Below the pieces are notes generated by a model. That model saw nothing but the letters and a program-made list of their open reading frames with translations, was not told where the DNA came from and ran no database searches. This document shows positions 1 through 64,000 of a stretch of 64,000 nt of DNA, piece by piece (positions within the stretch are counted from its first letter, which is position 1; every line of letters starts with the position of its first letter). The position numbers and the translations under genes are program-made. This stretch comes from Minisyncoccota bacterium (lineage in GTDB: Bacteria > Patescibacteriota > Minisyncoccia > Phycocordibacterales > SW-6-46-9). The stretch is taken from the NCBI GenBank assembly GCA_040905385.1, contig JBBDRP010000002.1, positions 226,292 through 290,291 of the forward strand, written 5' to 3'.

Positions 1-1351
1 GTTCTGTGACTCCGCTAATGATCCAGATGAGTCGCGACCAAACATGAATGTCTGTCCGGTGTGTATGGGGCACCCGGGCACGCTGCCGGTGATTAATAAA
101 GAAGCTGTTCGACAGGTTCTCCGAGTCGGTACGGCGGTCGGTGGAGAGGTAGCCGACTACACCGAGTTTGATCGTAAGAATTACTACTACCCAGATTTAC
201 CAAAAGGGTACCAGATTAGCCAGTATGAGTATCCGTTGATATCTGGTGGAGATCTGGCCGGTGTAGAACTTACACGCATTCATCTCGAAGAGGATACAGG
301 AACCAATATTCATAAGGATGGTCACAGTGTTGTTAATTATAATCGCGCCGGAATTCCACTGATGGAGCTGGTGACTGAACCGGTAATTCATACGGCTGAG
401 GATGCCAAGCAGTTTGCAAAAGAGCTACAACTGCTGCTGCGTACACTCGGTGCGAGTGAAGCTAATCTAGAGAAAGGGGAGATGCGGATTGAGGCAAATA
501 TATCGGTTGCTCCAGAAGGAGCAGACGAGCTGGGTACGAAGGTAGAGGTCAAGAACCTCAACTCATTCCAGGTGGTGTACGACGCAATTGAGTATGAAAT
601 AAAGCGCCAAAGTGAGGCTTTAGATAGCGATGAGGAGCTGGTACAGGAGACTCGTGGCTGGGACGAGAATACAGGGAAGACGGTATCTCAGCGCGTAAAG
701 GAGAGCTCGGATGACTATCGCTACTTTCCAGATCCAGATCTGCCGAAGCTTGTACTCAGTGATATTCCTGAATTCTCTGAGGAGAAAATTTCTGATTCGC
801 TACCTGAGCTTCCTGATACAATTCGCGCACGTCTAGCCGAAAAAGGAGTTGGAGATGATGATATTGATACGCTGCTCCAACGGTCTGATCTGCGCGAGCT
901 TTTTGATACAACTGTTGACAGGACAGGCGATGACGACGAGAAGATTCGACTGGCCGTCAACTACATCACGTCAGATCTAATCGGTCTGGAGCGAGAGCAT
1001 AACGGACAGCAGGAGATAATGTCAGAGAATTTTGCTCACCTGATTGAGATGATTGCTGATGACGATCTGTCTTCACGTGGAGGAAAGGATACGCTGGCAA
1101 TCATGTTTGCTGATGGCGGTGATCCAGATGAGATTGCCAAGAAGCAAGGGCTCCTGCAAAAAAGCAGTAAGGAGGATTTACAGCCGGTCGTTGATGAGAT
1201 TATCACCGAAAACAAATCAGTGGCGGAAGATTATCGATCAGGAGACGAGTCTGTCATTCAGTTTATGATCGGACAAGGGATGAAGAAGACGGGTGGATCA
1301 GCAAATCCGCAGGTCCTGAAACAGCTGTTGGAAGAGACCTTGAAGCAGTAG
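1..1351 (+). CDS. gatB: Asp-tRNA(Asn)/Glu-tRNA(Gln) amidotransferase subunit B, 5' truncated at the window edge; the frame is open from position 2
   Basis: Translation ...NMNVCPVCMGHPGTLPVINKEAV...YYYPDLPKGYQISQ...ETRGWDE... matches conserved GatB motifs. The reading frame runs to the window start. Confidence 0.9.
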   Translation, partial: FCDSANDPDESRPNMNVCPVCMGHPGTLPVINKEAVRQVLRVGTAVGGEVADYTEFDRKNYYYPDLPKGYQISQYEYPLISGGDLAGVELTRIHLEEDTGTNIHKDGHSVVNYNRAGIPLMELVTEPVIHTAEDAKQFAKELQLLLRTLGASEANLEKGEMRIEANISVAPEGADELGTKVEVKNLNSFQVVYDAIEYEIKRQSEALDSDEELVQETRGWDENTGKTVSQRVKESSDDYRYFPDPDLPKLVLSDIPEFSEEKISDSLPELPDTIRARLAEKGVGDDDIDTLLQRSDLRELFDTTVDRTGDDDEKIRLAVNYITSDLIGLEREHNGQQEIMSENFAHLIEMIADDDLSSRGGKDTLAIMFADGGDPDEIAKKQGLLQKSSKEDLQPVVDEIITENKSVAEDYRSGDESVIQFMIGQGMKKTGGSANPQVLKQLLEETLKQ

Positions 1352-2137
1352 CGGTAGGTAATGCGGTAGCTAATAAAGCCCTTTTAGATAGGCATATTAT
1401 ATGAACTGGTAGCTAAATGACTTCTCGTTAAAGCGGGGGTCATTTTGCTTATTATTACAACCTCTAGGAAGATAAGAATATTCGTAAATTCAGAATGTTC
1501 GATCTTTCAGTTACTCTCTAGAATAAAGGTTAGTAAATCCTACTCATGAATTCTGTATAGCGATTAGATAGTGGAGGATAGTAAAAATTAGTTAAATTTT
1601 GGAAAAATAATAAAATCACTGGAGAATAATCTAAAATTTAATCTGGTATCAGCATTATTCGTATAATAAATGTTTAAAATTGCCAAAAATAAAAAATGAG
1701 TATGAATGTGAAATATCTAAATTATAATTATTTTTCTACGTAATTCTTTAAAATATTTACTGCCATAAAATGGTAAATTAACCTACCAAATACATCATAT
1801 TTACCTACCAATGAGCCTTATCTGGGCCATCGACATCAGCTGTCTGCTTACCGGGATTCAAGTATGAGGTTATTTCCTCTAAATTTCATCACTCGGTAAT
1901 GTCAATCTATTAACCCTTACATTCATAATTGGTAGGTACCTTATTTAAGTTGTTTTCGGATATTTTAATTACGGTAGGTATCTAGCTATCGCCTGAGAAA
2001 CATCTATCCTAGAACACTGTAAAATACCCCTCATATCGGCATGACGTGGTGAGTTTTGATTCAAATAATAGGTCTATTACTAGTCATATCGTGTCTCGTT
2101 TGTCCGAGAATCATGTGGATAAGATCGGGCTCAAATA

Positions 2138-5100
2138 TTGTACTATGAATGGCACATGGACGATCAACTGAATTTTGAAAATCAAACCCTTATCACCACG
2201 AACCTGGCGGCAGAGTTGACCGGGTACTCCTCAGACTACATTGGTCAGCTGGCTCGTGATGGTGGTGTTGCCTCGAAGAAAATTGCTGGTCGACGTTTTG
2301 TTGATCGCGATGAGCTGATTGCATATGCTGATGAGAATAAGAAAAGTTTTTCAATTGCTCAATTGCCTGCAGAGCATCGTCCTATATCTGACGAACCAGA
2401 ACCTGTCGAGTCATCGGCAGAGTCAAGCTCTGCACCGGAGGAAACAATAGCGACTGATGAGCAAGCGGACAACGTTGATCAGTCTGTTCCGGAAACTCCT
2501 GCGCCTGATAGTCTGAAAACGCTAGACGATGAGAATTCTGGACTGACCGTCTCTACCGATGAGATCTCTCAAAATAGAGCGTCATCACGATGGCGACTGA
2601 CGCGTGATAAGCACCGCTCGGGTGGTGGCGAGGTTGCGAAGACCTCGGTTTCTCGTTTGCCAGCGATTGCTATGTCACTGATGCTCGTTGCTTCAATTGG
2701 GATTATGTCCTTTGGCATGATTGGTTCGGGCTCTGCATCTGACGCTGGCCAGCATCGAACCTCGGACGATACTCAGTCGGTTGACCAAATAGCTGCATCA
2801 GTCGAGGCTGGATTGCTCGATACATCGGTTCGTTCAGCTGATGCTAAAGAGAAAAGCATTCTAACCTCATCGGTTGACGCGATGTCCTACTCGGTCAAGC
2901 TAGCAGCTGCCGCAGCCGGCACATCACTGAACACGTACGTTTTCCGTCCAGTCCGTAATCTTCTTTCCGATACAATCTACACCGGACTGGCCGGAATACT
3001 GAGGTTTGGTGAAGTCTTCCTCCCTGACTACTTTGGTGATTACTCAGCCGAGTTTGTGCTGAATGATGACGGTGATATTGAGATTGATCGTCAGCGAGCT
3101 GATGAGCAGATGGTGGCAATTACTCGTATCCAGAATCGAAGTCTCAGTGATCGGGTAATCATTACCGCTCTTACGCAGTTGACTGGAGTGACGGCACAGC
3201 TGGCCGAACGTATCGAGGATCCTGAAGCGACTGGTGGTGTCGCCTCACGTGATTTTGTACGTGACCGTATTGATCAGTTGCGGGACATTATGCATGGCAA
3301 CCTAGACTCCTTAATGGATGCTGTTGAGTACGATCACCCGAATGATATCGAGTTGACGACGGCGGATATTGGTACGACCACTTCCGGGGTTCTTGAGGTT
3401 ACCGGACAGACAACATTATCGCAGACACTCATAAACGGTCCGCTTTCGGTAATTGCACCAAACAGCACAAGTTCTAATACGTTGTTTGTGGATACAGCCA
3501 GTGGTCGTGTCGGTATTAATACTGATACACCGCAGTACACGTTGGATGTGAACGGCACCTTTAGAGCTGATTCATTTATCTCTAACTCCACCACTACGGC
3601 GGTTAACTTTACGGCCTCTTCGACTGACACGAATACTCTAACAGCCGACACTGCTACCATCACTGTTCTAACTGTTGGTGATCTTACCGCCACCAGCTCG
3701 GCTGATCTAGCCACGACAACCATTACAGATTTGTCGGCCTCTTCGACCGACACAGATTCGTTGACTGCTGATGATGTAGTAATTACTAATTCCACGACCA
3801 CTAATTCATACATTCAGCAGCTACTTGCTGATAATTCTACGACTACGAATGCGTACGTGACTTCTTTGGTAGCATCATCATCTAACCTCACCAGTGCCCA
3901 GATCGAGGATCTGATTGCCACCAACTCGACAACGACTAATTCTTACATTCAGAATCTCTTGAACGATAATACCACCACAACCAACGCCTACATCACCAAC
4001 CTGATTGCGGAGGACATCACAGTCACTAATGCAACAACGACTAATTCTTACATCCAGCAATTACTAGCCGATAATTCTACGACTACGAATGCGTACGTTA
4101 CCTCACTAGTGGCATCATCATCTGATCTCACCAGTGCCCAGATTGAGGACTTAATCGCGACGAACTCCACTACAACCAACGCCTACATCCAGAAACTTTT
4201 GGTTGATAACTCAACCACTACGAACGCCTTTATTACCTCTCTGGTAGCGGATAACCTGACGGCAACTAGCGGCACCATCACAAATCTCGTAGCTACAGAT
4301 TCGACCACAACCAATGCCTACATCACGAATCTGCTGGCTGACAATTCGACTTCGTCGAATCTTTATTCATCTTCGCTCATTGCAGGCAGTGGAGACATCA
4401 CTGACTTCACCGCTGAGAACGCAACGATTACAAACGCCACCACCACCAACTTCTTTGCGACCCTGGCCAACTTCACCACCGCCTTCTTTGATAACCTCAC
4501 GGCCACCATCGCCGACATTACTAATCTAGAGGTGGACAATGCAACAACGACGAACTTGGTGGCAGTACAGTCCACCACAACCGACGCGTATATTCAGAAT
4601 CTTCTGGCTGACCAGTCGACAACCACAAACTTGACCGTTACAGGCGACACCATACTCGGCAACACAGCATTGGATACGTTGACGGTTAATGCCACTGTTG
4701 AGACCGACCTGGTGCCAAACTCTAACGCTACACTGAATCTCGGTTCTCCATCCTTCTACTGGAACATTGCGTATCTGGATACGATTAATGCCAACAACAT
4801 ATCTGCGGCCTCGACCTCTATCTCTGGAACGCAGGCAGAAAGCTTTACGCTTAATACTGATAATAGTACGCAGGATGGTGAAGATTCAGAGCTAATTTTC
4901 TACCGCGGTCAGGTAACACCGAATGCGGTGATTCAATGGGATTCGGTAGCAGATCGCTTTGATTTCAATCAGTCTCTATATATAAACAATGAATCAGCGT
5001 CGACAACCAATCCGACCTTGGTGGCTGAAGGGGTGATTGGGCAGACGGCTGATCTTTTCCAGCTGGCTTCATCGTCTGGCGACACACTTTTCTCGGTTGG

Positions 5101-8100
5101 GGCGGATGGGTCTGTTGATCTAATTTCGGCTTCAGCTACTGACTTTACTGCTACCAACGCCACTACGACGAACTTCTTCGCAAGCCTCGCCAACTTCACC
5201 ACTGCCTTCTTTGATAACCTCACGGCCACCATCGCGAGTATTACAAACCTCGAGGTCGACAACGCCACGACTACCAACCTAGTTGCCACAGACGCTACGA
5301 CAACTAACCTAACGGCTAGTGGACAGACCGATCTGGCCACAACAAGTGTGACTGGTAATCTGGATGTGAATTCTGGTAGTTTGAGAATAAGCGATTCAGG
5401 ACGCGCTGGGTTTGAGATAGAAAATACTGGCGCGTCATTTACTAATTCATTTATCACTGGAGGAATCGGTAATCCAAAGTTGTTTGCTAACTGGACGTTG
5501 GATGATGAACCAAGCGATGACACAAAGCCAACCTGGGGAACCAAGCTTGCTATCGATCAAGATAGGTTTGAGATTATTCGACTACCGGCCGGAATTGGTG
5601 GTGATTCTGGAACCGGACAGTTGATGGTTGTTGACGCTGCAGGTCAAGTTGGCATTGGTACCTCAACTCCAATCGTTTCTTTAGATATTAATCACACCGA
5701 TGCAGTGCGGCTGCCGGTGGGTACCTCTGCTCAGCGACCAAGTGGTGAGTCAGGATACATCCGCTATAACAGCGATACTGCTCAGTTTGAAGGTTTTTAT
5801 GCTGGAGCGTGGCAGGGCCTGGGTGGTGTCATTGATGTCGACCAGGACACCTACATCACCGCCGAGGAAAGTACCGACGATGATCACCTGCGCTTCTACA
5901 CGGCTGGATCTGAGCAGATGACCATTACTGCTGCGGGTGATGTTGGAATCGGAACAGATAACCCAGCCGAGCGGCTTGAGGTGGCTGGCAGTGGTGGTAC
6001 TCGATTCCTGGTGTCTGATGACACTGGTTACGCCGCTTTCCGATTGGATGCTGCCAGTGGTGAGACGTCGGCCCTTGACTTTGCTCAGGCCGGAACTAAC
6101 ATCTGGGGCTTGGGTATGAAGCAGCAGTCTGGCAATGATGACTTCTGGATCTGGGATGCTCCGTCCGGAGACACACCACGATTTGTTATCGATGCCGTGA
6201 GTGGTGATGTTGGTATCGGCACCACGTCACCAGCCAACACTCTGGATGTAGACGGTGGTATTGATGCCGACACGCTTAATACTGGGCAGGGAGACAACGA
6301 ACTGTACGCGATGGATCAGGATGTTCAGATGACAGATGACGTTACGTTCGCATCGGTAGATACCGCCACCATTACAACCGACAGTTTCTCAGCTACCTCC
6401 GCAGACTTTGTTGACCTGACGGCTGATAACGCCACTACAACCAACTTCTTTGCCTCACTCGCCAACTTCACAACGGCAATCTTTGATAACCTCACGGCCA
6501 CCATCGCCACGATTACGAACCTAGAGGTGGACAATGCAACGACCACGAACCTGGTAGCAACTGATGCAACAACTACCAACCTGACCGCTACTGGACAGAC
6601 GGACTTGGCAACGACGACCGTTACCGGTGATTTCACGGTTAATACAGATAATCTGTATGTAGATGAATCAACTGGCGTTGTCGGGATAGGTATCAATAGC
6701 CCGTCTAGCTATAGCGATAATGTGCTTGATCTTGGTGGTGGTCTAGCATTTGATGGTCAGACAATGTTTAGAAGGTTGGGAAATGATTTTGAGATTGGTG
6801 ACATGCACTCTGGGGATGGTAATATTCATAATCTTTACTTCTTTACTAACGGTAATAGTAATACCGATTTGTCTATTATTGAAAGCGGTAACATTGGTAT
6901 CGCAACACGTACACCGGCTGTATCGTTGGATATAAATGCCACCGATGCAGTGCGGCTGCCGGTTGGTACCTCAGCAGAGCGCCCAAGCGGTGAGGCTGGA
7001 TTCATTCGCTACAACAGCGAAAACAGTCAATTCGAAGGTTTCTATGCCGGGGCGTGGCAGGGCTTAGGCGGTGTCATTGATGTCGACCAGGACACCTACA
7101 TTACCGCCGAGGAAAGCTCGGATGAAGATTACCTGCGCTTCTATACGGCTGGCTCTGAGCGGATGACGGTGACTAATACGGGTGAAGTAGGTATTGGTAC
7201 TACCAGTCCAGAAAATATTTTATCTATAGATACTTCAAATACGAATGATGACGGAATCAGTTTATATGAAAATGGGAATCCGCTTGCTTTTATTGGAGAT
7301 TCATCAGCTTCATTTTCCACAGGGGTCTTGAGGTTGTATTACGAGAATTCTGAAAGAGTTAGAATCAATTCTTCCGGAGATAGTTACTTTAACGGTGGAG
7401 ATATTGGAATTGGCGTTTCAAGTCCAGATGAGTTATTACACGTAGACGGAGATTCAGCAGAGTCTTACATTAAGGTGAGTACTGCATCAGGAGATAAGGC
7501 TGGTATTAAATTTATTGAAGGTTCATCAGATTTATGGACCCTTTATCACGAAAATACCAGTAACTCCTTTAGTGTAAATGAAGATGGAACAGATTATCTG
7601 AGGATAATAAGTGGCGGTAACGTTGGCATCGGTACCACCTCGCCCGCTACAACCCTTGACGTCGCTGGTACCACCACAGCCCAGGCCTTCTCCGTCGGCG
7701 GTGACACCATCAATGACTTCACCGGCCAAGGCTTGAGTGTGGCCAATAACATTTTGAACCTTGATGATGTAGAGACACTCGGCACCTCACTCACCGCCGG
7801 ATCCGTTGTCTTTAGTGATGGCTCAAGCCTGACCGAAGACAATACCAACTTCTTCTGGGATGATGCAAATGACAGGTTGGGAATTGGGACAAATAGTCCA
7901 ACGAGCCCACTTCATATTATTGATTCTGGATTTACACTTGCTGAATTTACTCGTGATTCTACAGCTGGGGCAGGATTTACTCTTAGTAATAATACTGACA
8001 GTATCAACTTTGGACTTGGAGCTGGCGGAGAATTTTTTGCTGGTATTTCTGGTGGTACTGATAATTTCTTTGCAGCAAGTTCAACTACTTTTCAGGTTGG

Positions 8101-11100
8101 CTCTAATTCACGGATTGGATTTACGAGTGGTACAAGCCCAACAGAAAGTAATGTAGACACCAGTCTTTTCCGTAACGCTGCAAATGTATTACGGACCAAC
8201 GATTCATTTATTGTTGATGGAAGTATCGGTATTGGCACGACATCACCAGCTTCCGAGCTTGATGTTTGGGGTGACTTCCGCGCTGGTACCAGCTCGACGC
8301 CGACGTTATTTTCAGATGCATCGACCGGGCGAGTTGGAATTGGAACGTCGAGTCCGGACCATAAACTCACTATTCGCGAAGATACCCCCAACTCTACTTT
8401 TGGTCTACACCTCGACGGTGCAGGTTCCGCCGAACCCACTATTTCCTTTGAAGAGAATGGTGAGGGTGAGAATTTCTTCCTCCGGTATAGTGGGCCTGAT
8501 AACAAATTTTATCTGGGGCGGGGAGTAATACCTGGTTTCTTCAGTCAAGAAGCTATAAGAATGACTATTGAGCGGAATAGCGGTAGAGTCGGAATCGGGA
8601 CGACGAATCCAGCTAGTACTCTTGACGTGGCCGGTACCACCACCGCGCAGGCTTTCTCGGTCGGTGGTGATATCATTAATGACTTTACTGGCACTGGCCT
8701 GAGTGTGGCCGCTAATGTGCTGAACGTTACGCTGAGTCCGTTTAGTACTGATGACCTCTCTGAAGGATCAAATCTGTACTTCACCGATCAGCGAGCGCGC
8801 GATGTCTTTTCTACCGATGCGACGGGACTTACCTACAGCGCGGCTTCGGGAGTACTGAGTCTCACCACCGGTTACAACATTCCACTGACAGCCAGCACCA
8901 CTGACTGGCAGAGCTTTTACGAGACACCGAGTACCCGCATTACCGCCGGTACTGGTCTGAGCTGGAGTGCCAACACGTTGAATACGAATGATATCGAGAC
9001 GCTGACCACCTCCTTCACCGCCGGATCCATCATCTTTAGCGATGGCACCAACCTCGCCCAGGACAATGCCAACTTCTTCTGGGATGATACGAATAATCGA
9101 CTCGGAATTGGGACTACTACACCATCCGCAATTCTGGAAATAGTGGGGGGTGGATCAACGCCGTACCTGCGTATCGGCTCCGGCGGTGGCGGTGCCTACG
9201 CCTTTGAGGTAGATGAGAATGACAAGGTGAGCGTCGGTACCGGCAATGACGATATCTACTTTAATACCTCGGGTGATACGCAGGTGGGTGTAGGAACCTC
9301 TTCGCCAATCTCTGACTTTACCGTTGTGGGTGATTCATACTTCCAGGGCGATGTCGAGGTTACTGGTACGACCAGCGTCGCTAGGTTCAGCGTCGCCACC
9401 GATACCATCACGGACATTACTGGTGACGGTTTGTCGGTGGTTTCGCAGGGCGGTGGAGGACTTGGGCTGACGGTGGATGATATAGAGACACTTTCAACCG
9501 GGCTTAGTGCCGGCTCTATCGTCTTTAGTGATGGCTTATTTCTAACAGAGGATAGCGACAACTTCTTCTGGGATGATGCTAGTAATCGACTCGGTATTGG
9601 GACTAGCAGTCCAAGCGAAACGCTTCAGGTTGCAGGAACCGCTTGGCTTCGCGGCTCAGGGACAACTAACGGATTACTTGTAAACTCAAGCGGAAACGTC
9701 GGCATCGGCACATTATCACCTACCACTACTTTGGAGGTCGCCGGCACCACGACCGCCCAGGCCTTCTCTGTCGGTGGCGATACCATCAATGATTTCACCG
9801 GCCAGGGGCTTTCGGTAGCTAACAATATTCTAAATCTTGATGATGTCGAGACCTTTAGTACCTCACTCTTGGCGGGCTCTGTCGTCTTCTCTGACGGATC
9901 AACATTGACCGAGGACAACGCCAACTTCTTCTGGGACGATGCGAACAATCGGCTGGGAATTGGTACCACCTCGCCAGCTTCCAAGCTGGATGTGTGGGGT
10001 GACTTCCGAGCTGGTACCAGTACGACACCGACGCTGTTTGCTGATACAGCGGCCAATCGAGTAGGGATTGGAACGGTGAGTCCGAGCCATAAACTCACTA
10101 TTCGCGAGGATGCCTCGAACGCTACTTTCGGTATGCACCTCGAAGGCGCAGGTTCTGCCGAACCTACTATTTCTTTTGAAGAGCAGGATGAGGGTGAGAA
10201 TTTTTTCCTCCGGTATAGTGGGGCTGATAATAACTTTTATCTGGGGCGGGGAGTCATACCTGGTTTTGCTAGTCAAGAAGCTATAAGAATGACTATTGAG
10301 CGGGACAGCGACAGAGTCGGTATAGGGACGACGAATCCAGCTAGTACTCTTGACGTGGCCGGAGATATCACCTCTAGCGGCGTTCTGGACATAAATGGTA
10401 CGGGGACCTCGACCTTTGAAGGTGGTATCGATATCGCTGGTTCGATTCTGCCGCGGTCCGACGCTGCCTACGACCTTGGATCTGCCAGCCTACAATGGCG
10501 CGATGTCTACATCAGTTCTGGATCCCTGTACATCGGTGGTCAGAAGGTGCTGGAAGAGGACGCGGATGGAGACATTAATATAACCGCTGACCCAGACCAG
10601 AATCTTAAGCTAACTGCGACCGGTACTGGTAGCGTACAGCTTGGTGCTACTGGCAGCGGAAGCACAAATGTGATAAGCGGAAACTTTGGTATCGGTATCG
10701 GCACCACATCACCTGCCACCACACTTGAGGTTGGTGGCACCGCAACCGTGAATGCGCTGGCGGTTGGTGGGGATACCATCAGTGACTTCACCGGTACAGG
10801 ACTGTCCGTAGCCAGCAATGTGCTGAACGTCTCTTTGGCGTCATTTAGCACAACAGACCTCGCTGAAGGCACAAATCTCTACTTCACCAATGAAAGAGCC
10901 GAGGATGCGGCCGGCGGCATGTTCTCCGGCAATACCGAGACGCTTATTACTGCCACGTATGAGGATGGAGACGGTACGGTTGATCTGGTAGTGGATAACA
11001 ACCTTGCCAACTACTCGAATGCCACCTCACTCTTCCTTGACGGTGTAACCGCTACTGGACTAGAGAAGTCAGGAACTGATGTGGCGCTTACCACCGGCTA

Positions 11101-13117
11101 CAACATTCCACTGACCGCCTCAACGACCGACTGGCAGAGCTTCTACGAGACCCCATCCAGTCGCGTTACCGCCGGCACCGGTCTCTCTTGGAGCACAAAT
11201 ACACTGAATGTAAATGATGTCGAGACGCTGACCACCAGTCTCACCGCCGGATCAATCATCTTTAGCAATGGCACCAACCTCGCCCAGGACAATGCGAACT
11301 TCTTCTGGGACAGTGCTAACAGTCGGCTGGGGATTGGCACCAACGGGCCATCCGCGTTGCTGGAGGTTGCGGCTACTGGCACTACACCGCGTTTCCGCGT
11401 CGAGTCGGCCACTAGTGGCGTCTACGCGCTGGATATTGATGGAGACGACATGGCCACCCTGGGTACCGGTAATGGCCACATCTTTCTGGATACCTCTGGC
11501 ACCACCAATGTAGGTGTGGGTACCTCGACCCCGGCGGTGGACTTCCAGGTCGAGGGAATTGTCCGCCAATCGAACGCGCTTAACTGTGACCTGGAGGCCA
11601 ATGCTAATGGTGATCTGATCTGTGCCGGTACATCTGACTTTAATCTGAAGACGAATATCTTTACCTACAATAGCACCAGCTCGCTGGCAAAGATTAATCA
11701 GCTGGAGGCGCAGACGTATAACTACACGCCGGAGGCGCAGCTGGGTGAGCGCAAGGAGATTGGATTTATTGCCCAGGATGTAGAGAAGATCTTCCCCGAG
11801 CTGGTGGGTGAAAGCAACGGCTACAAGTACATTCGCTACGACAAGCTGACGGTGATTCTGGCCGAGGCGGTCCAGGAGCTGGATGACAAGGTTATCGCGC
11901 TGCAAGCGCAGCAGGCGTCATCAACTGCATCCGGAGATGTGGCTGGTGATAGCGATGGTGCTACTACGTCGGGTACGGAGCAGGTGAATAATGATGACGC
12001 AGAAGAAACTACAGATGAAGCTGAGTCATCGGGAGATGACGAAGTCCCGTCTGAGGAGCAAAGCGACGAAAGCGGGGAAGAAGCATCCTCCAGTATGCTA
12101 GCAGCCGTTGGATCCTGGCTGACTGAGCGGAGGGTAGAGATTACCGACGGTATTGCCCGATTTGTCCGCGGAATCTTCAACTCGGTACGCACCAACCGAC
12201 TTATCGTCGACAACACTCGTGATGATGAAGAGGATGACGAGGATCTTGACCCAGCAGCTGGTACCGGGTTCATTGCTACTGGCGAGCGTTTGGCTGAGAT
12301 AGAGAATAATCAGGCGGCCACCAGCTCGCAGATTATCGTGACCTTTACCCGCGAGATTAATACCTCGTACTGGGTCGAGAAAGCCGAGGGCGCCTTCAGC
12401 GTTCACACCACCGATGATGTGGTGGCCACCACGACCTTTGACTACTTCATTATCGGGGTAGAGATGACCGAGGAGCAGGTGGCATCATCAAGCGCGGTGC
12501 TGCAATCGATCGAGGAGGATGAAGAAGACTCGGACGATGAGAACGGGGGAATGACGCCGATTGATGATGGTGGTGACGAGGAGAGTGGCGATACAGGCGG
12601 TGACAATACTGCCCAGGATGACAGTCAGACCGACTCGGCCGATGACACTGCCTCAACAACCAACGAAACGAACGCAAGTAGCAGTGACCCGTCGAGTGAC
12701 GAAGTGGGTGAGACTGAGGATGATCTGGATACAAGCACCACCACCGCCAGCAGCACACCAGACACGACCACACCGACCATTTCTGGCACCAGTGATGTGA
12801 TTCTTACTGAAGGTGACAGCTTTGATCTACTCGAAGGTGTAACCGCTGAAGATGATATTGATGGCGATATCACTAATAATATTACTGTTGATGAGGGCGG
12901 CTTTGATGCTAATGCTGTCGGTGAATACTTCATCACCTACACTGTCGCAGACCAAGCCGGCAATGAAGCAACAGCCGAACGCACCGTCGTGGTCGAGAAA
13001 GTAGAGGAGGAAGCCGACCCTGACCCTGTGGAGTCAGAAACCGATTCCACAGGGTCTTCAGAGGAAACGGATGAGACTGAGGAGACGGTTTCAACAGAAC
13101 CGACTGATGATGCGTAA
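2138..13117 (+). CDS. Giant (3659 aa) membrane-anchored surface protein. It has an N-terminal HTH-like segment, one TM helix, NSTTTNxYI and VGIGTxSP tail-fibre-like repeats, a Peptidase S74 (endosialidase chaperone) autoprocessing domain, an acidic linker, and a C-terminal DUF5011/Ig-like domain.
   Basis: Single uninterrupted ORF. TM helix LPAIAMSLMLVASIGIMSFGMIGSG at aa 174-197. Repeated VGIGTTSPASTLDV motifs (phage tail fibre repeat). DFNLKTNIFTYN...IGFIAQDVEKIFPELV...YDKLTVILAEAVQEL matches Peptidase_S74. ISGTSDVILTEGDSFDLLEGVTAEDDIDGDIT...TYTVADQAGNEATAERTVVV matches DUF5011. Confidence 0.85.
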   Translation: MYYEWHMDDQLNFENQTLITTNLAAELTGYSSDYIGQLARDGGVASKKIAGRRFVDRDELIAYADENKKSFSIAQLPAEHRPISDEPEPVESSAESSSAPEETIATDEQADNVDQSVPETPAPDSLKTLDDENSGLTVSTDEISQNRASSRWRLTRDKHRSGGGEVAKTSVSRLPAIAMSLMLVASIGIMSFGMIGSGSASDAGQHRTSDDTQSVDQIAASVEAGLLDTSVRSADAKEKSILTSSVDAMSYSVKLAAAAAGTSLNTYVFRPVRNLLSDTIYTGLAGILRFGEVFLPDYFGDYSAEFVLNDDGDIEIDRQRADEQMVAITRIQNRSLSDRVIITALTQLTGVTAQLAERIEDPEATGGVASRDFVRDRIDQLRDIMHGNLDSLMDAVEYDHPNDIELTTADIGTTTSGVLEVTGQTTLSQTLINGPLSVIAPNSTSSNTLFVDTASGRVGINTDTPQYTLDVNGTFRADSFISNSTTTAVNFTASSTDTNTLTADTATITVLTVGDLTATSSADLATTTITDLSASSTDTDSLTADDVVITNSTTTNSYIQQLLADNSTTTNAYVTSLVASSSNLTSAQIEDLIATNSTTTNSYIQNLLNDNTTTTNAYITNLIAEDITVTNATTTNSYIQQLLADNSTTTNAYVTSLVASSSDLTSAQIEDLIATNSTTTNAYIQKLLVDNSTTTNAFITSLVADNLTATSGTITNLVATDSTTTNAYITNLLADNSTSSNLYSSSLIAGSGDITDFTAENATITNATTTNFFATLANFTTAFFDNLTATIADITNLEVDNATTTNLVAVQSTTTDAYIQNLLADQSTTTNLTVTGDTILGNTALDTLTVNATVETDLVPNSNATLNLGSPSFYWNIAYLDTINANNISAASTSISGTQAESFTLNTDNSTQDGEDSELIFYRGQVTPNAVIQWDSVADRFDFNQSLYINNESASTTNPTLVAEGVIGQTADLFQLASSSGDTLFSVGADGSVDLISASATDFTATNATTTNFFASLANFTTAFFDNLTATIASITNLEVDNATTTNLVATDATTTNLTASGQTDLATTSVTGNLDVNSGSLRISDSGRAGFEIENTGASFTNSFITGGIGNPKLFANWTLDDEPSDDTKPTWGTKLAIDQDRFEIIRLPAGIGGDSGTGQLMVVDAAGQVGIGTSTPIVSLDINHTDAVRLPVGTSAQRPSGESGYIRYNSDTAQFEGFYAGAWQGLGGVIDVDQDTYITAEESTDDDHLRFYTAGSEQMTITAAGDVGIGTDNPAERLEVAGSGGTRFLVSDDTGYAAFRLDAASGETSALDFAQAGTNIWGLGMKQQSGNDDFWIWDAPSGDTPRFVIDAVSGDVGIGTTSPANTLDVDGGIDADTLNTGQGDNELYAMDQDVQMTDDVTFASVDTATITTDSFSATSADFVDLTADNATTTNFFASLANFTTAIFDNLTATIATITNLEVDNATTTNLVATDATTTNLTATGQTDLATTTVTGDFTVNTDNLYVDESTGVVGIGINSPSSYSDNVLDLGGGLAFDGQTMFRRLGNDFEIGDMHSGDGNIHNLYFFTNGNSNTDLSIIESGNIGIATRTPAVSLDINATDAVRLPVGTSAERPSGEAGFIRYNSENSQFEGFYAGAWQGLGGVIDVDQDTYITAEESSDEDYLRFYTAGSERMTVTNTGEVGIGTTSPENILSIDTSNTNDDGISLYENGNPLAFIGDSSASFSTGVLRLYYENSERVRINSSGDSYFNGGDIGIGVSSPDELLHVDGDSAESYIKVSTASGDKAGIKFIEGSSDLWTLYHENTSNSFSVNEDGTDYLRIISGGNVGIGTTSPATTLDVAGTTTAQAFSVGGDTINDFTGQGLSVANNILNLDDVETLGTSLTAGSVVFSDGSSLTEDNTNFFWDDANDRLGIGTNSPTSPLHIIDSGFTLAEFTRDSTAGAGFTLSNNTDSINFGLGAGGEFFAGISGGTDNFFAASSTTFQVGSNSRIGFTSGTSPTESNVDTSLFRNAANVLRTNDSFIVDGSIGIGTTSPASELDVWGDFRAGTSSTPTLFSDASTGRVGIGTSSPDHKLTIREDTPNSTFGLHLDGAGSAEPTISFEENGEGENFFLRYSGPDNKFYLGRGVIPGFFSQEAIRMTIERNSGRVGIGTTNPASTLDVAGTTTAQAFSVGGDIINDFTGTGLSVAANVLNVTLSPFSTDDLSEGSNLYFTDQRARDVFSTDATGLTYSAASGVLSLTTGYNIPLTASTTDWQSFYETPSTRITAGTGLSWSANTLNTNDIETLTTSFTAGSIIFSDGTNLAQDNANFFWDDTNNRLGIGTTTPSAILEIVGGGSTPYLRIGSGGGGAYAFEVDENDKVSVGTGNDDIYFNTSGDTQVGVGTSSPISDFTVVGDSYFQGDVEVTGTTSVARFSVATDTITDITGDGLSVVSQGGGGLGLTVDDIETLSTGLSAGSIVFSDGLFLTEDSDNFFWDDASNRLGIGTSSPSETLQVAGTAWLRGSGTTNGLLVNSSGNVGIGTLSPTTTLEVAGTTTAQAFSVGGDTINDFTGQGLSVANNILNLDDVETFSTSLLAGSVVFSDGSTLTEDNANFFWDDANNRLGIGTTSPASKLDVWGDFRAGTSTTPTLFADTAANRVGIGTVSPSHKLTIREDASNATFGMHLEGAGSAEPTISFEEQDEGENFFLRYSGADNNFYLGRGVIPGFASQEAIRMTIERDSDRVGIGTTNPASTLDVAGDITSSGVLDINGTGTSTFEGGIDIAGSILPRSDAAYDLGSASLQWRDVYISSGSLYIGGQKVLEEDADGDINITADPDQNLKLTATGTGSVQLGATGSGSTNVISGNFGIGIGTTSPATTLEVGGTATVNALAVGGDTISDFTGTGLSVASNVLNVSLASFSTTDLAEGTNLYFTNERAEDAAGGMFSGNTETLITATYEDGDGTVDLVVDNNLANYSNATSLFLDGVTATGLEKSGTDVALTTGYNIPLTASTTDWQSFYETPSSRVTAGTGLSWSTNTLNVNDVETLTTSLTAGSIIFSNGTNLAQDNANFFWDSANSRLGIGTNGPSALLEVAATGTTPRFRVESATSGVYALDIDGDDMATLGTGNGHIFLDTSGTTNVGVGTSTPAVDFQVEGIVRQSNALNCDLEANANGDLICAGTSDFNLKTNIFTYNSTSSLAKINQLEAQTYNYTPEAQLGERKEIGFIAQDVEKIFPELVGESNGYKYIRYDKLTVILAEAVQELDDKVIALQAQQASSTASGDVAGDSDGATTSGTEQVNNDDAEETTDEAESSGDDEVPSEEQSDESGEEASSSMLAAVGSWLTERRVEITDGIARFVRGIFNSVRTNRLIVDNTRDDEEDDEDLDPAAGTGFIATGERLAEIENNQAATSSQIIVTFTREINTSYWVEKAEGAFSVHTTDDVVATTTFDYFIIGVEMTEEQVASSSAVLQSIEEDEEDSDDENGGMTPIDDGGDEESGDTGGDNTAQDDSQTDSADDTASTTNETNASSSDPSSDEVGETEDDLDTSTTTASSTPDTTTPTISGTSDVILTEGDSFDLLEGVTAEDDIDGDITNNITVDEGGFDANAVGEYFITYTVADQAGNEATAERTVVVEKVEEEADPDPVESETDSTGSSEETDETEETVSTEPTDDA
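7615..10345 (+). repeat. Intragenic segmental duplication inside giant gene 1. A ~0.65-1 kb protein-coding module appears twice with near-identical amino-acid sequence.
   Basis: aa stretch VGIGTTSPATTLDVAGTTTAQAFSVGGDTINDFTGQGLSVANNILNLDDVETL...FFWDDANDRLGIGT (nt ~7615-7880) recurs at nt ~9705-9965. The following SPASELDVWGDFRAGTS...GRGVIPGFFSQEAIRMTIER...STLDVAG (nt ~8240-8640) recurs at ~9975-10350. Confidence 0.8.
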
Positions 13118-13126
13118 GACAACATC

Positions 13127-13153
13127 GTCTGTAACAATCGGATTGTTACAGAC
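13127..13153. repeat. Perfect 13-bp-stem palindrome GTCTGTAACAATC-G-GATTGTTACAGAC. It is a REP-like hairpin between giant genes 1 and 2, sharing the outer GTCTGTAA/TTACAGAC stem with the hairpins at 19769-20683.
   Basis: Read directly from the sequence. 30 bp after the stop codon of gene 1, 24 bp before the start of gene 2. Confidence 0.8.
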
Positions 13154-13176
13154 ACCTAGTATTAGGGCTTAAATTT

Positions 13177-16100
13177 ATGAGTACGAATTTTATACAATCG
13201 GTGAAAGGCTTTATTAGCGAGAATACGCGTCTGGCGGCGGTATTGTTGGTGGTCTTTTTGGCGCTGGTAACCTTGCTCGTGTTGGGGGTCAGCAGTATTC
13301 AGGCGACCTGGTACAGCGACACGAGTGGCAGCGGAACCTGGGACTATCGTCAGCGGATCATTATCGATAGCGACCAGGTTGACTCGAATCTGCAAGACTT
13401 TCCTGTTTACGTTGATCTTGTTGATCTCGGCAGCCAATTTTTTAGTAACGTCGCGGCCGACGGTGGTGATATTCGCGTGACCAATGCGGTTGGTGAGGAG
13501 CTGCCGCGAGAGGTTGTTTCCGTCGACACCGCCTCCTCGACGGGAGAGCTGCACTTCAAGGCCGATAATCTCTCCAGCACGGCGGACACGACCTTCTATA
13601 TTTATTATGGTAATGCTGATACAGGTAATTACGCCACCAGCAGCACGTACGGTGCCCAGAATGTTTGGACGAATAATGAGGCAGCAGTATGGCACCTTAA
13701 TGAAGATCCCAGCGGTACGGCACCGCAGATACTTGATAGCACCGTAAATAATATTCATGGAACCACTGGTGGCTCGATGACGAGTGCTGATTCTGTTCTT
13801 GGAAGACTTGGCAGGGCGCTTGATTTCGACGGTACTGATGATGATGTAGAAATTCCGGATAACATTTTAATAAACATAGCTGACTCATATGACCAGAAAA
13901 CTCAAACAGTATGGTTCAAGGCTGATGAGGTAACTAGTCGGCAGGTCATCTGGGAGGAAGGTGGTTTTGCAAACGGTATAAATATATATGTAGATAGTGG
14001 TACATTGTACGGCCGAGCCTGGAGTGATAGCGAAAGCTGGTCAAAGGAGCTACAGGTAACAACCAGTGTGGCGGCAGATACGTGGTATCAGGTTTATCTG
14101 GTTCTTGATGCACCGAATGATTCACTTGAAATGTTTGTTAATGGTAGTTCAGTGGGGACGGATAATAAGACAGACGGTAATTTTCATAGTGGTCACGGTA
14201 ACGATATTGGTATTGGTAAAGTACAGGGAGATACGAGAACCCACGTAGGAGATGAAGTAGGTTTAGAATTTAACGGTGTTATTGATGAAGTTAGGCATAT
14301 CAATGAAGATCTGCGTTCTGCCGACTGGATCGCCGCCGAATACACCAACCAAAACGCACCAAATACCTTCTACACCGCTGGCAGCCAGGAAACGCAAAGC
14401 TCATCCAACGTGCCGTTTGGTGACAACCCGGGTGGTGACTTTGCCGACGGGGACTGGGACTTCCGCGAGAAGATTACCATCCACGCTGATCAGGTTGATG
14501 CGAACCTTTCCGACTTTCCGGTGTATGTCGACCTGGCTGATATGAGTGTCAGCTTTTTCGCCAATACATCCGTTAACTGTGGTGATATACGTATGACCAA
14601 TGCTTCCGGTACCGAGCTGGCGCGCGAGGTGGTGGCGTGTGATACGTCAGCCGAGACCGGTGAGCTGCACTTCAAGGCTGACTCACTTTCCAGTACTACG
14701 GACACCGTTTTTTATATTTATTATGATAATCCAGATGCTCATGACTACGTAGTAGATGCCACGTATGGGGCGCAGAATGTCTGGACGAATAACCACGTTG
14801 GTGTGTGGCATCTGAATGAAAGCTCAGGAAACACTCTTGATTCAACATCAAATAATAATGACGCAACAACTAACGGCCCTATACAGGGAGTAGAGGGACA
14901 AGTTGGAGATGCTTACTCTTTTGATGGGGCGGATGACTACGTAGAAATCGATAATTTAATCGACGAAATCCCAAATACGTTTTCTGTCTGGGTAAAAGTA
15001 GCGACTGATGTTGGTGATGGAAGAATAGGAGTCATTGCAGGTAATTATCCTGGTGATGGTTCCGCTATAAATATTGAAGGATATTTCAATGGTGAGGTAA
15101 GGATGTATTGGAATGGCGGACAGGAAAATATAAGATACGAAACGGATATAAGAACTGGCGAATGGGAGCATTTGGTATTTGTGAGAGATGTAGCAGCTGA
15201 TGAGATCAGATTATACCGTAATGGTATTAATATACCGAAGACAAGTGATGCGGGAGATGACGTAACACTAGCAGACAACAATAATAAGTTCAGAATTGGT
15301 TCCGATCATCCGAGCGATAGAGAGCCTTTCGAAGGTGATATAGATAATCTTCATATCTATAACACTGATCTCTCTGAAGAAGAAATCTCCGCTATATACA
15401 ACAACCAGAACTCACCATCCACCTTCTACACCATCTCTGGCGGTGTTTCTGCAGCGCCGGTGCTGCTGACTCCAGAAGACACGTCCACTGAGGTGGTGCG
15501 CAACCCGACTCTGGACTGGGAGCCGGTACAAAACGCTGGTGAGTATCAGGTGCAGGTGTCGCCGACCTCGACCTTCTCATCCATCGTGGTGGATGCAGAT
15601 GTGAGCACCAGCGAGATAACCCTGGGCACGCCGTACCCATCACTGAATGCCAGCACGACCTATCACTGGCGCGTGCGGACGGTGGATGGGCAGGACTTCG
15701 GTACGTGGTCAACTGATTTCGAATTTACGACAGCGGCTGGTCTGGCCGGCAGCGGTACCGAGGCCGATCCGTACCTTGTCAGCACCCCACAGGATCTGGA
15801 TGATGTTCGCAATGATTTGACTGCTTATTACAGGCAGGAAAATGATATTGATCTTACTTTCGATACGCAGGATCCAGCGGGATTATTTTACAATTCAGGT
15901 CAAGGCTGGATTACGATTGATGATTTCGAGGGTGATTATGATCTCAATGGGTATTCTGTCCTGGGAATGTTTCAAGATAGGTCAGGTTTTTATAATCGAG
16001 GACTGTTTAGATTAATCAATGCAGGAACCTTACATGACGGCCACATTGATGGAGATATTACAGGAATTGATTCTAATACAGAGGGTTCAGGTGTTGCAGT

Positions 16101-19100
16101 AGCAACAATTGGTTCAACAGGAGGTGTTCATCGGGTTAAAACAACAGGAAGTGTAGTAGCACAGAGAACAGATTTCTTCGTAACAAATGCTGCTGGTATT
16201 ACAAGTAATAACAATGGAAGCATATCAGATTCTTATAATGAGGCAGTTATTAAACAGGGTCTTGATGAGGGAGAACCTACTAGATATGGTGGAATAGCTG
16301 GACAAAATACCTCAAATATTAATAGGGTTCTGAATACTGGAAATGTTATTGTAACAACAGCAACAAGTGTCGGAGCAGTTCGGGGTTTGGACTCTGCTGG
16401 AGATATATCTAATTCTTTTTATGATCAAGATGTCGTTGATGTCGATGACCCAGAAGCAACCGGATTAACCACTGCTAATGCACAGTCTTTATCAACGTAT
16501 GAAAATGCTGGTTGGGACATTGTCCCGATCGAGCATCACGACGGGCGGAAGTCGACGGCGACCTGGTACATCGACGACGGCAACGACTACCCGCGCCTGT
16601 GGTTCGAGTACGAGGGAGAGGGTTGGTACGACGACGGCTGGAGCCACCGCGAGAAGGTCACGATCAACGCCAGCGAGGTGGATGCGACGCTGGAAGACTT
16701 TCCGGTCTATGTTGACCTGGCTGATTTCGGCGCCACCTTTTTTGCCAATGTTGATGGCGACGGCGGCGACATCCGCGTCACCAAGGCGGACGGTACTACC
16801 GAGCTCCCGCGTGAAGTGGTATCAGTAGATACCGGCGGATCCTCCGGCGAGCTGCACTTCAAGGCCGACCGTCTCTCCAGCACCACCGACACGACCTTCT
16901 ACGTCTATTATGGCAATCCAGATGCGATAGATTATGTGACAGATTATGCGTATGGTGCTGAGAATGTGTGGACAAATGGAACGCAACTGGTATACCACCT
17001 GCAGGATGATCCATCTGGTACCGGTCCGCAGATAAATGACTCAACCAGCGGTGGGTATGATGGTACTGCAAGCTCCATGCAAAGCAGTGACAGTGTTACC
17101 GGAAAGGTTGGAAAAGCTCTAGCTTTTGATGGCACGAAGTATATCGATACGGGTACTGAGTATGTTGGAGATACCGGTTTATTCGCTGATGGTAATGAGA
17201 ATTTCACTGTCAGTATCTGGTCAAAAATTAATTCGGGTGATGAAGGTACCCTGATTGCTCGCGCTGGTGGCTCTTCAGGAAGTAGGACTTTTCAGCTTGT
17301 TTCGTGGCCATCAGGAAATGAAACGCCAGGATATTACCTACGTGGAGAGTTAACTGCAACTAATTTAGGCTTTGATGACGGAACCTGGCACCAGACGACA
17401 CTCGTTTGGAATGGTTCCCAAATGGATTATTATCTGGATGGTGAGTACATGAGTAGCCCGGCAGTTGGTACTGCCGCTGAAGAAATCGGTGAAGCCATCA
17501 TTCTCGGAGCCAGAACTGGTGGTTCTGGTTTTTTGCTCGAAGGTCTTCTTGACGAGCCACGTATCTGGGATCGTGCATTATCTCAGCATGAAGTATCTGC
17601 CGAATACACTAACCAAAATGATCCATCCACCTTTTACACCGTTGCTGGTACCGAGGACGTCATCACCATGGACGGCACCGGTACGGCGGGTAATCCGTAC
17701 CTCATTGAGACGCCACAGGATCTAGATGATGTTCGCAAAGACCTCAATGCCTACTACCAACTGGCCAATGATATCGACCTGACCTTTGATACGCAGAACG
17801 CGGACGGAGATTTCTATAATGGCGGCAGCGGATGGGATCCAATCGCCACGACGAGCGCTAATTCTTTTACTGGTAGCCTTGATTTCGAGGGATATAAAAT
17901 TAGTGGATTAATGATAAATAAGCCATCAGAAAATAATCAATCATTATTTGGCTTCACTGATGGAGTAGAGTTTAACGATGTTTGGATTGAGGCAGATATT
18001 ACAGGACGTTTCAGAGCAACTATACTGACCTCACTTAATACTGGTGTATCAGTTGTTAATGGCATTAAAGCCGAAGGTGTTATAACAGGAGAAGGCAGTT
18101 CAACTGCTGAAATAGGTATAGTTGTAGGGTATCACGAAGGAACTTTCACCGTAAATGATGCCTCTTTTGATGTTCAGATTAATAATCCAAACAATCTTAA
18201 ACGAGTGGGTGGAGCTGTTGGTCACAACTATTTTGCTGGGGATGAGTTTACTGTTAACAGAGGCTTAACGAGAGGGCTATATAACTTCGATACAACAGTT
18301 GATGATACAGATCCTTTTATTGGTAATAGAGGCGCTACGAGTGTTGTTAATGATAGTTTTATTGATAGTGAGACAAGTGGTTTTCCTGCAGTAGATATTG
18401 ATGATAATACTACCTCTCTTACCACTGCCGAGGCGCAGGATATCGATACGTACCTGGATGCTGGCTGGGACATTATTGATATATCTCAGCATGATGGGGA
18501 GCGTGCGACGGCCATCTGGTTTATAGACGACGGTAATGATTACCCGCGCCTATGGTTCGAGCGTGACGGGGTAGAGAGTACGAACTTTGGCGACAGTGCG
18601 GACGGTGACTTTGTCGACACCGACTGGGGCTATCGCGAAAAGATTACCATTAACGCCAGCGAGGTGGATGCAACGTTGACCGATTTTCCGGTCTATATCG
18701 ACCTGGCCGATCTCGATAGTGAGTTTTTCGACAACGTGAAAAGTGATGGTGGTGATATCCGCGTGACGGCTGCTGACGGTACAACCGAGCTGGCGCGCGA
18801 GGTTGTGTCCATAGATACAGCGGCCCAGACGGGTGAGTTACACTTCAAGGCGCCATCACTTTCGGCCTCGACTAATACCGAGTTCTACATCTATTTTGGT
18901 AACTCTAGCGCGGTGGATTACCAGGCCGGGGATACGTACGGACGCAATGCGATGTGGAGCAATGGCTACAAGTCCGTCTACCACATGCAGGAAGATCCGT
19001 CCAGGACGGCACCACAGATAATCGACTCAACCGGTGGTGACAAGGCGACCAGTAGTGGGGCAATGACTATCGATGACAGTGTTTCTGGCCAGCTGGCTGG

Positions 19101-19737
19101 AAATGCCCTTGATTTTGATGGTAGTGATGATCATGTTCATATGCCGGAGCGACACACAGGTGGTGAAAGTGAGGTGACGCTATCGCTGTGGTTGAACCCA
19201 GTTTCCTGCGGATCGTCACAGGCGATTTACGACGAAGCCTGGGATGACGATCCTGATCAACCACGTTACTGGCAATTTGCCATCGATTGTGGCACTTGGT
19301 ATACCCGTGATACTAGCACTGGAAAGACCGGTAGTCGCAATAATGACCTTTCCTTACCAGCCTTGACTAATGGATCCTGGCAGCATCTGACCTTTGCTTA
19401 CAGCGCAGGTAGTGGTTATAAGCGAATCTATCTGGACGGAGCCCAGTCAGCTGAGACAACCAATAGCGTTGATCAGCTTACAAGTGATGAGGCTGGATTC
19501 GACTTCATTGCTCGACCCAATGATGGTAGCTATTTTGATGGCAATATTGATGAGGTTCGGGTAGCAACTGCACAGCGATCACAAAGCTGGATCGCCGCCG
19601 AATACACCAACCAAAACGCTCCATCCACCTTCTACACCGTTGGTGATGCGCAGACCGTGGATGAGAGTGCTGCAGAAGGAAACTCGGCCACAGAAATCCG
19701 CGGCGGCGAGTTCCGCGGCGGCGTAGAGTTCAGATAA
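13177..19737 (+). CDS. Giant (2186 aa) surface protein with N-terminal signal/TM anchor, four DUF2341-like modules each followed by a LamG/concanavalin-like (Laminin_G_3) domain, and an FN3 domain. C-terminus ends in ...IRGGEFRGGVEFR.
   Basis: Repeated W(D/Q)YR(Q/E)KITI...DFPVYVDL..GGDIRVT..G.EL.REVVS.DT...GELHFKAD...FYIYYGN modules (DUF2341-like). VWHLNE...DS..N.N.GT...LDEVRI.N LamG_3 signatures. PTLDWEPVQNAGEYQVQVSPTSTFSS...YHWRVRTVDGQ FN3. Confidence 0.85.
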   Translation: MSTNFIQSVKGFISENTRLAAVLLVVFLALVTLLVLGVSSIQATWYSDTSGSGTWDYRQRIIIDSDQVDSNLQDFPVYVDLVDLGSQFFSNVAADGGDIRVTNAVGEELPREVVSVDTASSTGELHFKADNLSSTADTTFYIYYGNADTGNYATSSTYGAQNVWTNNEAAVWHLNEDPSGTAPQILDSTVNNIHGTTGGSMTSADSVLGRLGRALDFDGTDDDVEIPDNILINIADSYDQKTQTVWFKADEVTSRQVIWEEGGFANGINIYVDSGTLYGRAWSDSESWSKELQVTTSVAADTWYQVYLVLDAPNDSLEMFVNGSSVGTDNKTDGNFHSGHGNDIGIGKVQGDTRTHVGDEVGLEFNGVIDEVRHINEDLRSADWIAAEYTNQNAPNTFYTAGSQETQSSSNVPFGDNPGGDFADGDWDFREKITIHADQVDANLSDFPVYVDLADMSVSFFANTSVNCGDIRMTNASGTELAREVVACDTSAETGELHFKADSLSSTTDTVFYIYYDNPDAHDYVVDATYGAQNVWTNNHVGVWHLNESSGNTLDSTSNNNDATTNGPIQGVEGQVGDAYSFDGADDYVEIDNLIDEIPNTFSVWVKVATDVGDGRIGVIAGNYPGDGSAINIEGYFNGEVRMYWNGGQENIRYETDIRTGEWEHLVFVRDVAADEIRLYRNGINIPKTSDAGDDVTLADNNNKFRIGSDHPSDREPFEGDIDNLHIYNTDLSEEEISAIYNNQNSPSTFYTISGGVSAAPVLLTPEDTSTEVVRNPTLDWEPVQNAGEYQVQVSPTSTFSSIVVDADVSTSEITLGTPYPSLNASTTYHWRVRTVDGQDFGTWSTDFEFTTAAGLAGSGTEADPYLVSTPQDLDDVRNDLTAYYRQENDIDLTFDTQDPAGLFYNSGQGWITIDDFEGDYDLNGYSVLGMFQDRSGFYNRGLFRLINAGTLHDGHIDGDITGIDSNTEGSGVAVATIGSTGGVHRVKTTGSVVAQRTDFFVTNAAGITSNNNGSISDSYNEAVIKQGLDEGEPTRYGGIAGQNTSNINRVLNTGNVIVTTATSVGAVRGLDSAGDISNSFYDQDVVDVDDPEATGLTTANAQSLSTYENAGWDIVPIEHHDGRKSTATWYIDDGNDYPRLWFEYEGEGWYDDGWSHREKVTINASEVDATLEDFPVYVDLADFGATFFANVDGDGGDIRVTKADGTTELPREVVSVDTGGSSGELHFKADRLSSTTDTTFYVYYGNPDAIDYVTDYAYGAENVWTNGTQLVYHLQDDPSGTGPQINDSTSGGYDGTASSMQSSDSVTGKVGKALAFDGTKYIDTGTEYVGDTGLFADGNENFTVSIWSKINSGDEGTLIARAGGSSGSRTFQLVSWPSGNETPGYYLRGELTATNLGFDDGTWHQTTLVWNGSQMDYYLDGEYMSSPAVGTAAEEIGEAIILGARTGGSGFLLEGLLDEPRIWDRALSQHEVSAEYTNQNDPSTFYTVAGTEDVITMDGTGTAGNPYLIETPQDLDDVRKDLNAYYQLANDIDLTFDTQNADGDFYNGGSGWDPIATTSANSFTGSLDFEGYKISGLMINKPSENNQSLFGFTDGVEFNDVWIEADITGRFRATILTSLNTGVSVVNGIKAEGVITGEGSSTAEIGIVVGYHEGTFTVNDASFDVQINNPNNLKRVGGAVGHNYFAGDEFTVNRGLTRGLYNFDTTVDDTDPFIGNRGATSVVNDSFIDSETSGFPAVDIDDNTTSLTTAEAQDIDTYLDAGWDIIDISQHDGERATAIWFIDDGNDYPRLWFERDGVESTNFGDSADGDFVDTDWGYREKITINASEVDATLTDFPVYIDLADLDSEFFDNVKSDGGDIRVTAADGTTELAREVVSIDTAAQTGELHFKAPSLSASTNTEFYIYFGNSSAVDYQAGDTYGRNAMWSNGYKSVYHMQEDPSRTAPQIIDSTGGDKATSSGAMTIDDSVSGQLAGNALDFDGSDDHVHMPERHTGGESEVTLSLWLNPVSCGSSQAIYDEAWDDDPDQPRYWQFAIDCGTWYTRDTSTGKTGSRNNDLSLPALTNGSWQHLTFAYSAGSGYKRIYLDGAQSAETTNSVDQLTSDEAGFDFIARPNDGSYFDGNIDEVRVATAQRSQSWIAAEYTNQNAPSTFYTVGDAQTVDESAAEGNSATEIRGGEFRGGVEFR

Positions 19738-19768
19738 AACCCTCACCCAACCACCACCTCTACGTCTC

Positions 19769-19791
19769 GTAAGGATAACATCCTTGCAGAC
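19769..19791. repeat. REP-like hairpin copy 1 (GTAAGGATAACATCCTTGCAGAC) upstream of the HUH transposase
   Basis: Core palindrome AAGGAT-AAC-ATCCTT. The same 23-mer recurs at 20658-20680 and, with a perfect 12-bp stem, at 20531-20560. Confidence 0.8.
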
Positions 19792-19822
19792 ACTATAAGA
19801 TAAGCCTTAAATTCAACATTCT

Positions 19823-20503
19823 ATGCTTTTACACATTATAAAACGAGGAGGACGCGGCCTGCCGATTGTTGCGGATGACGATGATCGCTGGCGATATCTG
19901 AAATGTCTGTATTATCTAAATGATAAAAATCATCCGATAGGTTGGGAGCGTGATGTTGAAGCGCTTGGTTCTGGACTGCACTTTCAACGCCCGGAATCGT
20001 GGGGTGGTGAGCGCGATCCGTACGTCGATATCCTGTCGTACTGTCTGATGGATAATCATTACCATCTATTCGTTTCCGAGCGCGATGAGGGCATGATGGC
20101 GGCTTTTACGAGGTCGCTAAATAAAAGCATGTCGCAGGCCTATAATGAAAAGCAAGACACAAGCGGAAGTATCTTTCAAGGCCCGCCCAAGAAAAAGTTT
20201 GTTGAGGATGACGCCTACCTGAAATTCCTGTACGTCTATGTCAACGTCAAGAATCCCTTCGAGCGGTATCAGGGCGGCATTCGGAAGGCGATCGAGAATT
20301 TTGATGACGCCTGGGAGTTTGCGCTCGAATACGATTTCTCTAGCTTACCAGATTGTGCGGGTGACCGGGCGTCACCCATCGTGTCGCTGGATATATTTCG
20401 GGATGCATTTTCAAGCTCCGCCGAGTTCAAAGAGTTCGCCCGCGAGCAGATGCATCGGTACGGGCAGTTTCTGGAAGATGTCGATGCGGATGACTTAGAG
20501 TAG
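19823..20503 (+). CDS. tnpA: IS200/IS605-family / REP-associated (RAYT-like) HUH tyrosine transposase (Y1_Tnp)
   Basis: HuH motif MDNHYHLFV (nt ~20055-20080) and catalytic-Tyr region LYVYVNVKNPFE (compare E. coli RayT YIYINPVKHG). At 226 aa it is slightly longer than typical TnpA. Flanked by directly oriented REP-like hairpins. Confidence 0.7.
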   Translation: MLLHIIKRGGRGLPIVADDDDRWRYLKCLYYLNDKNHPIGWERDVEALGSGLHFQRPESWGGERDPYVDILSYCLMDNHYHLFVSERDEGMMAAFTRSLNKSMSQAYNEKQDTSGSIFQGPPKKKFVEDDAYLKFLYVYVNVKNPFERYQGGIRKAIENFDDAWEFALEYDFSSLPDCAGDRASPIVSLDIFRDAFSSSAEFKEFAREQMHRYGQFLEDVDADDLE

Positions 20504-20530
20504 AGAAAAGGACAGAGAGGGAGTGTCTCG

Positions 20531-20560
20531 GTGTCTGTAAGGATAACATCCTTACAGACT
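20531..20560. repeat. REP-like hairpin copy 2 with a perfect 12-bp stem, GTCTGTAAGGAT-AAC-ATCCTTACAGAC
   Basis: Read directly. 28 bp downstream of the transposase stop codon. Confidence 0.85.
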
Positions 20561-20655
20561 GAGGTTAGTAGAAATTCACAGGAATAGATGTCGAAAGTCG
20601 AGAATGTGGGTTAAAATGAAGGCTAAGTACGCGGTGGTTGCCCGGGGTCTAGGGT

Positions 20656-20683
20656 CTTGTAAGGATAACATCCTTGCAGACGA
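20656..20683. repeat. REP-like hairpin copy 3 (TTGTAAGGATAACATCCTTGCAGACGAG), same orientation as copies 1 and 2
   Basis: Near-identical to copy 1 including 4 flanking bases. 45 bp upstream of giant gene 3. Confidence 0.8.
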
Positions 20684-20727
20684 GGAAAAGGATGATGAGG
20701 GTGGGGAGGTGACGGGAAATTACGCTA

Positions 20728-23700
20728 GTGATGATTTTAGAATTTTATAAAAAAGTTAAGGAGTTTATCGGGCGGCATCCGCGGATGGTGGCGGTGGTGG
20801 GGGTGACGGTCGCGGTGCTCGTGATACTGGGAAGTGTTGGCACGCAGGCGGCGTGGTACTCATCAACCGGCGACGGCCCGACCTGGCAGTACCGCCAGAA
20901 GATTACCATCGATGCCGACCAGGTAGATGCCGAGCTGACCGACTTTCCCGTCTACGTTGATTTATCAGATTTTGGTAGTGATTTTTTTAGTAATGTCGCG
21001 GCAGATGGTGGGGATATTCGCATCACTACCGCCGATGGCACCACCGAGCTGGCGCGTGAGGTCGTCTCGGTAGACACGGCTTCATCAACCGGGGAGCTAC
21101 ACTTCAAGGCTGATAGCCTTAGCGCCTCAAGCGACAGCGAGTTTTTTATATACTACGGCAGTAGCGGCGCAAGTGATTATGCTGTTACGGATACGTACGG
21201 CCGCAATGCGGTGTGGAGTGATTATCGTTTTGTATCACATGACGCTGGTTACACTGACTCTAGTGGCGCTCTTGCTCAAGGAACTTTGTTTAATGGTATA
21301 ACGCCAAATGATTCAGCGGGAATAATTGGAAAAGCAACGCTTTTTGACAAACCTTCACAGCAGTATGTTCAACTTGGTGACACAATCATACCTCCAAGCA
21401 GTGATTTTACGTTTGATGTTTGGGCTGAGCAGTTTGATTTTACAGGAACTACTGTATCAGATGAATCATTAATACTTACTCAAAATGATTCTGGAAGCAC
21501 AAATGCTACTTTTGTGCACGGTTCTAATGCAAGACAAAACCATATTACTGGTCTGTGGGATATTAATAATAGCAGAACTCTAGAAGGTCCTGATATAAGA
21601 GGAAATGGCTGGGTAAAATTACAGATAAGAAGAGATGGTAATGAATTTAATTTATTCCATAACAATGTCCTTCAGGATGCGACCACCACAGCCATCACAA
21701 TTCCTGATGCAGCAAACGCTTATTTGGGTGCGTATGAAAATAATGGACCAGAAAGATTTTTCACAGGTTTAATTTCAGAAGTTAGATCTGCATATACTGC
21801 TCGGTCTGATGATTGGATTGCTACTGAGTACACCAATCAAAATAATACAACTGATTTCTATACCATCGGCGCTCAGGACACCCAGCCGGATTCGAACGTC
21901 GCTTTTGGGGCGAATTCGTACGGCGACTTTGCGGATACTCGCTGGAGCCACCGTGAGAAGATCACGATTGACGCCGCCCAGGTCGATGCGGATCTAGCCG
22001 ACTTTCCGGTCTATGTAGACCTGGCCGACCTATCGACAACATTTTTCCAAAATACCAACGTAACCTGTGGCGACATCCGTGTCACGGCCGGCGACGGCCT
22101 GACCGAGCTGGCTCGCGAGGTGGTGGCGTGTGATACGGCCTCATCCACTGGTGAGCTTCACTTCAAGGCCGACAGCTTATCGGCTTCTTCAGACACCGAG
22201 TTCTACATCTACTACGGCAACAACTCAGCCAATAACTACATCCATGATGAGCAGTTTGGGCGAGATAATGTGTGGTCGGATGGGTATGCTGGTGTATGGC
22301 ATCTAAGCGAAGGTTCAGGTGAGGCCCGTGACTCAACAGCTAACAGCAGTAACGGTACAAATAATGGTGCCACTCAGGGCGTAGTCGGGCAGGTAGGTGG
22401 CGGGTATGATTTCGATGGTACGGATGATTATGTAAAGATTACAGAAAATTTCGTCTCTTCTCCAAGTGAGCTGACTATTTCTGCCTGGTTTAAGAAGGAA
22501 AGTGGCGGTGATGTGTATGAGACTGTTTTACATAAGGGTTCAGCCGATACTGTCGGCAGTAGTGATTACTGGCTAGGAGTAAGTGGTGACGATAACTTAA
22601 CCGCCACTATTGGTGCCAATACTGGCGTTGGATGGGATGCTGGTGAAACTACTACTTCAGTAAATCTCGGACAATGGTATCACATGGCTGCTACCTGGGA
22701 CGGGTCTGTTGTTGAGGTTTATCTAGATGGTCAATTTAATAAGCAGTACAGTCTGAGTTCTTACGGTGATCTGAACACGGACACCAGATTCGGTTCATCT
22801 GCAGACGGTACAAATTATCAGTTTAGAGGTACTGCCAGTGAGATTAGGATTTATAACAAAAGTATTTCCGGTGACGAGATCTCCGCAACTTACCGCAACC
22901 AGAACTCACCAACCACTTTCTACACCGTCGGGGTGAATGAAGCTTCGGCCGGGCTGTTTGGTGATAACCCGTCCGGTGACTTTGCCGACGCCGACTGGGG
23001 GTATCGCGAGAAGATCACGATTGACGCCGATCAGGTCGGTGCAACTCTGACTGACTTTCCGGTCTACGTCGACCTTTCCAACTTGTCCGCAACCTTTTTT
23101 GATAATGTCACCGCCAGTGGTGGCGACATCCGTGTGACCGCCGGCGACGGCACTACCCAGCTGGCGCGGGAAGTTGTCTCGGTCAATACAGCCTCCTCGA
23201 CCGGTGAGCTGCATTTTAAGGCTGACTCAATATCGAGCACGACCGACACCAGCTTCTACATCTACTACGGTAATCCGAATGCTGATGATTATGCGGTAGG
23301 TGATACCTACGGCGCCGAGAATGTGTGGTCGAATGAGACACTAGCAGCATTCCACCTTGAGGAAAATGCTGTGAATAGTTCCGATGATAATTTCAATGGA
23401 ACAATAAACGGAAGTCCTGCCTGGGTGACTGGTGTTATTTACAGTGCTTTGGACTTCTTGGGTACTAATGGTAATAATGTCGAAATATCGAGTGCATTGC
23501 AATCAGACATTACAAATAATTCTTACACGGTTAAAGCATGGATAAATCCAAGATTAACTGGTTCTAGTAATCAAGCAATTATAGATACAGGTAGTGAAGG
23601 AGATGGTCAGATGCGCTTCTTTATGAATGACACAGATGGGTCGTTCAAGATACAAAACACAGCCAGTTTTACTGGCACAGGAGTAAGGTCTTCAGCTGGG

Positions 23701-26700
23701 ATCTTAACCGCGGATATATGGAATCAGGTTGTAGCGGTTGTAAATGGTACTAGCGCAATTTTGTATCATAACGGTCAGGAGATAACTTCAGGAACAATCG
23801 ATGCATATACAGGTAATGGCAATAATATTGCTTTTGGTGATAAACCACTAAGTTCAGGGTCTAGCATGAATGCTCTTAATGGGTCTCTGGATGAAGTTTA
23901 TATTTACAATAGTTTATTGTCTACTGACTGGATTGCCGCCGAGTACACTAACCAGTCTACCACTACTGACTTCTACACCGTCGGTAGCCTGGAAGAGCCG
24001 AGCACCGTCTTTGGCGACGATACCGATGGTGACTTTGCTGACACCGACTGGACGTATCGCGAGAAGATCACCATCAACGCCGACCAGGTGGAGGAGACGC
24101 TGACCGACTTCCCGGTCTATGTTGATCTGTCTGATTTCGGATCACAGTTTTTCAACAATGTCCGCAGTGATGGTGGTGATATTCGCATCACCGCCAGCGA
24201 CGGCACGACCGAGCTGGCGAGGGAAGTCGTCTCTGTGGACACTGCCTCATCGACCGGGGAAATCCATTTCAAGGCCGACGAGATCGACGCCGAGGCCGAT
24301 ACCGACTTTTACATTTACTATGGCAATACCGCCGCGGTCGACTACGTCGTTACGGATACGTACGGCCGTAACGCGGTGTGGAGTAACGGCTATGCTGGAG
24401 TTTGGCACACAGGCGAAGACTCTGCTACACAAACGTTTGATTCTACTGGTAACAATAATACGGGAAACTTTCAGGATAACTTACCAACCACGCAGTCTGG
24501 AAAGATTGGAGATACGCAAGATTTTGATGGCACTAGTGATTATATTGATGCGGGTACTGACTCTAGCCTAGACATCACAACTGAAATCACGGTCGGTGTC
24601 TGGGTGAATCCTGATAATACTGGTGGTGACTATACAGGAATAGTAAATAAAAGCAGAGCAGATACGGCTGGTTTCTGGATGGGGTATTCAGCGAACGGTG
24701 ATATAGTTAGATGGGAGACTAATGATGCAGGAGGAAGTTGGCATGAAGTTGATATGCCTTTAATAGATGCCGAAGTAGGAGAATGGAATCACTTCGTAGG
24801 TGTTTATGATGGTAGTGAGCTTATAGGTTATAAAAATGGTTCTCAATCAGGAACTCCTGATAGTTTTACTGGAGAATTTGAAACTACAACTAATTCCCTA
24901 AAGTTTGGAGATTTTGAGGTTGCGGATAGATGGTTTGATGGCATGCTTGATGAGATTCGTATCTCCAGTGCTGCGCGCTCTGCCGACTGGATCGCCACCG
25001 AATACAACAACCAAAATGCTCCTAGTAGCTTCTACACCATCTCTGGCAGCCCTTCCGAAGCGCCGGTGCTGCTGACTCCGGAAGATACGGCCACCGAGGT
25101 GAGCCGGGCGCCGACGCTGGACTGGCAACCGGTCCAATCAGCTACCGAGTACCAGGTGCAGGTGTCGCCAACCTCGACCTTCTCATCTATCACGGTGGAT
25201 GCGAACGCAACCGACAGCGAGATAGCTCTGGGCACGCCGTATCCGTCATTGGATGCCAGCACAACCTATCACTGGCGCGTACGCACGGTGGATGGGCAGA
25301 GCTTCGGCGCCTGGTCCACCGACTTTTCCTTTACGACAGCTGCTGGTCTGGCCGGCAGCGGTACCGAGGCCGATCCGTACCTCATCAGTACTCCACAAGA
25401 CCTGGATGACATTCGCAATGACCTGGATGCCTACTACCGACTTACGCAGGATATTGATCTGACCTTTGATACACGGGATCCAAATGGAGATTTTTATAAT
25501 GCTGGTGATGGTTGGCAGGAAATAGATAACTTTGATGGTGAATTCGATATGGGTGGATATAGTATTATCGGAGCCCGAATTTTTAATGGATTTTTTGATA
25601 ACATTGGATCAAATGGGCTTATACATTCAGGAAAATTTGCCGATTGCGAAGTTCATGGAGGATATGATCAAGGAGTTATTAACGAAACAGGAGGGGCAGG
25701 ATTAATTAAAGAAGTTGTAGTAGATAATTGTTCTGTGGCGTCGGGCAATACTACAAGCCGTAGAATTGGTGGATTTAGCGGTAGAGGAATCTCTTCTCAG
25801 GATGTTATTTCACGTAATCTTGTGCTCGGTGGAGAAGGTGATAAGGGTGCAAACACTGGACGAGTTTTTGATACCAAGGTGTACACACGAAACCTCATTC
25901 ACAATGTGAGTTGGGAGGGTGTAAGTGGTCAAACTGAAAATCCTCTTTTTGGGTGGATTCAATCTGGTGGAAATCCGACGGTAAATGATGTGTTTTTTGA
26001 TGATGATACGCTTGATTATGCCGGAACTCGAACTGACCAAGGTACCGGGCTAACTACCACCGAGGCGCAGGATATTACTACGTATGAAAATGCTGGGTGG
26101 GACATCGTTCCGATTGCTCAGCACGACGGGCAGCGGTCAACAGCAATTTGGTACATCGATGATGGCAATGATTATCCACGTCTGTGGTTCGAGTACGAGG
26201 GTGAGGGCTGGAAAGATGGCTGGAGCCACCGTGAGAAGGTCACGATCAAGTCATCGGCGGTGGATGCGACGCTGGAAGACTTTCCGGTCTATGTCGACCT
26301 AGCTGATTTCGGCGCCACGTTCTTTAATAACGTCCGTACTGATGGTGGCGATATTCGTGTCACCAAGGCGGACGGTACTACCGAGCTGGCCCGGGAGGTT
26401 GTCTCGGTAGATACCGCCTCCTCGACCGGTGAGTTACACTTCAAGGCCGACCGCCTCGCCAGCACCACCGACACAACCTTCTACGTTTATTATGGTAATC
26501 CAGATGCGTCCGAGTACGCGACTGATTATGCGTATGGTCGCAATGTTGTCTGGAGCGATTATGAAAACGTCTACCACCTCGACGAGCAAGGAGACGGTAC
26601 CACCGGAGAGCATATCGACTCAGCCGGTAACCACGACCTGACGGCTGGATACTTTTCTGCTGGTATTCCGAATCGAGTTGATGGAAACCTCGGGTACGCG

Positions 26701-29700
26701 CAGCAGTTTAACGGAACTGATACATCAATTGGTGGTGTATTTAATCTGAGTGCTAAGGATGAAATGGTCGTGTCGGTATGGGCGCAACCAACGGCCAGCG
26801 GGCAGTCCAGCCGGTCGGGAATATTTGGATACAGTGAATATAACGTTAGTTCAGCCTATCGATTGGGTGGATTTAGATTTACAAGCAGTGATTTAGGTGG
26901 GCTTGATATCTATCTAGATGATGGAAGTGCCGAGTGGTTTAACTCCACACTGACACTGAATCTCAACCAATGGAATTACATGGTGGGTAGATTTGAATCA
27001 GGGGTTACAAAAGATATTCTTATCAATGACCAGTGGGATGAACGTACTGCACCGACAGGCAGTTTGGCAGCGGGGACCTCAAGCATAGCACTTGGTGAAG
27101 TGCAGGAAGATCCTGTGAACCGCCGATTTCAGGGGCTCATTTCCGAGGCTCGCTACAGCACCGTAAAGAGGAGCCAGGAATTTTATGCCGCTGAGTATAC
27201 GAACCAATCGACCACCACCGATTTCTATACGGTCGATACGACACCAATCCAGATTGACAGCATCGAGGATTTGGATGATGTACGCAACGACCTATCAGCC
27301 AGTTATGAGTTGACGCGCAACCTGGATTTCGACGACTGCGCCTCTTATGACACCTGTGCCAATATGGACACCTACACAACCGGCAGTGGGTGGGACCCAA
27401 TTGGCACGAGTGGCGACCCTTTTACAGGTCAATTTGATTTCAAAGGACACTCAATTACCGGATTAATGATAAATAGATCTAGCACCGACTATCAAGGACT
27501 TTTCGGGGCCTTGGGACTTGATGGTTATATTCATAGCGGTTCAATTATTAATGCAGATGTTATCGGTGAGAAACGTACTGCAGTACTTGTTGGTTTCATG
27601 GATGGAAATGCACTTGTCGAACATATTTCTATTAGGAATAGTACTGTTGGAGGGTCGTACAGTGGTAACAAGGGACTGTTAGTTGGATGGTTAAATAGCA
27701 CTACTTCTCTGATAAGAGATTCTTATGCTCAAGGGCAAGCAATTGTAGGTAATTATAGTGCTGCAGCTGGAGAAATACATCCTGTTGATGCTCAGTTTCC
27801 TTCTGAAAATCTTTACTTTGTCGGAACTCTTGATTATGGTGCCAGTAGCCCTGTTGGAGGTATTGATGCGGCAGATAATGCTTTAAATAGTTTTTATGAT
27901 CAGGATGTTGCAGGAGAAATTTTTGGAGCAGATCCAGGAAATGCAACAACAACGGTCATAATGCAGGACATTGATACGTATATTAATGCTGGCTGGGACA
28001 TCGTCCCGATCGAAGAGCATGACGGGCAGGAGTCGACGGCGACCTGGTTTATTGATGATGGTAATGACTATCCGAAGCTGTGGTTTGAACGCGAGGGGGC
28101 CCAAAGCACAGCGTTTGGCGACGACCCCGACGGCGACTTTGCCGACACCGACTGGAGCCACCGCGAGAAGATCACCATCAACCCCGACAAGGTGCCGACG
28201 GTTACAAGTAGCGTTAATTCGCGCGTCACGCAATCCAGTGATGATGCTGAGGAAAAGCTTTCCGATAATAGTATGCTTATCTCAAGTTCTGATCTTGAAC
28301 TTATCGCTGATGGCACGTCGCCTGGCGGCGATCAAGAGATCGGACTGCGTTTCCAGAACATTACTATTCCCCAGGGTGCCGTGATCACCAACGCCTACAT
28401 CGAGTTCCAGACCGACGAGACCAACAGCACTACCACCAACCTAACCTTCCGCGCGGAGGATAATAACGATACGACGACCTTTACTACCGGTAGTGGTGAC
28501 ATTACCAACCGATCCAAGACAGCCGCCTCGGTTGATTGGAACAACGTGCCGGCCTGGAATACGATTAGCGAAAAGCATCAGACCCCGGATCTGTCGGCGG
28601 TGGTGCAGGAGGTGGTTGATCGCGCCGGCTGGCAGAGTGGTAACGCGATGGCGATGTTTGTCACTGGTGACGGAACCCGGATTGCCGAGGCATATGATGG
28701 CGAGGCGGCCAATGCACCGCTGCTGCATATCGAGTACGAATCTCCAGCGGCAACCTTGACGGATTTTCCAGTTTATGTTGATCTGGCCGATCTGTCGGAT
28801 ACGTTTTTCGTCTACGTAGCAAATGACGGGGCGGACATCCGCGTGACGGCCGGTGACGGGCTGACCGAGCTTCCGCGGGAAGTCGTGTCTGTGGATAGCG
28901 TCGGGAAGACGGGTGAGCTGCACTTCAAGGCCGATGCAGTATACGGGTCGGTCGGGACTGAGTTCTACATCTACTACGGTAATCCGTTTGCTGTGAATTA
29001 TTCAGCCACGGATACGTATGGTGCTCAGAATGTGTGGAATAGTAATTATGTGTTGGTTAGCCATGATGGAGGTGCCACAGATTCAACAAGCAATGGAAAT
29101 AATGGAACTGCTAATGGTGATGCTACTGCAGGGATAGCTACTGGTAAAGTTGGTACTGCTGCAGAATTTGATGGAGTTAGTGATTCATTCCAGATAGCAG
29201 ACGACGCTTCGCTTGATACACCCTCCGCAATCACTATTACAGCTTGGGTAAATGCGAACTCATTCAAGTCTGACTTCAGCGAAATTGTTAGTAAGAAGTT
29301 TGATACTGGTTATGATTTCTTGGTCGACAATGATGCTGGCACAAACGATTTGGAATTCATAAGTTTTGATGCAGATATTCTTCAGTATTCCAACGATAAC
29401 GTGGTTGCCACTAGTACTTGGTCTCATGTGGCTGTTACATATGATAAATCAAATGTAAATTTTTATGCGGATGGCTCGTATGAAGGAGGCGGTGCAGAGA
29501 CGGCAGATATTGGTACGAATAATGAGGATCTGTATATCGGTAGCGATGCAGGTAATAGCTGGGAGTGGAATGGACTTATTGATGAAGTCAGGATACTCTC
29601 TAGTTCTCAATCTGCTGACTGGATTACAGTCGAGTATAATAACCAGTCGTCTCCATCCACCTTCTACTCTGTAGGTACGCAGGAGATTAGCGGCGAAGAC

Positions 29701-30423
29701 ACGATACCGCCGTATCCAGATCCGAGCGAGTTTGCCGTGGCACCAGATGGGGCCAGCACGTCGTCGATCACGATGACGGCTGCCACCTCTACGGACGGCG
29801 AGGGATCAACCCCGGTCGAGTACTACTTCAACTACCAGGCGTGTGCTGCCGATGCCGGCACCGGCTGGAGTCACTCTGGTTGGTTGGTGGAGACGTCGTA
29901 TACCGACGAGAATCTCCAGGTTAACCAGTGCTACAGCTACCGCGTAAAGACCCGGGATAGCCTGGGTAACGAGACGGCGTACTCGGCAACATCCAGTGCC
30001 TACACCGCCGCCGCAATTCCGGACGCGCCGTCACTTTCCAACCCGACGGAGACGACGCTGGACTTGGTGAACAATGAAGGTGCCAACCCAACCGCTAATC
30101 CCGACACCACCTTTGCGGTACAAGTCAGCGATACCTCACCAGGAGACCAGACCTGGACAAACCAGTACGTCAACGCCAGTGGTGAGCCGTCAGCCACCGC
30201 CGTCTGGCTGACAGACAGCCAGCTGAGCGGCTTGACGGTTACCATGCTGGAGCCGAACATCACCTACACCTTCCGCACCAAGGCTCGCAATGAAGACGGT
30301 GACGAGACCGGCTGGTCGGCGACAACCGTGGCCTCGACCTCGTCTGACTACCCAGATGAGACGGACACCTCAACCCGTCTGCGCGGCGGCTCGACCATCC
30401 GCGGTGGCAGCACAGCGCAGTAA
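20728..30423 (+). CDS. Giant (3231 aa) surface protein, paralogous to gene 2. Has an N-terminal TM anchor, at least seven DUF2341-like modules interleaved with LamG_3 domains, two FN3 domains and a distinct insert domain (nt ~28225-28745). C-terminus ends in ...LRGGSTIRGGSTAQ.
   Basis: Same module signatures as 13177-19737. Long near-identical stretches shared with gene 2 (e.g. AAGLAGSGTEADPYL.STPQDLDD.RNDL; TTAEAQDI.TY.NAGWDIVPI..HDG..STA.WYIDDGNDYP.LWFE). Terminal FN3: YYFNYQACAADAGTGWSHSGWL...YSYRVKTRDSLGNET. Confidence 0.85.
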   Translation: MMILEFYKKVKEFIGRHPRMVAVVGVTVAVLVILGSVGTQAAWYSSTGDGPTWQYRQKITIDADQVDAELTDFPVYVDLSDFGSDFFSNVAADGGDIRITTADGTTELAREVVSVDTASSTGELHFKADSLSASSDSEFFIYYGSSGASDYAVTDTYGRNAVWSDYRFVSHDAGYTDSSGALAQGTLFNGITPNDSAGIIGKATLFDKPSQQYVQLGDTIIPPSSDFTFDVWAEQFDFTGTTVSDESLILTQNDSGSTNATFVHGSNARQNHITGLWDINNSRTLEGPDIRGNGWVKLQIRRDGNEFNLFHNNVLQDATTTAITIPDAANAYLGAYENNGPERFFTGLISEVRSAYTARSDDWIATEYTNQNNTTDFYTIGAQDTQPDSNVAFGANSYGDFADTRWSHREKITIDAAQVDADLADFPVYVDLADLSTTFFQNTNVTCGDIRVTAGDGLTELAREVVACDTASSTGELHFKADSLSASSDTEFYIYYGNNSANNYIHDEQFGRDNVWSDGYAGVWHLSEGSGEARDSTANSSNGTNNGATQGVVGQVGGGYDFDGTDDYVKITENFVSSPSELTISAWFKKESGGDVYETVLHKGSADTVGSSDYWLGVSGDDNLTATIGANTGVGWDAGETTTSVNLGQWYHMAATWDGSVVEVYLDGQFNKQYSLSSYGDLNTDTRFGSSADGTNYQFRGTASEIRIYNKSISGDEISATYRNQNSPTTFYTVGVNEASAGLFGDNPSGDFADADWGYREKITIDADQVGATLTDFPVYVDLSNLSATFFDNVTASGGDIRVTAGDGTTQLAREVVSVNTASSTGELHFKADSISSTTDTSFYIYYGNPNADDYAVGDTYGAENVWSNETLAAFHLEENAVNSSDDNFNGTINGSPAWVTGVIYSALDFLGTNGNNVEISSALQSDITNNSYTVKAWINPRLTGSSNQAIIDTGSEGDGQMRFFMNDTDGSFKIQNTASFTGTGVRSSAGILTADIWNQVVAVVNGTSAILYHNGQEITSGTIDAYTGNGNNIAFGDKPLSSGSSMNALNGSLDEVYIYNSLLSTDWIAAEYTNQSTTTDFYTVGSLEEPSTVFGDDTDGDFADTDWTYREKITINADQVEETLTDFPVYVDLSDFGSQFFNNVRSDGGDIRITASDGTTELAREVVSVDTASSTGEIHFKADEIDAEADTDFYIYYGNTAAVDYVVTDTYGRNAVWSNGYAGVWHTGEDSATQTFDSTGNNNTGNFQDNLPTTQSGKIGDTQDFDGTSDYIDAGTDSSLDITTEITVGVWVNPDNTGGDYTGIVNKSRADTAGFWMGYSANGDIVRWETNDAGGSWHEVDMPLIDAEVGEWNHFVGVYDGSELIGYKNGSQSGTPDSFTGEFETTTNSLKFGDFEVADRWFDGMLDEIRISSAARSADWIATEYNNQNAPSSFYTISGSPSEAPVLLTPEDTATEVSRAPTLDWQPVQSATEYQVQVSPTSTFSSITVDANATDSEIALGTPYPSLDASTTYHWRVRTVDGQSFGAWSTDFSFTTAAGLAGSGTEADPYLISTPQDLDDIRNDLDAYYRLTQDIDLTFDTRDPNGDFYNAGDGWQEIDNFDGEFDMGGYSIIGARIFNGFFDNIGSNGLIHSGKFADCEVHGGYDQGVINETGGAGLIKEVVVDNCSVASGNTTSRRIGGFSGRGISSQDVISRNLVLGGEGDKGANTGRVFDTKVYTRNLIHNVSWEGVSGQTENPLFGWIQSGGNPTVNDVFFDDDTLDYAGTRTDQGTGLTTTEAQDITTYENAGWDIVPIAQHDGQRSTAIWYIDDGNDYPRLWFEYEGEGWKDGWSHREKVTIKSSAVDATLEDFPVYVDLADFGATFFNNVRTDGGDIRVTKADGTTELAREVVSVDTASSTGELHFKADRLASTTDTTFYVYYGNPDASEYATDYAYGRNVVWSDYENVYHLDEQGDGTTGEHIDSAGNHDLTAGYFSAGIPNRVDGNLGYAQQFNGTDTSIGGVFNLSAKDEMVVSVWAQPTASGQSSRSGIFGYSEYNVSSAYRLGGFRFTSSDLGGLDIYLDDGSAEWFNSTLTLNLNQWNYMVGRFESGVTKDILINDQWDERTAPTGSLAAGTSSIALGEVQEDPVNRRFQGLISEARYSTVKRSQEFYAAEYTNQSTTTDFYTVDTTPIQIDSIEDLDDVRNDLSASYELTRNLDFDDCASYDTCANMDTYTTGSGWDPIGTSGDPFTGQFDFKGHSITGLMINRSSTDYQGLFGALGLDGYIHSGSIINADVIGEKRTAVLVGFMDGNALVEHISIRNSTVGGSYSGNKGLLVGWLNSTTSLIRDSYAQGQAIVGNYSAAAGEIHPVDAQFPSENLYFVGTLDYGASSPVGGIDAADNALNSFYDQDVAGEIFGADPGNATTTVIMQDIDTYINAGWDIVPIEEHDGQESTATWFIDDGNDYPKLWFEREGAQSTAFGDDPDGDFADTDWSHREKITINPDKVPTVTSSVNSRVTQSSDDAEEKLSDNSMLISSSDLELIADGTSPGGDQEIGLRFQNITIPQGAVITNAYIEFQTDETNSTTTNLTFRAEDNNDTTTFTTGSGDITNRSKTAASVDWNNVPAWNTISEKHQTPDLSAVVQEVVDRAGWQSGNAMAMFVTGDGTRIAEAYDGEAANAPLLHIEYESPAATLTDFPVYVDLADLSDTFFVYVANDGADIRVTAGDGLTELPREVVSVDSVGKTGELHFKADAVYGSVGTEFYIYYGNPFAVNYSATDTYGAQNVWNSNYVLVSHDGGATDSTSNGNNGTANGDATAGIATGKVGTAAEFDGVSDSFQIADDASLDTPSAITITAWVNANSFKSDFSEIVSKKFDTGYDFLVDNDAGTNDLEFISFDADILQYSNDNVVATSTWSHVAVTYDKSNVNFYADGSYEGGGAETADIGTNNEDLYIGSDAGNSWEWNGLIDEVRILSSSQSADWITVEYNNQSSPSTFYSVGTQEISGEDTIPPYPDPSEFAVAPDGASTSSITMTAATSTDGEGSTPVEYYFNYQACAADAGTGWSHSGWLVETSYTDENLQVNQCYSYRVKTRDSLGNETAYSATSSAYTAAAIPDAPSLSNPTETTLDLVNNEGANPTANPDTTFAVQVSDTSPGDQTWTNQYVNASGEPSATAVWLTDSQLSGLTVTMLEPNITYTFRTKARNEDGDETGWSATTVASTSSDYPDETDTSTRLRGGSTIRGGSTAQ

Positions 30424-30426
30424 ATC

Positions 30427-30452
30427 AAAAAAGCGTTATGCGCTTTTTTGAT
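30427..30452 (+). terminator. Rho-independent terminator after giant gene 3
   Basis: AAAAAAGCG-TTAT-GCGCTTTTTTGA hairpin followed by a T-run, immediately after the stop codon. Confidence 0.75.
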
Positions 30453-30481
30453 TTAGAGGTAAGAGCTAAGAGACATGATAT

Positions 30482-30886
30482 ATGAGCAAAGAACCCAAAA
30501 AGGAGAACAAAATTACATCATTCACTGATCTGACAACGTGGCAAAAAGGCCATGAACTAGTAGTGGAGATTTATGAGACAACCGAGGAGTTTCCTAAGCG
30601 AGAGGTGTATGCGCTTACCGACCAAATTCATCGATCGGCTGTATCAGTTACTTCCAACATTGCTGAAGGGTTTGGTCGTTTTAGCTACGCCGATAGACTA
30701 CATTTTTACCGCATGGCTCGTGGATCACTGACAGAATTACAGAATCAACTCTTGATTGCTCGTGATGTTGGGTATCTCGGCACGGACAAATTTAAAGCCT
30801 TGGCAAGTAAAACCACTACGGTAGAGAAATTACTACAAGGCTTGATTCGAGCCACGAGTGATAGGAAAGATTCACATACCTCTTAG
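30482..30886 (+). CDS. Four-helix-bundle protein (23S rRNA intervening-sequence protein family, TIGR02436-like)
   Basis: ...TDLTTWQKGHELVVEIYETTEEFPKREVYALTDQIHRSAVSVTSNIAEGFGRFSYADRLHFYRMARGSLTELQNQLLIARDVGYL... matches the family pattern (W..A..L...IY.....FP..E...L..Q..R...SI..NIAEG). Confidence 0.75.
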   Translation: MSKEPKKENKITSFTDLTTWQKGHELVVEIYETTEEFPKREVYALTDQIHRSAVSVTSNIAEGFGRFSYADRLHFYRMARGSLTELQNQLLIARDVGYLGTDKFKALASKTTTVEKLLQGLIRATSDRKDSHTS

Positions 30887-31033
30887 CTCTTGTCTCTTGG
30901 ATGTGAAATGCTCTGATATATGTGATTTTGCTACAATGCATAGGAATCGCAGGTGTGGATAGTAAAACCTGTACCTCTGTTATACTAAAGGAGTAGCTTT
31001 TTTTAACTAACTCTTTATATGATGTAAGCCTAT

Positions 31034-32254
31034 ATGTCGCATAAGATCCTCATGTTTGGTTGGGAATTTCCGCCGCATAACAGTGGGGGTCTTGGCGTTG
31101 CCTGTGAGGGAATTGCCCGCGCCTTGGTGCGGGCGGGGCATAATCTGCACTTTGTGCTGCCACGTTCTTACGATCTACTCGATAAAAACATCTCCTTTGT
31201 ATTTGCTGATACCGAGCGCGAGACGCTCAAGGTGACGCCGATCGCCTCGACGCTGTACTCGCCGTATGCCACCAGTACCAGCTACCAAGAGGCAGTGAAA
31301 AAGGGGCTGATAGCACCCGGTCCGTACGGAAACTCACTAATGGCCGAGGTGATGCGGTACAGCTATCAGGCTGGTGCTATTGCGGAGGAGACTGATCCAG
31401 ATATCATCCACGCTCATGACTGGCTGTCCTTTCCGGCGGCGATGGCGGCGAAGCGGGCGACTGGTAAGCCCTTCGTGGCGCATGTGCACGCCACCGAGTA
31501 TGACCGGACCGGTGGTAACGGGCTCAACCAAGAGGTTTATGATATCGAGCGGGCCGGGGTGCAGGCGGCCGATAAGGTGCTCGCTGTTAGCGCCTTTACC
31601 CGCCAGACGCTAATTGACCATTACGGGCTAGATCCAAAAAAGGCTGGTGTCGCCCACAACGGTATCGAGAGCGAGCAGAAGCCGAAGCTACAGCCGGTAC
31701 TAAAGAATATAAAGAATCGTGGCGGTAAGATTGTGCTTTTTCTCGGTCGGATCACGATCCAGAAGGGGCCGGATTACCTGATGGAGGCGGCGCGTCGGCT
31801 TTTGGAAATCCGCGACGACACCTACTTTGTAGTGGCCGGATCCGGGGATATGCATGACCAAATGGTCGAGCGAGCTGCCGAGTTAGGTCTGGCCGACCGG
31901 GTATTTTTTCCGGGATTTGTGCGTGGCTGGAAGATTGATCAGCTGTATCAATCAGCCGATCTTTTTGTGATGCCGTCGGTGTCCGAGCCGTTTGGTATTA
32001 CGCCGCTGGAGGCGCTGATGAACAAGACGCCGGTTTTGATTTCCAAGCAGTCCGGAGTTTCGGAGGTGCTGGATCACGCGCTGACCGTCGACTTTTGGGA
32101 TACCGAGAAGATGGCCGACCAGATGAATGCGGTACTGGAGCACCCGGCGCTGTATGCCGAGCTGTCACGAAACGGGAATAATGAGGTGCATAAGATTAGC
32201 TGGGATGATACTGCTCGGTCTATTACTGCTGCGTACGATTTGGTTGCTGGGTAA
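31034..32254 (+). CDS. GT4-family glycosyltransferase, archaeal-type glycogen(starch) synthase-like
   Basis: N-terminal ILMFGWEFPPHNSGGLGVACEGIARALVRAGH (E..PP..GGLG motif). C-terminal GT-B fold with EPFGITPLEA (glycosyl transferase group 1). Confidence 0.8.
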   Translation: MSHKILMFGWEFPPHNSGGLGVACEGIARALVRAGHNLHFVLPRSYDLLDKNISFVFADTERETLKVTPIASTLYSPYATSTSYQEAVKKGLIAPGPYGNSLMAEVMRYSYQAGAIAEETDPDIIHAHDWLSFPAAMAAKRATGKPFVAHVHATEYDRTGGNGLNQEVYDIERAGVQAADKVLAVSAFTRQTLIDHYGLDPKKAGVAHNGIESEQKPKLQPVLKNIKNRGGKIVLFLGRITIQKGPDYLMEAARRLLEIRDDTYFVVAGSGDMHDQMVERAAELGLADRVFFPGFVRGWKIDQLYQSADLFVMPSVSEPFGITPLEALMNKTPVLISKQSGVSEVLDHALTVDFWDTEKMADQMNAVLEHPALYAELSRNGNNEVHKISWDDTARSITAAYDLVAG

Positions 32255-32287
32255 AGATTCGTAATTTTTAGCTCTTAGCTCATACCT

Positions 32288-32310
32288 TTCAGAACATGGA
32301 ATGTTCTGAA
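32288..32310. repeat. Palindromic hairpin TTCAGAACAT-GGA-ATGTTCTGAA between the GT4 and GH57 genes. Same core as 35761-35779.
   Basis: 10-bp stem read directly, followed by AAAAA. The second copy CAGAACAT-GAA-ATGTTCTG lies between the GH15 and MFS genes. Confidence 0.7.
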
Positions 32311-32336
32311 AAACCCGTGATATAATAAATACACAT

Positions 32337-33605
32337 ATGGCCACTGTTTGTTTTTATTTTCAAGTACACCAGCCGTACCGCCTGCGGAACTTTTCTATTT
32401 TTGAGACCACGGAGGCAGCTGACGGCACGCCTCGAGACTATTTTTCTGATGTGTCCGAGACGTCGAGAAATAATAGGAGGGTGATGCAGAAGGTGGCACG
32501 TAAGTCCTACTTGCCAACCAATCAGACCTTATTGAAGCTACTGCGCGATCATCCCGAATTTCGCGTCTCTTTTTCCTTTTCTGGACTTGCGCTGGAGCAG
32601 TTTGCCGAGTTTGCTCCGGAGGTCTTGGAGTCATTTAAGGCACTGGTTGGTACTGGCCAAGTCGAAGTGCTTTCCGAGACGTATCATCACTCGCTGGCCT
32701 TCTTTTATGACAGGGATGAGTTCACCAACCAGGTTGCCGAGCATGGCGAGCTAATTTACGACCTGTTTGGCGTCACCCCACGCGTATTTCGGAATACGGA
32801 GCTCGCCTACAATAATGATCTGGGCCAGTGGGCAGACGAGCACGGCTACGACGGAGTACTGGCAGAGGGCTGGGATCCGGTGCTGGAGTGGCGTTCGCCA
32901 AACTTTGTGTACCAGCCGCCTGGTGCCGAAAAGACCCGACTTCTGCTGAAAAATTACAAGCTTAGCGATGATATTGCCTTCCGATTTTCAGATAGAGACT
33001 GGAAGGGTTGGCCACTAACGGCCGAGAAGTTTGCCGGCTGGGTGAGCGACCATAACGCCGCCCGAGATACCAGCGGCGAGCTGATAAATCTGTTTATTGA
33101 TTACGAGACCTTTGGCGAGCACCAGTGGGAGGATACGGGTATTTTTGACTTCTTGAGGAAGTTGCCGGCTGCACTTCTGGAGCATCCGGACAACGCCTTC
33201 ATGACACCGTCAGAGGTGATTGCTAATCATGAAGTTCGCGACGAGATGGACATTCCGCACACGGTGACCTGGGCAGATACCGAGCGCGACCTATCGGCCT
33301 GGCTCGGCAACGAGATGCAGCAGTCGGCGGTCAAGGCGCTGTATGATCTGAAACCGCTCGTGGTGGCCACGGACGACCCGGACATTCTTCGTGACTGGCA
33401 GCGCCTGCAGACGTCAGACCACCTGTACTACATGTGCACGAAGTGGTCTGCCGATGGTGATGTGCATGCGTATTTCAATCCGTATGATTCACCATACGAG
33501 GCGTTTGTGACCTACATGAATGTACTTACTGATCTACGTGAGCGCTGCGCGCCGCAGAACGAGTCTCCCACAGCCATGGCTCCCGCGGCAGTTGAAGTTG
33601 GGTAA
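32337..33605 (+). CDS. Glycoside hydrolase family 57 (alpha-amylase / alpha-glucan branching or 4-alpha-glucanotransferase-like)
   Basis: N-terminal FYFQVHQPYRL GH57 signature. Length 422 aa fits the GH57 catalytic (beta/alpha)7 region. Confidence 0.7.
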   Translation: MATVCFYFQVHQPYRLRNFSIFETTEAADGTPRDYFSDVSETSRNNRRVMQKVARKSYLPTNQTLLKLLRDHPEFRVSFSFSGLALEQFAEFAPEVLESFKALVGTGQVEVLSETYHHSLAFFYDRDEFTNQVAEHGELIYDLFGVTPRVFRNTELAYNNDLGQWADEHGYDGVLAEGWDPVLEWRSPNFVYQPPGAEKTRLLLKNYKLSDDIAFRFSDRDWKGWPLTAEKFAGWVSDHNAARDTSGELINLFIDYETFGEHQWEDTGIFDFLRKLPAALLEHPDNAFMTPSEVIANHEVRDEMDIPHTVTWADTERDLSAWLGNEMQQSAVKALYDLKPLVVATDDPDILRDWQRLQTSDHLYYMCTKWSADGDVHAYFNPYDSPYEAFVTYMNVLTDLRERCAPQNESPTAMAPAAVEVG

Positions 33606-33631
33606 TTTTCTACGGTATAATAGAAGCAGCG

Positions 33632-33769
33632 AGTAGAAAGCCGAAAGTTCAAAGTCTGTAAAGTCATAAAGGATCTTTACAAAATATAGCCGTGACGGCA
33701 TACTCACTCTCTCGATTTATAAGGAAAATCTAATTGCAACTTTTAACTTTTTACTTTTGACTAATTTTT
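33632..33769. repeat. ~135-bp intergenic element, copy 1. Has inverted AAAGTC/ACTTT-rich arms (GTAGAAAGCCGAAAGTTCAAAGTCTGTAAAGTC ... AACTTTTAACTTTTTACTTTTGAC) and a conserved core GGAAAATCTAATTGCAAC.
   Basis: Homologous to 37010-37129 (core GAAAAATCTAATTGTAAC, arms GTCGAAAGTCTAAAGTCAAAAGTCGTAAAGTT / AACTTTCGACATTTGACTTTTAGC). Immediately upstream of the GH15 start. Confidence 0.7.
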
Positions 33770-33772
33770 AAT

Positions 33773-35758
33773 ATGCCACGATCATTTACAGCCGGAAATG
33801 GAGAGATGCTTGTCGGAGTCGATGAGTATGGTTTCATGCAGGATCTCTACTATCCACACATCGGATTAGAGAACCATGTTGGTGATGCACACCAACACCG
33901 CATCGGTATTTTTGTTGATGGTGGAATTCACTGGCTGTCGGACAAGGATTTTGAGGTTTTGGCCACAACAAATCCGGAGACGATGATGTCCGATATCGTG
34001 GCCCGTAACACTAAGATCGGTGTAACAGTGACCATGCAGGACGTTGTTTATAATGAGAAGCCAATTTTAGTACGTGAGGTAACGGTGAAAAATACCTGGG
34101 ATGTGGTCCGAGATATAACATTGTATTTTGGTCAGGAGTTCGAGATTAGTCAGTCACGGCAGGCGAGTACTGCATACTTTGACCCAGCCAATGAATGCAT
34201 CATCCATTACCGCGGTCGCCGCGCCTTTTTGATGAACGCGGTTGATGATGACGGTTCTTTTACACAGTATACGACTGGTGTTTCCGGGATTGAGAACAAA
34301 GAGGGATCCTGGCGTGATGCCGAGGATGGTCAGCTGCAGGGTAATCCAATAGAGCACGGACCGGCTGATTCTGTTTTTGGACTGGAGCGTTCGTACGAAG
34401 GCAAGTCTGAGCGCACCACCTACTTCTGGCTGGTGGCAGGAAAGTCTATTAATGAGGTAATCAGGCTTAACAAGTATGTTCACGACCGTACACCGGAGCA
34501 CCTGCTTAAAACAACGAGTAACTACTGGCGTGCCTGGCTGGATCGCTGTCCGGATCATTTTCATGACCTTTCCGAGCCGGCGCAGGATCTCTTTAGTCGG
34601 TCGTTGTTAATTATTCGAGCGCATGCCGACAAGGATGGCGGTATTCTGGCTTCGAGTGATTCGGATATGCTGCAGCGGGGTAAGGACTCGTACGAGTATG
34701 TTTGGCCGCGGGATGGTTCCTACATCACCCGAGCGCTGGATCAGGTGGGCGCCTGGAAGGTCAGTGAACGGTTCTTTTACTTCATGAATTACGTTATGGA
34801 CGGTGACGGCTACCTAATGCATAAGTATGGTCCGGACGGGTCGCTGGGATCATCCTGGCATCCGTGGTTTTATCAGGATATGTACCAGTTGCCGATTCAG
34901 GAGGATGAGACGGCAACGGTTCTGCATACGCTGTGGCAGCATTACCAGCAGTCGCAGGACCTAGAGTTCATTGAGAGTATTTACAACTCCTTTATAGAAC
35001 GAGCGGCGAACTTTTTGATAACCTATCGACACCACGAAACCAAGCTTCCAAAACGCAGTTATGATCTCTGGGAGGAGCGGATTGGTGTGCATACCTACAC
35101 GGCCGCGTCGGTGTATGGTGGCCTGCAGGCAGCTAGCAATTTTGCGGGACTTTTGGGTAAGGATGTCGAGGAGAAGCATTACAAAGCCAAGGCAAATGAG
35201 ATCAAGGATGCAATTTTGAAGTATTTATATAACGAGGACGAGGGCTGCTTTGTACGGAGTGGTGAGACCGAGGATGGTGCCTTTGTTCAGGACACCACCA
35301 TTGATTTTTCATCTACGTTTGGTGTCTGGTACTTTGGCGTACTGCCGGGTCGAGACGATCGACTAGTTAACTCGATGGCGATGACGCAGGAAGCACTAGG
35401 TGTACCTGGTGTTGGTGGCTTTGCTCGTTACGAAGGTGATACCTACTATCGCAACAAAAATCATGAAGGTGTGACTGCACCCGGTAATCCGTGGTTTGTG
35501 ACAACATTATGGTACGCCCAGTACGTGACCGAGCTAGCTGACAATGAAGAGGAGATCAAGCAGGTGGCGCATATTCTGGAGTGGGTGACAGACCACACTA
35601 CGACGGCTGGGCTGCTTTCCGAGCAGCTAGATCTTAAGACTAGCGAGCCGCTGTCGGCAACACCATTGGTCTGGAGCCACGGGGAGTACGTTATTACCGT
35701 GGTGAAGTATCTCGAGAAGCTTGAGGAGCTTGGGCTCTGCCGCAATTGTAAGAAGTAG
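33773..35758 (+). CDS. GH15-family glucoamylase / glucodextranase-like (bacterial-archaeal type, N-terminal beta domain + (alpha/alpha)6 barrel)
   Basis: YEYVWPRDGSYITRAL (GH15 W.RD motif), ...SSWHPWFYQ..., 661 aa. Confidence 0.8.
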   Translation: MPRSFTAGNGEMLVGVDEYGFMQDLYYPHIGLENHVGDAHQHRIGIFVDGGIHWLSDKDFEVLATTNPETMMSDIVARNTKIGVTVTMQDVVYNEKPILVREVTVKNTWDVVRDITLYFGQEFEISQSRQASTAYFDPANECIIHYRGRRAFLMNAVDDDGSFTQYTTGVSGIENKEGSWRDAEDGQLQGNPIEHGPADSVFGLERSYEGKSERTTYFWLVAGKSINEVIRLNKYVHDRTPEHLLKTTSNYWRAWLDRCPDHFHDLSEPAQDLFSRSLLIIRAHADKDGGILASSDSDMLQRGKDSYEYVWPRDGSYITRALDQVGAWKVSERFFYFMNYVMDGDGYLMHKYGPDGSLGSSWHPWFYQDMYQLPIQEDETATVLHTLWQHYQQSQDLEFIESIYNSFIERAANFLITYRHHETKLPKRSYDLWEERIGVHTYTAASVYGGLQAASNFAGLLGKDVEEKHYKAKANEIKDAILKYLYNEDEGCFVRSGETEDGAFVQDTTIDFSSTFGVWYFGVLPGRDDRLVNSMAMTQEALGVPGVGGFARYEGDTYYRNKNHEGVTAPGNPWFVTTLWYAQYVTELADNEEEIKQVAHILEWVTDHTTTAGLLSEQLDLKTSEPLSATPLVWSHGEYVITVVKYLEKLEELGLCRNCKK

Positions 35759-35760
35759 CT

Positions 35761-35779
35761 CAGAACATGAAATGTTCTG
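35761..35779. terminator. Shared hairpin between the convergent GH15 (+) and MFS (-) genes (CAGAACAT-GAA-ATGTTCTG)
   Basis: 8-bp stem in the 21-bp gap between two converging stop codons. No strong T-run; function as a terminator is inferred. Confidence 0.5.
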
Positions 35780-37000
35780 CTACAGCGTATCGACAATTGG
35801 AAGGGCAAGTAACCCACCAACTAAGAGCAGGCCGGCGACACCAACAAAGATAAACTCAAACGGTGCAAAGAGAAGTACTGCACTTGCCAGTACCGGAGCA
35901 ACAATATATGCAAGTGGTCTGATCATTCTCAGGACAGACAACTCATCGGTGTCATAACTTTCGACATGCTTAAAGAAGTAGCCGTCGGACATGACTTCGA
36001 TCATAGTGGCGCCGATACGAGTTCCAAATAGCAGAGCTGCCCATACCCAGATCTCGGTGCTCTCTACAAAGCCCAGTAGAGCGGTAAAGAAGGCAGCAAT
36101 GATAAATCCACCGATTAGGAGTTCCTTTTCACCAAGATAGTGGTCAGCGATCTCTCCGAGAGGACGACCCAGTAAGACAAAGGGAATTAGCATAATAGAA
36201 AAGATAATTCCAATAGCACTAAAGGAGAGACCGATGAATTGGTAGAGGTAGATTGGGGTGTATACGACCATCATGGCGTAAAACATATTCAGTACGAGCA
36301 TAGTTCCAAGTGTAAAACGGACGTTTACATCGCGCCAGACTCTTTTGAGACTTTTCCAGAGCGTTGTGCGGGCATAATCAGCGTCGGGGAAGTTACTGAA
36401 CTTCTTTAGAAGAATCGTTAGCAGCGGCAGAATAACAACAGCTGAAATTAGATAAATCTGCCAGAAGGTATCCTCACCGACGGCGAATCCGGCAATCAGC
36501 GGTCCTAGAATGAAGGCGATGTAGGTAAGAGTAATCAAGGTTCCGCGAATCTCGCCTGTCTTGGAATCATCAGAAAATTTCTCTAAAAATATATCTAGGT
36601 TAAAGCGAATCACGGCGGTAAGCATCCAGTGTGCCATGAAGGCAGTGATAAGCAGCCAGATAGGAGCGCTTTGGATAGCCAAAATACTCACGGCGATTAG
36701 TTCTGCAATTACCAGAGCAAGCGTAGTAGCATAGTTACCAAACTTCGGTAGCGCTCGGGTAACAGCAGACATGGTCATGATTGCCAGCACAGCCGCGGCG
36801 CTAAAGGCGATACTGGTTGATGTCTCGGAAAGTATGGTGTTCAAAAAGTTGGAGTTAATGTACAGCGGAAAGACGTAATGCAGCGTAAAGAAGAAGTACA
36901 TGATGTACACCACAACTCGCAGCTCCTCAGGGGAATCTGGCTTATCCTCGGTATCCTCAGTCCTTGTGCGTTTGAGATGGAATGGTACGTGAATTTGCAT
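35780..37000 (-). CDS. Polytopic membrane transporter, probably MFS family
   Basis: 406 aa with ~11-12 hydrophobic helices. No specific family motif recognised. Confidence 0.6.
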   Translation of the reverse strand: MQIHVPFHLKRTRTEDTEDKPDSPEELRVVVYIMYFFFTLHYVFPLYINSNFLNTILSETSTSIAFSAAAVLAIMTMSAVTRALPKFGNYATTLALVIAELIAVSILAIQSAPIWLLITAFMAHWMLTAVIRFNLDIFLEKFSDDSKTGEIRGTLITLTYIAFILGPLIAGFAVGEDTFWQIYLISAVVILPLLTILLKKFSNFPDADYARTTLWKSLKRVWRDVNVRFTLGTMLVLNMFYAMMVVYTPIYLYQFIGLSFSAIGIIFSIMLIPFVLLGRPLGEIADHYLGEKELLIGGFIIAAFFTALLGFVESTEIWVWAALLFGTRIGATMIEVMSDGYFFKHVESYDTDELSVLRMIRPLAYIVAPVLASAVLLFAPFEFIFVGVAGLLLVGGLLALPIVDTL

Positions 37001-37009
37001 ATTTAAAAG

Positions 37010-37129
37010 AGTCGAAAGTCTAAAGTCAAAAGTCGTAAAGTTTAACGTTCATAATATCACGCCTCCAGTTTGGATTTATTAGAAAAATCTAATTGTAACT
37101 TTCGACATTTGACTTTTAGCTTTTAACTT
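37010..37129. repeat. ~135-bp intergenic element, copy 2 (see 33632-33769)
   Basis: Same arm and core sequences as copy 1. Lies immediately upstream (on the minus strand) of the MFS start. Confidence 0.7.
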
Positions 37130-37158
37130 AACTTGTTCTTACCTAGTATAACAAAAAA

Positions 37159-37187
37159 CCTGGGAACATAATGTTCCCAGGTTTTTT
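37159..37187. terminator. Bidirectional rho-independent terminator
   Basis: AAAAAA-CCTGGGAACAT-AA-TGTTCCCAGG-TTTTTT: a 10-bp GC-containing stem flanked by an A-run and a T-run. Confidence 0.8.
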
Positions 37188-37199
37188 AAATAACTCACC

Positions 37200-37830
37200 G
37201 GGTTGAGTTATTTAGCCAGCGTGAAGGATGGCCAGTATTTATCTATTACAAAAGCCGCCATCTTCTCGATAGCGGCTTTCTCGAACGACTTGAATGAGCA
37301 CCCGATATCTCTTGCTGCTAAGCAGGAAGAGAACGGTTGTGCGAATTTACCCGCACACTCGAAGCTTCGAGTGTTAGCTGGCAAAGCCAGCGCGGGTTTA
37401 TGTCCGGAAATTATATGTAATTTCCCTGGACCAAGTCGGCGGGTAAAGCGAGCGCTTCGACTTGCGGAGTGCTCGCGGCTTCCGAAGTCAAGACTTCTTA
37501 TCTTGTTATTTGATTAGCGAAGTCGAGCGACTCAAGTCGGCGGAATAAGCTTGGTGCCGTGGAGTACACGGTGCCAAGCGGCTTAGGGAGTTTAAGTAGC
37601 AATCTGGCGAACTGTTAATTACTCGAAGGACTCAAGTCCGCACGAGTGCTCGCAAATCACAAAACTTTGTAGATAGCGTAGACATGAAGCGAGCTGAAAA
37701 TCTTCGACACAGTAGTGCGAAGATTTCAGTGAGCCAACACTAAGGATGGAATGGATCATATCGAACTATTGATTAATCCAACGCCTCAAGGCGGTAAAAA
37801 TTGTCGGAAATTACATTCTGTTGTAGACTG
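37200..37830. ncRNA. Candidate large structured non-coding RNA region (~630 bp, ORF-free, dense hairpins). Strand and identity unknown.
   Basis: Only a spurious 104-aa ORF. Contains a perfect 20-nt palindrome ACACTCGAAGCTTCGAGTGT (37355-37374); a 12-bp stem CTTGGTGCCGTG-GAGUA-CACGGTGCCAAG with two G-U wobbles (37550-37578); GTCCGGAAATTA-TATG-TAATTTCCCTGGAC; CTGAAAATCTTCG...CGAAGATTTCAG; and repeated words AAGTCGGCGG, CTCAAGTC, GAGTGCTCGC. Confidence 0.3.
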
Positions 37831-37831
37831 C

Positions 37832-39589
37832 CTATACTCCGATAACCACCGGAATCACAAGCGGTTCCTTGCCCGTCTCCTGTCGGAGGTAGCTGCGGGT
37901 TCGTTCGGTTAGCTTGCTCTTTACGTAGTCAAAGTTAACTGACTTACGGCCTTTAGCAGCCTCCTCGACAACATTGCGAACGAGGTCACGTGTGTCGGAA
38001 AGAAGTTTCTTGCTTTCTCGGAGATAGACAAATCCGCGGCTGATAAGATCCGGAGACTTACGCAGCTTCCCGTTCTTTGGGTTAATGGCCACGATTATTA
38101 CGAAGATACCTTCAGTCTGTAGTATTTCGCGATCACGGATGACAACATCCTGAATGTTACCAATACTGAGTCCATCAACGGTAAGTGTCTCTCCAGCGGC
38201 CTTTTGCGGCAGCTTTTCGAACTTTGTACCGTTCTCTTTAATTTCCACAATGGATCCATTCTCGGGAACAATTACGTGATTATCTGGCATACCAAGATCC
38301 TTGGTAGCTAGCTTCTTGTGCAGCTCGAGCATATAACGGTTTCCGTGCTGTGGCATGAAGAATTTTGGCTTCAGCATTTCGTGCAGCCAACGAATTTCAC
38401 CACGGTTTCCGTGTCCGGAAGCATGAACGTGTAGGTCAGTGGTTTTTGAGGTAATGATATCGGCACCCGAGGCCGCAATGTTGTCCTTTAGTGATGCCAC
38501 TGCTTTTTCGTTTCCAGGTACAACCGACGCAGATAGTACGACAGTGTCCTGCCCGTTAAAGGCTAGATGATGGTGGGTCTGGTTTGCCATACGGTTGAGG
38601 GCGGCAAATTCCTCTCCCTGTGATCCGGTAGCAAGAATCAAAATCTCGTTTGGTTGGTAGTTATCGACATCCTTGCCTTGAATAAATATGCCATCTGGTG
38701 CCTTGATGAGCCCGGCTTCCTGCGCAACAGCAACGTTCGTACGCATGGATCGACCTTCAAGTACGACTTTGCGGTTGTACTGACCAGCCAAATCAATAAT
38801 TCGTGCCATACGTTCGATTAGCGAGGCGAAGGAGGCAATGATCAGTCGTCCGTGCGTCTGCTGGAAGATTTTTTCTAGGTCGCGGTGTACCTTCCATTCC
38901 GGTACTCCGAATCCAGGATTCTCAATGTTAGTGGAGTCCATCATCAGCATCAGAACATCCTTCTCGGCGACTTTTTTGTATACTTGCTGCTCTTTCTCGG
39001 AAACAGTTCCATCCACGTGGTCCAGCTCGAAGTCGGCCTGGTTGATAATCTGTCCGTATGGTGTGTCGATGATGACACCCATAGAGTCAGGAATTGTGTG
39101 TGCCATCTCATAGAATCGTACTGGTGTGCTACCGAGCGTGATTTCATCCTCACCCGTAACGACATGAATATCAAGTGGTTCGTTGTCAGGAAATTCTTCC
39201 TGACGCTTTAAAATCATCAGTTTAGAAAAACTGCGACAGTAAATTGGAGGATTGCCGATACGATCCATAATATAGGGAATACCACCGATGTGGTCGAGGT
39301 GACCGTGAGTGATGACGAGACCGCGAATTTTATCTTTGTGCTCCTCGAGGTAACGAGTATTTGGAAGCACATAATCAATTCCAGGTAGATCTTCACTTTC
39401 AAAGCTGTATCCGCAGTCGATGATAATGATGTCATTGGCTGTCTCTATCATGGCCATGTTGCGTCCGACCTCCTCGACTCCGGACAGCGGAATGATGCGA
39501 ATGTCTCCTTCGGCGACTTCAGGAATTGGATCGCCTTTGCGTTCATCTAATTCTCTGTGTTGTAGATTGGTAGTTGTGTATCGTCCCAT
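37832..39589 (-). CDS. rnj: Ribonuclease J (metallo-beta-lactamase / beta-CASP RNase)
   Basis: ...IIPLSGVEEVGRNMAMIETANDIIIIDCG...LVITHGHLDHIGGIPY... HxHxDH motif and beta-CASP layout, 585 aa. Confidence 0.9.
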   Translation of the reverse strand: MGRYTTTNLQHRELDERKGDPIPEVAEGDIRIIPLSGVEEVGRNMAMIETANDIIIIDCGYSFESEDLPGIDYVLPNTRYLEEHKDKIRGLVITHGHLDHIGGIPYIMDRIGNPPIYCRSFSKLMILKRQEEFPDNEPLDIHVVTGEDEITLGSTPVRFYEMAHTIPDSMGVIIDTPYGQIINQADFELDHVDGTVSEKEQQVYKKVAEKDVLMLMMDSTNIENPGFGVPEWKVHRDLEKIFQQTHGRLIIASFASLIERMARIIDLAGQYNRKVVLEGRSMRTNVAVAQEAGLIKAPDGIFIQGKDVDNYQPNEILILATGSQGEEFAALNRMANQTHHHLAFNGQDTVVLSASVVPGNEKAVASLKDNIAASGADIITSKTTDLHVHASGHGNRGEIRWLHEMLKPKFFMPQHGNRYMLELHKKLATKDLGMPDNHVIVPENGSIVEIKENGTKFEKLPQKAAGETLTVDGLSIGNIQDVVIRDREILQTEGIFVIIVAINPKNGKLRKSPDLISRGFVYLRESKKLLSDTRDLVRNVVEEAAKGRKSVNFDYVKSKLTERTRSYLRQETGKEPLVIPVVIGV

Positions 39590-39768
39590 AATTTATTAGC
39601 TTCGAGCTCTTAGCTTTTAGCTTATAAGTTAGATCTAGACTGTTTTGGTTATCAGCTAGATTTTGAATAATAATGCGAATTGAACAAACTCGCGGGATAC
39701 AGGAACAATGTTTTGATCCCGTATCGGCGGGCTCATTTTTTGGTTTGTACGTTCGTTGACCCCTTTGT

Positions 39769-41481
39769 CTATCGGCTGGCTTTTTCGGCATTGGTCTGGT
39801 CGTCATCCAGAAATATATTCCAGAGTTTTGTGGTACTGGTATGCCAGTCAGTAATGCGGGCAAAGCGGTCGGATGGTGTGGTGATTGGTGGAATGGCGGC
39901 ATTTCTTATGTTGTCGGGAAGTATGTAGATGAAGCTAGGGCTGTAGACAAAGCTGGCGGGTTGGTCGTCTGTGATTGTTTCGGTAATCTCACTCTGCAGG
40001 TTATCGCGAACCACAGTGGAGGTGGCAACGCGCCACTGGGAAAGCGCATCATCAATGCTGGAGTTGGTGTATATTGCAAGATTTAGCCCGGGATCATCCT
40101 GACCACTGGAGTGCCAGAATGGGTAGAGGTCGCCGCTCTGGTTGATAACCTGACCGAAAAGCAGCGCTTCGTAATCTCGTGGACGAATAATACTCTGTGT
40201 TAATTCATTTACTGGCAGCGTAGTGACCGTAACCGAGACACCGATATCCTCCCAGCTTTCAGCGATGCGGTTAGCGGTCTCCTGAAGCGCTGGAATTGCT
40301 GCTGTGGTCAGCTCGATCGATAGCGTTTCGCCATCTTCATTGACCCGTGTATCGCCAGATTCTTCCCACCCAGCCGTTGTTAATGTTTCCCTAGCTGCTC
40401 TGATGGTTGAGGAACTTACTTCCTCAGCTGGACGAATACTTGGTAGCGGTCCGTCAAGTGGTTTACCGTATCCGTACAGAGCCTCCTGGATAATTTCTCT
40501 GCGTGGAATCACGGAATCCAGCGCTCGGCGCAGATCTGCCTCAACCAGCACCTCATTGTTGTTCTGGTTGTAGTAAATGGCGAATACTCGGTTCAGCGAT
40601 TTGCTGACTATCTGTGTGTTATTAGTATTCAGCTCATCTACAGCGTGTGGGTCAGCACCATAAAAGCCATCAATATCTTCAGAACGGAAGGCGTCAGTAA
40701 CTGCGTTGGCATCAGTGAAAAAGGAAAGCGAGACACGTTTTATATACGGGGTACTGTGGTACGTCTCGGCAGCAGTTAGATCGTAACGGTTCGGAATTCC
40801 TTCTTCGTTGCGAATAATGTCAGCTACCTGGTACGGTCCGGCACCAACCGGTCGGACATTAAGGCTCGAGAAAGAGATTGAACTGATGGTTTCATTCTCC
40901 CAAAGATGGGCGGGTAGAATACCGATACGAGCTGTATACGGAAAGCTTGTAAATGGCTGCGAAAGATTGAAGGCGACAGTCTTATCGTCAATTACCTCGA
41001 CACTGATACTGTTCCAGTCGGACTGTTGTGGGCTATTGACCACCGGGTCTTGAATCAGGGAGATGGTGAAGGCAATATCCTCGGCCGTCACCGGCTGCCC
41101 ATCATGAAAGACAGCATCATCACGGATAGTAAAGGTGTAGGTCTCGCCGTTCTCTGAGACCTCCATAGCTTCTGCTAGGTCAAGCGTAATGTCACCGCTG
41201 GTGGTGAGTTTCGTAAGTCCGGCGTGTACTAGTGCTGACAGGTCGCGGTCGGCGTCACTGCGGGCCAGAACTGGATTAATATACTGTGGGAAGCCGACAA
41301 TGCCTTCATGATAGTGACCACCCCGAGTTGGGATAACGGTAGAGGCATTATCTTGTAACTGGTTTAGTAGCCCCATACCACCAAGCGTGACCAGTACAAC
41401 CAGCACTGAAAACACTACCAGCTCGAGTGGAGAGAGATTGTGGTAAGCATGACGAAGTTGGCTGTAAAGGGGTATTTCCAT
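39769..41481 (-). CDS. Membrane-anchored extracellular solute-binding protein, family 5 (peptide/oligosaccharide ABC-type SBP), no adjacent permease genes
   Basis: N-terminal TM helix, then a typical SBP_bac_5 layout (…YINPVLARSDADRDLSALVHAGL…, 570 aa). Confidence 0.75.
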   Translation of the reverse strand: MEIPLYSQLRHAYHNLSPLELVVFSVLVVLVTLGGMGLLNQLQDNASTVIPTRGGHYHEGIVGFPQYINPVLARSDADRDLSALVHAGLTKLTTSGDITLDLAEAMEVSENGETYTFTIRDDAVFHDGQPVTAEDIAFTISLIQDPVVNSPQQSDWNSISVEVIDDKTVAFNLSQPFTSFPYTARIGILPAHLWENETISSISFSSLNVRPVGAGPYQVADIIRNEEGIPNRYDLTAAETYHSTPYIKRVSLSFFTDANAVTDAFRSEDIDGFYGADPHAVDELNTNNTQIVSKSLNRVFAIYYNQNNNEVLVEADLRRALDSVIPRREIIQEALYGYGKPLDGPLPSIRPAEEVSSSTIRAARETLTTAGWEESGDTRVNEDGETLSIELTTAAIPALQETANRIAESWEDIGVSVTVTTLPVNELTQSIIRPRDYEALLFGQVINQSGDLYPFWHSSGQDDPGLNLAIYTNSSIDDALSQWRVATSTVVRDNLQSEITETITDDQPASFVYSPSFIYILPDNIRNAAIPPITTPSDRFARITDWHTSTTKLWNIFLDDDQTNAEKASR

Positions 41482-41520
41482 GTGTATATAAGGAGAGTGG
41501 TTTTCTATGCAGTTTGACTG

Positions 41521-41751
41521 CTAGATAAGAAAGCTAATGAAGGATGCTAAGGCAAAAAGAATCGCGATAACAATCGTGGCTTTGAATAGGGTTTTATCGA
41601 AGCCGCGTCGTGTACGACCACCTCCACCGGAATCTCCACCACCAAATACGGCACCCAGACTAGCGTCTGTTTGTTGCATTAGTATGGCTGTCACAAGAAT
41701 GACAGACAGGAATATTTGGATGTAGGGAAGAATGGAGCTCATAGCGTTCAC
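41521..41751 (-). CDS. secG: Preprotein translocase subunit SecG
   Basis: 76 aa, two TM helices, LMQQ...GLGAVFGGG motif. Confidence 0.75.
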   Translation of the reverse strand: MNAMSSILPYIQIFLSVILVTAILMQQTDASLGAVFGGGDSGGGGRTRRGFDKTLFKATIVIAILFALASFISFLI

Positions 41752-42018
41752 GTAGGTAGTATTGTAGCAGATGTGAATTTATTTACAACAGCGGTCGTTC
41801 GCACTCCTCCTTTGTGTGCGCACGAATAAACCACGCATTACGCGTGGTTTTTCTCTGCTCGTCCCGCTTTAGCGGGACTGTGCAAGGCTTCACAAAGGAG
41901 AGTACTCACTTAGTAGTACATTTCCAATCTTTTGTAATATAAATAGATTCAGGAAGGAGGTGCGCATATTACGTATTTATAAGCCTGCAATTTTAATTGC
42001 AGGCGCTCTTAAAGCGAA

Positions 42019-42147
42019 CCCACTCCTTCTCAGCTACCTCTCGGAGGCTGATTTGCTCGGTTTCTTCTTTTTGAAGAAAAATCAGCCGAGAGTGAGCGCA
42101 ATTTCTCGCTGGAGAAATTGACGCGTGTATGCTGAGAAGGTAGTGGG
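42019..42147. repeat. ~130-nt compound hairpin structure. Outer inverted repeat CCCACTCCTTCTCAGC / GCTGAGAAGGTAGTGGG encloses two stable inner hairpins (CTCTCGGAGGCTGATTT...AAAATCAGCCGAGAG and GCGCAATTTCTC-GCTG-GAGAAATTGACGCG).
   Basis: Read directly. Lies between secG (-) and the groES promoter. No ORF. Confidence 0.6.
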
Positions 42148-42158
42148 TGAGCGCCCAC

Positions 42159-42187
42159 TTGAAACGGAAGAGCGTGGCGCGTATAAT
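42159..42187 (+). promoter_or_regulatory. Sigma70-type promoter TTGAAA-N17-TATAAT for groES-groEL. An inverted repeat CTGCACT-N19-AGTGCAG (42192-42224) in the 5' UTR is a candidate operator.
   Basis: Consensus hexamers at optimal spacing ~100 bp upstream of the groES ATG. The IR is not a canonical CIRCE. Confidence 0.5.
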
Positions 42188-42290
42188 GTGCCTGCACTAA
42201 TGAATTCTGTAGTTGACAGTGCAGCCACTATATCGACCGCGTGTGGTCGGTAATTTATGATTATTAAAGACGTTAAAAATACAAAAAACT

Positions 42291-42617
42291 ATGGCAAAGA
42301 AAAAGAATCCTGTTGGAATTAAACCGCTTGCCGACCGAGTCTTGATACGAGAAGAGACGGCAGACGAAGGAGAGAAAAAGACGGAGTCAGGAATCATCAT
42401 TCCAGATACGGTTGGCGATGACAACGCTCGTGGTGCTAATCGCGGTGAAGTTGTGGCAGTTGGTGACGGAAAGGTTGATGACGATGGAAAGAAGCTCGAG
42501 ATTCCCGTAAAGGCTGGCGACATTGTTATCTTTAGCTGGGGTGAGCAGCTAACGATTGATGAGATTGATTACCACCTTGTTGATCAGAGCAATATTCTTG
42601 CAGTAGTTGAGGGGTAG
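42291..42617 (+). CDS. groES: Co-chaperonin GroES
   Basis: IKPLADRVLIR...ESGIIIPDT...GEVVAVGDGK... Confidence 0.95.
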   Translation: MAKKKNPVGIKPLADRVLIREETADEGEKKTESGIIIPDTVGDDNARGANRGEVVAVGDGKVDDDGKKLEIPVKAGDIVIFSWGEQLTIDEIDYHLVDQSNILAVVEG

Positions 42618-42651
42618 AGGTTTATTATTTCTAATCTAAATCATATTTACT

Positions 42652-44304
42652 ATGTCTAAAAACGTTATCTTTCATGAGGAGGCACGTCAGAAGCTGATGG
42701 CTGGAATCGACAAGGTTGCGAATGCGGTAAAGGTGACGATTGGTCCGCGTGGACGCAATGTTGTACTGGATAAGGGCTACGGAGCGCCGACCATTACTAA
42801 TGATGGAGTTTCCATTGCTAAGGAAATTTCGCTCAAGAACAAGTTCGAAAACATGGGGGCCGAGATTATCAAGGAGGTAGCCGAGAAGACCAACACGGCA
42901 GCTGGTGACGGAACCTCGACAGCCACGATTCTGGCTCACGCCATTATGACCGAGGGGCTGAAGCGAACAACGCTCGGTGCCAATGCAATGGTGATTCGTG
43001 AGGGTATCGAGGAGGCCGCTCGTGACGCGGTAGAGGAGCTAATGAAGACGGCGACCAATGTACGCGGTGACGACATTCAGCGTGTGGCAGCTATCGCTGC
43101 CGAGAGCGAGAAGCTTGGTGAAATCATTGCCGACACGATGGAGAAGGTCGGCAAGGACGGTGTGGTGACGGTAGAGGAGTCACGTACCACCGGACTGTCT
43201 TCGGAGGTGGTTGAGGGACTAGAGTTTGATAAAGGATTTGTGTCACCGTACATGGTGACCGATTCAGAACGTATGGAGGCGGTGTATGAAGACACGGCGG
43301 TGCTGGTAACCGACCAGAAGATCTCAAGTGCTAAGGATATTCTACCACTGCTGGAGAGTCTGGCACAGGGAGGCCAAAAGGAGCTGGTGATTATCGCTGA
43401 TGATATTGAGGGCGAGGCACTAGCGACGTTTGTGGTTAACAAGCTTCGCGGTGGATTTAACGTGCTGGCTATCGAAGCACCTGGGTTTGGTGACGCCAAG
43501 AAGGATCGACTCGAGGATATTGCGACGGTCGTTGGTGCGCAGGTTATCTCAGAAGATCGTGGACACTCGCTGGACAAGGCAACCGAGTCAATGCTCGGAA
43601 AGGCCGGAAAGATTATTGCCTCAGAAGACAAGACAACCATCGTAGGAGGCGCAGGAACCAAGAAGGATATCGAGGCCCGTGCCGAGAAACTTCGCACGCA
43701 GGCCGAGCATGCTGATGCATCTTATGCTCGTGAGAAGCTCGAAAAGCGTGCCGCTGCATTGACCGGTGGAGTGGCGGTAATCCGGGTTGGTGCTGCTACC
43801 GAGACCGAGATGAAGTATCTCAAGCTGAAGATCGAGGATGCGGTGAATGCTACCAAGGCCGCTATTGAAGAAGGGGTCGTTGATGGTGGTGGAGCCGCGT
43901 TGGTAAAGATTGGCAAGAAGCTTCGCGACAAGCTCGAGAAGATGGATGCCAATGATGATCACAAGGTTGGGTACATGATTCTTACCCGCGCGCTGGACGC
44001 ACCGTTCAAGCAGATTGTTCAGAACGCCGGAAATGAAGAGGCGTCGGCCGTGCTGCATGACGTTCGTATCGGCAAAAAAGGATACGATGCCAAGAACAAC
44101 GTGATTGTAGACAACATCTCCTCAGCTGGAATTATTGATCCGGCTAAGGTGGTGCGAACGGGAATCGAGAACGCTGCCTCTGCAGCCGCAATTCTCCTGA
44201 CTACGGAGGCGGCAGTTGCTGAAGACCCAGACGATGATGATGATCAGCAGGGTGGCGGTGGCATGCCGGGTGGAATGGGTGGCGGTATGCCGGGTATGAT
44301 GTAG
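42652..44304 (+). CDS. groEL: Chaperonin GroEL (C-terminal GGM repeat)
   Basis: ...[17 protein letters not shown]...[13 protein letters not shown]... and C-terminal [16 protein letters not shown]. Confidence 0.97.
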
Positions 44305-44366
44305 TAAAAATCTATGGCGGACAGTGATCCGCAGACACTCTTGCGCGCTTGAGCGCTTCGAGAAAG

Positions 44367-44398
44367 CCACCGTCTCTGCGACGGCGGCTTTTGTTATT
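44367..44398 (+). terminator. Probable groEL terminator hairpin
   Basis: AAAGCCACCGTC-TCTGC-GACGGCGGCTTTTGTT. Confidence 0.55.
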
Positions 44399-44399
44399 A

Positions 44400-44680
44400 A
44401 ACTATCTACAACAGATAGTGATGGGAGAACGTAGTTGACGGCTTGAGCCGTTGGATTGATTGGTAGTCGAGCCAGGAAAGCCGCCAGCACTCCGCCAGTC
44501 GGAGCACTGGCTTATAACCGAATGGTTTGGGAAAATAGCCGTCTCCTGGACGGTCATTTTTGTTATCGGATAACCAGTAAGGTTTTACACTGGAAACCAC
44601 AAAATCTGCGGAAGGTCTTACAGAAAGCAGGTACTCGTTCGTATTGCGAAAAGACCGCCGGTTGACGGTCTTTTTTTAAT
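44400..44680 (+). ncRNA. Candidate ORF-free transcript (~270 nt) ending in a strong terminator; possible small RNA or leader
   Basis: No ORF of 60 aa or more on the + strand. Internal hairpin GCCAGCACTCCG-CCAGT-CGGAGCACTGGC with a symmetric 2x2 internal loop. Terminator AGACCG-CCGGTTGA-CGGTCT-TTTTTTT at 44650-44678. Confidence 0.35.
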
Positions 44681-44766
44681 GGAGGGTATTAATTGACATA
44701 AGATATATATAAATGTAAAGTAAAAATAGAAACTAAAATGTTAATTCTTTAGAAACGGAGGCCATC

Positions 44767-45357
44767 ATGGCCAATATCCTAATAGTAGAAGGCGACAGCC
44801 GTCAAGTGAAGTCGGCGATTGATCATCTAGGTGAAAAGAATGAACTTGTCATATTAAACTGTGACTATACTGGTTTTGTTAGTCTTGAACTGTTTGATTT
44901 CATTCTTATTGACTTACTAAAAACCAGACTTCCTGATCCGGATTATTACAGGTTTGGAAGAGAGAGGATGATTTTCAAGGAAGCTTTTAATCTTCTCGAT
45001 AGATTAGTCATACGAGGAATTGCTTTTGTTGGTAATCCTTGTAATCCAGAAGAAAAGTTTAATAAAGATGTTCTTTCACTTTTTGCTAGATCGTACAAGT
45101 TTTGCTTTCCTAATCCTCCTAGATATGAACACTTCCGTGCAATATCTTCTAGGGGAGAAAAGTCTGAGCTGAGAAATTCTCTAGTTATGTTTAATCACAT
45201 GATTGATGAATATAAATACCTATTGACTCCGGAGGGTAATAGACTAAGAACAGCTTCATTATCTTTAGATCAAATAAGTGATCTTTGTTACAACAAAGAT
45301 CATGTTCCAGAAATACCTTGGAAGGAGGTTGTCCACGCTCTTGAACTTCCAAAATAA
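44767..45357 (+). CDS. Hypothetical protein. The N-terminal ~110 aa resemble a degenerate CheY-like receiver fold (MANILIVEGD...FDFILIDLL); the C-terminal domain is unknown.
   Basis: Receiver-like beta1/beta3 motifs by eye only. No output domain recognised. Confidence 0.5.
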   Translation: MANILIVEGDSRQVKSAIDHLGEKNELVILNCDYTGFVSLELFDFILIDLLKTRLPDPDYYRFGRERMIFKEAFNLLDRLVIRGIAFVGNPCNPEEKFNKDVLSLFARSYKFCFPNPPRYEHFRAISSRGEKSELRNSLVMFNHMIDEYKYLLTPEGNRLRTASLSLDQISDLCYNKDHVPEIPWKEVVHALELPK

Positions 45358-45422
45358 TCACAAAATTAAAATTAAAAGCCAACCGAGCTTCTTGGTTGGC
45401 TTTTTAATATGCTACTCTTGAG

Positions 45423-45962
45423 ATGTATAAAGATTATCCGCTTAAGATTAAAAAGCATATGCGTCGATTATCGAACAAAGCCATTATCACCACGTCGTTT
45501 GGCCGTATTTTTTCTTCAATTTTTGTCGTTCCTGGGTTACGCATGCTTCTTGCAAATATTCAAGAAACAACCTCGGAAGAAATACTCTCTTCTGGATTGA
45601 CTCTTGCGATTACCATAGCCTTGTTTCTACTCGTGATTGTTTACTCGGTTTTGTGGGTCAGGTGGTATTACTACGAGGTCGCTCCAGATGAATTCAAGAA
45701 GGAGTATGGTGTTATTTCTAAAAGCTACACTTCAATTCCCTACAGCCGTATTCAGAATGTGAACATCGAACGAAGTCTACTGGAACGAATGCTGGGAATC
45801 TCAACACTGCAGATCCAGACAGCTGGAACTGGAATGATTCAAGCTGAGGGAAGAGTTCCTGGAATTGAAAAGGATACTGCCGAAGAAGTTCGTGAGGCAA
45901 TTCTTAGCAAATCACGCAGCGGTCGACAAGCTGGGCAGGGAGTCCCTGAACCGGGAGTTTAA
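45423..45962 (+). CDS. Membrane protein with a bacterial PH domain (YdbS/YdbT-like, bPH_2/DUF304)
   Basis: Two TM helices, then ...YGVISKSYTSIPYSRIQNVNIERSLLERMLGISTLQIQTAG.... Confidence 0.7.
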   Translation: MYKDYPLKIKKHMRRLSNKAIITTSFGRIFSSIFVVPGLRMLLANIQETTSEEILSSGLTLAITIALFLLVIVYSVLWVRWYYYEVAPDEFKKEYGVISKSYTSIPYSRIQNVNIERSLLERMLGISTLQIQTAGTGMIQAEGRVPGIEKDTAEEVREAILSKSRSGRQAGQGVPEPGV

Positions 45963-45990
45963 ACAGTCATGATACAAGTCACGCATGTAA

Positions 45991-46015
45991 AAGACCGCCA
46001 CTCAGCGGTCTTTTG
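45991..46015 (+). terminator. Rho-independent terminator
   Basis: AGACCGC-CACTCA-GCGGTCT-TTTG. Confidence 0.65.
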
Positions 46016-46071
46016 TTATTCAATTCAGACATACTCCGGATACTTATTGTGAGGATGGTGGAGGTATCCAA

Positions 46072-46347
46072 TTAGGAGCAGCAAAATGACTGTACGAAAA
46101 AAAGATCGTACAAGCCACCAACAAGAGCAATTATAAAAAGGCCAATCAATCCCCATTTGGCGTACTTGCCGTATCTGCTTTTATCCTTGTCAGTAAAAAT
46201 TTTTGTATAGAGGTATGAACCGAAGCCAAACAGTGTCATGCAGATTCCCACAAATGCGAGCAGCGGTTGTAGCTGATAAACGCTTGATATCAGGACAATA
46301 ATCGCAAAAGAGATAATCCCTAATACTGTACGAGTGGTTTGTGTCAT
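46072..46347 (-). CDS. Small hypothetical membrane protein (91 aa, 3 predicted TM helices)
   Basis: ORF with hydrophobic segments only. Confidence 0.45.
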   Translation of the reverse strand: MTQTTRTVLGIISFAIIVLISSVYQLQPLLAFVGICMTLFGFGSYLYTKIFTDKDKSRYGKYAKWGLIGLFIIALVGGLYDLFFVQSFCCS

Positions 46348-46452
46348 GTATATATACTACTATCCACCAAGGTCAGAAATCACTACATAGGTCTAACCTC
46401 TGTAAATTTCCCAGAGTCTTTCATGTGGGCGTGATATACTATATTCATACTA

Positions 46453-48074
46453 TGCCTTCTGGATTAAATTCTAACGCTGGCTTCGCTGCTCTTTCAATTG
46501 TGCTGTTTATTGGTGGTATCATCGCCGCTAGTACGGTTGGTTACGTTGGCTACCAGGTCCTACAGGAGGATCAGCCGACTGAGAGTATGGCGACGACCAG
46601 TGATTTTTATACTGAAGACAGGGCAGCGACATCCAGCTCATCCGTTCTGGATTTCTGGAAGACATACCGCAACGATGAGCATGGTTTTTCGTTGCGGTAC
46701 CCAGAGATATACGGTGATTTTAAAGATGTCGATGGATGGGCACATGATTCGGAACTAGAATCGTTTCAAACCCAGGCTTCTGGTTACCCAAATTTTTCCG
46801 TTAAAATTCATGACATAGATACGTTTGCAGCCGGAGCGGATGTTGGCGGCACGTGGCCGCATTACTATATTTCCGAGGAAGATCGTTGGATTGCCCGATC
46901 TAGCAACGCCACATCATCACCGTCCACTGGAGACAGTGTTGGGTATACCGCATCTGGTCACAAAGTATACTTTTTTGAGACAGCCAATATACCGAGTCGA
47001 AAAGAAACCTACGCCATTCCTGTACCGGATCAAAATCTGATGGTCGAATTGAGTTTTCTATACAACACTGTTCAAGAAAGTTCTTCATATACGACAGAAG
47101 ATGTTGATAGAGAAAAAATATTCTCATCCTTTGATTTTTACGCCGATATTTCCGCTACATCTGAATCTGATTCATGGCAGACGTACCGGAATGGAGAGTA
47201 CGGTTTTTCTTTCCAGTATCCAGAAGACTGGCGGGTGAGCACCGGCGAATCAGAAGGAAAAGATGAAGTGGTGGTACGAGTTGTGAATCCTGAATATGCC
47301 GGTGCTTCGGATACTGATATCCCGGCTGAGCAGTTTCTTGTGCGTAAAAAAAGCCCACAAGACTGCCAATTCGGGGAGTTAACAAAGATCAAAGGCAGGA
47401 ATGCCTTTGATACCGGTTGGGCCGAAAGTAGATTTACCGGACTTCCGCAGCGTGATATATGCTTTGATGTTGCAGATACTGGAACGTCAGAAAGAGATGC
47501 AGAGATAAAGATATCACTGAGTGGACGGAATGAGGCTTCAGTAAATACAATGAATAGAATTCTGAATTCTTTCGACTTTACTGCTATACCAGATATTCCG
47601 TTAACACTCCATGATATTGATGTGCAGTACACAGATAAATTACTGAATAATTCGGAATTTACGAAAGAAATTAATGTTAATACAAACACTACCAATATTA
47701 GTGTTCGAAAACCAATCAAGTTTGCTGTGTGGAATAGGGTTGGAACAGATGATGAACCATTGGCAGTAATTAATTTATTGTATGAGGTTAAAGACAGTAC
47801 TCCTACTGGATATGAGATAATTCTATTTGATATTGATGCCGGTAATAATATTTCTAATCCGACAAAGATTGATTCTGGTTATACAGCAGGTAGTTACAGC
47901 CAGAACTCTGAATCTTTTTCGCTTAATGCTATTGATACACAGGGACATTTTTCAATTAATCTCGAAGTTCGTATACCTGAGATCGTTGCTGGTAGTGATC
48001 AGGTTAGATATATCGAAAAAGAGTTTAGTTACATGAATGAAGATGTTGTTACTGTCAGTAGTAATGAGGATTAA
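46453..48074 (+). CDS. Secreted or membrane-anchored hypothetical protein with two PsbP/Mog1-like (DUF1795-like) domains. The start is probably the internal ATG at 46453 (MPSGLNS...), not 46341.
   Basis: TM helix FAALSIVLFIGGIIAASTVGYVGY. Twice-repeated W.TYRN.E.GFS..YPE(DW) domain-start motif (aa ~70 and ~270 of the long ORF). Taking 46341 as start would overlap the upstream minus-strand gene. Confidence 0.55.
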
Positions 48075-48176
48075 TAGTAGTTATACGTATATAGACAGAA
48101 GCTTGTTATGGATAGATAACGATAACTAATATAAAGGTGCTATAATAGAGGTGTATTACCAACTAACGTATTTACT

Positions 48177-48737
48177 ATGTCAACAGCTTTAATTATTATC
48201 ATCGTTCTGTTAGCGGTCCCAGTTCTGTACGGAATCGTCCGTTACAACAGCTTCATCGCCCAAGTTGCTCGTGTTGACGAGGCCTGGGCCGACATCGACG
48301 TGCAGCTCAAGCGTCGCTACGACCTGATTCCGAACCTGATGGACACGGTAAAGGGCTATATGCAGCATGAGCAGGAGACCTTCCAGAAGGTGACCGAAGC
48401 CCGCACGATGGCGATGCAGGCCGGTACGGTTAAAGAGCACGAGGGTGCCGAGAATATGCTTAGCGGCGCCTTGAAGTCACTGTTTGCTGTCTCGGAAAGC
48501 TACCCGGAGCTACGTGCTACCGAGAACTTTCAGAAGTTTCAGGATGAGCTAGCCGACACAGAGAACAAGATTCAGGCAGCTCGACGCTTCTACAACGCCA
48601 ACGTTCGTGACTACAACACTGATGTTGATCAGTTTCCGGCTAACGTAATTGCAAACATGGCTAGTTTCGATAAGCGTGACTTCTTCGAGCTAGAAGAAGA
48701 ATCAGTTGAGCGGGAAAACATAGACGTCGAGTTCTAA
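48177..48737 (+). CDS. lemA: LemA family protein
   Basis: TM helix, then RYNSFIAQVARVDEAWADIDVQLKRRYDLIPNLMDTVKGY (LemA signature). Confidence 0.85.
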   Translation: MSTALIIIIVLLAVPVLYGIVRYNSFIAQVARVDEAWADIDVQLKRRYDLIPNLMDTVKGYMQHEQETFQKVTEARTMAMQAGTVKEHEGAENMLSGALKSLFAVSESYPELRATENFQKFQDELADTENKIQAARRFYNANVRDYNTDVDQFPANVIANMASFDKRDFFELEEESVERENIDVEF

Positions 48738-48823
48738 TCCAGTTTCCTAACTGTAGTTGATTAAACATCAACTCTACGTACGTGATTTAACTATTTATGC
48801 ATATACACGGACGGATAATTTCA

Positions 48824-48853
48824 GCAAGCCTCATTCTTGGGCTTGCTTTGTTC
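48824..48853 (+). terminator. Rho-independent terminator
   Basis: CAGCAAGCC-TCATTCTTG-GGCTTGCTTTGTT. Confidence 0.6.
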
Positions 48854-48986
48854 GTGGGCTATCTGGCAGCTGCCGAGGTTGCTGCTGAGAGGACGTCGAT
48901 TTCCTGCTTCATACCTAATACCTCTTTTTTCTAATTCTCTATAATGGACTTTTTGCCTTACAGTCTTTATACTTTAGACTAATACC

Positions 48987-49886
48987 ATGGCAACACTATA
49001 TGGTGACCAATCGGCGAATAGAAAGAAAACCTGGGCCCTGATGGCCGGTTTCTTGATCGTGATTATTCTGCTTGGTTGGGCGGCTAGCTGGTACTTTAAC
49101 TCGCAGATTATTCTCTTTGTGGCGGTGGGGTTTTCACTGGTCATGAACGGCATCAGCTTCTGGTTTTCACACAAGATTGCGCTCAAGAGTGCCGGTGCGG
49201 AGGAGGCTGACCCGAAGCAGTATCAGGAGCTGCACAATCTTGTCGAGAACCTCTGCATCACCGCTGGTATTCAGAAGCCAGGTGTATACATCATCGAGGA
49301 TCCGTCTCCAAATGCCTTTGCTACCGGGCGTAATGAAGAGACAGCCGCCGTGGCGGTTACAACGGGGCTGCTACAGCTACTGGATCGGTCCGAGCTAGAG
49401 GGAGTGATTGCCCACGAGATTGCCCACATCACCAATCGAGATATCCTGCTGTCCTCGATGGTCGTGGTATTGGTTGGGTTTGTGACGCTGCTTTCTGACT
49501 TTTTTCTGCGCTGGTCGCTTTTCGGTGGCGGTGGTAGTGACAATCGGGCAGGACTTCTCTTCGCTATTGTTGGAATCGCACTGGCAATTCTGTCGCCGAT
49601 TATTGCTATGATTATTCAGCTGGCCATCTCTCGCAAGCGTGAGTTTCTCGCCGATGCTAGTGGGGCACTTTTGACTCGGTATCCGGAGGGGTTAGCAAAT
49701 GCACTACGAAAGATTGATTCATCGGTAAGCGATCGACCACTCAGCCGGGCTAACCACGCGACGGCACATCTGTACTTTGAGAATCCGTACGGGGGAGACG
49801 ACTCAAAAAAAGGATTTCTAACCAAGGCGTTTATGACCCACCCACCGACCAGTGAGCGGATTAATGCTCTGATGAGTCAACAGTAG
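48987..49886 (+). CDS. htpX: Zn-metalloprotease HtpX (peptidase M48)
   Basis: HEIAHI (HExxH) motif, 4 TM helices, typical HtpX length. Confidence 0.9.
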   Translation: MATLYGDQSANRKKTWALMAGFLIVIILLGWAASWYFNSQIILFVAVGFSLVMNGISFWFSHKIALKSAGAEEADPKQYQELHNLVENLCITAGIQKPGVYIIEDPSPNAFATGRNEETAAVAVTTGLLQLLDRSELEGVIAHEIAHITNRDILLSSMVVVLVGFVTLLSDFFLRWSLFGGGGSDNRAGLLFAIVGIALAILSPIIAMIIQLAISRKREFLADASGALLTRYPEGLANALRKIDSSVSDRPLSRANHATAHLYFENPYGGDDSKKGFLTKAFMTHPPTSERINALMSQQ

Positions 49887-50210
49887 TGCCGAACATTTGC
49901 CAGAAGAGAAGTAGCGGCTGCCAGTTTTAGTACATGATTATGCAAAAGTTTATTATTCGAGCACGTAAAGGCCTTATTTTTAGCTACAATAAATAGCACA
50001 CAAAACTGTGGATAAGTCTACTTGACTCTGTATACCGTTTTGCTAATATATGTGTACGGGCAAAGACAGAGACATTAAAAATCAAAGTTGAGTCGGTACT
50101 TACGACAACCGCATCACTACGATGCATACACCATACACACCCACTCAACACACACATTTTTAACTCACTCTCAATCTTTCCCACACAACACATATTCATT
50201 TCATTTATAA

Positions 50211-50234
50211 TTCTGCATTTGCAGAATTTTTTTA
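50211..50234 (+). terminator. AT-rich hairpin + T8 (TTCTGCATTTGCAGAATTTTTTTA) ending a G-depleted CA-rich tract
   Basis: Read directly. The stem is weak (6 bp). Confidence 0.4.
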
Positions 50235-50349
50235 TTACATACAGCTATTGACCGCAAGAGCTAATTAGAATAATATGTGGCTGCTGAGACATAATCCCCT
50301 TTGTTTCAGCAGGTTACCAATACAGGTAATTCCATCCCACACTCCTACG

Positions 50350-50380
50350 GGCCCGAGCCAGCTAAGCTCGGGCCTTTTTT
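50350..50380 (+). terminator. Strong rho-independent terminator
   Basis: GGCCCGAGC-CAGCTAA-GCTCGGGCC-TTTTTT, with no ORF upstream. Confidence 0.75.
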
Positions 50381-50471
50381 ATTTAATAAAATGAAAACTT
50401 TAGGTATACTGACAGCATACGTAGCATTCATAGAGGGGTGACAGAGTGGATGAAAAAAATATTATTACAGC

Positions 50472-50557
50472 GGAGGGATGACAGAGCGGTCGATTGTGCA
50501 CGCTTGGAAAGCGTGTGTGCGTTCTTCGCACCGCGGGTTCGAATCCCGCTCCCTCCG
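50472..50557 (+). tRNA. tRNA-Ser (anticodon GGA), class II with long variable arm
   Basis: Acceptor GGAGGGA/TCCCTCC + G, 3-bp D-stem, anticodon loop TTGGAAA, variable hairpin GTGCG-TTCT-CGCAC, T-arm GCGGG-TTCGAAT-CCCGC. Confidence 0.9.
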
Positions 50558-50577
50558 CTGTGGTTGTATTTTTTCGC
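50541..50577 (+). repeat. Direct repeat copy 1: last 17 nt of tRNA-Ser + 20 nt trailer (GAATCCCGCTCCCTCCGCTGTGGTTGTATTTTTTCGC)
   Basis: Identical sequence (with one extra T) at 50691-50728. Confidence 0.85.
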
Positions 50578-50690
50578 GCTCTCTGCAGAATTTGAACGAG
50601 TTGGATTTTTAAGGAGAAAAGAAAGCGCATTTCTGCGCTTTCGTGAGGCGTGGTGACGGAAATTTTGAGTCAGCAAAATTATCTGTGACC

Positions 50691-50728
50691 GAATCCCGCT
50701 CCCTCCGCTGTGGTTGTATTTTTTTCGC
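50691..50728 (+). repeat. Direct repeat copy 2 of the tRNA-Ser 3' end + trailer (att-like scar)
   Basis: See 50541-50577. 113 bp separate the copies. Confidence 0.85.
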
Positions 50729-50799
50729 CCCCCTCAGTATTGAATAACCAACAAGTACTTCGTGTGTTTGTTGGTGGTTAAATAGGTATAATTATAAAT

Positions 50800-51123
50800 A
50801 TGACAAATACAAAGTTAGTAAAATTTAAGTTTAAATTGGGTACTAAACAAATTTGGCTAGATTGGTCAAAGGAGTTAAAGCGAAGGGAAGATGAAGTAAT
50901 TGAGACACTTAAAAATGAAGGTGTTGTTTCTGAATCTTGTTATATGTCAGATGATGGCGAGCATGTTTATTATTTTATGGAAGCAGAAGATTTTGAGAAA
51001 GTAAAAAGGGCTGTTAGTGAAAATCCTCATCCTATTGACAGTGATCATAAAAAGGCCAGAGAAAGTAGTCTAGATTTTGTTTCAAAATTAGAATGTCTTT
51101 TTCATTTTAGTAACAGAAATTAA
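50800..51123 (+). CDS. Hypothetical protein (107 aa), markedly more AT-rich than neighbours; extended -10 TGGTTAAATAGGTATAAT 8 bp upstream
   Basis: ORF only. Compositional contrast visible by eye. Confidence 0.5.
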   Translation: MTNTKLVKFKFKLGTKQIWLDWSKELKRREDEVIETLKNEGVVSESCYMSDDGEHVYYFMEAEDFEKVKRAVSENPHPIDSDHKKARESSLDFVSKLECLFHFSNRN

Positions 51124-51190
51124 CGTTATTAGAACCTTAAAACGTTATACTAAAAAGTATTAAAAACATAGTGGTATACTGGAGTCAGTT

Positions 51191-51715
51191 ATGAAGCGCC
51201 ACCACATTATCCTTACAACGGTTTTCCTAACCCTGGCTGTCATTTTTGTGGCTGGATGGTATCTACTGCCGATTGAGTTGTTTCCGGATCGCGATACAAC
51301 CAACAACAGCGATATAACCCAGTACGCTGTTTGGGAGCACGAAGATCGTTGTTTCTATTTAGATGTGGCAGATACCTCTACGCTCCGGCGTCAAGGTCTC
51401 TCTGGACGCGAGTCTCTCGGATCCAACGAGGGCATGCTTTTTCTGTATCGTTTGTCGGGTGAGTACGGCTTCTGGATGCGGGACATGAACTTTCCAATTG
51501 ACATCATCTGGTTGGATCGAAACGACGAGATTGTCACTATTGTATCGTCCGCATTACCGGATTCGTATCCGGAAATTTATTATCCTGACAATTCTGCCAG
51601 AAAGATCATCGAAGTCTCGGCCGGTGTAGCTGAGAAGCTCGATTTGAATATTGGCGATCGGCTAGATGTGTCCCCGGCAACCTCGACTCCGTCGGTTGAT
51701 TGCGCGATGCTTTGA
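51191..51715 (+). CDS. DUF192 (COG1430) domain protein with N-terminal TM anchor
   Basis: ...YLDVADTSTLRRQGLSGRESLGSNEGMLFLY...FWMRDMNFPIDIIWLDRNDEIVTI.... Confidence 0.75.
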   Translation: MKRHHIILTTVFLTLAVIFVAGWYLLPIELFPDRDTTNNSDITQYAVWEHEDRCFYLDVADTSTLRRQGLSGRESLGSNEGMLFLYRLSGEYGFWMRDMNFPIDIIWLDRNDEIVTIVSSALPDSYPEIYYPDNSARKIIEVSAGVAEKLDLNIGDRLDVSPATSTPSVDCAML

Positions 51716-51862
51716 CGATGTATTTTACAAGCATGCAAGAGAGTTTTCTTGTCGTTTAAAACCGTAAATGAAATGATCTCACCCCATTTTCTGTACTATA
51801 ATTAGATACACAACTCAATACGATTACTGTACTTTACTAATTCTTAACGCCACACATTTTAA

Positions 51863-53197
51863 ATGTCAAAAACTACATCCCAAGATTCTGATACAGCAGG
51901 ATTTTCAGTCACGGAGGCTGAAAAAATTGTCGGTAATGTCCTAAAACGCGACGGTAGCAAGGTTGCGTTTGATATTGATAAAATTGTCGCTGCTATTATG
52001 GGCGCTATGAGCGAAGCTGAAGAGGGAACCGAAGACGATGCCCGACAAGTAGCTGAAAATGTCCTGATGGAGCTGGCTCGTATAAAGGATCGCTACGCGA
52101 CGTTTCTGCCGTCGGTAGAAGGGATTCAGGACCATGTCGAGAAGGAGCTCATTAAGGCCAACTATGCCGCTACGGCCAAGGCCTATATTTTGTATCGGCA
52201 TCGACAGGCTGAGCTACGTGAGCGTAACCTGTTTCGTCCACGTCAGAATCTCAAGCCGTACGAGTATCCCGAGCTGGCCGAGTACGTCGATGCTATCCGG
52301 CACTCCTACTGGATTCATACCGAGTTTAACTACACCTCGGATATCAATGACTACAAAGCCAACATTACGGATGTGGAGCAGAGCGCCATCAAGAACTCCA
52401 TGCTGGCGATTGCGCAGATCGAGGTGGCGGTAAAGACTTTCTGGGGTGATTTGTATAAGAAGATGCCGAAGCCAGAGATCGGGGCAGTCGGTTATACGTT
52501 TGCTGAAAGTGAGGTTCGTCACATGCAGGCGTACTCACATCTGCTGGAAATTCTTGGCCTGAATGGTGAGTTTAAACACCTTACCGAGGTGCCAGTAATC
52601 AAGGAAAGAATTGATTACCTGAATCGGGCGGCAGCACCATCGCATAATGACAACGATCGCGAGTATACGCGCTCCATATTTCTGTTCTCCTTGTTTGTAG
52701 AGCATGTATCACTGTTCAGTCAGTTCCTGATCATTATGGCCTTTCAGAAGCACAAGAACCTCTTTAAGGGCATCTCTAACGTCGTCGAGGCTACCTCAAA
52801 GGAAGAGCAGATTCACGGTCTGTTTGGAATTGACCTCGTAAATCAGATTAAAAAAGAAGAGCCACGTTGGTTTGATGACGAGTACGAGCAATCGGTGCGC
52901 AACATGTGCCGGGAGGCGATGGCGACCGAGGAAAAGCTGGTCGACTGGATCTTCGAGGCTGGCGAGCTTGATTTTCTTCCTAAGCAGGTGGTGCATGAGT
53001 TCCTCAAGCACCGTATGAACAACTCCTTGAAATCAATTGGCTATGCGCCAGAGTTTGATACTGATAAAGATCTTGTGGCCGAAACAGCCTGGTTTAACGA
53101 AGAGGTGATTGCCACCAAGCATGTCGACTTCTTCCAGAAGCGCTCCATCAATTACTCCAAAAAGACGCAGAGTGTCACCTCTGATGACCTCTTCTAA
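51863..53197 (+). CDS. nrdB: Ribonucleotide reductase small subunit (NrdB, ferritin-like di-metal R2) with an N-terminal ATP-cone
   Basis: N-term VLKRDGSKVAFDIDKIVAAI (ATP-cone). R2 core ...EVRHMQAYSHLLE..., ...SLFSQFLIIMAFQ... Precedent: ATP-cone-containing NrdB proteins are described in the literature. Confidence 0.8.
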   Translation: MSKTTSQDSDTAGFSVTEAEKIVGNVLKRDGSKVAFDIDKIVAAIMGAMSEAEEGTEDDARQVAENVLMELARIKDRYATFLPSVEGIQDHVEKELIKANYAATAKAYILYRHRQAELRERNLFRPRQNLKPYEYPELAEYVDAIRHSYWIHTEFNYTSDINDYKANITDVEQSAIKNSMLAIAQIEVAVKTFWGDLYKKMPKPEIGAVGYTFAESEVRHMQAYSHLLEILGLNGEFKHLTEVPVIKERIDYLNRAAAPSHNDNDREYTRSIFLFSLFVEHVSLFSQFLIIMAFQKHKNLFKGISNVVEATSKEEQIHGLFGIDLVNQIKKEEPRWFDDEYEQSVRNMCREAMATEEKLVDWIFEAGELDFLPKQVVHEFLKHRMNNSLKSIGYAPEFDTDKDLVAETAWFNEEVIATKHVDFFQKRSINYSKKTQSVTSDDLF

Positions 53198-53244
53198 CGA
53201 TGACCGGGGAGTGCTTATTTACCACCTAACACACAGTCACTGAT

Positions 53245-54921
53245 ATGTCATACGAATGGTTAAACGAACAGTCACAAACATTTCTCGAGCGTGGGTACCT
53301 GGTTGGCGACCAGACGCCGAAGGGGAGAATTCGCGAGATTGCTGAAACCGCCGAAGAATACCTCCAGAAGGACGGCTTCGCCGATAAGTTCGAGGACTAC
53401 ATGTCCAAGGGCTACATCTCATTGGCTAGTCCAGTTTGGAGTAACTTTGGGCTGGATCGGGGGTTACCAATCAGCTGCTTTGGATCTGACATTGCCGATA
53501 ATATGAGCAGTATTTTATATACACAGGCGGAGGTTGGCATTATGAGTAAGTACGGTGGGGGAACCTCAGCTCACTTTGGTAATCTGCGCGAGCGTGGTGC
53601 CTCGATTTCTAACAATGGTCAGTCCAACGGTCCGGTCCACTTTATGCAGCTTTTTGACAAGATGGTTGATGTAGTTAGCCAGGGAAATGTGCGCCGCGGA
53701 AATATGGCGACGTATCTTCCGGTTGAACATCCAGACATCATGGAGTTTCTAGATATTGGTACTGAAGGAAACGAGATTCAGGGGCTGACTCACGCCGTAA
53801 CAGTTGGGGATGATTGGATGCAGGAAATGGTGGACGGCGATGACGAGAAGCGCGCCATCTGGGCCAAGGTTATCCAGCGTCGTGGAGAGATCGGCTATCC
53901 GTACATTATGTTTTCTGATAATGCCAACAACAACCGACCACAGGTTTACAAGGATAAGGACATGCGTATCAAGGCCACGAACCTGTGTTCGGAAATCATG
54001 CTGCCATCAGACGAGGATCTTTCCTTTGTCTGCTGCCTGTCTTCAGTGAATCTCCTCCACTACAACGAATGGAAGGACACCGACCTGATTGAGACCGTGA
54101 CGTACTTTCTGGATGCCGTTATGGAGGACTTCATCGTCTCGCTGGAACGGCTGCGTGACTCTGACGAAGAGGAGGATCAGCAGTCATTTGAGTTCATGAA
54201 ACGAGCGCATAAGTTTGCCAAGGAGCACCGTGCTGTTGGGGTCGGTGTGTTGGGTTGGCACTCATTCCTGCAGTCCCGTAGCATTCCGATGGAAAGCCAG
54301 GAGGCTGATCAGCTGAACGTAGAAATATTTAAAAATCTTAAAGAAAAAACGTATGCTGCCTCCGAGGAAATGGCGCAGGTGTACGGTGAGCCGGAGGTCC
54401 TGAAAGGCTACGGTCGGCGTAATACGACGACGATGGCGATTGCACCAACTACCTCATCATCCTTTATTTTGGGGCAGGTTTCGCAAAGCATCGAGCCGCT
54501 GATGAGTAACTGTTACGTAAAGGATCTGGCCAAGATAAAGACCACCATTCGCAATCCATACCTGAAAGAAATTCTCAAGGAGAAGGGGAAGGATACGGTG
54601 GAAACCTGGGACAGCATTCGCGACAATGATGGGTCCGTCCAGCACCTGGATTATCTTTCCGAGCATGAGAAGGAGGTGTTTCGCACCTACGCAGAGATGG
54701 ATCAGGCCAAGATTATTGAGCAGGCAGCGGTACGTCAGCAGTACATTGACCAGGGACAGTCTCTGAACGTACTGGTTGGTCCGGAGGCTTCGGCTAAGGA
54801 TATCAATGAGCTGTATCTGAAGGCGTGGCGAAACGGGGTCAAGGCACTGTACTATCAGCACAGCATGAACGCTGCCCAGCAGCTGAGTCGGAAGAAGATT
54901 TGTGCGGCTTGTGAAGCGTAA
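53245..54921 (+). CDS. nrdA: Class I ribonucleotide reductase large subunit (NrdA/NrdE-like), short form without ATP-cone
   Basis: Catalytic NLCSEIMLP motif and C-terminal redox pair KICAACEA. 558 aa. Confidence 0.75.
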   Translation: MSYEWLNEQSQTFLERGYLVGDQTPKGRIREIAETAEEYLQKDGFADKFEDYMSKGYISLASPVWSNFGLDRGLPISCFGSDIADNMSSILYTQAEVGIMSKYGGGTSAHFGNLRERGASISNNGQSNGPVHFMQLFDKMVDVVSQGNVRRGNMATYLPVEHPDIMEFLDIGTEGNEIQGLTHAVTVGDDWMQEMVDGDDEKRAIWAKVIQRRGEIGYPYIMFSDNANNNRPQVYKDKDMRIKATNLCSEIMLPSDEDLSFVCCLSSVNLLHYNEWKDTDLIETVTYFLDAVMEDFIVSLERLRDSDEEEDQQSFEFMKRAHKFAKEHRAVGVGVLGWHSFLQSRSIPMESQEADQLNVEIFKNLKEKTYAASEEMAQVYGEPEVLKGYGRRNTTTMAIAPTTSSSFILGQVSQSIEPLMSNCYVKDLAKIKTTIRNPYLKEILKEKGKDTVETWDSIRDNDGSVQHLDYLSEHEKEVFRTYAEMDQAKIIEQAAVRQQYIDQGQSLNVLVGPEASAKDINELYLKAWRNGVKALYYQHSMNAAQQLSRKKICAACEA

Positions 54922-54949
54922 CGTAAATACCAATCTTTTGCGTGCGCAC

Positions 54950-54975
54950 AAATAAATCCCTGCGAGGATTTTTAT
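54950..54975 (+). terminator. Weak hairpin + T-run after nrdA (AAATCCCTGCGAGGATTTTTA)
   Basis: 5-6 bp stem. Confidence 0.35.
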
Positions 54976-55062
54976 CCGCTCAGGCGCTCAGTTTGATAGA
55001 AATCGGACATCATACTGAGCGCCTTGCGCAAGGCTCCGAAAAAGAGGTATTTACTCAGTTCA

Positions 55063-55093
55063 TCGATTTTATTTTCTTTGAAAATAAAATCGG
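55063..55093. repeat. 13-bp-stem hairpin TCGATTTTATTTTC-TTT-GAAAATAAAATCGG immediately preceding motif-family copy A
   Basis: Read directly. Confidence 0.7.
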
Positions 55094-55396
55094 AAAGGAA
55101 GTCCGAACAAAACAAGGTGCTCGCATTGAAGTTTCTTGCCTAATCTATAGTTATGTTACTCGGCTTCGTCTCTTTAAGTAAAGCTAAGAAGTATCCCTGT
55201 GCTGAAGCTAGAACAGTACATAGATAAGAGGTAATTTTTGCCCAAAAAACGACCCAGAACGGCTATTTATTTTGGTTGAAAAAAGTCGATATTGAATTAT
55301 TCCATCTTATTTTTAGAGATGTTTTTTATAGCCAGCTACTGCGCACTAGTTAAACGATATCTTTTACAAATATGCAATTAAGGTTTTTGTTTAGCA

Positions 55397-55426
55397 TCTA
55401 TCAGTAAAAATAATTTTACTGATAGA
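55397..55426. promoter_or_regulatory. Perfect inverted repeat TCTATCAGTAAAA-ATAA-TTTTACTGATAGA ~65 bp upstream of the class-II-like RNR gene; candidate operator
   Basis: 13-bp arms read directly. Not a canonical NrdR box. Confidence 0.4.
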
Positions 55427-55491
55427 AACATAATATAATACATAAACAATTAAATAATGTTTCGGTTTTAAAATCTAATTATTTATTCTTT

Positions 55492-57819
55492 ATGTCTCAA
55501 TCAGCATCTCAATTAGGGGAGGGTAAAAGAAATGTATCAGTGGATGAAGCTGAAAAAATTATTGGTAAAGTCATGAAGCGTGATGGTGCTATTGTTGATT
55601 TTAATATTGATAATATTGCGAACGCTATTTTCTCTGCAATGAAAGAGACGGAAGAGGGATCTAAATCAGCAGCAGAAAAAGTTGCCAAGCGTGTTTTAAC
55701 AGAGCTCGTTCGTATCAAGGAGCGATACGCTACCTTCGTCCCTTCTGTTGAAGGAATTCAGGACCATGTAGAGAAGGCACTTATGCGAGCTGACTTTCCG
55801 CAGACGGCCAAGGCTTATATTTTATATCGAGAGAAGCGATCGCAAGAGAGAGAGCAAAAAACCTATGTAGTTCCCGAGGAGGTTAAGCAGGCGGTGGCTG
55901 AGTCAAGTCAGTATTTCGGCAGTTCTTATCAGGAGTTTATTTTTTACCGCACCTACTCTCGTTGGCGAGATGATCTCGGTCGGCGGGAAACTTGGACGGA
56001 GGCCATCGATCGGTATATGGATTTCATGCGTGAGAATGTTGGCAACAAAATAACTGAATCTGAGTATAAGGAAGTTCGTCAGGCTATGCTGGATATGGAA
56101 ATTATGCCTTCGATGCGACTACTTTGGTCGTCCGGTAAGGCGGCTCGGGAGTCAAATGTTTGGGCGTACAACTGTTCTTATTTAGCACCAACTCGGTTGC
56201 GAGATTTTCCCGAAATGATGTATATCCTTATGTGTGGAGCTGGTTTAGGCTACTCGGTTGAGACTGAGAATATTGGGCAGTTACCGCAGATAATTAAGCA
56301 AACAGGAGAGCAGCTAGAGACACATGTGGTGGCTGATAATAAAGAGGGTTGGGCTGATGCTTTTCTTCATGGTCTTGAGACGTGGTATGCCGGTAAGGAT
56401 ATTGAGTTTGATTACTCGAAGGTGCGTCCGAAAGGGGCTCGCTTGAAGACGGCTGGTGGTACAGCCAGCGGTCCGCAGCCGCTGAAGAACTTAATGGCTT
56501 TTTCTCGTGAGAAAATTCTTGCTCGACAAGGTAAGCGACTATCAACCATTGATGTGCATGACATAATTTGTAAAATCGGAGAGATTGTAGTATCTGGTGG
56601 AGTGCGACGATCGGCCTTGATTTCGTTGTCAGATCTTGGTGACGAGGATATGCGTGATGCTAAAAAAGGGCGCTTCTTTGACACGGAACCGCAGCGAGCC
56701 ATGGCCAACAACTCAGCAGTTTATGAAGAAAAACCATCACCAGGAACCTTTCTGTCTGAGTGGACAGCGTTGGTGAAAAGTAATTCTGGAGAACGCGGTA
56801 TCTTTAATCGCGGTGGCCTGGAGGAGCAGCTACCCGAGCGCCGTGCAAAAATATTTCGCGAGAAAGAGGAGAATGGAGATATGAGTTTCCGGCCAGGAGT
56901 TAATCCGTGTGGTGAAATTATTCTGCAGAGCCGACAGTTTTGCAATCTTACCAATGTGGTAATACGGAAAGGGGATACCGTGAAAGAGCTGAAGCGGCGT
57001 ATGCGGCTGGCGAGTCTGCTTGGTACGTACCAAGCAACCTTGACAAAGTTCAAGTATCTGTCTGAGGAATGGAAGCAGAACTGTGACCAAGAGCGCTTAC
57101 TTGGCGTTGCCTTTACTGGCTATTATGACAACGAGGCGGTACGCGATGATAAGGTGATGGAGGAGCTTAAAAACGAAGCCGTAGCCGCCAATGATAAGTA
57201 TGCGGAACGTCTTGGTATTAGTAAATCAACCTGTGTGACTACGGTGAAGCCAAGTGGAAACTCATCCCAGCTAACTGACACAGCTTCGGGAATGCATCCA
57301 CGCTACGCTCCGTACTACATTAGACGCGTACGAATCAGCGATACTGATCCTTTGTTTAAATTAATGAAGGAAGAAGGGGTGTCGTACCAGCCTGAGGTTG
57401 GTCAGACTGAGGATACAGCCAATACGTTTGTGCTAGAGTTTCCGCTGAAAGCACCGGAAGGAGCCATCACAACTAAGGATGTTAGTGCCTTAGATCTACT
57501 TAAGGAGTGGCGCCGCGTCAAGGAGCATTACACAGAACATAATCCTTCAATCACGATTTCGGTTGGTGATGATGAGTGGATTGAAGTGGCTAACTTTCTG
57601 TATAAAAATTGGGAGACGGTTGGTGGACTGTCATTTCTGCCACGAACTGACCACGTTTACGACTTAGCTCCGTATGAGCCAATCTCGAAGGAGGAGTACG
57701 AAGAGATGGTTTCCCAGGTGCCGGATGTTGACTTTGCTAAGCTGTCCGCTATCGAGGCGACAGATAATACCGAGGGATCAAAGGAGTTTGCCTGCGTGTC
57801 TGGAGAGTGTCCAATTTAG
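55492..57819 (+). CDS. Ribonucleotide reductase, class II (adenosylcobalamin-dependent, NrdJ-like) with N-terminal ATP-cone
   Basis: N-term VMKRDGAIVDFNIDNIANAIFSA (ATP-cone). NPCGEIILQSRQFCNLTNV active-site motif typical of class II. 775 aa. Confidence 0.65.
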   Translation: MSQSASQLGEGKRNVSVDEAEKIIGKVMKRDGAIVDFNIDNIANAIFSAMKETEEGSKSAAEKVAKRVLTELVRIKERYATFVPSVEGIQDHVEKALMRADFPQTAKAYILYREKRSQEREQKTYVVPEEVKQAVAESSQYFGSSYQEFIFYRTYSRWRDDLGRRETWTEAIDRYMDFMRENVGNKITESEYKEVRQAMLDMEIMPSMRLLWSSGKAARESNVWAYNCSYLAPTRLRDFPEMMYILMCGAGLGYSVETENIGQLPQIIKQTGEQLETHVVADNKEGWADAFLHGLETWYAGKDIEFDYSKVRPKGARLKTAGGTASGPQPLKNLMAFSREKILARQGKRLSTIDVHDIICKIGEIVVSGGVRRSALISLSDLGDEDMRDAKKGRFFDTEPQRAMANNSAVYEEKPSPGTFLSEWTALVKSNSGERGIFNRGGLEEQLPERRAKIFREKEENGDMSFRPGVNPCGEIILQSRQFCNLTNVVIRKGDTVKELKRRMRLASLLGTYQATLTKFKYLSEEWKQNCDQERLLGVAFTGYYDNEAVRDDKVMEELKNEAVAANDKYAERLGISKSTCVTTVKPSGNSSQLTDTASGMHPRYAPYYIRRVRISDTDPLFKLMKEEGVSYQPEVGQTEDTANTFVLEFPLKAPEGAITTKDVSALDLLKEWRRVKEHYTEHNPSITISVGDDEWIEVANFLYKNWETVGGLSFLPRTDHVYDLAPYEPISKEEYEEMVSQVPDVDFAKLSAIEATDNTEGSKEFACVSGECPI

Positions 57820-57834
57820 AATAAAAAGGTTGGT

Positions 57835-58161
57835 TTGATTTATACACAATCAAATGTTATAATTATCATTGGTGATTGCGTAGTCGCCCCCCACCACTTT
57901 GTGCATTACGTTTACGTTTTAAAAAGTCAGAAGGATAAAAAGCTCTACATTGGAGTGACGGAAGATCTTAAACGACGTTTTGCTGAGCATCAAAATGGAG
58001 AAAATCGCTCAACGAAACATCGTCGTCCGTTTACACTTGTTTACTACGAAGCATTTAGAGCCAAAGTAGATGCTCATGAAAGAGAGCGGAAGCTAAAACA
58101 GTTTAAGAATTCGTATAAACATCTAAAGGATCGTATTGGTAAATGTATTGATAGTGCATAA
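57835..58161 (+). CDS. GIY-YIG nuclease superfamily protein (YhbQ/UPF0213-like); alternative GTG start near 57900
   Basis: VHYVYVLKSQKDKKLYIGVTEDLKRRFAEHQNG...RRPFTLVYYEAF GIY-YIG core. Confidence 0.75.
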   Translation: MIYTQSNVIIIIGDCVVAPHHFVHYVYVLKSQKDKKLYIGVTEDLKRRFAEHQNGENRSTKHRRPFTLVYYEAFRAKVDAHERERKLKQFKNSYKHLKDRIGKCIDSA

Positions 58162-58495
58162 AGTGGTGGGGGGAGGAAAGTCCGAACACACCCTGATTTT
58201 TTAATCTGGAGCACGTAGCGGGTAACTCCCGTCAGTCGTAAGACTGTGGTGCGAACAGTGACGCTGAAATTTGAAAGGGTTTCAGCATCCCCCACTTTTA
58301 AAGGTAGCGGATGAACTTGGTGGCAACACTAAGGTGAAACGGCTAAATCTGTACGTGTGTGCAAGGCCGTATTCCAGCCTCCGGGCTGGTCTGAGCCGCT
58401 TGAGTACAGTGGTAACACTGTACCTAGACAAATGACTACAACGGAACTTATGTAACGTAGGTTTCTAAACAGAATTCGGCTTACGGATCACCAAA
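58162..58495 (+). ncRNA. rnpB: RNase P RNA (bacterial type). The 5' boundary is uncertain and may overlap the end of the GIY-YIG ORF.
   Basis: P4 5' strand GGAGGAAAGUCCGAAC (58172-58187) and 3' strand ACAGAAUUCGGCUUACGG (58469-58486), with a compensatory CCGAA/UUCGG change relative to the E. coli CCGGG/CCCGG. Spacing ~290 nt as in E. coli. Short P1 UGGUG/CACCA. Confidence 0.6.
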
Positions 58496-58503
58496 ATATA
58501 CGA

Positions 58504-58532
58504 AAAAGCCACCCTGACGGTGGCTTTTTCTT
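58504..58532 (+). terminator. Rho-independent terminator after rnpB
   Basis: AAGCCACC-CTGA-CGGTGGCTT-TTTC. Confidence 0.7.
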
Positions 58533-58595
58533 TTAGCTTGACGCTGAGGTTATTCGTATATTTTTTCTTTCAGCACGCTATAATAGGAAGGCATT

Positions 58596-60278
58596 ATGTT
58601 TAAGCGCATTCTCTTTTTTCTGAGTAAAAAAATCACTGGTTTACACCAGGCTGCGTATATTATTGGGTTCTTTACGCTGCTTAGCCAGGTCTTGGGCTTG
58701 GTGCGTGATCGTCTGCTTGCTTATAACTTCGGCGCCGATACAACGGTGGATATCTACTACGCGGCTTTCCGTATTCCGGACATTATTCTGGTTGTGGCAG
58801 GATCCGTTGTTTCCATATCAGTCTTGGTTCCATTTCTTACCAAGAAGATATCTCAGAGCAAAGAGGTTGCAGAAGAGTTCATTGATACAGTCTTCACGAT
58901 ATTCTTTATTGGAGTTATTACGATCTGTATCCCGCTTTACTTCCTGATGCCGAACCTGATTCCGGTTGTCTTTCCCGGAATTACGGACGCAGTAGCCCAG
59001 GCTAATCTGATCTTTTTGGCTCGGCTATTCCTCCTATCGCCAATCCTGCTGGGGCTGTCTAACATCTTTGCGTCCATTATTCAGGTACACCGGCGATTTC
59101 TTATCTACGCGATTTCACCGCTTCTCTATAATTTAGGTATTATTATTGGTATTGTGGCGCTCTACCCGTATTTCGGGATTACAGGGCTTGGACTTGGAGT
59201 TGTTCTCGGAGTGCTGATGCATGTTGGAATTCAGCTGCCGTTTATTATCAAGAAGGGGTTCGTTCCACGCTGGTTTTTTCCTGCTGACCGTAGCGAGATC
59301 TGGAAGGTGGTGCGCAACTCTTTGCCGCGAACCTTCACGCTTTCGATTGATAAACTGGCCCTACTATTTCTCGTTAGCTTGGCATCGCTTATTGGTTCGG
59401 GTTCAATTGCGATCTTTAACTATGCCTGGAACCTACAGTCGGTGCCAATGGCGCTGGTTGGGGCCAGCTATTCATTGGCGGCTTTTCCGGTGTTGTCGCA
59501 GTTGTTTGCTGATGGTGATATGAAGGGATTTATGCGCCAGGTGCAGACAGCCATCCGGCATGTTGTCTTCTGGTCGCTACCGATCCTGTCACTTTTTATT
59601 GTTCTGCGGGCGCAGATAGTTCGTACCATTCTTGGGGCTGGAGAGTTCGGCTGGCTGGCGACACGATTGACAGCGGCATCGCTGTCGCTTTTCGTGATTT
59701 CGGTAGTGGCACAAAGCCTGGTGCTGGTACTGGTTCGAGCCTACTATGCAGCTGATGATACAATGACGCCGCTGATAACCAGTGTGATTGGCGGTACGAC
59801 GATTCTGGGTGGTGCCTACGGTCTAATGGCGGCCTTTCAGAATATTCCGGTATTTCGATTCTTTCTCGAGAATTTGCTGCGCGTACGCGGGATAGAAGGT
59901 ACTGGTGTATTGGTGCTGCCGCTGGCGTACTCACTGGGAATGGTAGTAATGGTAGCCATCCTGTGGTACTTTTTTCAGGACAAGTTTGGTCTCTTTCCAG
60001 CTGATATGTATCGCTCGCTCTGGCAGTCAGCTGGTTCAGCCATAGTTGGTGGCTTCGTTGCCTACGGTGGTCTGCTGCTGTTTGGAAATTGGCTTGCGCT
60101 TACAACCGGGCTCGGTATCTTCCTACAGGGATTTTTGGCTGGTATTACCGGCATCGCAGCGATGATTTTGACTTTGTGGCTGATGGATAATCAAGAACTT
60201 GAGGAGATGTGGCAGGCTGTGCGTGAACGTTACTGGCATGTATCCGTAGAAGCCATCGGTCCAGCCGAACAACAATAA
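58596..60278 (+). CDS. murJ: Lipid II flippase MurJ (MviN)
   Basis: ...LSQVLGLVRDRLLAYNFGADTTVDIYYAAFRIPDI..., 12-14 TM helices, 560 aa. Confidence 0.85.
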   Translation: MFKRILFFLSKKITGLHQAAYIIGFFTLLSQVLGLVRDRLLAYNFGADTTVDIYYAAFRIPDIILVVAGSVVSISVLVPFLTKKISQSKEVAEEFIDTVFTIFFIGVITICIPLYFLMPNLIPVVFPGITDAVAQANLIFLARLFLLSPILLGLSNIFASIIQVHRRFLIYAISPLLYNLGIIIGIVALYPYFGITGLGLGVVLGVLMHVGIQLPFIIKKGFVPRWFFPADRSEIWKVVRNSLPRTFTLSIDKLALLFLVSLASLIGSGSIAIFNYAWNLQSVPMALVGASYSLAAFPVLSQLFADGDMKGFMRQVQTAIRHVVFWSLPILSLFIVLRAQIVRTILGAGEFGWLATRLTAASLSLFVISVVAQSLVLVLVRAYYAADDTMTPLITSVIGGTTILGGAYGLMAAFQNIPVFRFFLENLLRVRGIEGTGVLVLPLAYSLGMVVMVAILWYFFQDKFGLFPADMYRSLWQSAGSAIVGGFVAYGGLLLFGNWLALTTGLGIFLQGFLAGITGIAAMILTLWLMDNQELEEMWQAVRERYWHVSVEAIGPAEQQ

Positions 60279-60366
60279 ATTATGAATAATATCCGAAATT
60301 TCATCATAATAGCCTGTCCCACTTCGCGCAGAGCGCTTCGCGGGGCAGGTATAGACCATTTTTATC

Positions 60367-62151
60367 ATGGATAATATTAGAAATTTCAGCATAATTGCAC
60401 ATATCGACCACGGTAAGAGCACCCTGGCGGATCGGATGCTGGAGGTGACTGGAACGATTTCTGATCGTGATATGCAGGAGCAGGTGCTGGACCAGATGGA
60501 TCTCGAGCGAGAGCGTGGTATTACCATCAAGATGACACCGGTGACAATGAAGTATGAAGCCAATGGCGCGGCGTATGAGCTGAATCTTATCGATACCCCT
60601 GGTCACGTTGATTTTTCCTACGAAGTCTCACGAGCCATGCGAGCAGTTGAAGGTGCCGTTCTGTTGGTGGATTCGACGCAGGGTATCGAGGCGCAGACAT
60701 TGGCCGTGTTGTCGATTGCTCAGGAGCAGCAGTTGACGATTGTACCAGCGGTAACCAAGATTGATGCCAAGAATGCTCGACCGGAAGAGGTGGCGCTAGA
60801 GCTGGCGGAGCTGCTTTCGGTAGAAATGGATGATATTGCTCGTGTTTCTGGCAAGACCGGTGAGGGAGTCGATGATCTACTGCGCCGTGTGATCCGGAAC
60901 GTGCCGGCTCCGACCCAGCGAGATACAAAAACTTCACAAGGATTAGTTTTTGATTTTGATTACTCATCGCACCGCGGCATTGTGGCGTATACACGTATTT
61001 TCTCTGGTGAGTTCTCTAAAAATAACAAGTTGAAGCTAGTGGCGGCAGACCGTACCTTTATCCCGGCAGAGGTTGGTGTCTTCTCACCGACAGCGGTGCC
61101 CCAGAGGGAGCTCAATGCGGGATCGGTCGGGTACGTGGTAACAGGTATCAAGGAGCCCGGAGTCGTATCTATTGGTGACACAATCACAACGGCTGATGCC
61201 AGTATCGAGCCGTTGGCTGGGTATGATCCGCCACAGCCGGTGGTGTGGGCCAGCGTTTTTCCGGAAAATCAGGATCAGTTCACCTCACTCGAGCAGGCAC
61301 TGGAGCGCCTGCTTTTGACTGATTCATCCCTACAGTACGAACGCGAAAAAAGTGCCGGTCTGGGTCAGGGATTTCGCTGTGGTTTTTTAGGGCGATTGCA
61401 TATGGAGGTTGCTATTGAGCGACTTCGCCGTGACTATAATCTGGATCTTATTACGACTAGCCCGTCGGTAGCCTTTCGGGTGACCACGAATAATGGGGAG
61501 ACCGAGACAATCCGTACGCCGTCACGCTTTCCGCATTATGGCGAGATAAAGGAGATTCAGGAGCCCTGGGTATCGGTTACCATTCGTACGCCCAACGACT
61601 ACATGAGCGACATTATGAGCATTGTGTACGAGCATGAAGGAGAGGTGGTTGATACGCAGTCGGGGCAGTCGGATCGTTTGACGGTGGTGGCCGAGATGCC
61701 GCTACGTGAGCTAATGCGTGGATTTTTTACGGCGCTGAAGCAGTCATCATCGGGATTTGCTTCGCTTTCTTACGAGGTCGTGGCGTACCAGCCAGCCGAG
61801 GTGACGCGTCTGGAGGTCCTGGTGGCCGGCGAGCGGGTACCAGCACTGGCCACTATTGTTTCCAAGCAGCGGGTGGATCGTCAGGCCCGGGAAATCGTTG
61901 AGAAGCTCAAAGACTTACTACCACAGCAGGTAGTATCAGTCCGAATCCAGGCTGAGTCTCAGGGGCGCATAATTGCCTCCGAGACGTTACGAGCGAGTCG
62001 TAAGGATGTAACGGCCGGATTGTACGGTGGTGACTTCTCGCGCAAGAAAAAGAAGCTGAAGGCGCAGCGAGAAGGCAAGAAGAAACTTCAGGATCGCGTT
62101 AGCGTCCGAATTCCGTCCGAGGTGTATATAAAGATGATGCGGGATGACTAG
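60367..62151 (+). CDS. lepA: Translation elongation factor 4 (LepA)
   Basis: IRNFSIIAHIDHGKSTLADRML...DTPGHVDF..., C-terminal LepA-specific domain. Confidence 0.95.
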   Translation: MDNIRNFSIIAHIDHGKSTLADRMLEVTGTISDRDMQEQVLDQMDLERERGITIKMTPVTMKYEANGAAYELNLIDTPGHVDFSYEVSRAMRAVEGAVLLVDSTQGIEAQTLAVLSIAQEQQLTIVPAVTKIDAKNARPEEVALELAELLSVEMDDIARVSGKTGEGVDDLLRRVIRNVPAPTQRDTKTSQGLVFDFDYSSHRGIVAYTRIFSGEFSKNNKLKLVAADRTFIPAEVGVFSPTAVPQRELNAGSVGYVVTGIKEPGVVSIGDTITTADASIEPLAGYDPPQPVVWASVFPENQDQFTSLEQALERLLLTDSSLQYEREKSAGLGQGFRCGFLGRLHMEVAIERLRRDYNLDLITTSPSVAFRVTTNNGETETIRTPSRFPHYGEIKEIQEPWVSVTIRTPNDYMSDIMSIVYEHEGEVVDTQSGQSDRLTVVAEMPLRELMRGFFTALKQSSSGFASLSYEVVAYQPAEVTRLEVLVAGERVPALATIVSKQRVDRQAREIVEKLKDLLPQQVVSVRIQAESQGRIIASETLRASRKDVTAGLYGGDFSRKKKKLKAQREGKKKLQDRVSVRIPSEVYIKMMRDD

Positions 62152-62301
62152 CTCGTTACGCCGGCGATGGGGGTATATAGCAAGATCATTCCCAGAATTA
62201 GTACCACTGTCACTACGATGGTAATAATTCTCAGCATTTTTCTGTTTTCCTTTCCAAACATATATAATGTATAAAGCTAATAAATTCGTAACTTCAGTAT
62301 A

Positions 62302-62679
62302 ATGCCTCGACGCACTACAAACAAATTACAACGGGTGATTTATTCGATTCCTTTTTTGATTTTTCTAACGGTAATGGTGGTTTTGGTAGTTATGGCGGCC
62401 TGGAATATGTATCAGACCAGCTACGGAACCGAGCAACGTCTAGAGCGTCTGCGAGCCGAACACCAGGAACTTCAGCAGCGAGAGGAGATTGTCTCTAATG
62501 ATGCGTTGAACGTATCCACCGAGCGTGGATTGGAGGCTGAGATTCGCGAGAAGTTTTCAGTAGCTGCGGAGGGGGAGCGGGTGATTGTACTGGTTGATGA
62601 TAAGGATCAGCCGGCGACCACGACCGAACCAGAAGCTTCATGGTGGCAGAGGACACTTTCCTCTATCTGGCCATTTTAG
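62302..62679 (+). CDS. Septum formation initiator family protein (FtsB/DivIC-like)
   Basis: N-terminal TM helix followed by coiled coil LERLRAEHQELQQREEIV. Confidence 0.55.
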   Translation: MPRRTTNKLQRVIYSIPFLIFLTVMVVLVVMAAWNMYQTSYGTEQRLERLRAEHQELQQREEIVSNDALNVSTERGLEAEIREKFSVAAEGERVIVLVDDKDQPATTTEPEASWWQRTLSSIWPF

Positions 62680-62769
62680 AGACGGTCTAAATATGCTATA
62701 ATCCTGTTAATTATTCATCATTAACCGCGGAGTGGAGAAATACCCGGACACACTTCGTTTAATATTTAT

Positions 62770-63015
62770 ATGAAAAAAGTTACCATTTACTCTACACCGA
62801 CATGCCAGTACTGCGAGGCGGCAAAAGAATACATGAAGGAGCACGAGATTGATTACAAAGATTACGATGTATCTTCCGACACCGACCGACGCAAGGAGAT
62901 GATTGAGAAGTCAGGACAGATGGGCGTTCCGGTTATCGTCATTGGTGAGGAGATGATGGTTGGATTTGAGCAGGACAAGTTTGAGGAGTTACTGGCGTCA
63001 CAAAGCGAAGAATAA
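62770..63015 (+). CDS. Glutaredoxin-like protein (NrdH/YruB-like thioredoxin fold)
   Basis: VTIYSTPTCQYCEAAKEYM...GVPVIVIG CxxC motif. Confidence 0.8.
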   Translation: MKKVTIYSTPTCQYCEAAKEYMKEHEIDYKDYDVSSDTDRRKEMIEKSGQMGVPVIVIGEEMMVGFEQDKFEELLASQSEE

Positions 63016-63043
63016 CTCGTACCCCTGTTTTGCTTCGGCACGA

Positions 63044-63070
63044 AAAGACGCCCAGCGGGCGTCTTTTCTC
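63044..63070 (+). terminator. Rho-independent terminator
   Basis: AAGACGCC-CAGC-GGGCGTCTT-TTCT. Confidence 0.7.
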
Positions 63071-63217
63071 ATATCTCAGCCTCGCTCCTCCGACACATGT
63101 CGGAGACCATGCTCGCTTGGCTTACGAAGTCCGAACAAAACAGAGTACTCGCTTTATAGTTTCCTACACAAACTACGAATGCGTATAGACTTTTGAAGGG
63201 ACGTGCTGTATTTATTG

Positions 63218-63290
63218 TCTCTCTGCCAGGAGTCGAACCTGAATTTGGTCCTTAGGAGGGACCCGTTCTATCCAGTTGAACTACAGAGAG
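63218..63290 (-). tRNA. tRNA-Arg (anticodon CCT)
   Basis: Reverse complement folds as CTCTCTG-TA-GTTC-AACTGGATA-GAAC-G-GGTCC-CTCCTAA-GGACC-AAAT-TCAGG-TTCGACT-CCTGG-CAGAGAG-A. Confidence 0.85.
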
Positions 63291-63328
63291 ATATCGGCAT
63301 AATAGCATTTTAGCCACAAGATGTACGA

Positions 63329-63622
63329 ATGGTCTATTTTTGCTATACTAGGTCTATGGAAAATAAGGACTTTAAAAATATGGAGCAGAATATGGAACGC
63401 AAGCTTCGCGAGACCAGAGAGCTGGCTGAACGCAACAACGAAATACTGCAAAAGCTGTACCGTTCGATGATGTGGAGCAGAGTTATGTGGGTTCTGTACT
63501 TAGTGATTATTATCGGTATAGCAATCGGAGCCTTTTACTTTCTGGAGCCGTACTGGGACACGGTTATGGAGGCGTATGACAGTGTCCGTGGTCAGATTCA
63601 GTTCTCAACTCCACAGGGATAG
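63329..63622 (+). CDS. Small hypothetical membrane protein; likely start at the internal ATG 63356 (MENKDFK...)
   Basis: Coiled N-terminus plus one TM helix. No homology recognised. Confidence 0.4.
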   Translation: MVYFCYTRSMENKDFKNMEQNMERKLRETRELAERNNEILQKLYRSMMWSRVMWVLYLVIIIGIAIGAFYFLEPYWDTVMEAYDSVRGQIQFSTPQG

Positions 63623-63740
63623 TCTATAATTGTTTTTGTGCTTTTCTTCAATACGTTAAGCACTGCTTGGCGTATTGACTGAGATTACATTGAAAAAATA
63701 ATCTCAGATGGGTATATTAAAGTAGATCCGTAACAATACG

Positions 63741-63850
63741 CTGGAGTAGCTCAGGGGATAAAACAGCATCTGCTTGCTGTTTTATCCGATCTACCTGCAG
63801 GGTAGAATCGCGTATGTTCCGCCTTTGCGGAACCAGCGATAGGAGGAAGA
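63741..63850 (+). other. tRNA-like element. The first 20 nt are identical to the 5' end of tRNA-Phe (ACGCTGGAGTAGCTCAGGGG), fused to a perfect 13-bp-stem hairpin (GGATAAAACAGCA-TCTGCT-TGCTGTTTTATCC), two further stem-loops and a CCAGCG segment complementary to the 5' end.
   Basis: Read directly. Does not fold as a canonical tRNA (no D-stem partner). Confidence 0.35.
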
Positions 63851-63920
63851 GCTTGCTCTAGCCCTGTGGAATAAAAAGAATTAGTTTCGTTTCATTGTTT
63901 TGTGGGTTATATTAGTACAT

Positions 63921-63992
63921 ACGCTGGAGTAGCTCAGGGGTAGAGCACCTGTTTGAAGCACAGGGTGTCGTCGGTTCGATTCCGGCCTCCAG
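63921..63992 (+). tRNA. tRNA-Phe (anticodon GAA)
   Basis: GCTGGAG-TA-GCTC-AGGGGTA-GAGC-A-CCTGT-TTGAAGC-ACAGG-GTGTC-GTCGG-TTCGATT-CCGGC-CTCCAGC-A. Confidence 0.9.
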
Positions 63993-64000
63993 CACAAACG

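What the first reader, a model, noticed from the sequence alone, without database searches (positions are those of the whole stretch)
51863..57819. Unusual RNR locus: ATP-cone on NrdB, cone-less NrdA, plus a class-II-like RNR carrying a paralogous copy of the same N-terminal module
The first ~115 aa of NrdB (51863-~52215) and of the class-II-like RNR (55492-~55865) are clearly paralogous (ATP-cone + a linker ending ...RIKERYATF(L/V)PSVEGIQDHVEKxLxxAxxxxTAKAYILYR...). The same allosteric module has been grafted onto two mechanistically different reductases. The class I catalytic subunit (NLCSEI, CAAC tail) has none. Cone-on-R2 enzymes are a rare, recently characterised arrangement. Having it alongside a cone-bearing class II enzyme in a minimal genome is notable for dNTP-pool regulation. 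A perfect 13-bp inverted repeat (55397-55426) upstream of the second enzyme is a candidate operator.
Basis: partly seen in the sequence, partly recalled or inferred. Interest (0 to 1): 0.6.

Follow-up and report, generated by a model that had tools for sequence, protein, structure and literature searches.

The report
RNR on/off domain copied between enzymes
In this small-genome (Paceibacterota) bacterium, the ATP/dATP-sensing switch domain of the vitamin-B12-dependent ribonucleotide reductase, together with its promoter region, was duplicated onto the radical-generating subunit of an acquired oxygen-dependent reductase, giving an unusually clear example of how this regulatory module moves between unrelated enzymes.

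Summary
nrdB (51863-53197) encodes an ATP-cone plus a class Id-type beta core. nrdA (53245-54921) has no cone. The gene at 55492-57819 is a monomeric, L. leichmannii-type class II RNR with an N-terminal cone. The two N-termini are 56% identical over 125 aa (E 5e-39).

The cones match because a segment was duplicated. It covers the last ~15-25 nt of the upstream DUF192 gene, the promoter region, a ~24-aa leader and the cone, ending at the YILYR codons. In relative L007 this is one contiguous 532-nt repeat (E 3e-52).

The direction was class II to NrdB:
- DUF192-nrdJ-murJ-lepA is the ancestral synteny across Paceibacterota.
- The clade's NrdB cones nest inside NrdJ cones.
- Other cone-NrdBs lack the leader.
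- Relatives carry nrdJ only, nrdBA only, or both at this same site.

Both cones keep every dATP-binding and cone-cone interface residue named for L. blandensis NrdB. Nonsynonymous divergence is low while synonymous sites are saturated.

The 13-bp inverted repeat exists, but it is not conserved in orthologues and is not an NrdR box. A box shared by both upstream regions (51717-51738 and 55356-55377) is a better regulatory candidate.

Cone-on-NrdB is already known. The cross-class transfer of cone plus promoter is new.

The parts
51191..51715 (+). DUF192 gene. It is the conserved left neighbour of the RNR locus, and its last ~15-25 nt belong to the duplicated segment.
   Evidence: Pfam PF02643, E 2e-26. 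DUF192-nrdJ synteny is seen in at least 12 distant Paceibacterota loci. A relic of its 3' end lies upstream of nrdJ.
51716..51862 (+). Repeat copy 1, non-coding part: the nrdB upstream region. It holds the conserved box GATGTATTTTACAAGCATGCAA (51717-51738) and a -10-like TATAAT (51797-51802).
   Evidence: Alignment A1 of 8 upstream regions shows TTTTACAA invariant. The box pattern occurs only twice in the window, against 0.00 expected. Coordinates.
51863..51934 (+). NrdB N-terminal leader (aa 1-24). It is homologous to the NrdJ leader and absent from other cone-bearing NrdBs.
   Evidence: Alignment; BLASTP.
51935..52210 (+). NrdB ATP-cone (aa 25-116), derived from class II. The repeat ends at the YILYR codons (about 52197).
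   Evidence: Pfam. Cone identities and trees. Junction. Interface and nucleotide-contact residues conserved.
52211..53197 (+). NrdB linker plus class Id-type (NrdBi) metal-binding core and C-terminal tail.
   Evidence: 566 bits, ungapped, to 5OLK, L. blandensis NrdB. E187, K191, W194, Y224, E280 and T311 match Lb E170, K174, W177, Y207, E263 and T294.
53245..54921 (+). nrdA, the cone-less class Id-type catalytic subunit (NLCSEI; CAAC tail).
   Evidence: TIGR02510, 775 bits against a cut-off of 602. Best solved structures 6DQX and 6DQW. No PF03477 hit.
54922..55338 (+). nrdA-nrdJ spacer with two further hairpins (54982-55024 and 55064-55092). No convincing gene.
   Evidence: No Rfam match at E<=1.
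55339..55491 (+). Repeat copy 2, non-coding part.
   Evidence: The inverted repeat is not conserved in L007 or L008.
55492..55842 (+). NrdJ leader (aa 1-25) and ATP-cone (aa 26-117).
   Evidence: Pfam. Cone residues equivalent to Lb D73, E76, K89, I92, I93, R95 and R102 are invariant or at least 90% conserved across 52 Paceibacterota NrdJ.
55843..57819 (+). Monomeric (RTPR-type) class II RNR core, with the NPCGEI thiyl loop and the C-terminal CVSGECPI.
62770..63015 (+). 81-aa glutaredoxin/NrdH-like redoxin (CQYC). It is syntenic with the RNR locus in all relatives and is a plausible electron donor (inferred).
   Evidence: ORF. PF00462 genes sit at the same relative position in L001, L003, L004-L005, L007 and L008 (L006 ends before it).

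Best explanation
The locus is an evolutionary intermediate in the replacement or supplementation of one ribonucleotide reductase by another.

Ancestral state (shown): DUF192 - promoter - nrdJ - (rnpB) - murJ - lepA, where nrdJ is a monomeric B12-dependent class II enzyme with an N-terminal ATP-cone.

What happened in an ancestor of this clade (inferred from the anatomy):
- A horizontally acquired class Id operon (nrdB-nrdA, NrdBi/NrdAi type) became installed at this site.
- A ~0.5-kb segment was duplicated with it: the DUF192 3' end, the promoter region, the leader and the cone.
- NrdB's own cone was thereby replaced by the resident class II cone, with the junction at the conserved AKAYILYR end of the cone.
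- Both enzymes therefore share homologous upstream DNA and homologous ATP/dATP sensors.
- Later lineages kept both (window, L007, L008), lost nrdJ (L004-6, L003), or carry only nrdJ (L001/2). The last group is either ancestral or has reverted by recombination between the direct repeats.

How it works (inferred by homology, not shown):
- On NrdB the cone acts as in L. blandensis. With ATP, beta2 forms active alpha2beta2. With dATP (two per cone), cones pair through helices 3 and 4, giving inactive beta4.
- On the monomeric class II enzyme the same interface most likely drives dATP-dependent self-association that lowers activity.
- The class I enzyme needs O2 or superoxide and Mn. The class II enzyme needs adenosylcobalamin. 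Carrying both widens the conditions under which dNTPs can be made, while one kind of dATP feedback governs both.
For: 1. Paralogy: 56% identity over 125 aa, E 5e-39, and 69% over 285 nt, ending at the YILYR codons.

2. The repeat extends into non-coding DNA.
- In L007 it is a single 532-nt alignment (808-1332 vs 4154-4675, 68%, E 3e-52). It starts 25 nt inside DUF192 and runs through the intergenic region, leader and cone.
- In the window, the DUF192-end relic and the 24-mer box are retained at colinear positions.
- The box pattern occurs only at these two sites in 64 kb.

3. Direction of transfer.
- Across the 45 genome contigs (GTDB species-representative) loci returned, no nrdB core was detected within 7 kb of nrdJ, and the only hit to the window's NrdA was the 23%-identical reductase at L056, outside Paceibacterota. 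At least 12 keep DUF192-nrdJ, and several continue with murJ-lepA.
- Other Paceibacterota nrdB-nrdA operons sit in unrelated contexts and have leaderless B-type cones.
- Over the cone columns, clade NrdB is 64% identical to its own J cones and up to 72% to other J cones, but at most 55% to other NrdB cones.
- In the NJ tree, clade-B cones plus 4 J cones form a group nested among J cones. In 150 bootstraps the group is monophyletic in 72%, contains no other B cone in 93%, has an all-J sister in 81%, and all B cones are never monophyletic.
- phmmer of the NrdB cone against 1.84 billion representatives: among the 60 best hits examined, those that could be classified were 21 J-type and 2 B-type.

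4. The NrdB core is ordinary NrdBi: about 71% identity to other cone-NrdBs and 566 bits to 5OLK.

5. All three locus states occur at the same site in relatives, recovered from independent assemblies.

6. Function is retained.
- Every residue named for the cone-cone interface or the gamma-phosphate contact in L. blandensis (D73, position 76, M80, K89, I92, I93, R95, R102) is conserved in both cones.
- Cone dN is 0.06-0.13 between close relatives while dS is saturated.
- The J-derived cone is kept on NrdB in lineages that lost nrdJ.
Against: - No biochemistry exists for any cone-bearing monomeric class II RNR. The only class II enzyme with a cone that has been studied (T. acidophilum) showed no activity regulation (PMC9669993), so the dATP off-switch on NrdJ is inference.
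- The low identity of the clade's NrdB cone to other NrdB cones is not anomalous in itself. NrdB pairs with 65-75% core identity also share only ~44-46% cone identity. The case rests on positive similarity to J cones and on the DNA repeat.
- The cone alignment has only 94 columns, and NJ support is moderate (72-93%).
- Within the 18-tip group, B and J cones are not cleanly reciprocally monophyletic. One transfer versus several, or later gene conversion, cannot be settled.
- The physical route of the rearrangement is not recoverable (tandem duplication then core replacement, or direct recombination).
- Whether L001 is ancestral or a revertant is unknown.
- Only 64 kb of a 784-kb contig was visible, so NrdR, B12 uptake and adenosylation genes elsewhere were not assessed.
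Confidence: 0.8

Rival explanations
1. Opposite direction. The incoming class Id NrdB brought its own cone, and the resident class II enzyme's cone and upstream region were overwritten by the NrdB copy.
For: Only the copy attached to nrdB lies next to the intact DUF192 gene, while the nrdJ copy carries a relic. Cone trees on 94 columns have limited resolution.
Against: - The clade's cones group with and nest among J cones: sister all-J in 81% of bootstraps, majority B among the nearest 10 or more tips in only 9%.
- The clade's J cones reach 76% identity to other J cones but at most 52% to other B cones.
- An N-terminal leader is typical of Paceibacterota NrdJ and absent from other NrdBs.
- DUF192-nrdJ adjacency with a cone-bearing NrdJ is widespread in distant Paceibacterota that have no nrdBA nearby.
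Confidence: 0.04
2. No transfer. Each enzyme inherited its own cone vertically, and the similarity reflects common descent of all ATP-cones plus shared constraint in one cell.
For: All these cones share a ~42-47% identity floor and many invariant residues.
Against: - 64-73% identity between B and J cones of the clade is far above that floor.
- Homology continues through the leader and non-coding upstream DNA into the 3' end of DUF192. Protein-level constraint cannot produce that.
Confidence: 0.02
3. Concerted evolution. B and J cones were homogenised repeatedly by gene conversion between the adjacent genes, or transferred independently in sublineages, rather than copied once.
For: In the NJ subtree the L001 J cone (P0077) sits beside the L003-type B cones rather than with the other J cones. 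Direct repeats about 3.6 kb apart are substrates for conversion.
Against: - In the window the two cones differ at 31% of nucleotides, with dS about 2, so there has been no recent conversion.
- B-B orthologue identities (82-92%) exceed B-J identities within a genome (64-73%) across window, L004 and L007.
- The leader, junction and locus position are the same in all clade members, which favours one event.
Confidence: 0.1
4. The 13-bp inverted repeat (55397-55426) is the key regulatory element: an operator for NrdR or another repressor, specific to the class II gene.
For: It is a perfect 13+13 repeat between the conserved box and the -10-like TATAAT. Some Patescibacteria do encode NrdR directly upstream of nrdJ (L018, L019, L053).
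Against: - It is not present in the orthologous upstream regions of L007 or L008, nor in the paralogous nrdB upstream region.
- The NrdR-box consensus (recalled from Rodionov & Gelfand 2005) gives 0 hits at up to 3 mismatches in the window.
- No nrdR lies within the 64 kb.
- The half-site has no other exact copy in the window.
- Comparable perfect inverted repeats occur six times in the window.
Confidence: 0.07
5. Assembly or binning artefact: a chimeric contig joins RNR genes from two organisms.
For: The source is a metagenome-assembled genome.
Against: - nrdB-nrdA-nrdJ colinearity is found in three independent assemblies: the window, L007 from SRR34348050 and L008 from SRR34348019.
- More than 30 protein clusters from JGI, ENA, Logan and NCBI carry the J-type cone on NrdB.
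- Flanking genes are syntenic and co-diverge with the RNR genes.
Confidence: 0.01

Closest known systems
Leeuwenhoekiella blandensis NrdAi/NrdBi (class Id RNR with the ATP-cone on NrdB; PDB 5OLK; PMC5794259)
   Same: - Same architecture: N-terminal cone on beta and a short cone-less alpha.
- 566-bit ungapped match of NrdB.
- Metal-site and second-shell residues, and the cone interface and nucleotide-contact residues, are conserved.
- L. blandensis also carries a class II RNR.
   Different: - Here the cone on NrdB is not the NrdBi-lineage cone. It is a copy of the resident class II enzyme's cone, with an extra ~24-aa leader and that gene's promoter region.
- The L. blandensis class II enzyme has no cone, whereas here it has the paralogous one.
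- The organism is a Paceibacterota (CPR) bacterium, not a flavobacterium.
Lactobacillus leichmannii RTPR (monomeric class II RNR; PDB 1L1L)
   Same: - Best sequence and fold match: E 4e-48, and Foldseek E 5e-37 with TM 0.66/0.71.
- NPCGEI thiyl loop, C-terminal CxxxxC-PI, insertion-domain Pfam hit.
   Different: - RTPR has no ATP-cone.
- The window enzyme scores 302 bits on TIGR02505, below its 340 cut-off.
- Substrate phosphorylation state (NTP or NDP) is untested.
[quoted passage not shown]
   Same: A class II enzyme that carries an N-terminal ATP-cone.
   Different: Activity regulation was not observed for it (quoted in PMC9669993). Here the nucleotide-binding and interface residues are strictly conserved, and the same cone serves on an NrdB whose family depends on it, which argues that it is functional.
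Multiple-cone NrdA enzymes (e.g. P. aeruginosa NrdA), proposed to arise by cone duplication (PMC9669993)
   Same: An ATP-cone spread by intragenomic duplication rather than by horizontal transfer of the domain.
   Different: There the duplication is tandem within one polypeptide. Here the copy moved to a non-homologous protein of another RNR class and took the promoter with it.
Facklamia ignava Grx-ATP-cone-NrdB fusion (PMC6187632)
   Same: A class I beta subunit that gained N-terminal accessory modules. A glutaredoxin is functionally linked to the RNR.
   Different: In the window the Grx-like redoxin is a separate gene about 5 kb downstream (62770-63015), not fused.
NrdR repressor and NrdR boxes
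   Same: ATP-cone-based control of nrd genes. NrdR is present next to nrdJ in some Patescibacteria (L018, L019, L053).
   Different: There is no nrdR and no NrdR-box-like site in this window. The shared upstream box here has a different sequence and no known binder.

Membership tests
NrdBi / class Id radical-generating subunit with N-terminal ATP-cone | Ferritin-like R2 core closest to NrdBi members | tested here: met
   PF00268, E 8e-58. 566 bits, ungapped, to 5OLK. About 71% core identity to Flavobacteriales and other cone-NrdBs.
NrdBi / class Id radical-generating subunit with N-terminal ATP-cone | Residues described around the L. blandensis metal site (E170, K174, W177, Y207, E263, T294) | tested here: met
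   All six are identical at the aligned positions E187, K191, W194, Y224, E280 and T311.
NrdBi / class Id radical-generating subunit with N-terminal ATP-cone | N-terminal ATP-cone with the residues used for dATP binding and cone-cone pairing | tested here: met
   PF03477, E 1e-21. D90, E93, I97, K106, I109, L110, R112 and R119 correspond to Lb D73, position 76, M80, K89, I92, I93, R95 and R102. By descent, however, the cone is not the NrdBi cone.
NrdBi / class Id radical-generating subunit with N-terminal ATP-cone | Mn2(IV,III) cofactor and dATP-induced beta4 formation | not testable with these tools
   Needs EPR, activity assays and hydrodynamics on purified protein.
NrdAi (cone-less class Id catalytic subunit) | Short alpha subunit without an ATP-cone, matching the NrdE-prime model, encoded next to nrdB | tested here: met
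   558 aa. TIGR02510, 775 bits against a cut-off of 602. No PF03477. Best solved structures 6DQX and 6DQW. The gene starts 48 nt after nrdB.
Monomeric class II RNR (RTPR / NrdJm type) | Sequence and fold closest to L. leichmannii RTPR rather than to dimeric NrdJ or class I alpha | tested here: met
   1L1L is the only RNR-core sequence hit (E 4e-48). AlphaFold model pLDDT 86; Foldseek 1L1L E 5e-37 against about 1e-16 for T. maritima NrdJ.
Monomeric class II RNR (RTPR / NrdJm type) | Insertion domain that mimics the dimer interface | tested here: met
   PF21995 RNR-II_ins_dom, 30.8 bits against a cut-off of 27, aa 276-335. The same domain is precomputed for most of the listed homologues. The monomeric state itself was not measured.
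Monomeric class II RNR (RTPR / NrdJm type) | Curated equivalog score (TIGR02505) | tested here: not met
   302 bits against a cut-off of 340. It is a divergent Paceibacterota branch with an added cone, so I call it RTPR-type, not an RTPR equivalog.
Monomeric class II RNR (RTPR / NrdJm type) | Thiyl-radical cysteine loop and C-terminal redox cysteine pair | tested here: met
   NPCGEI at aa 471 and CVSGECPI at aa 768-775, aligned with 1L1L NPCGEI and C..G.CPI.
Monomeric class II RNR (RTPR / NrdJm type) | Adenosylcobalamin dependence and NTP substrates | not testable with these tools
   Needs an enzyme assay.
NrdR-regulated nrd operon | Tandem NrdR boxes upstream of the nrd genes | tested here: not met
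   0 matches to ACACWATATATWGTGT at up to 3 mismatches in 64 kb. The consensus was recalled from the literature, not taken from a tool.
NrdR-regulated nrd operon | nrdR gene in the genome | tested here: inconclusive
   tblastn with a Patescibacteria NrdR (from L018) finds nothing in the window. Only 64 kb of a 784-kb contig could be read.

The most novel reading that the evidence does not exclude
The two enzymes carry cones with the same helix-3/helix-4 pairing surface. dATP-loaded NrdB and NrdJ cones might therefore pair with each other as well as with themselves. One nucleotide signal would then co-sequester a class I radical subunit and a monomeric class II reductase in mixed oligomers, which would be cross-class allosteric coupling. 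A related point: the ~0.5-kb direct repeats make the class I cassette excisable, so lineages could toggle between O2-dependent and B12-dependent dNTP synthesis.
Probability: 0.1. Interest if true: 0.85.

Novelty: new variant of a known kind. Interest (0 to 1): 0.6.

Why it matters
ATP-cones are called 'evolutionarily mobile'. [quoted passage not shown]

This locus offers three things:
- A concrete route of cone movement: intragenomic duplication of cone plus promoter, from a class II alpha onto a class I beta, with a mapped junction. Living relatives represent the before, the intermediate and the after states.
- A natural test of class II cone function. A class II-derived cone has been kept for a long time as the only cone of an NrdB whose family uses the cone as its off-switch.
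- An accessible model for the unanswered question of how a cone could regulate a monomeric RNR. The cone-bearing monomeric class II enzyme is the standard RNR of a very large, uncultured bacterial group.

Tried and rejected
- Rfam. The gathering scan of the whole window found only three tRNAs. A permissive scan of 54850-58650 found no riboswitch or other RNA upstream of nrdJ, only RNase P RNA downstream.
- Sigma-70 promoter and terminator scans were no better than shuffles, so no promoter is asserted. Only a conserved TATAAT and a conserved box are reported.
- NrdR. The box search and a tblastn for nrdR in the window were both negative.
- The palindrome TTGTATATACAA after the -10 in L004 and L007 looked like an operator. 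It is not conserved in the window's own two copies, so I dropped it.
- Remnants of nrdJ were sought in the nrdA-murJ gaps of L004 and L003, and of nrdBA in L001. None were found. The conserved block there turned out to be rnpB.
- The search of 1.84 billion representatives with the cone returned mostly truncated metagenomic fragments. It was useful only after classifying the residues that follow the cone.
- Low cone identity to other NrdBs as a recombination signal was rejected as uninformative, because NrdB cones diverge that fast anyway.
- dN/dS: synonymous sites are saturated in every comparison, so only dN and the fact of saturation are reported.
- The third homologous-protein search, the metagenome scan and the second structure job were not used.

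Full report
WHAT IS THERE

The window comes from a Candidatus Paceibacterota (Patescibacteria/CPR) metagenome-assembled genome. The class II protein and NrdB are 100% identical to NCBI proteins on a 784-kb contig.

Three RNR genes lie head to tail on the + strand:
- nrdB, 51863-53197, 444 aa.
- nrdA, 53245-54921, 558 aa.
- A third gene, 55492-57819, 775 aa.

Domain content:
- Pfam places an ATP-cone at NrdB 25-116 and Ribonuc_red_sm at 127-401. NrdA has only the lgN and barrel domains. The third protein has an ATP-cone at 26-117, plus RNR_Alpha and the B12-RNR insertion domain.
- NCBIfam puts NrdA above the cut-off of TIGR02510 ('NrdE-prime'). The third protein matches TIGR02505 (RTPR) best, at 302 bits against a cut-off of 340.
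- Against solved structures, NrdB matches L. blandensis NrdB (5OLK) without a gap at 566 bits. NrdA matches 6DQX and 6DQW. From memory, not verified here, these are class Id alpha subunits.
- The third protein's only RNR-core match is L. leichmannii RTPR, 1L1L.
- An AlphaFold model of it (pLDDT 86, pTM 0.80) finds 1L1L first (E 5e-37, TM 0.66/0.71). Dimeric T. maritima NrdJ and class I alpha follow at about 1e-16.
- NLCSEI and CAAC in NrdA, and NPCGEI and CVSGECPI in the class II enzyme, are present.

THE PARALOGY

- The two N-termini align over residues 1-125 with 56% identity, E 5e-39, and nowhere else.
- At DNA level the cone codons are 69% identical over 285 nt. The alignment ends at the codons for YILYR, the last conserved motif of the cone.
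- After that point NrdB continues with the linker typical of cone-bearing NrdBs (RERxLF..NLKPYEYPEL). NrdJ continues with the class II N-terminal helices.

THE SIMILARITY IS A SEGMENTAL DUPLICATION

The regions upstream of nrdB and nrdJ are homologous.
- An alignment of eight upstream regions (window, L007, L004, L003, L001, L008) shows an invariant TTTTACAA inside a box GATryaTTTTACAAnnnnGCAA. It also shows a conserved TATAAT about 57 nt downstream of the box and 52-60 nt before the ATG.
- In front of nrdB the box directly follows the DUF192 stop codon.
- In front of nrdJ it is preceded by a degenerate copy of the last DUF192 codons (55339-55354).
- In relative L007 the repeat is one contiguous 532-nt alignment (808-1332 vs 4154-4675, 68%, E 3e-52). 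It begins 25 nt inside DUF192 and ends at the end of the cone.
- In the window the box pattern occurs only at these two places, against 0.00 expected. The pattern was derived from these sequences, so its value lies in the cross-genome conservation.

DIRECTION OF THE TRANSFER

(a) Synteny.
- Of the best 120 NrdJ homologues listed, all carry a cone, and those that are named are Paceibacterota or other Patescibacteria.
- Across the 45 genome contigs (GTDB species-representative) loci returned, no nrdB core was detected within 7 kb of nrdJ, and the only hit to the window's NrdA was the 23%-identical reductase at L056, outside Paceibacterota. At least 12 have DUF192 immediately upstream, and several have murJ-lepA downstream.
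- The ancestral state is therefore DUF192-nrdJ-murJ-lepA.

(b) Cone-bearing nrdB-nrdA operons of other Paceibacterota lie in unrelated contexts. Their NrdB starts directly with the cone, without a leader.

(c) Cone identities.
- Over 94 cone columns, the clade's NrdB cones (about 30 protein clusters, P0121-P0153) average 64% identity to the clade's NrdJ cones. They reach 72% to other NrdJ cones, but at most 55% to other NrdB cones.
- The NrdB core is about 71% identical to those other NrdBs.

(d) Phylogeny.
- In an NJ tree, the clade's NrdB cones plus four NrdJ cones form a group nested among NrdJ cones.
- With 150 bootstraps on 95 cones, the group is monophyletic in 72% and contains no other NrdB cone in 93%. 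Its sister is all-NrdJ in 81%, and all NrdB cones are never monophyletic.

(e) An exhaustive phmmer search with the NrdB cone against 1.84 billion representatives returns mainly class II-type sequences. Among the 60 best hits examined, those that could be classified were 21 J-type and 2 B-type.

One caution. NrdB cones diverge quickly, so the low identity to other NrdB cones is not informative on its own. The argument rests on the positive evidence above.

LOCUS STATES IN RELATIVES

All share M48 ... DUF192 - [RNR] - (rnpB) - murJ - lepA - divIC - grx.
- Window, L007 and L008 have nrdB-nrdA-nrdJ.
- L004-L006 (flanking genes about 90% identical to the window) have nrdB-nrdA only, with no nrdJ remnant.
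- L003 (flanks about 65% identical) also has nrdB-nrdA only.
- L001 and L002 (flanks about 71% identical) have nrdJ only.

What this shows:
- L004 is closer to the window than L007 is, so nrdJ was lost recently in the L004 lineage.
- The J-derived cone remains on NrdB after nrdJ is gone.
- The two cones in one genome are about as diverged as orthologous cones between the deepest members of the clade, with dS about 2. The duplication is therefore old, and there has been no recent gene conversion.
- The same arrangement in three independent assemblies excludes a chimeric contig.

FUNCTION

Shown:
- Every residue that the L. blandensis paper names is conserved in both window cones. These are the cone-cone interface (D73, position 76, M80, K89, I92, I93), the internal salt bridge (D73-R95) and the gamma-phosphate contact (R102).
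- Across 52 Paceibacterota NrdJ, the equivalent positions are invariant or at least 90% conserved.
- Nonsynonymous divergence of the cones is 0.06-0.13 between close relatives, with synonymous sites saturated.
- The NrdB metal-site neighbourhood is identical to L. blandensis.

Inferred from the characterised homologue (PMC5794259):
- ATP-loaded NrdB forms active alpha2beta2 with NrdA.
- dATP (two per cone) drives beta4 formation through cone pairing and inactivates the enzyme.

Inferred with less support:
- The same surface on the monomeric class II enzyme mediates dATP-dependent self-association that lowers activity.
- The literature notes that class II cones have no demonstrated function, and that the one studied case showed no regulation (PMC9669993). 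This is the weakest step.
- However, a class II-derived cone serves as the sole cone of an NrdB family that uses it as an off-switch. That argues the class II cone binds nucleotides and pairs.
- The class Id enzyme requires oxygen-derived oxidant and Mn, and the class II enzyme requires adenosylcobalamin (established knowledge of the classes). Having both plausibly broadens the conditions for dNTP synthesis.
- A Grx/NrdH-like redoxin (62770-63015, CQYC) is syntenic in all relatives and is a plausible reductant.

THE INVERTED REPEAT

- It exists. It sits between the conserved box and the TATAAT of the nrdJ copy.
- It is absent from the orthologous regions of L007 and L008 and from the nrdB copy.
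- It has no other exact copy in the window.
- It does not fit the NrdR box: 0 hits for that consensus at up to 3 mismatches.
- Some Patescibacteria encode NrdR directly upstream of nrdJ (L018, L019, L053). None is present in these 64 kb.
- The repeat may be a strain-specific site or hairpin, but nothing supports calling it the operator. The box shared by both genes and conserved across the clade is the better candidate, though its binder and role are unknown.

COMPARISON WITH WHAT IS KNOWN, AND NOVELTY

- Cone-on-NrdB with a cone-less NrdA is the described NrdAi/NrdBi (class Id) arrangement. The window's enzyme meets its sequence-level criteria.
- The class II enzyme is RTPR-type by sequence and fold, but it falls below the curated equivalog cut-off and has an added cone.
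- What I did not find in the searched literature is the transfer of a cone, with its leader and promoter, from a class II catalytic subunit to a class I radical subunit. Nor did I find any treatment of the cone-bearing monomeric class II enzymes of Patescibacteria.
- I rate this a new variant of a known kind. The components are known. The cross-class origin of the cone, the mapped junction and the series of locus states are new.

Noticed in passing
window 58135-58499 (+): RNase P RNA (RF00010, class A). It scores 68 bits, below the gathering cut-off of 100, but covers the full model at E 8e-20, so the default Rfam scan missed it. A bidirectional terminator-like hairpin follows at 58502-58530. 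The block is 85% identical in L004 but lies in the opposite orientation in L007, L003 and L001, so rnpB has been inverted among close relatives.
   Followed up: partly
window 57835-58161 (+); likely start GTG 57901: Small GIY-YIG nuclease-family ORF (PF01541, E 7e-17) wedged between nrdJ and rnpB. It overlaps the 5' end of rnpB by 27 nt. It is single-copy in the window and essentially absent from the same site in relatives (L008 shows only a 19-aa trace). It may be a mobile insertion next to an RNR gene.
   Followed up: partly
window 62770-63015 (+): 81-aa glutaredoxin/NrdH-like redoxin with a CQYC motif. It is conserved downstream of lepA-divIC in every related locus that extends that far (L006 ends before it), and is a candidate electron donor for the RNRs.
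   Followed up: partly
L018 6432-6899; L019 6117-6584; L053 5621-6067: nrdR lies directly upstream of the cone-bearing nrdJ in other Patescibacteria and DPANN-labelled MAGs. In L018, two NrdR-box-like sites (TTACTATATATAGGGG and CCACAACATATTGTAT) sit upstream of nrdR. Some CPR lineages therefore have both NrdR and a cone on class II.
   Followed up: partly
window 55397-55426: The inverted-repeat half-sites TCTATCAGT / ACTGATAGA resemble the half-sites of the tet operator (recalled from memory, not tested), but are separated by a 12-nt A/T-rich stretch. No TetR-family gene was looked for.
   Followed up: no
window 49900-51190, compared with L004 4423-7329 and L001 3502-7320: The stretch between the M48 peptidase and DUF192 varies among relatives. 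The window has tRNA-Ser(GGA) plus DUF6176. L004 has META and SOUL genes. L001 has a kinase-like gene and L001 and L003 have an aldo-keto reductase. The RNR site sits beside a hot spot of gene turnover.
   Followed up: no
window 2138-13117, 13177-19737, 20728-30423 (+): Three giant ORFs in a row (3659, 2186 and 3231 aa), taking up about 27 kb of the window. They were not analysed.
   Followed up: no
window 54982-55024 and 55064-55092: Two further hairpins lie in the nrdA-nrdJ spacer: a 16-nt stem at 94% and a perfect 13-nt stem. They may be nrdA terminators. Part of this spacer (55098-55146) is conserved in L004, even though nrdJ is deleted there.
   Followed up: partly
window 30482-30886 (+): A 23S rRNA-intervening-sequence protein family gene (PF05635, E 4e-37) lies just after the giant ORFs.
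   Followed up: no

Follow-up and report, generated by a model that had tools for sequence, protein, structure and literature searches.

The question raised by this locus is why the first nucleotides of a tRNA-Phe gene are found a second time a short distance upstream of the gene itself, and whether the highly structured stretch of DNA that this additional copy opens is an RNA gene, a mobile element or the scar of one. The locus lies close to the end of the window, by which we mean the whole stretch of 64,000 nucleotides of Minisyncoccota DNA that was analysed, and unless mentioned otherwise all features are given in coordinates of its forward (+) strand.

The upstream copy of the tRNA-Phe start and insert X

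By repeat search an exact 22-nt direct repeat, ATACGCTGGAGTAGCTCAGGGG, is found at 63736-63757 and at 63919-63940, with a spacing of 183 nt, and it consists of a 4-nt leader (ATAC) and nucleotides 1-18 of tRNA-Phe. The downstream copy is the leader and the real start of an intact tRNA-Phe(GAA) gene located at 63923-63995 (ARAGORN; Rfam tRNA model, 66.3 bits), the sequence of which is identical (100%) to that of the gene in the related loci L058 and L045. The upstream copy, also evident on direct reading, is an orphaned 5' stub (stub proper, 63740-63757). The sharing of 20 nt with the start of tRNA-Phe, as put forward in the original prediction, is thus real and the 20-mer exists, but it begins at 63738 and 63921 rather than at 63741 and 63919, the predicted positions being 2-5 nt off. 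Moreover, the view that the upstream copy is a partial duplication of the tRNA 5' end and not a canonical tRNA is borne out by both ARAGORN and Rfam, which call the downstream copy only. ARAGORN predicts no tRNA other than 63923-63995 at this site, the upstream copy is without a match to any Rfam model at the gathering threshold, and a search of 63600-64000 at E <= 10 returned nothing on 63736-63842, neither for tRNA, tmRNA and the tRNA clan (CL00001) nor for other families. Since the same sequence is present in an independent Logan assembly contig (L034, SRR27977661), the element is no assembly artefact of the window.

The stem-loops predicted behind the stub were all found. Hairpin 1 (63756-63787), detected by folding and by repeat search, has a perfect 13-bp stem (GGATAAAACAGCA / TGCTGTTTTATCC), in which 63756-63768 pairs with 63775-63787 across a 6-nt loop, and its left arm opens with the last two G of the stub. 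Folding places two more stem-loops behind it, namely hairpin 2 at 63788-63809 (GATCTACC / GGTAGAATC, with one bulge) and hairpin 3, which together with its 3' extension spans 63816-63838 (GTTCCGC CTTT GCGGAAC, then CAGCG). Hairpin 3 proper (63816-63833) has a 7-bp stem and a CUUU loop and is directly followed by CAGCG at 63834-63838, which pairs with CGCTG (CGCUG in the RNA) at 63739-63743 to give a 5-bp helix, in agreement with the claim that the 3' end of the element is complementary to its own 5' end. In such a model the 7-bp helix of hairpin 3 and the 5-bp closing helix could be coaxially stacked. The resemblance of the element to a tRNA is limited to this closing helix and the copied 18 nt.

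The fold of the 104-nt stretch is strong (-47.7 kcal/mol, z = -5.96), and none of 200 shuffled sequences was equally stable. However, the reverse strand folds equally well (z = -5.92) and there is not a single G-U pair in the stems of the element. A fold that is symmetric with respect to the strands and free of G-U pairs signals palindromic DNA and provides no evidence for an RNA made from one strand.

The two copies of the repeat are separated by 161 nt (63758-63918), referred to here as insert X, in which we searched for ORFs, motifs and homologies. The longest and sole ORF located wholly within X codes for 22 aa, and tblastn of the GIY-YIG family proteins described below against the window detected no GIY-YIG remnant or other protein-family remnant in X. 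Homologues of X were found neither elsewhere in the window nor in the other loci fetched, nor in viral, metagenome, phage and plasmid collections. With a word size of 7, blastn comparison of X with the window and with all loci produced matches at chance level only, and at a sensitivity suited to distant matches it gave zero matches in the phage and plasmid collections. The pattern of an 18-nt tRNA start followed after 60-90 nt by CCAGCG is absent from viral and metagenome contigs, and the exact hairpin patterns of the element are absent from viral contigs. X is carried by one strain only.

Within X, at 63854-63866, an inverted-repeat search revealed an inverted copy (12/13 nt) of the tRNA-Phe D-arm segment 63935-63947. 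In addition, local alignment showed that the -10 and leader region recurs in degenerate form at the end of X (63903-63918; TGGGTTATATTAGTA as compared to TGGGTATATTAAAGTA at 63709-63724). The score of this alignment is 19, against 11.5 +/- 2.3 for shuffled sequences, and is reached by 20 of 2000 shuffles and by 15 of 3150 window segments (p about 0.01). The recurrence of TGGGTATATTAAAGTA as TGGGTTATATTAGTA suggests that the duplicated unit is longer than 22 nt and originally measured about 40-50 nt.

Other origins considered for parts of X were discarded. A derivation of the left arm of hairpin 1 from the 5' UTR/ATG region of a GIY-YIG cassette was dropped, as the alignment of X to the cassette of locus L057 (see below) is not significant; nor are those to the ORF remnant upstream of the stub and to the inserts on the 3' side of tRNA-Phe and tRNA-Ser. 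A MITE bounded by the inverted repeat 63610-63622 / 63858-63870 (12/13) was rejected since its left arm is the conserved C-terminus of a native small ORF. An inverted repeat of that quality has an estimated chance expectation of about 0.3 per 1 kb, and the window contains no further copies of the candidate. Finally, group I introns are known from tRNA genes of Patescibacteria, where they occur as spliced introns of the anticodon loop without an accompanying duplication (PMC13011429). The likeness is that in the same phylum selfish elements interrupt tRNA genes. The tRNA-Phe of the window, by contrast, is uninterrupted according to ARAGORN and Rfam and has no Rfam intron match even at E <= 10, which disposes of a group I intron at this site.

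The locus in related lineages and the remnant of a GIY-YIG ORF

The window is part of a Paceibacterota-like CPR/Patescibacteria genome, and the local gene order is MurJ, LepA, DivIC-like, glutaredoxin (Grx), tRNA-Arg (CCT, on the minus strand), a small ORF and tRNA-Phe, the small ORF being an 88-aa membrane ORF at 63356-63622. Through homologues of this small ORF we reached syntenic contigs from several lineages, and the gene order is shared by six related CPR lineages, in which tRNA-Phe is located 10-50 nt past the small ORF. LepA-based synteny in the genome collection yielded two close relatives only, exact-protein look-ups of the small ORF, translated from either of two alternative starts, gave no match, and the look-up of glutaredoxin gave one contig, which ends short of the locus. 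Neither the stub nor X is present at the syntenic site of L001, L058, L055/56 and L035-L054. These empty sites indicate that the stretch between the small ORF and tRNA-Phe, which in the window measures roughly 300 nt, is lineage-specific. The suggestion of a tRNA-derived small-RNA family is not supported by these data: the element is missing at the syntenic site from every relative examined, it has no homologue in any collection searched, covariation that could be analysed does not exist, and the structure is symmetric with respect to the strands.

In L057, whose small ORF shares 71% identity with that of the window, the same site is occupied by a 5' tRNA-Phe stub, an 86-aa GIY-YIG ORF, 6 nt and an intact tRNA-Phe. 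The stub of L057 reads GCTTGGGTAGC, followed by a 58-nt GC-rich double hairpin and CTCAGGGGTA, and the matching empty site is provided by L055, in which tRNA and spacer are the same. The protein encoded by L057 (Pfam PF01541) consists of a GIY-YIG catalytic domain only, and among proteins of known structure it is closest to BH0048 and EF2693, both of the UPF0213 type, followed by I-TevI and SLX1.

The window contains the decayed 3' end of such a GIY-YIG nuclease ORF at 63647-63733 (tblastn and DNA alignment), corresponding roughly to residues 51-86 of an L057-type protein. This remnant comprises the last ~35 codons and reads FNTLSTAWRID*, a gap of 8 codons relative to L057, DYIEKIISDGYIKVDP and a TAA stop. 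In tblastn of the family proteins against the window it is matched with E values of 2e-5 down to 1e-3, and on the DNA level it agrees with the end of the L057 ORF in 47 of 53 nt, with none of 300 shuffles scoring as high. We also considered the segment 63647-63680 as the start of an ORF and rejected this, as tblastn places it in the TLSEARKVE region (residues 51-61). The remnant is located upstream of the stub only, and no GIY-YIG ORF or remnant is found between the stub and the real tRNA. From the end of the remnant to the stub there are 6 nt, which is the usual ORF-to-tRNA junction. This suggests that what is now the stub formerly opened a complete tRNA-Phe gene located behind a GIY-YIG cassette, and to judge from its sequence the region 63647-63733 is the relic of an older cassette that once lay directly 5' of tRNA-Phe.

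The end of the ORF remnant harbours a sigma-70-like promoter sequence, TTGAAA-17 nt-TATATT (63690-63718; 10/12 matches in a promoter scan), the letters of which are coded by the conserved codons I-E-K ... D-G-Y-I-K. Three promoter-like sequences with 10/12 matches exist in 63000-64000, this one among them. In 61 ORFs of the family the agreement of these codons with the sigma-70 consensus amounts to 8.97 of 12 positions, as compared to 8.31 +/- 0.11 under synonymous resampling, and not one of 2000 resamplings reached 8.97. Such a bias at synonymous sites supports a promoter function across the family, in which the -10 element usually ends 7-25 nt 5' of the tRNA. The degenerate downstream copy of the region has the -10 element and lacks the -35 element, and there are no terminator-like sites in 63000-64000. 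The sequence at 63690-63718 is therefore the probable promoter for the stub, X and tRNA-Phe. With the sole good promoter located 5' of the stub and without an intervening terminator, the stub and X most likely constitute a structured 5' leader of pre-tRNA-Phe of ~180 nt, which would be removed by RNase P. The cassette would then supply the promoter for the very tRNA that it displaces, and this would explain the survival of just that part of the decayed ORF. When the whole precursor is folded, the stub and the true 5' strand compete for the 3' acceptor strand of the tRNA, and one may speculate that the CGCUG/CAGCG helix and hairpin 1 limit mispairing of the stub.

GIY-YIG cassettes in front of tRNA genes

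Is the arrangement seen in L057 found elsewhere? Alignment of homologues of the L057 protein retrieved 80 metagenome loci, 75 of which carry a tRNA gene on the same strand at most 160 nt downstream of the ORF, with a median gap of 14 nt. Of the five loci without a downstream tRNA, four are cut by the contig end. The tRNAs behind the family ORFs are specific for Arg, Thr, Val, Ile, Phe, Lys, Met, Asn and Ala. The architecture as defined here from L057 and L059-L138 calls for an ORF with the signature MAWVYIL...DYIEKxIxDGYIK that ends a few nucleotides before the intact same-strand tRNA. Of 63 non-redundant loci, 32 have a 5' stub of the downstream tRNA at a distance of 20-150 nt ahead of the ATG, a stub being scored when the first 11 nt of the tRNA recur with at most 1 mismatch; the count for the control region is 0 of 59. 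Finally, CCGAC...GTCGG hairpins are located upstream in 77 of 81 family loci. There are typically two of them, and they split the stub within the D-arm; past the hairpins the sequence of the D-loop is taken up again and the ORF begins. Covariation (CC/GG, TC/GA, AG/CT, CT/AG) is seen at the outer two base pairs of the hairpins, the core being invariant. A strand test by G-U evidence is ambiguous (9 C-A versus 6 G-T or T-G pairs), and Rfam contains no family for these hairpins. Variants that are similar to the window comprise tandem cassettes in L063, a duplicated leader in L063 and L136, and an ORF-less layout of stub, hairpin and tRNA in L129 and L130.

By comparison with this family the window element is a degenerate and atypical instance of the cassette architecture. 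The 5' stub is present, but the CCGAC/GTCGG double hairpin is missing and three unrelated hairpins are found instead; the motif CCGAC-N-GTCGG does not occur in 63600-64000, and it has two matches in the window overall, a number that does not exceed the chance expectation. We came across no account of GIY-YIG cassettes that combine CCGAC hairpins with stubs of tRNA 5' ends in Patescibacteria, in a literature coverage that was incomplete, and the architecture is likely to be new.

A precedent within the phylum is provided by CPR rRNA genes, in which GIY-YIG ORFs occur in insertions that are not introns (Tsurumaki et al. 2024; PMC11270868). In both cases such ORFs are associated with stem-loops in stable-RNA genes and do not belong to group I or group II introns. 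The RNase P RNA of the window, too, has a GIY-YIG ORF of this kind in its P3 loop. The cassettes differ from the rRNA insertions in that the tRNA gene is restored by the duplicated 5' part, the tRNA being too small to tolerate an insert, and in that the cassette appears to carry its own promoter.

With respect to tRNA genes the cassettes can be compared to phage T4 SegB, a free-standing GIY-YIG homing endonuclease associated with such genes (PMC2330249). Both are small GIY-YIG genes near tRNA genes with presence/absence polymorphism between close relatives, and both may spread by nuclease-driven repair. SegB possesses a DNA-binding region besides its catalytic domain, and tRNA stubs are not known for it. 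The CPR proteins, on the other hand, are putative nucleases and candidate homing enzymes of the UPF0213 type, with the catalytic domain only.

A catalytic-domain-only GIY-YIG gene located immediately 5' of a tRNA and preceded by a hairpin-split copy of the tRNA 5' end is a widespread and regular arrangement in CPR, and if the last codons of the family ORF double as the tRNA promoter, as proposed above, they offer a testable case of a coding sequence shaped by an overlapping promoter. Should the cassettes be mobile, they would target tRNA genes in a way that is the mirror image of integrase att sites, with the 5' side of the gene being used, and they would provide an explanation for many 5' tRNA fragments in CPR genomes. 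They would also extend the habit of CPR selfish elements of residing in stable-RNA genes from rRNA to tRNA and, in the window, to RNase P RNA.

Origin of the stub and of insert X

But how would a dead copy of the tRNA start have come to lie in front of an intact gene? We believe, with a probability of roughly 0.6, that an insertion or duplication struck the D-loop of tRNA-Phe in a locus with a history of GIY-YIG cassettes, and that the element is the scar of this event and not an RNA gene of its own. In the order of events that we infer, an ancestor would have had a small GIY-YIG cassette directly upstream of tRNA-Phe, as L057 still does. The ORF would then have decayed, leaving its last ~35 codons (63647-63733) with the promoter TTGAAA-17-TATATT within. 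A second event, at about tRNA position 18/19, would have duplicated ~40-50 nt comprising the -10 region, the leader and nucleotides 1-18, and the copies would have come to be separated by about 145-160 nt of hairpin-rich DNA. The downstream copy together with the untouched rest of the gene would form the working tRNA-Phe, and the upstream copy would be left as a dead 5' stub. X itself could be the ORF-less derivative of another cassette, comparable to the layout in L129 and L130, or alternatively filler from fold-back repair of a break in the D-loop. What counts against a link to the cassettes is that X has no detectable similarity to them and is tied to the family only by its position and context. 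Then again, with its strong fold (z about -6), its perfect 13-bp stem and a closing helix that joins the stub to the far side of the hairpins, the element is more ordered than would be expected of random filler, and this could reflect selection.

A more far-reaching interpretation, which we put forward tentatively, is that the stub and X are the ORF-less relic of an undescribed class of CPR selfish cassettes that invade tRNA genes at the D-arm. Upon insertion the native 5' part of the tRNA would be left as a dead stub, and the cassette would bring a replacement 5' part along with a promoter in the last GIY-YIG codons. The canonical form of such a cassette would consist of the stub, the CCGAC/GTCGG double hairpin, the 86-aa GIY-YIG ORF and the intact tRNA, with at least nine isotypes affected in the 80 metagenome loci. 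The hairpins of X and the canonical hairpins alike would have a function, which might be that of a binding site for the nuclease or of a lock against mispairing of the stub with the real tRNA in the precursor.

Could the locus have arisen without any mobile element? Slippage or break repair might have duplicated ~45 nt, and fold-back templated synthesis might have produced the palindromes. Such a local accident would be in keeping with the perfect palindrome, which begins at the junction within the last two G of the stub, with the inverted 12/13 copy of the adjacent D-arm in X, with the duplication of the leader and with the lack of matches to X elsewhere. We nevertheless regard it as unlikely. 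The break coincides with the region at which GIY-YIG cassettes split tRNA genes in dozens of genomes, and a second 5' stub in the window, located upstream of tRNA-Ser (50432-50449, 15/18 nt), ends at the same tRNA position as the tRNA-Phe stub. The shared position makes a nuclease-driven break likelier than a random one. Moreover, the accident overlaps with the D-loop scar that we favour, the sole difference being that it denies any element a role.

Somewhat more doubtful still is that the repeat is the remnant of an att pair, that is, that an integrase element (prophage, ICE or IME) resided in tRNA-Phe and was mostly deleted, leaving a CIME-like rest of 161 nt. Williams (2002) reportedly places the att cores of integrases in the anticodon loop or T-loop or at the 3' end of the tRNA, with regeneration of its 3' part; for partial tRNA genes in the form of attL/attR repeats, Reiter (1989) is reportedly a further source. 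Partial tRNA genes are well known as integration scars of mobile elements driven by integrases, and partial tRNA duplications around inserted DNA are the classic signature of these enzymes (PMC9897764). In accordance with this signature, a direct repeat of a tRNA segment flanks DNA that is missing in L001, L058, L055 and L035-L054, so that an empty site exists in related genomes, and tRNA genes appear as recurrent hot spots of insertion. Yet it is the 5' end of the tRNA that is duplicated in the window, namely nucleotides 1-18 with the leader and a degenerate -10 region, and not the 3' part. No integrase gene or remnant is present in the 161 nt between the repeats, and the sole gene tied to this site in a relative is that of the 86-aa GIY-YIG nuclease of L057, where the site holds the 260-nt ORF and nothing else. 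Short inserts between 3' tRNA repeats, exactly of the type expected for att pairs, do occur on the 3' side of tRNA-Phe and tRNA-Ser, in relatives as well as in the window strain, and the integrase reading fits these better than the 5' insert.

Finally, it is very improbable that the stub together with X makes up a functional small RNA of tRNA-like shape (a decoy, a regulator or a processed product), in which the 5-bp acceptor-like helix on the 7-bp hairpin 3 would form a 12-bp minihelix to be read by RNase P or another tRNA-binding enzyme: the strong fold (z = -5.96), hairpin 3 running directly into the closing helix like the T-stem of a tRNA into its acceptor stem, the upstream promoter and a 5' end that is that of a real RNase P substrate would be in favour of it, but ARAGORN and all Rfam models, the tRNA clan included, are silent at E <= 10, a T-loop, an anticodon-like loop and a D-arm are all missing, the element is absent from all syntenic relatives and every collection searched, its opposite strand folds equally with zero G-U pairs, and it is without a terminator. 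The window element is a strain-specific scar, the annotation of which as a tRNA or small-RNA gene is unwarranted.

The idea that insertions target tRNA genes recurrently, also part of the original prediction, is supported by this genome together with its relatives: at tRNA-Ser there is a 3' repeat in addition to the 5' stub, and tRNA-Phe is flanked by inserts on either side. In L050 and L051, larger insertions that differ from one another are located past the second copy of the 3' repeat.

The GIY-YIG cassette upstream of tRNA genes

The arrangement of a 5' tRNA stub followed by a CCGAC...GTCGG double hairpin, a GIY-YIG ORF of about 86 aa and an intact tRNA recurs in the relative L057 and in the metagenome loci of the same ORF family (L059-L138), and this architecture is widespread across CPR. 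In these loci the intact tRNA lies on the same strand as the ORF at a median gap of 14 nt and belongs to one of nine isotypes, and the ORF bears the signature MAWVYIL...DYIEKxIxDGYIK. An Rfam search assigned the CCGAC...GTCGG hairpins to no family, and a literature search found no description of the architecture.

In the GIY-YIG family, the conserved codons for the C-terminus also form a sigma-70-like promoter sequence, TTGAAA-17-TATATT, which is found at 63690-63718 in the window, within the decayed ORF upstream of the tRNA-Phe stub, as well as at the ORF 3' ends of L059-L138. The synonymous sites of these codons lean towards the promoter consensus (0/2000 resamplings), which together with the promoter-like sequence itself suggests that the cassette carries the promoter of the downstream tRNA. 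In several loci (L086/L087, in their upstream region, and also L090, L091, L109, L123 and L138) the canonical double hairpin has additional CCCGAC-loop-GTCGGG hairpin modules within its loops, and this nesting suggests that it is the hairpin unit itself that multiplies.

Insertions on the 3' side of tRNA-Phe and around tRNA-Ser

The 3' side of tRNA-Phe is an insertion hot spot too. Inserts of 110-290 nt, bounded by repeats of the tRNA 3' end and containing a conserved segment (TTTTCCCGTGGAGGAAAGCAGCGA...), mark this side, the insertion regions being located at 929-1215 in L034, an independent Logan assembly contig of the window's strain, and in the syntenic relatives at about 3368-3600 (L035-L054), 3229-3830 (L055) and 775-932 (L058). 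In L055/56 a different GIY-YIG ORF is located between the 3' repeats, L058 has the start of yet another at this side, and L050 and L051 carry bigger insertions, not alike, past the second repeat. Just past the window end, a 491-aa ORF without a Pfam match (L034 1285-2760) separates the tRNA-Phe locus of this strain from its HSP20 gene; in the relatives L035-L054, HSP20 follows the tRNA-Phe region immediately.

The tRNA-Ser(GGA) gene of the window (50472-50558) is likewise flanked by tRNA fragments on both sides (overall 50432-50737). Its 5' stub (50432-50449, matching at 15/18 nt) is separated from the gene start by just 22 nt and stops at the point in the D-loop where the tRNA-Phe stub also stops, and a partial 3' repeat (about 50690-50737) follows past an insert of ~130 nt. 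The right end of this insert, AAATTTTGAGTCAGCAAAATTATCTGTGAC|CGAATCC, resembles by eye that of the tRNA-Phe 3' insert in L034 (about 1056-1090).

GIY-YIG sequences elsewhere in the window

A complete 86-aa GIY-YIG ORF (GTG start at 57901, TAA stop at 58159-58161) is held in the P3 hairpin loop of a class A RNase P RNA at 57869-58494, in which P1 pairs 57869-57876 with 58487-58494 and P3 pairs 57887-57897 with 58163-58173. The ORF occupies the 265-nt loop almost exactly, and both P1 and P3 form when the RNA is folded with GAAA in its place. Because the region scores only 68 bits (E = 1.8e-20) against a gathering score of 100, the RNA is overlooked at the default Rfam threshold. Finally, the stretch at 46345-46401 (HVYILLSTKVRNHYIGLTS) gives a weak GIY-YIG-like peptide match (E = 0.2-0.6) and is possibly another decayed GIY-YIG gene.
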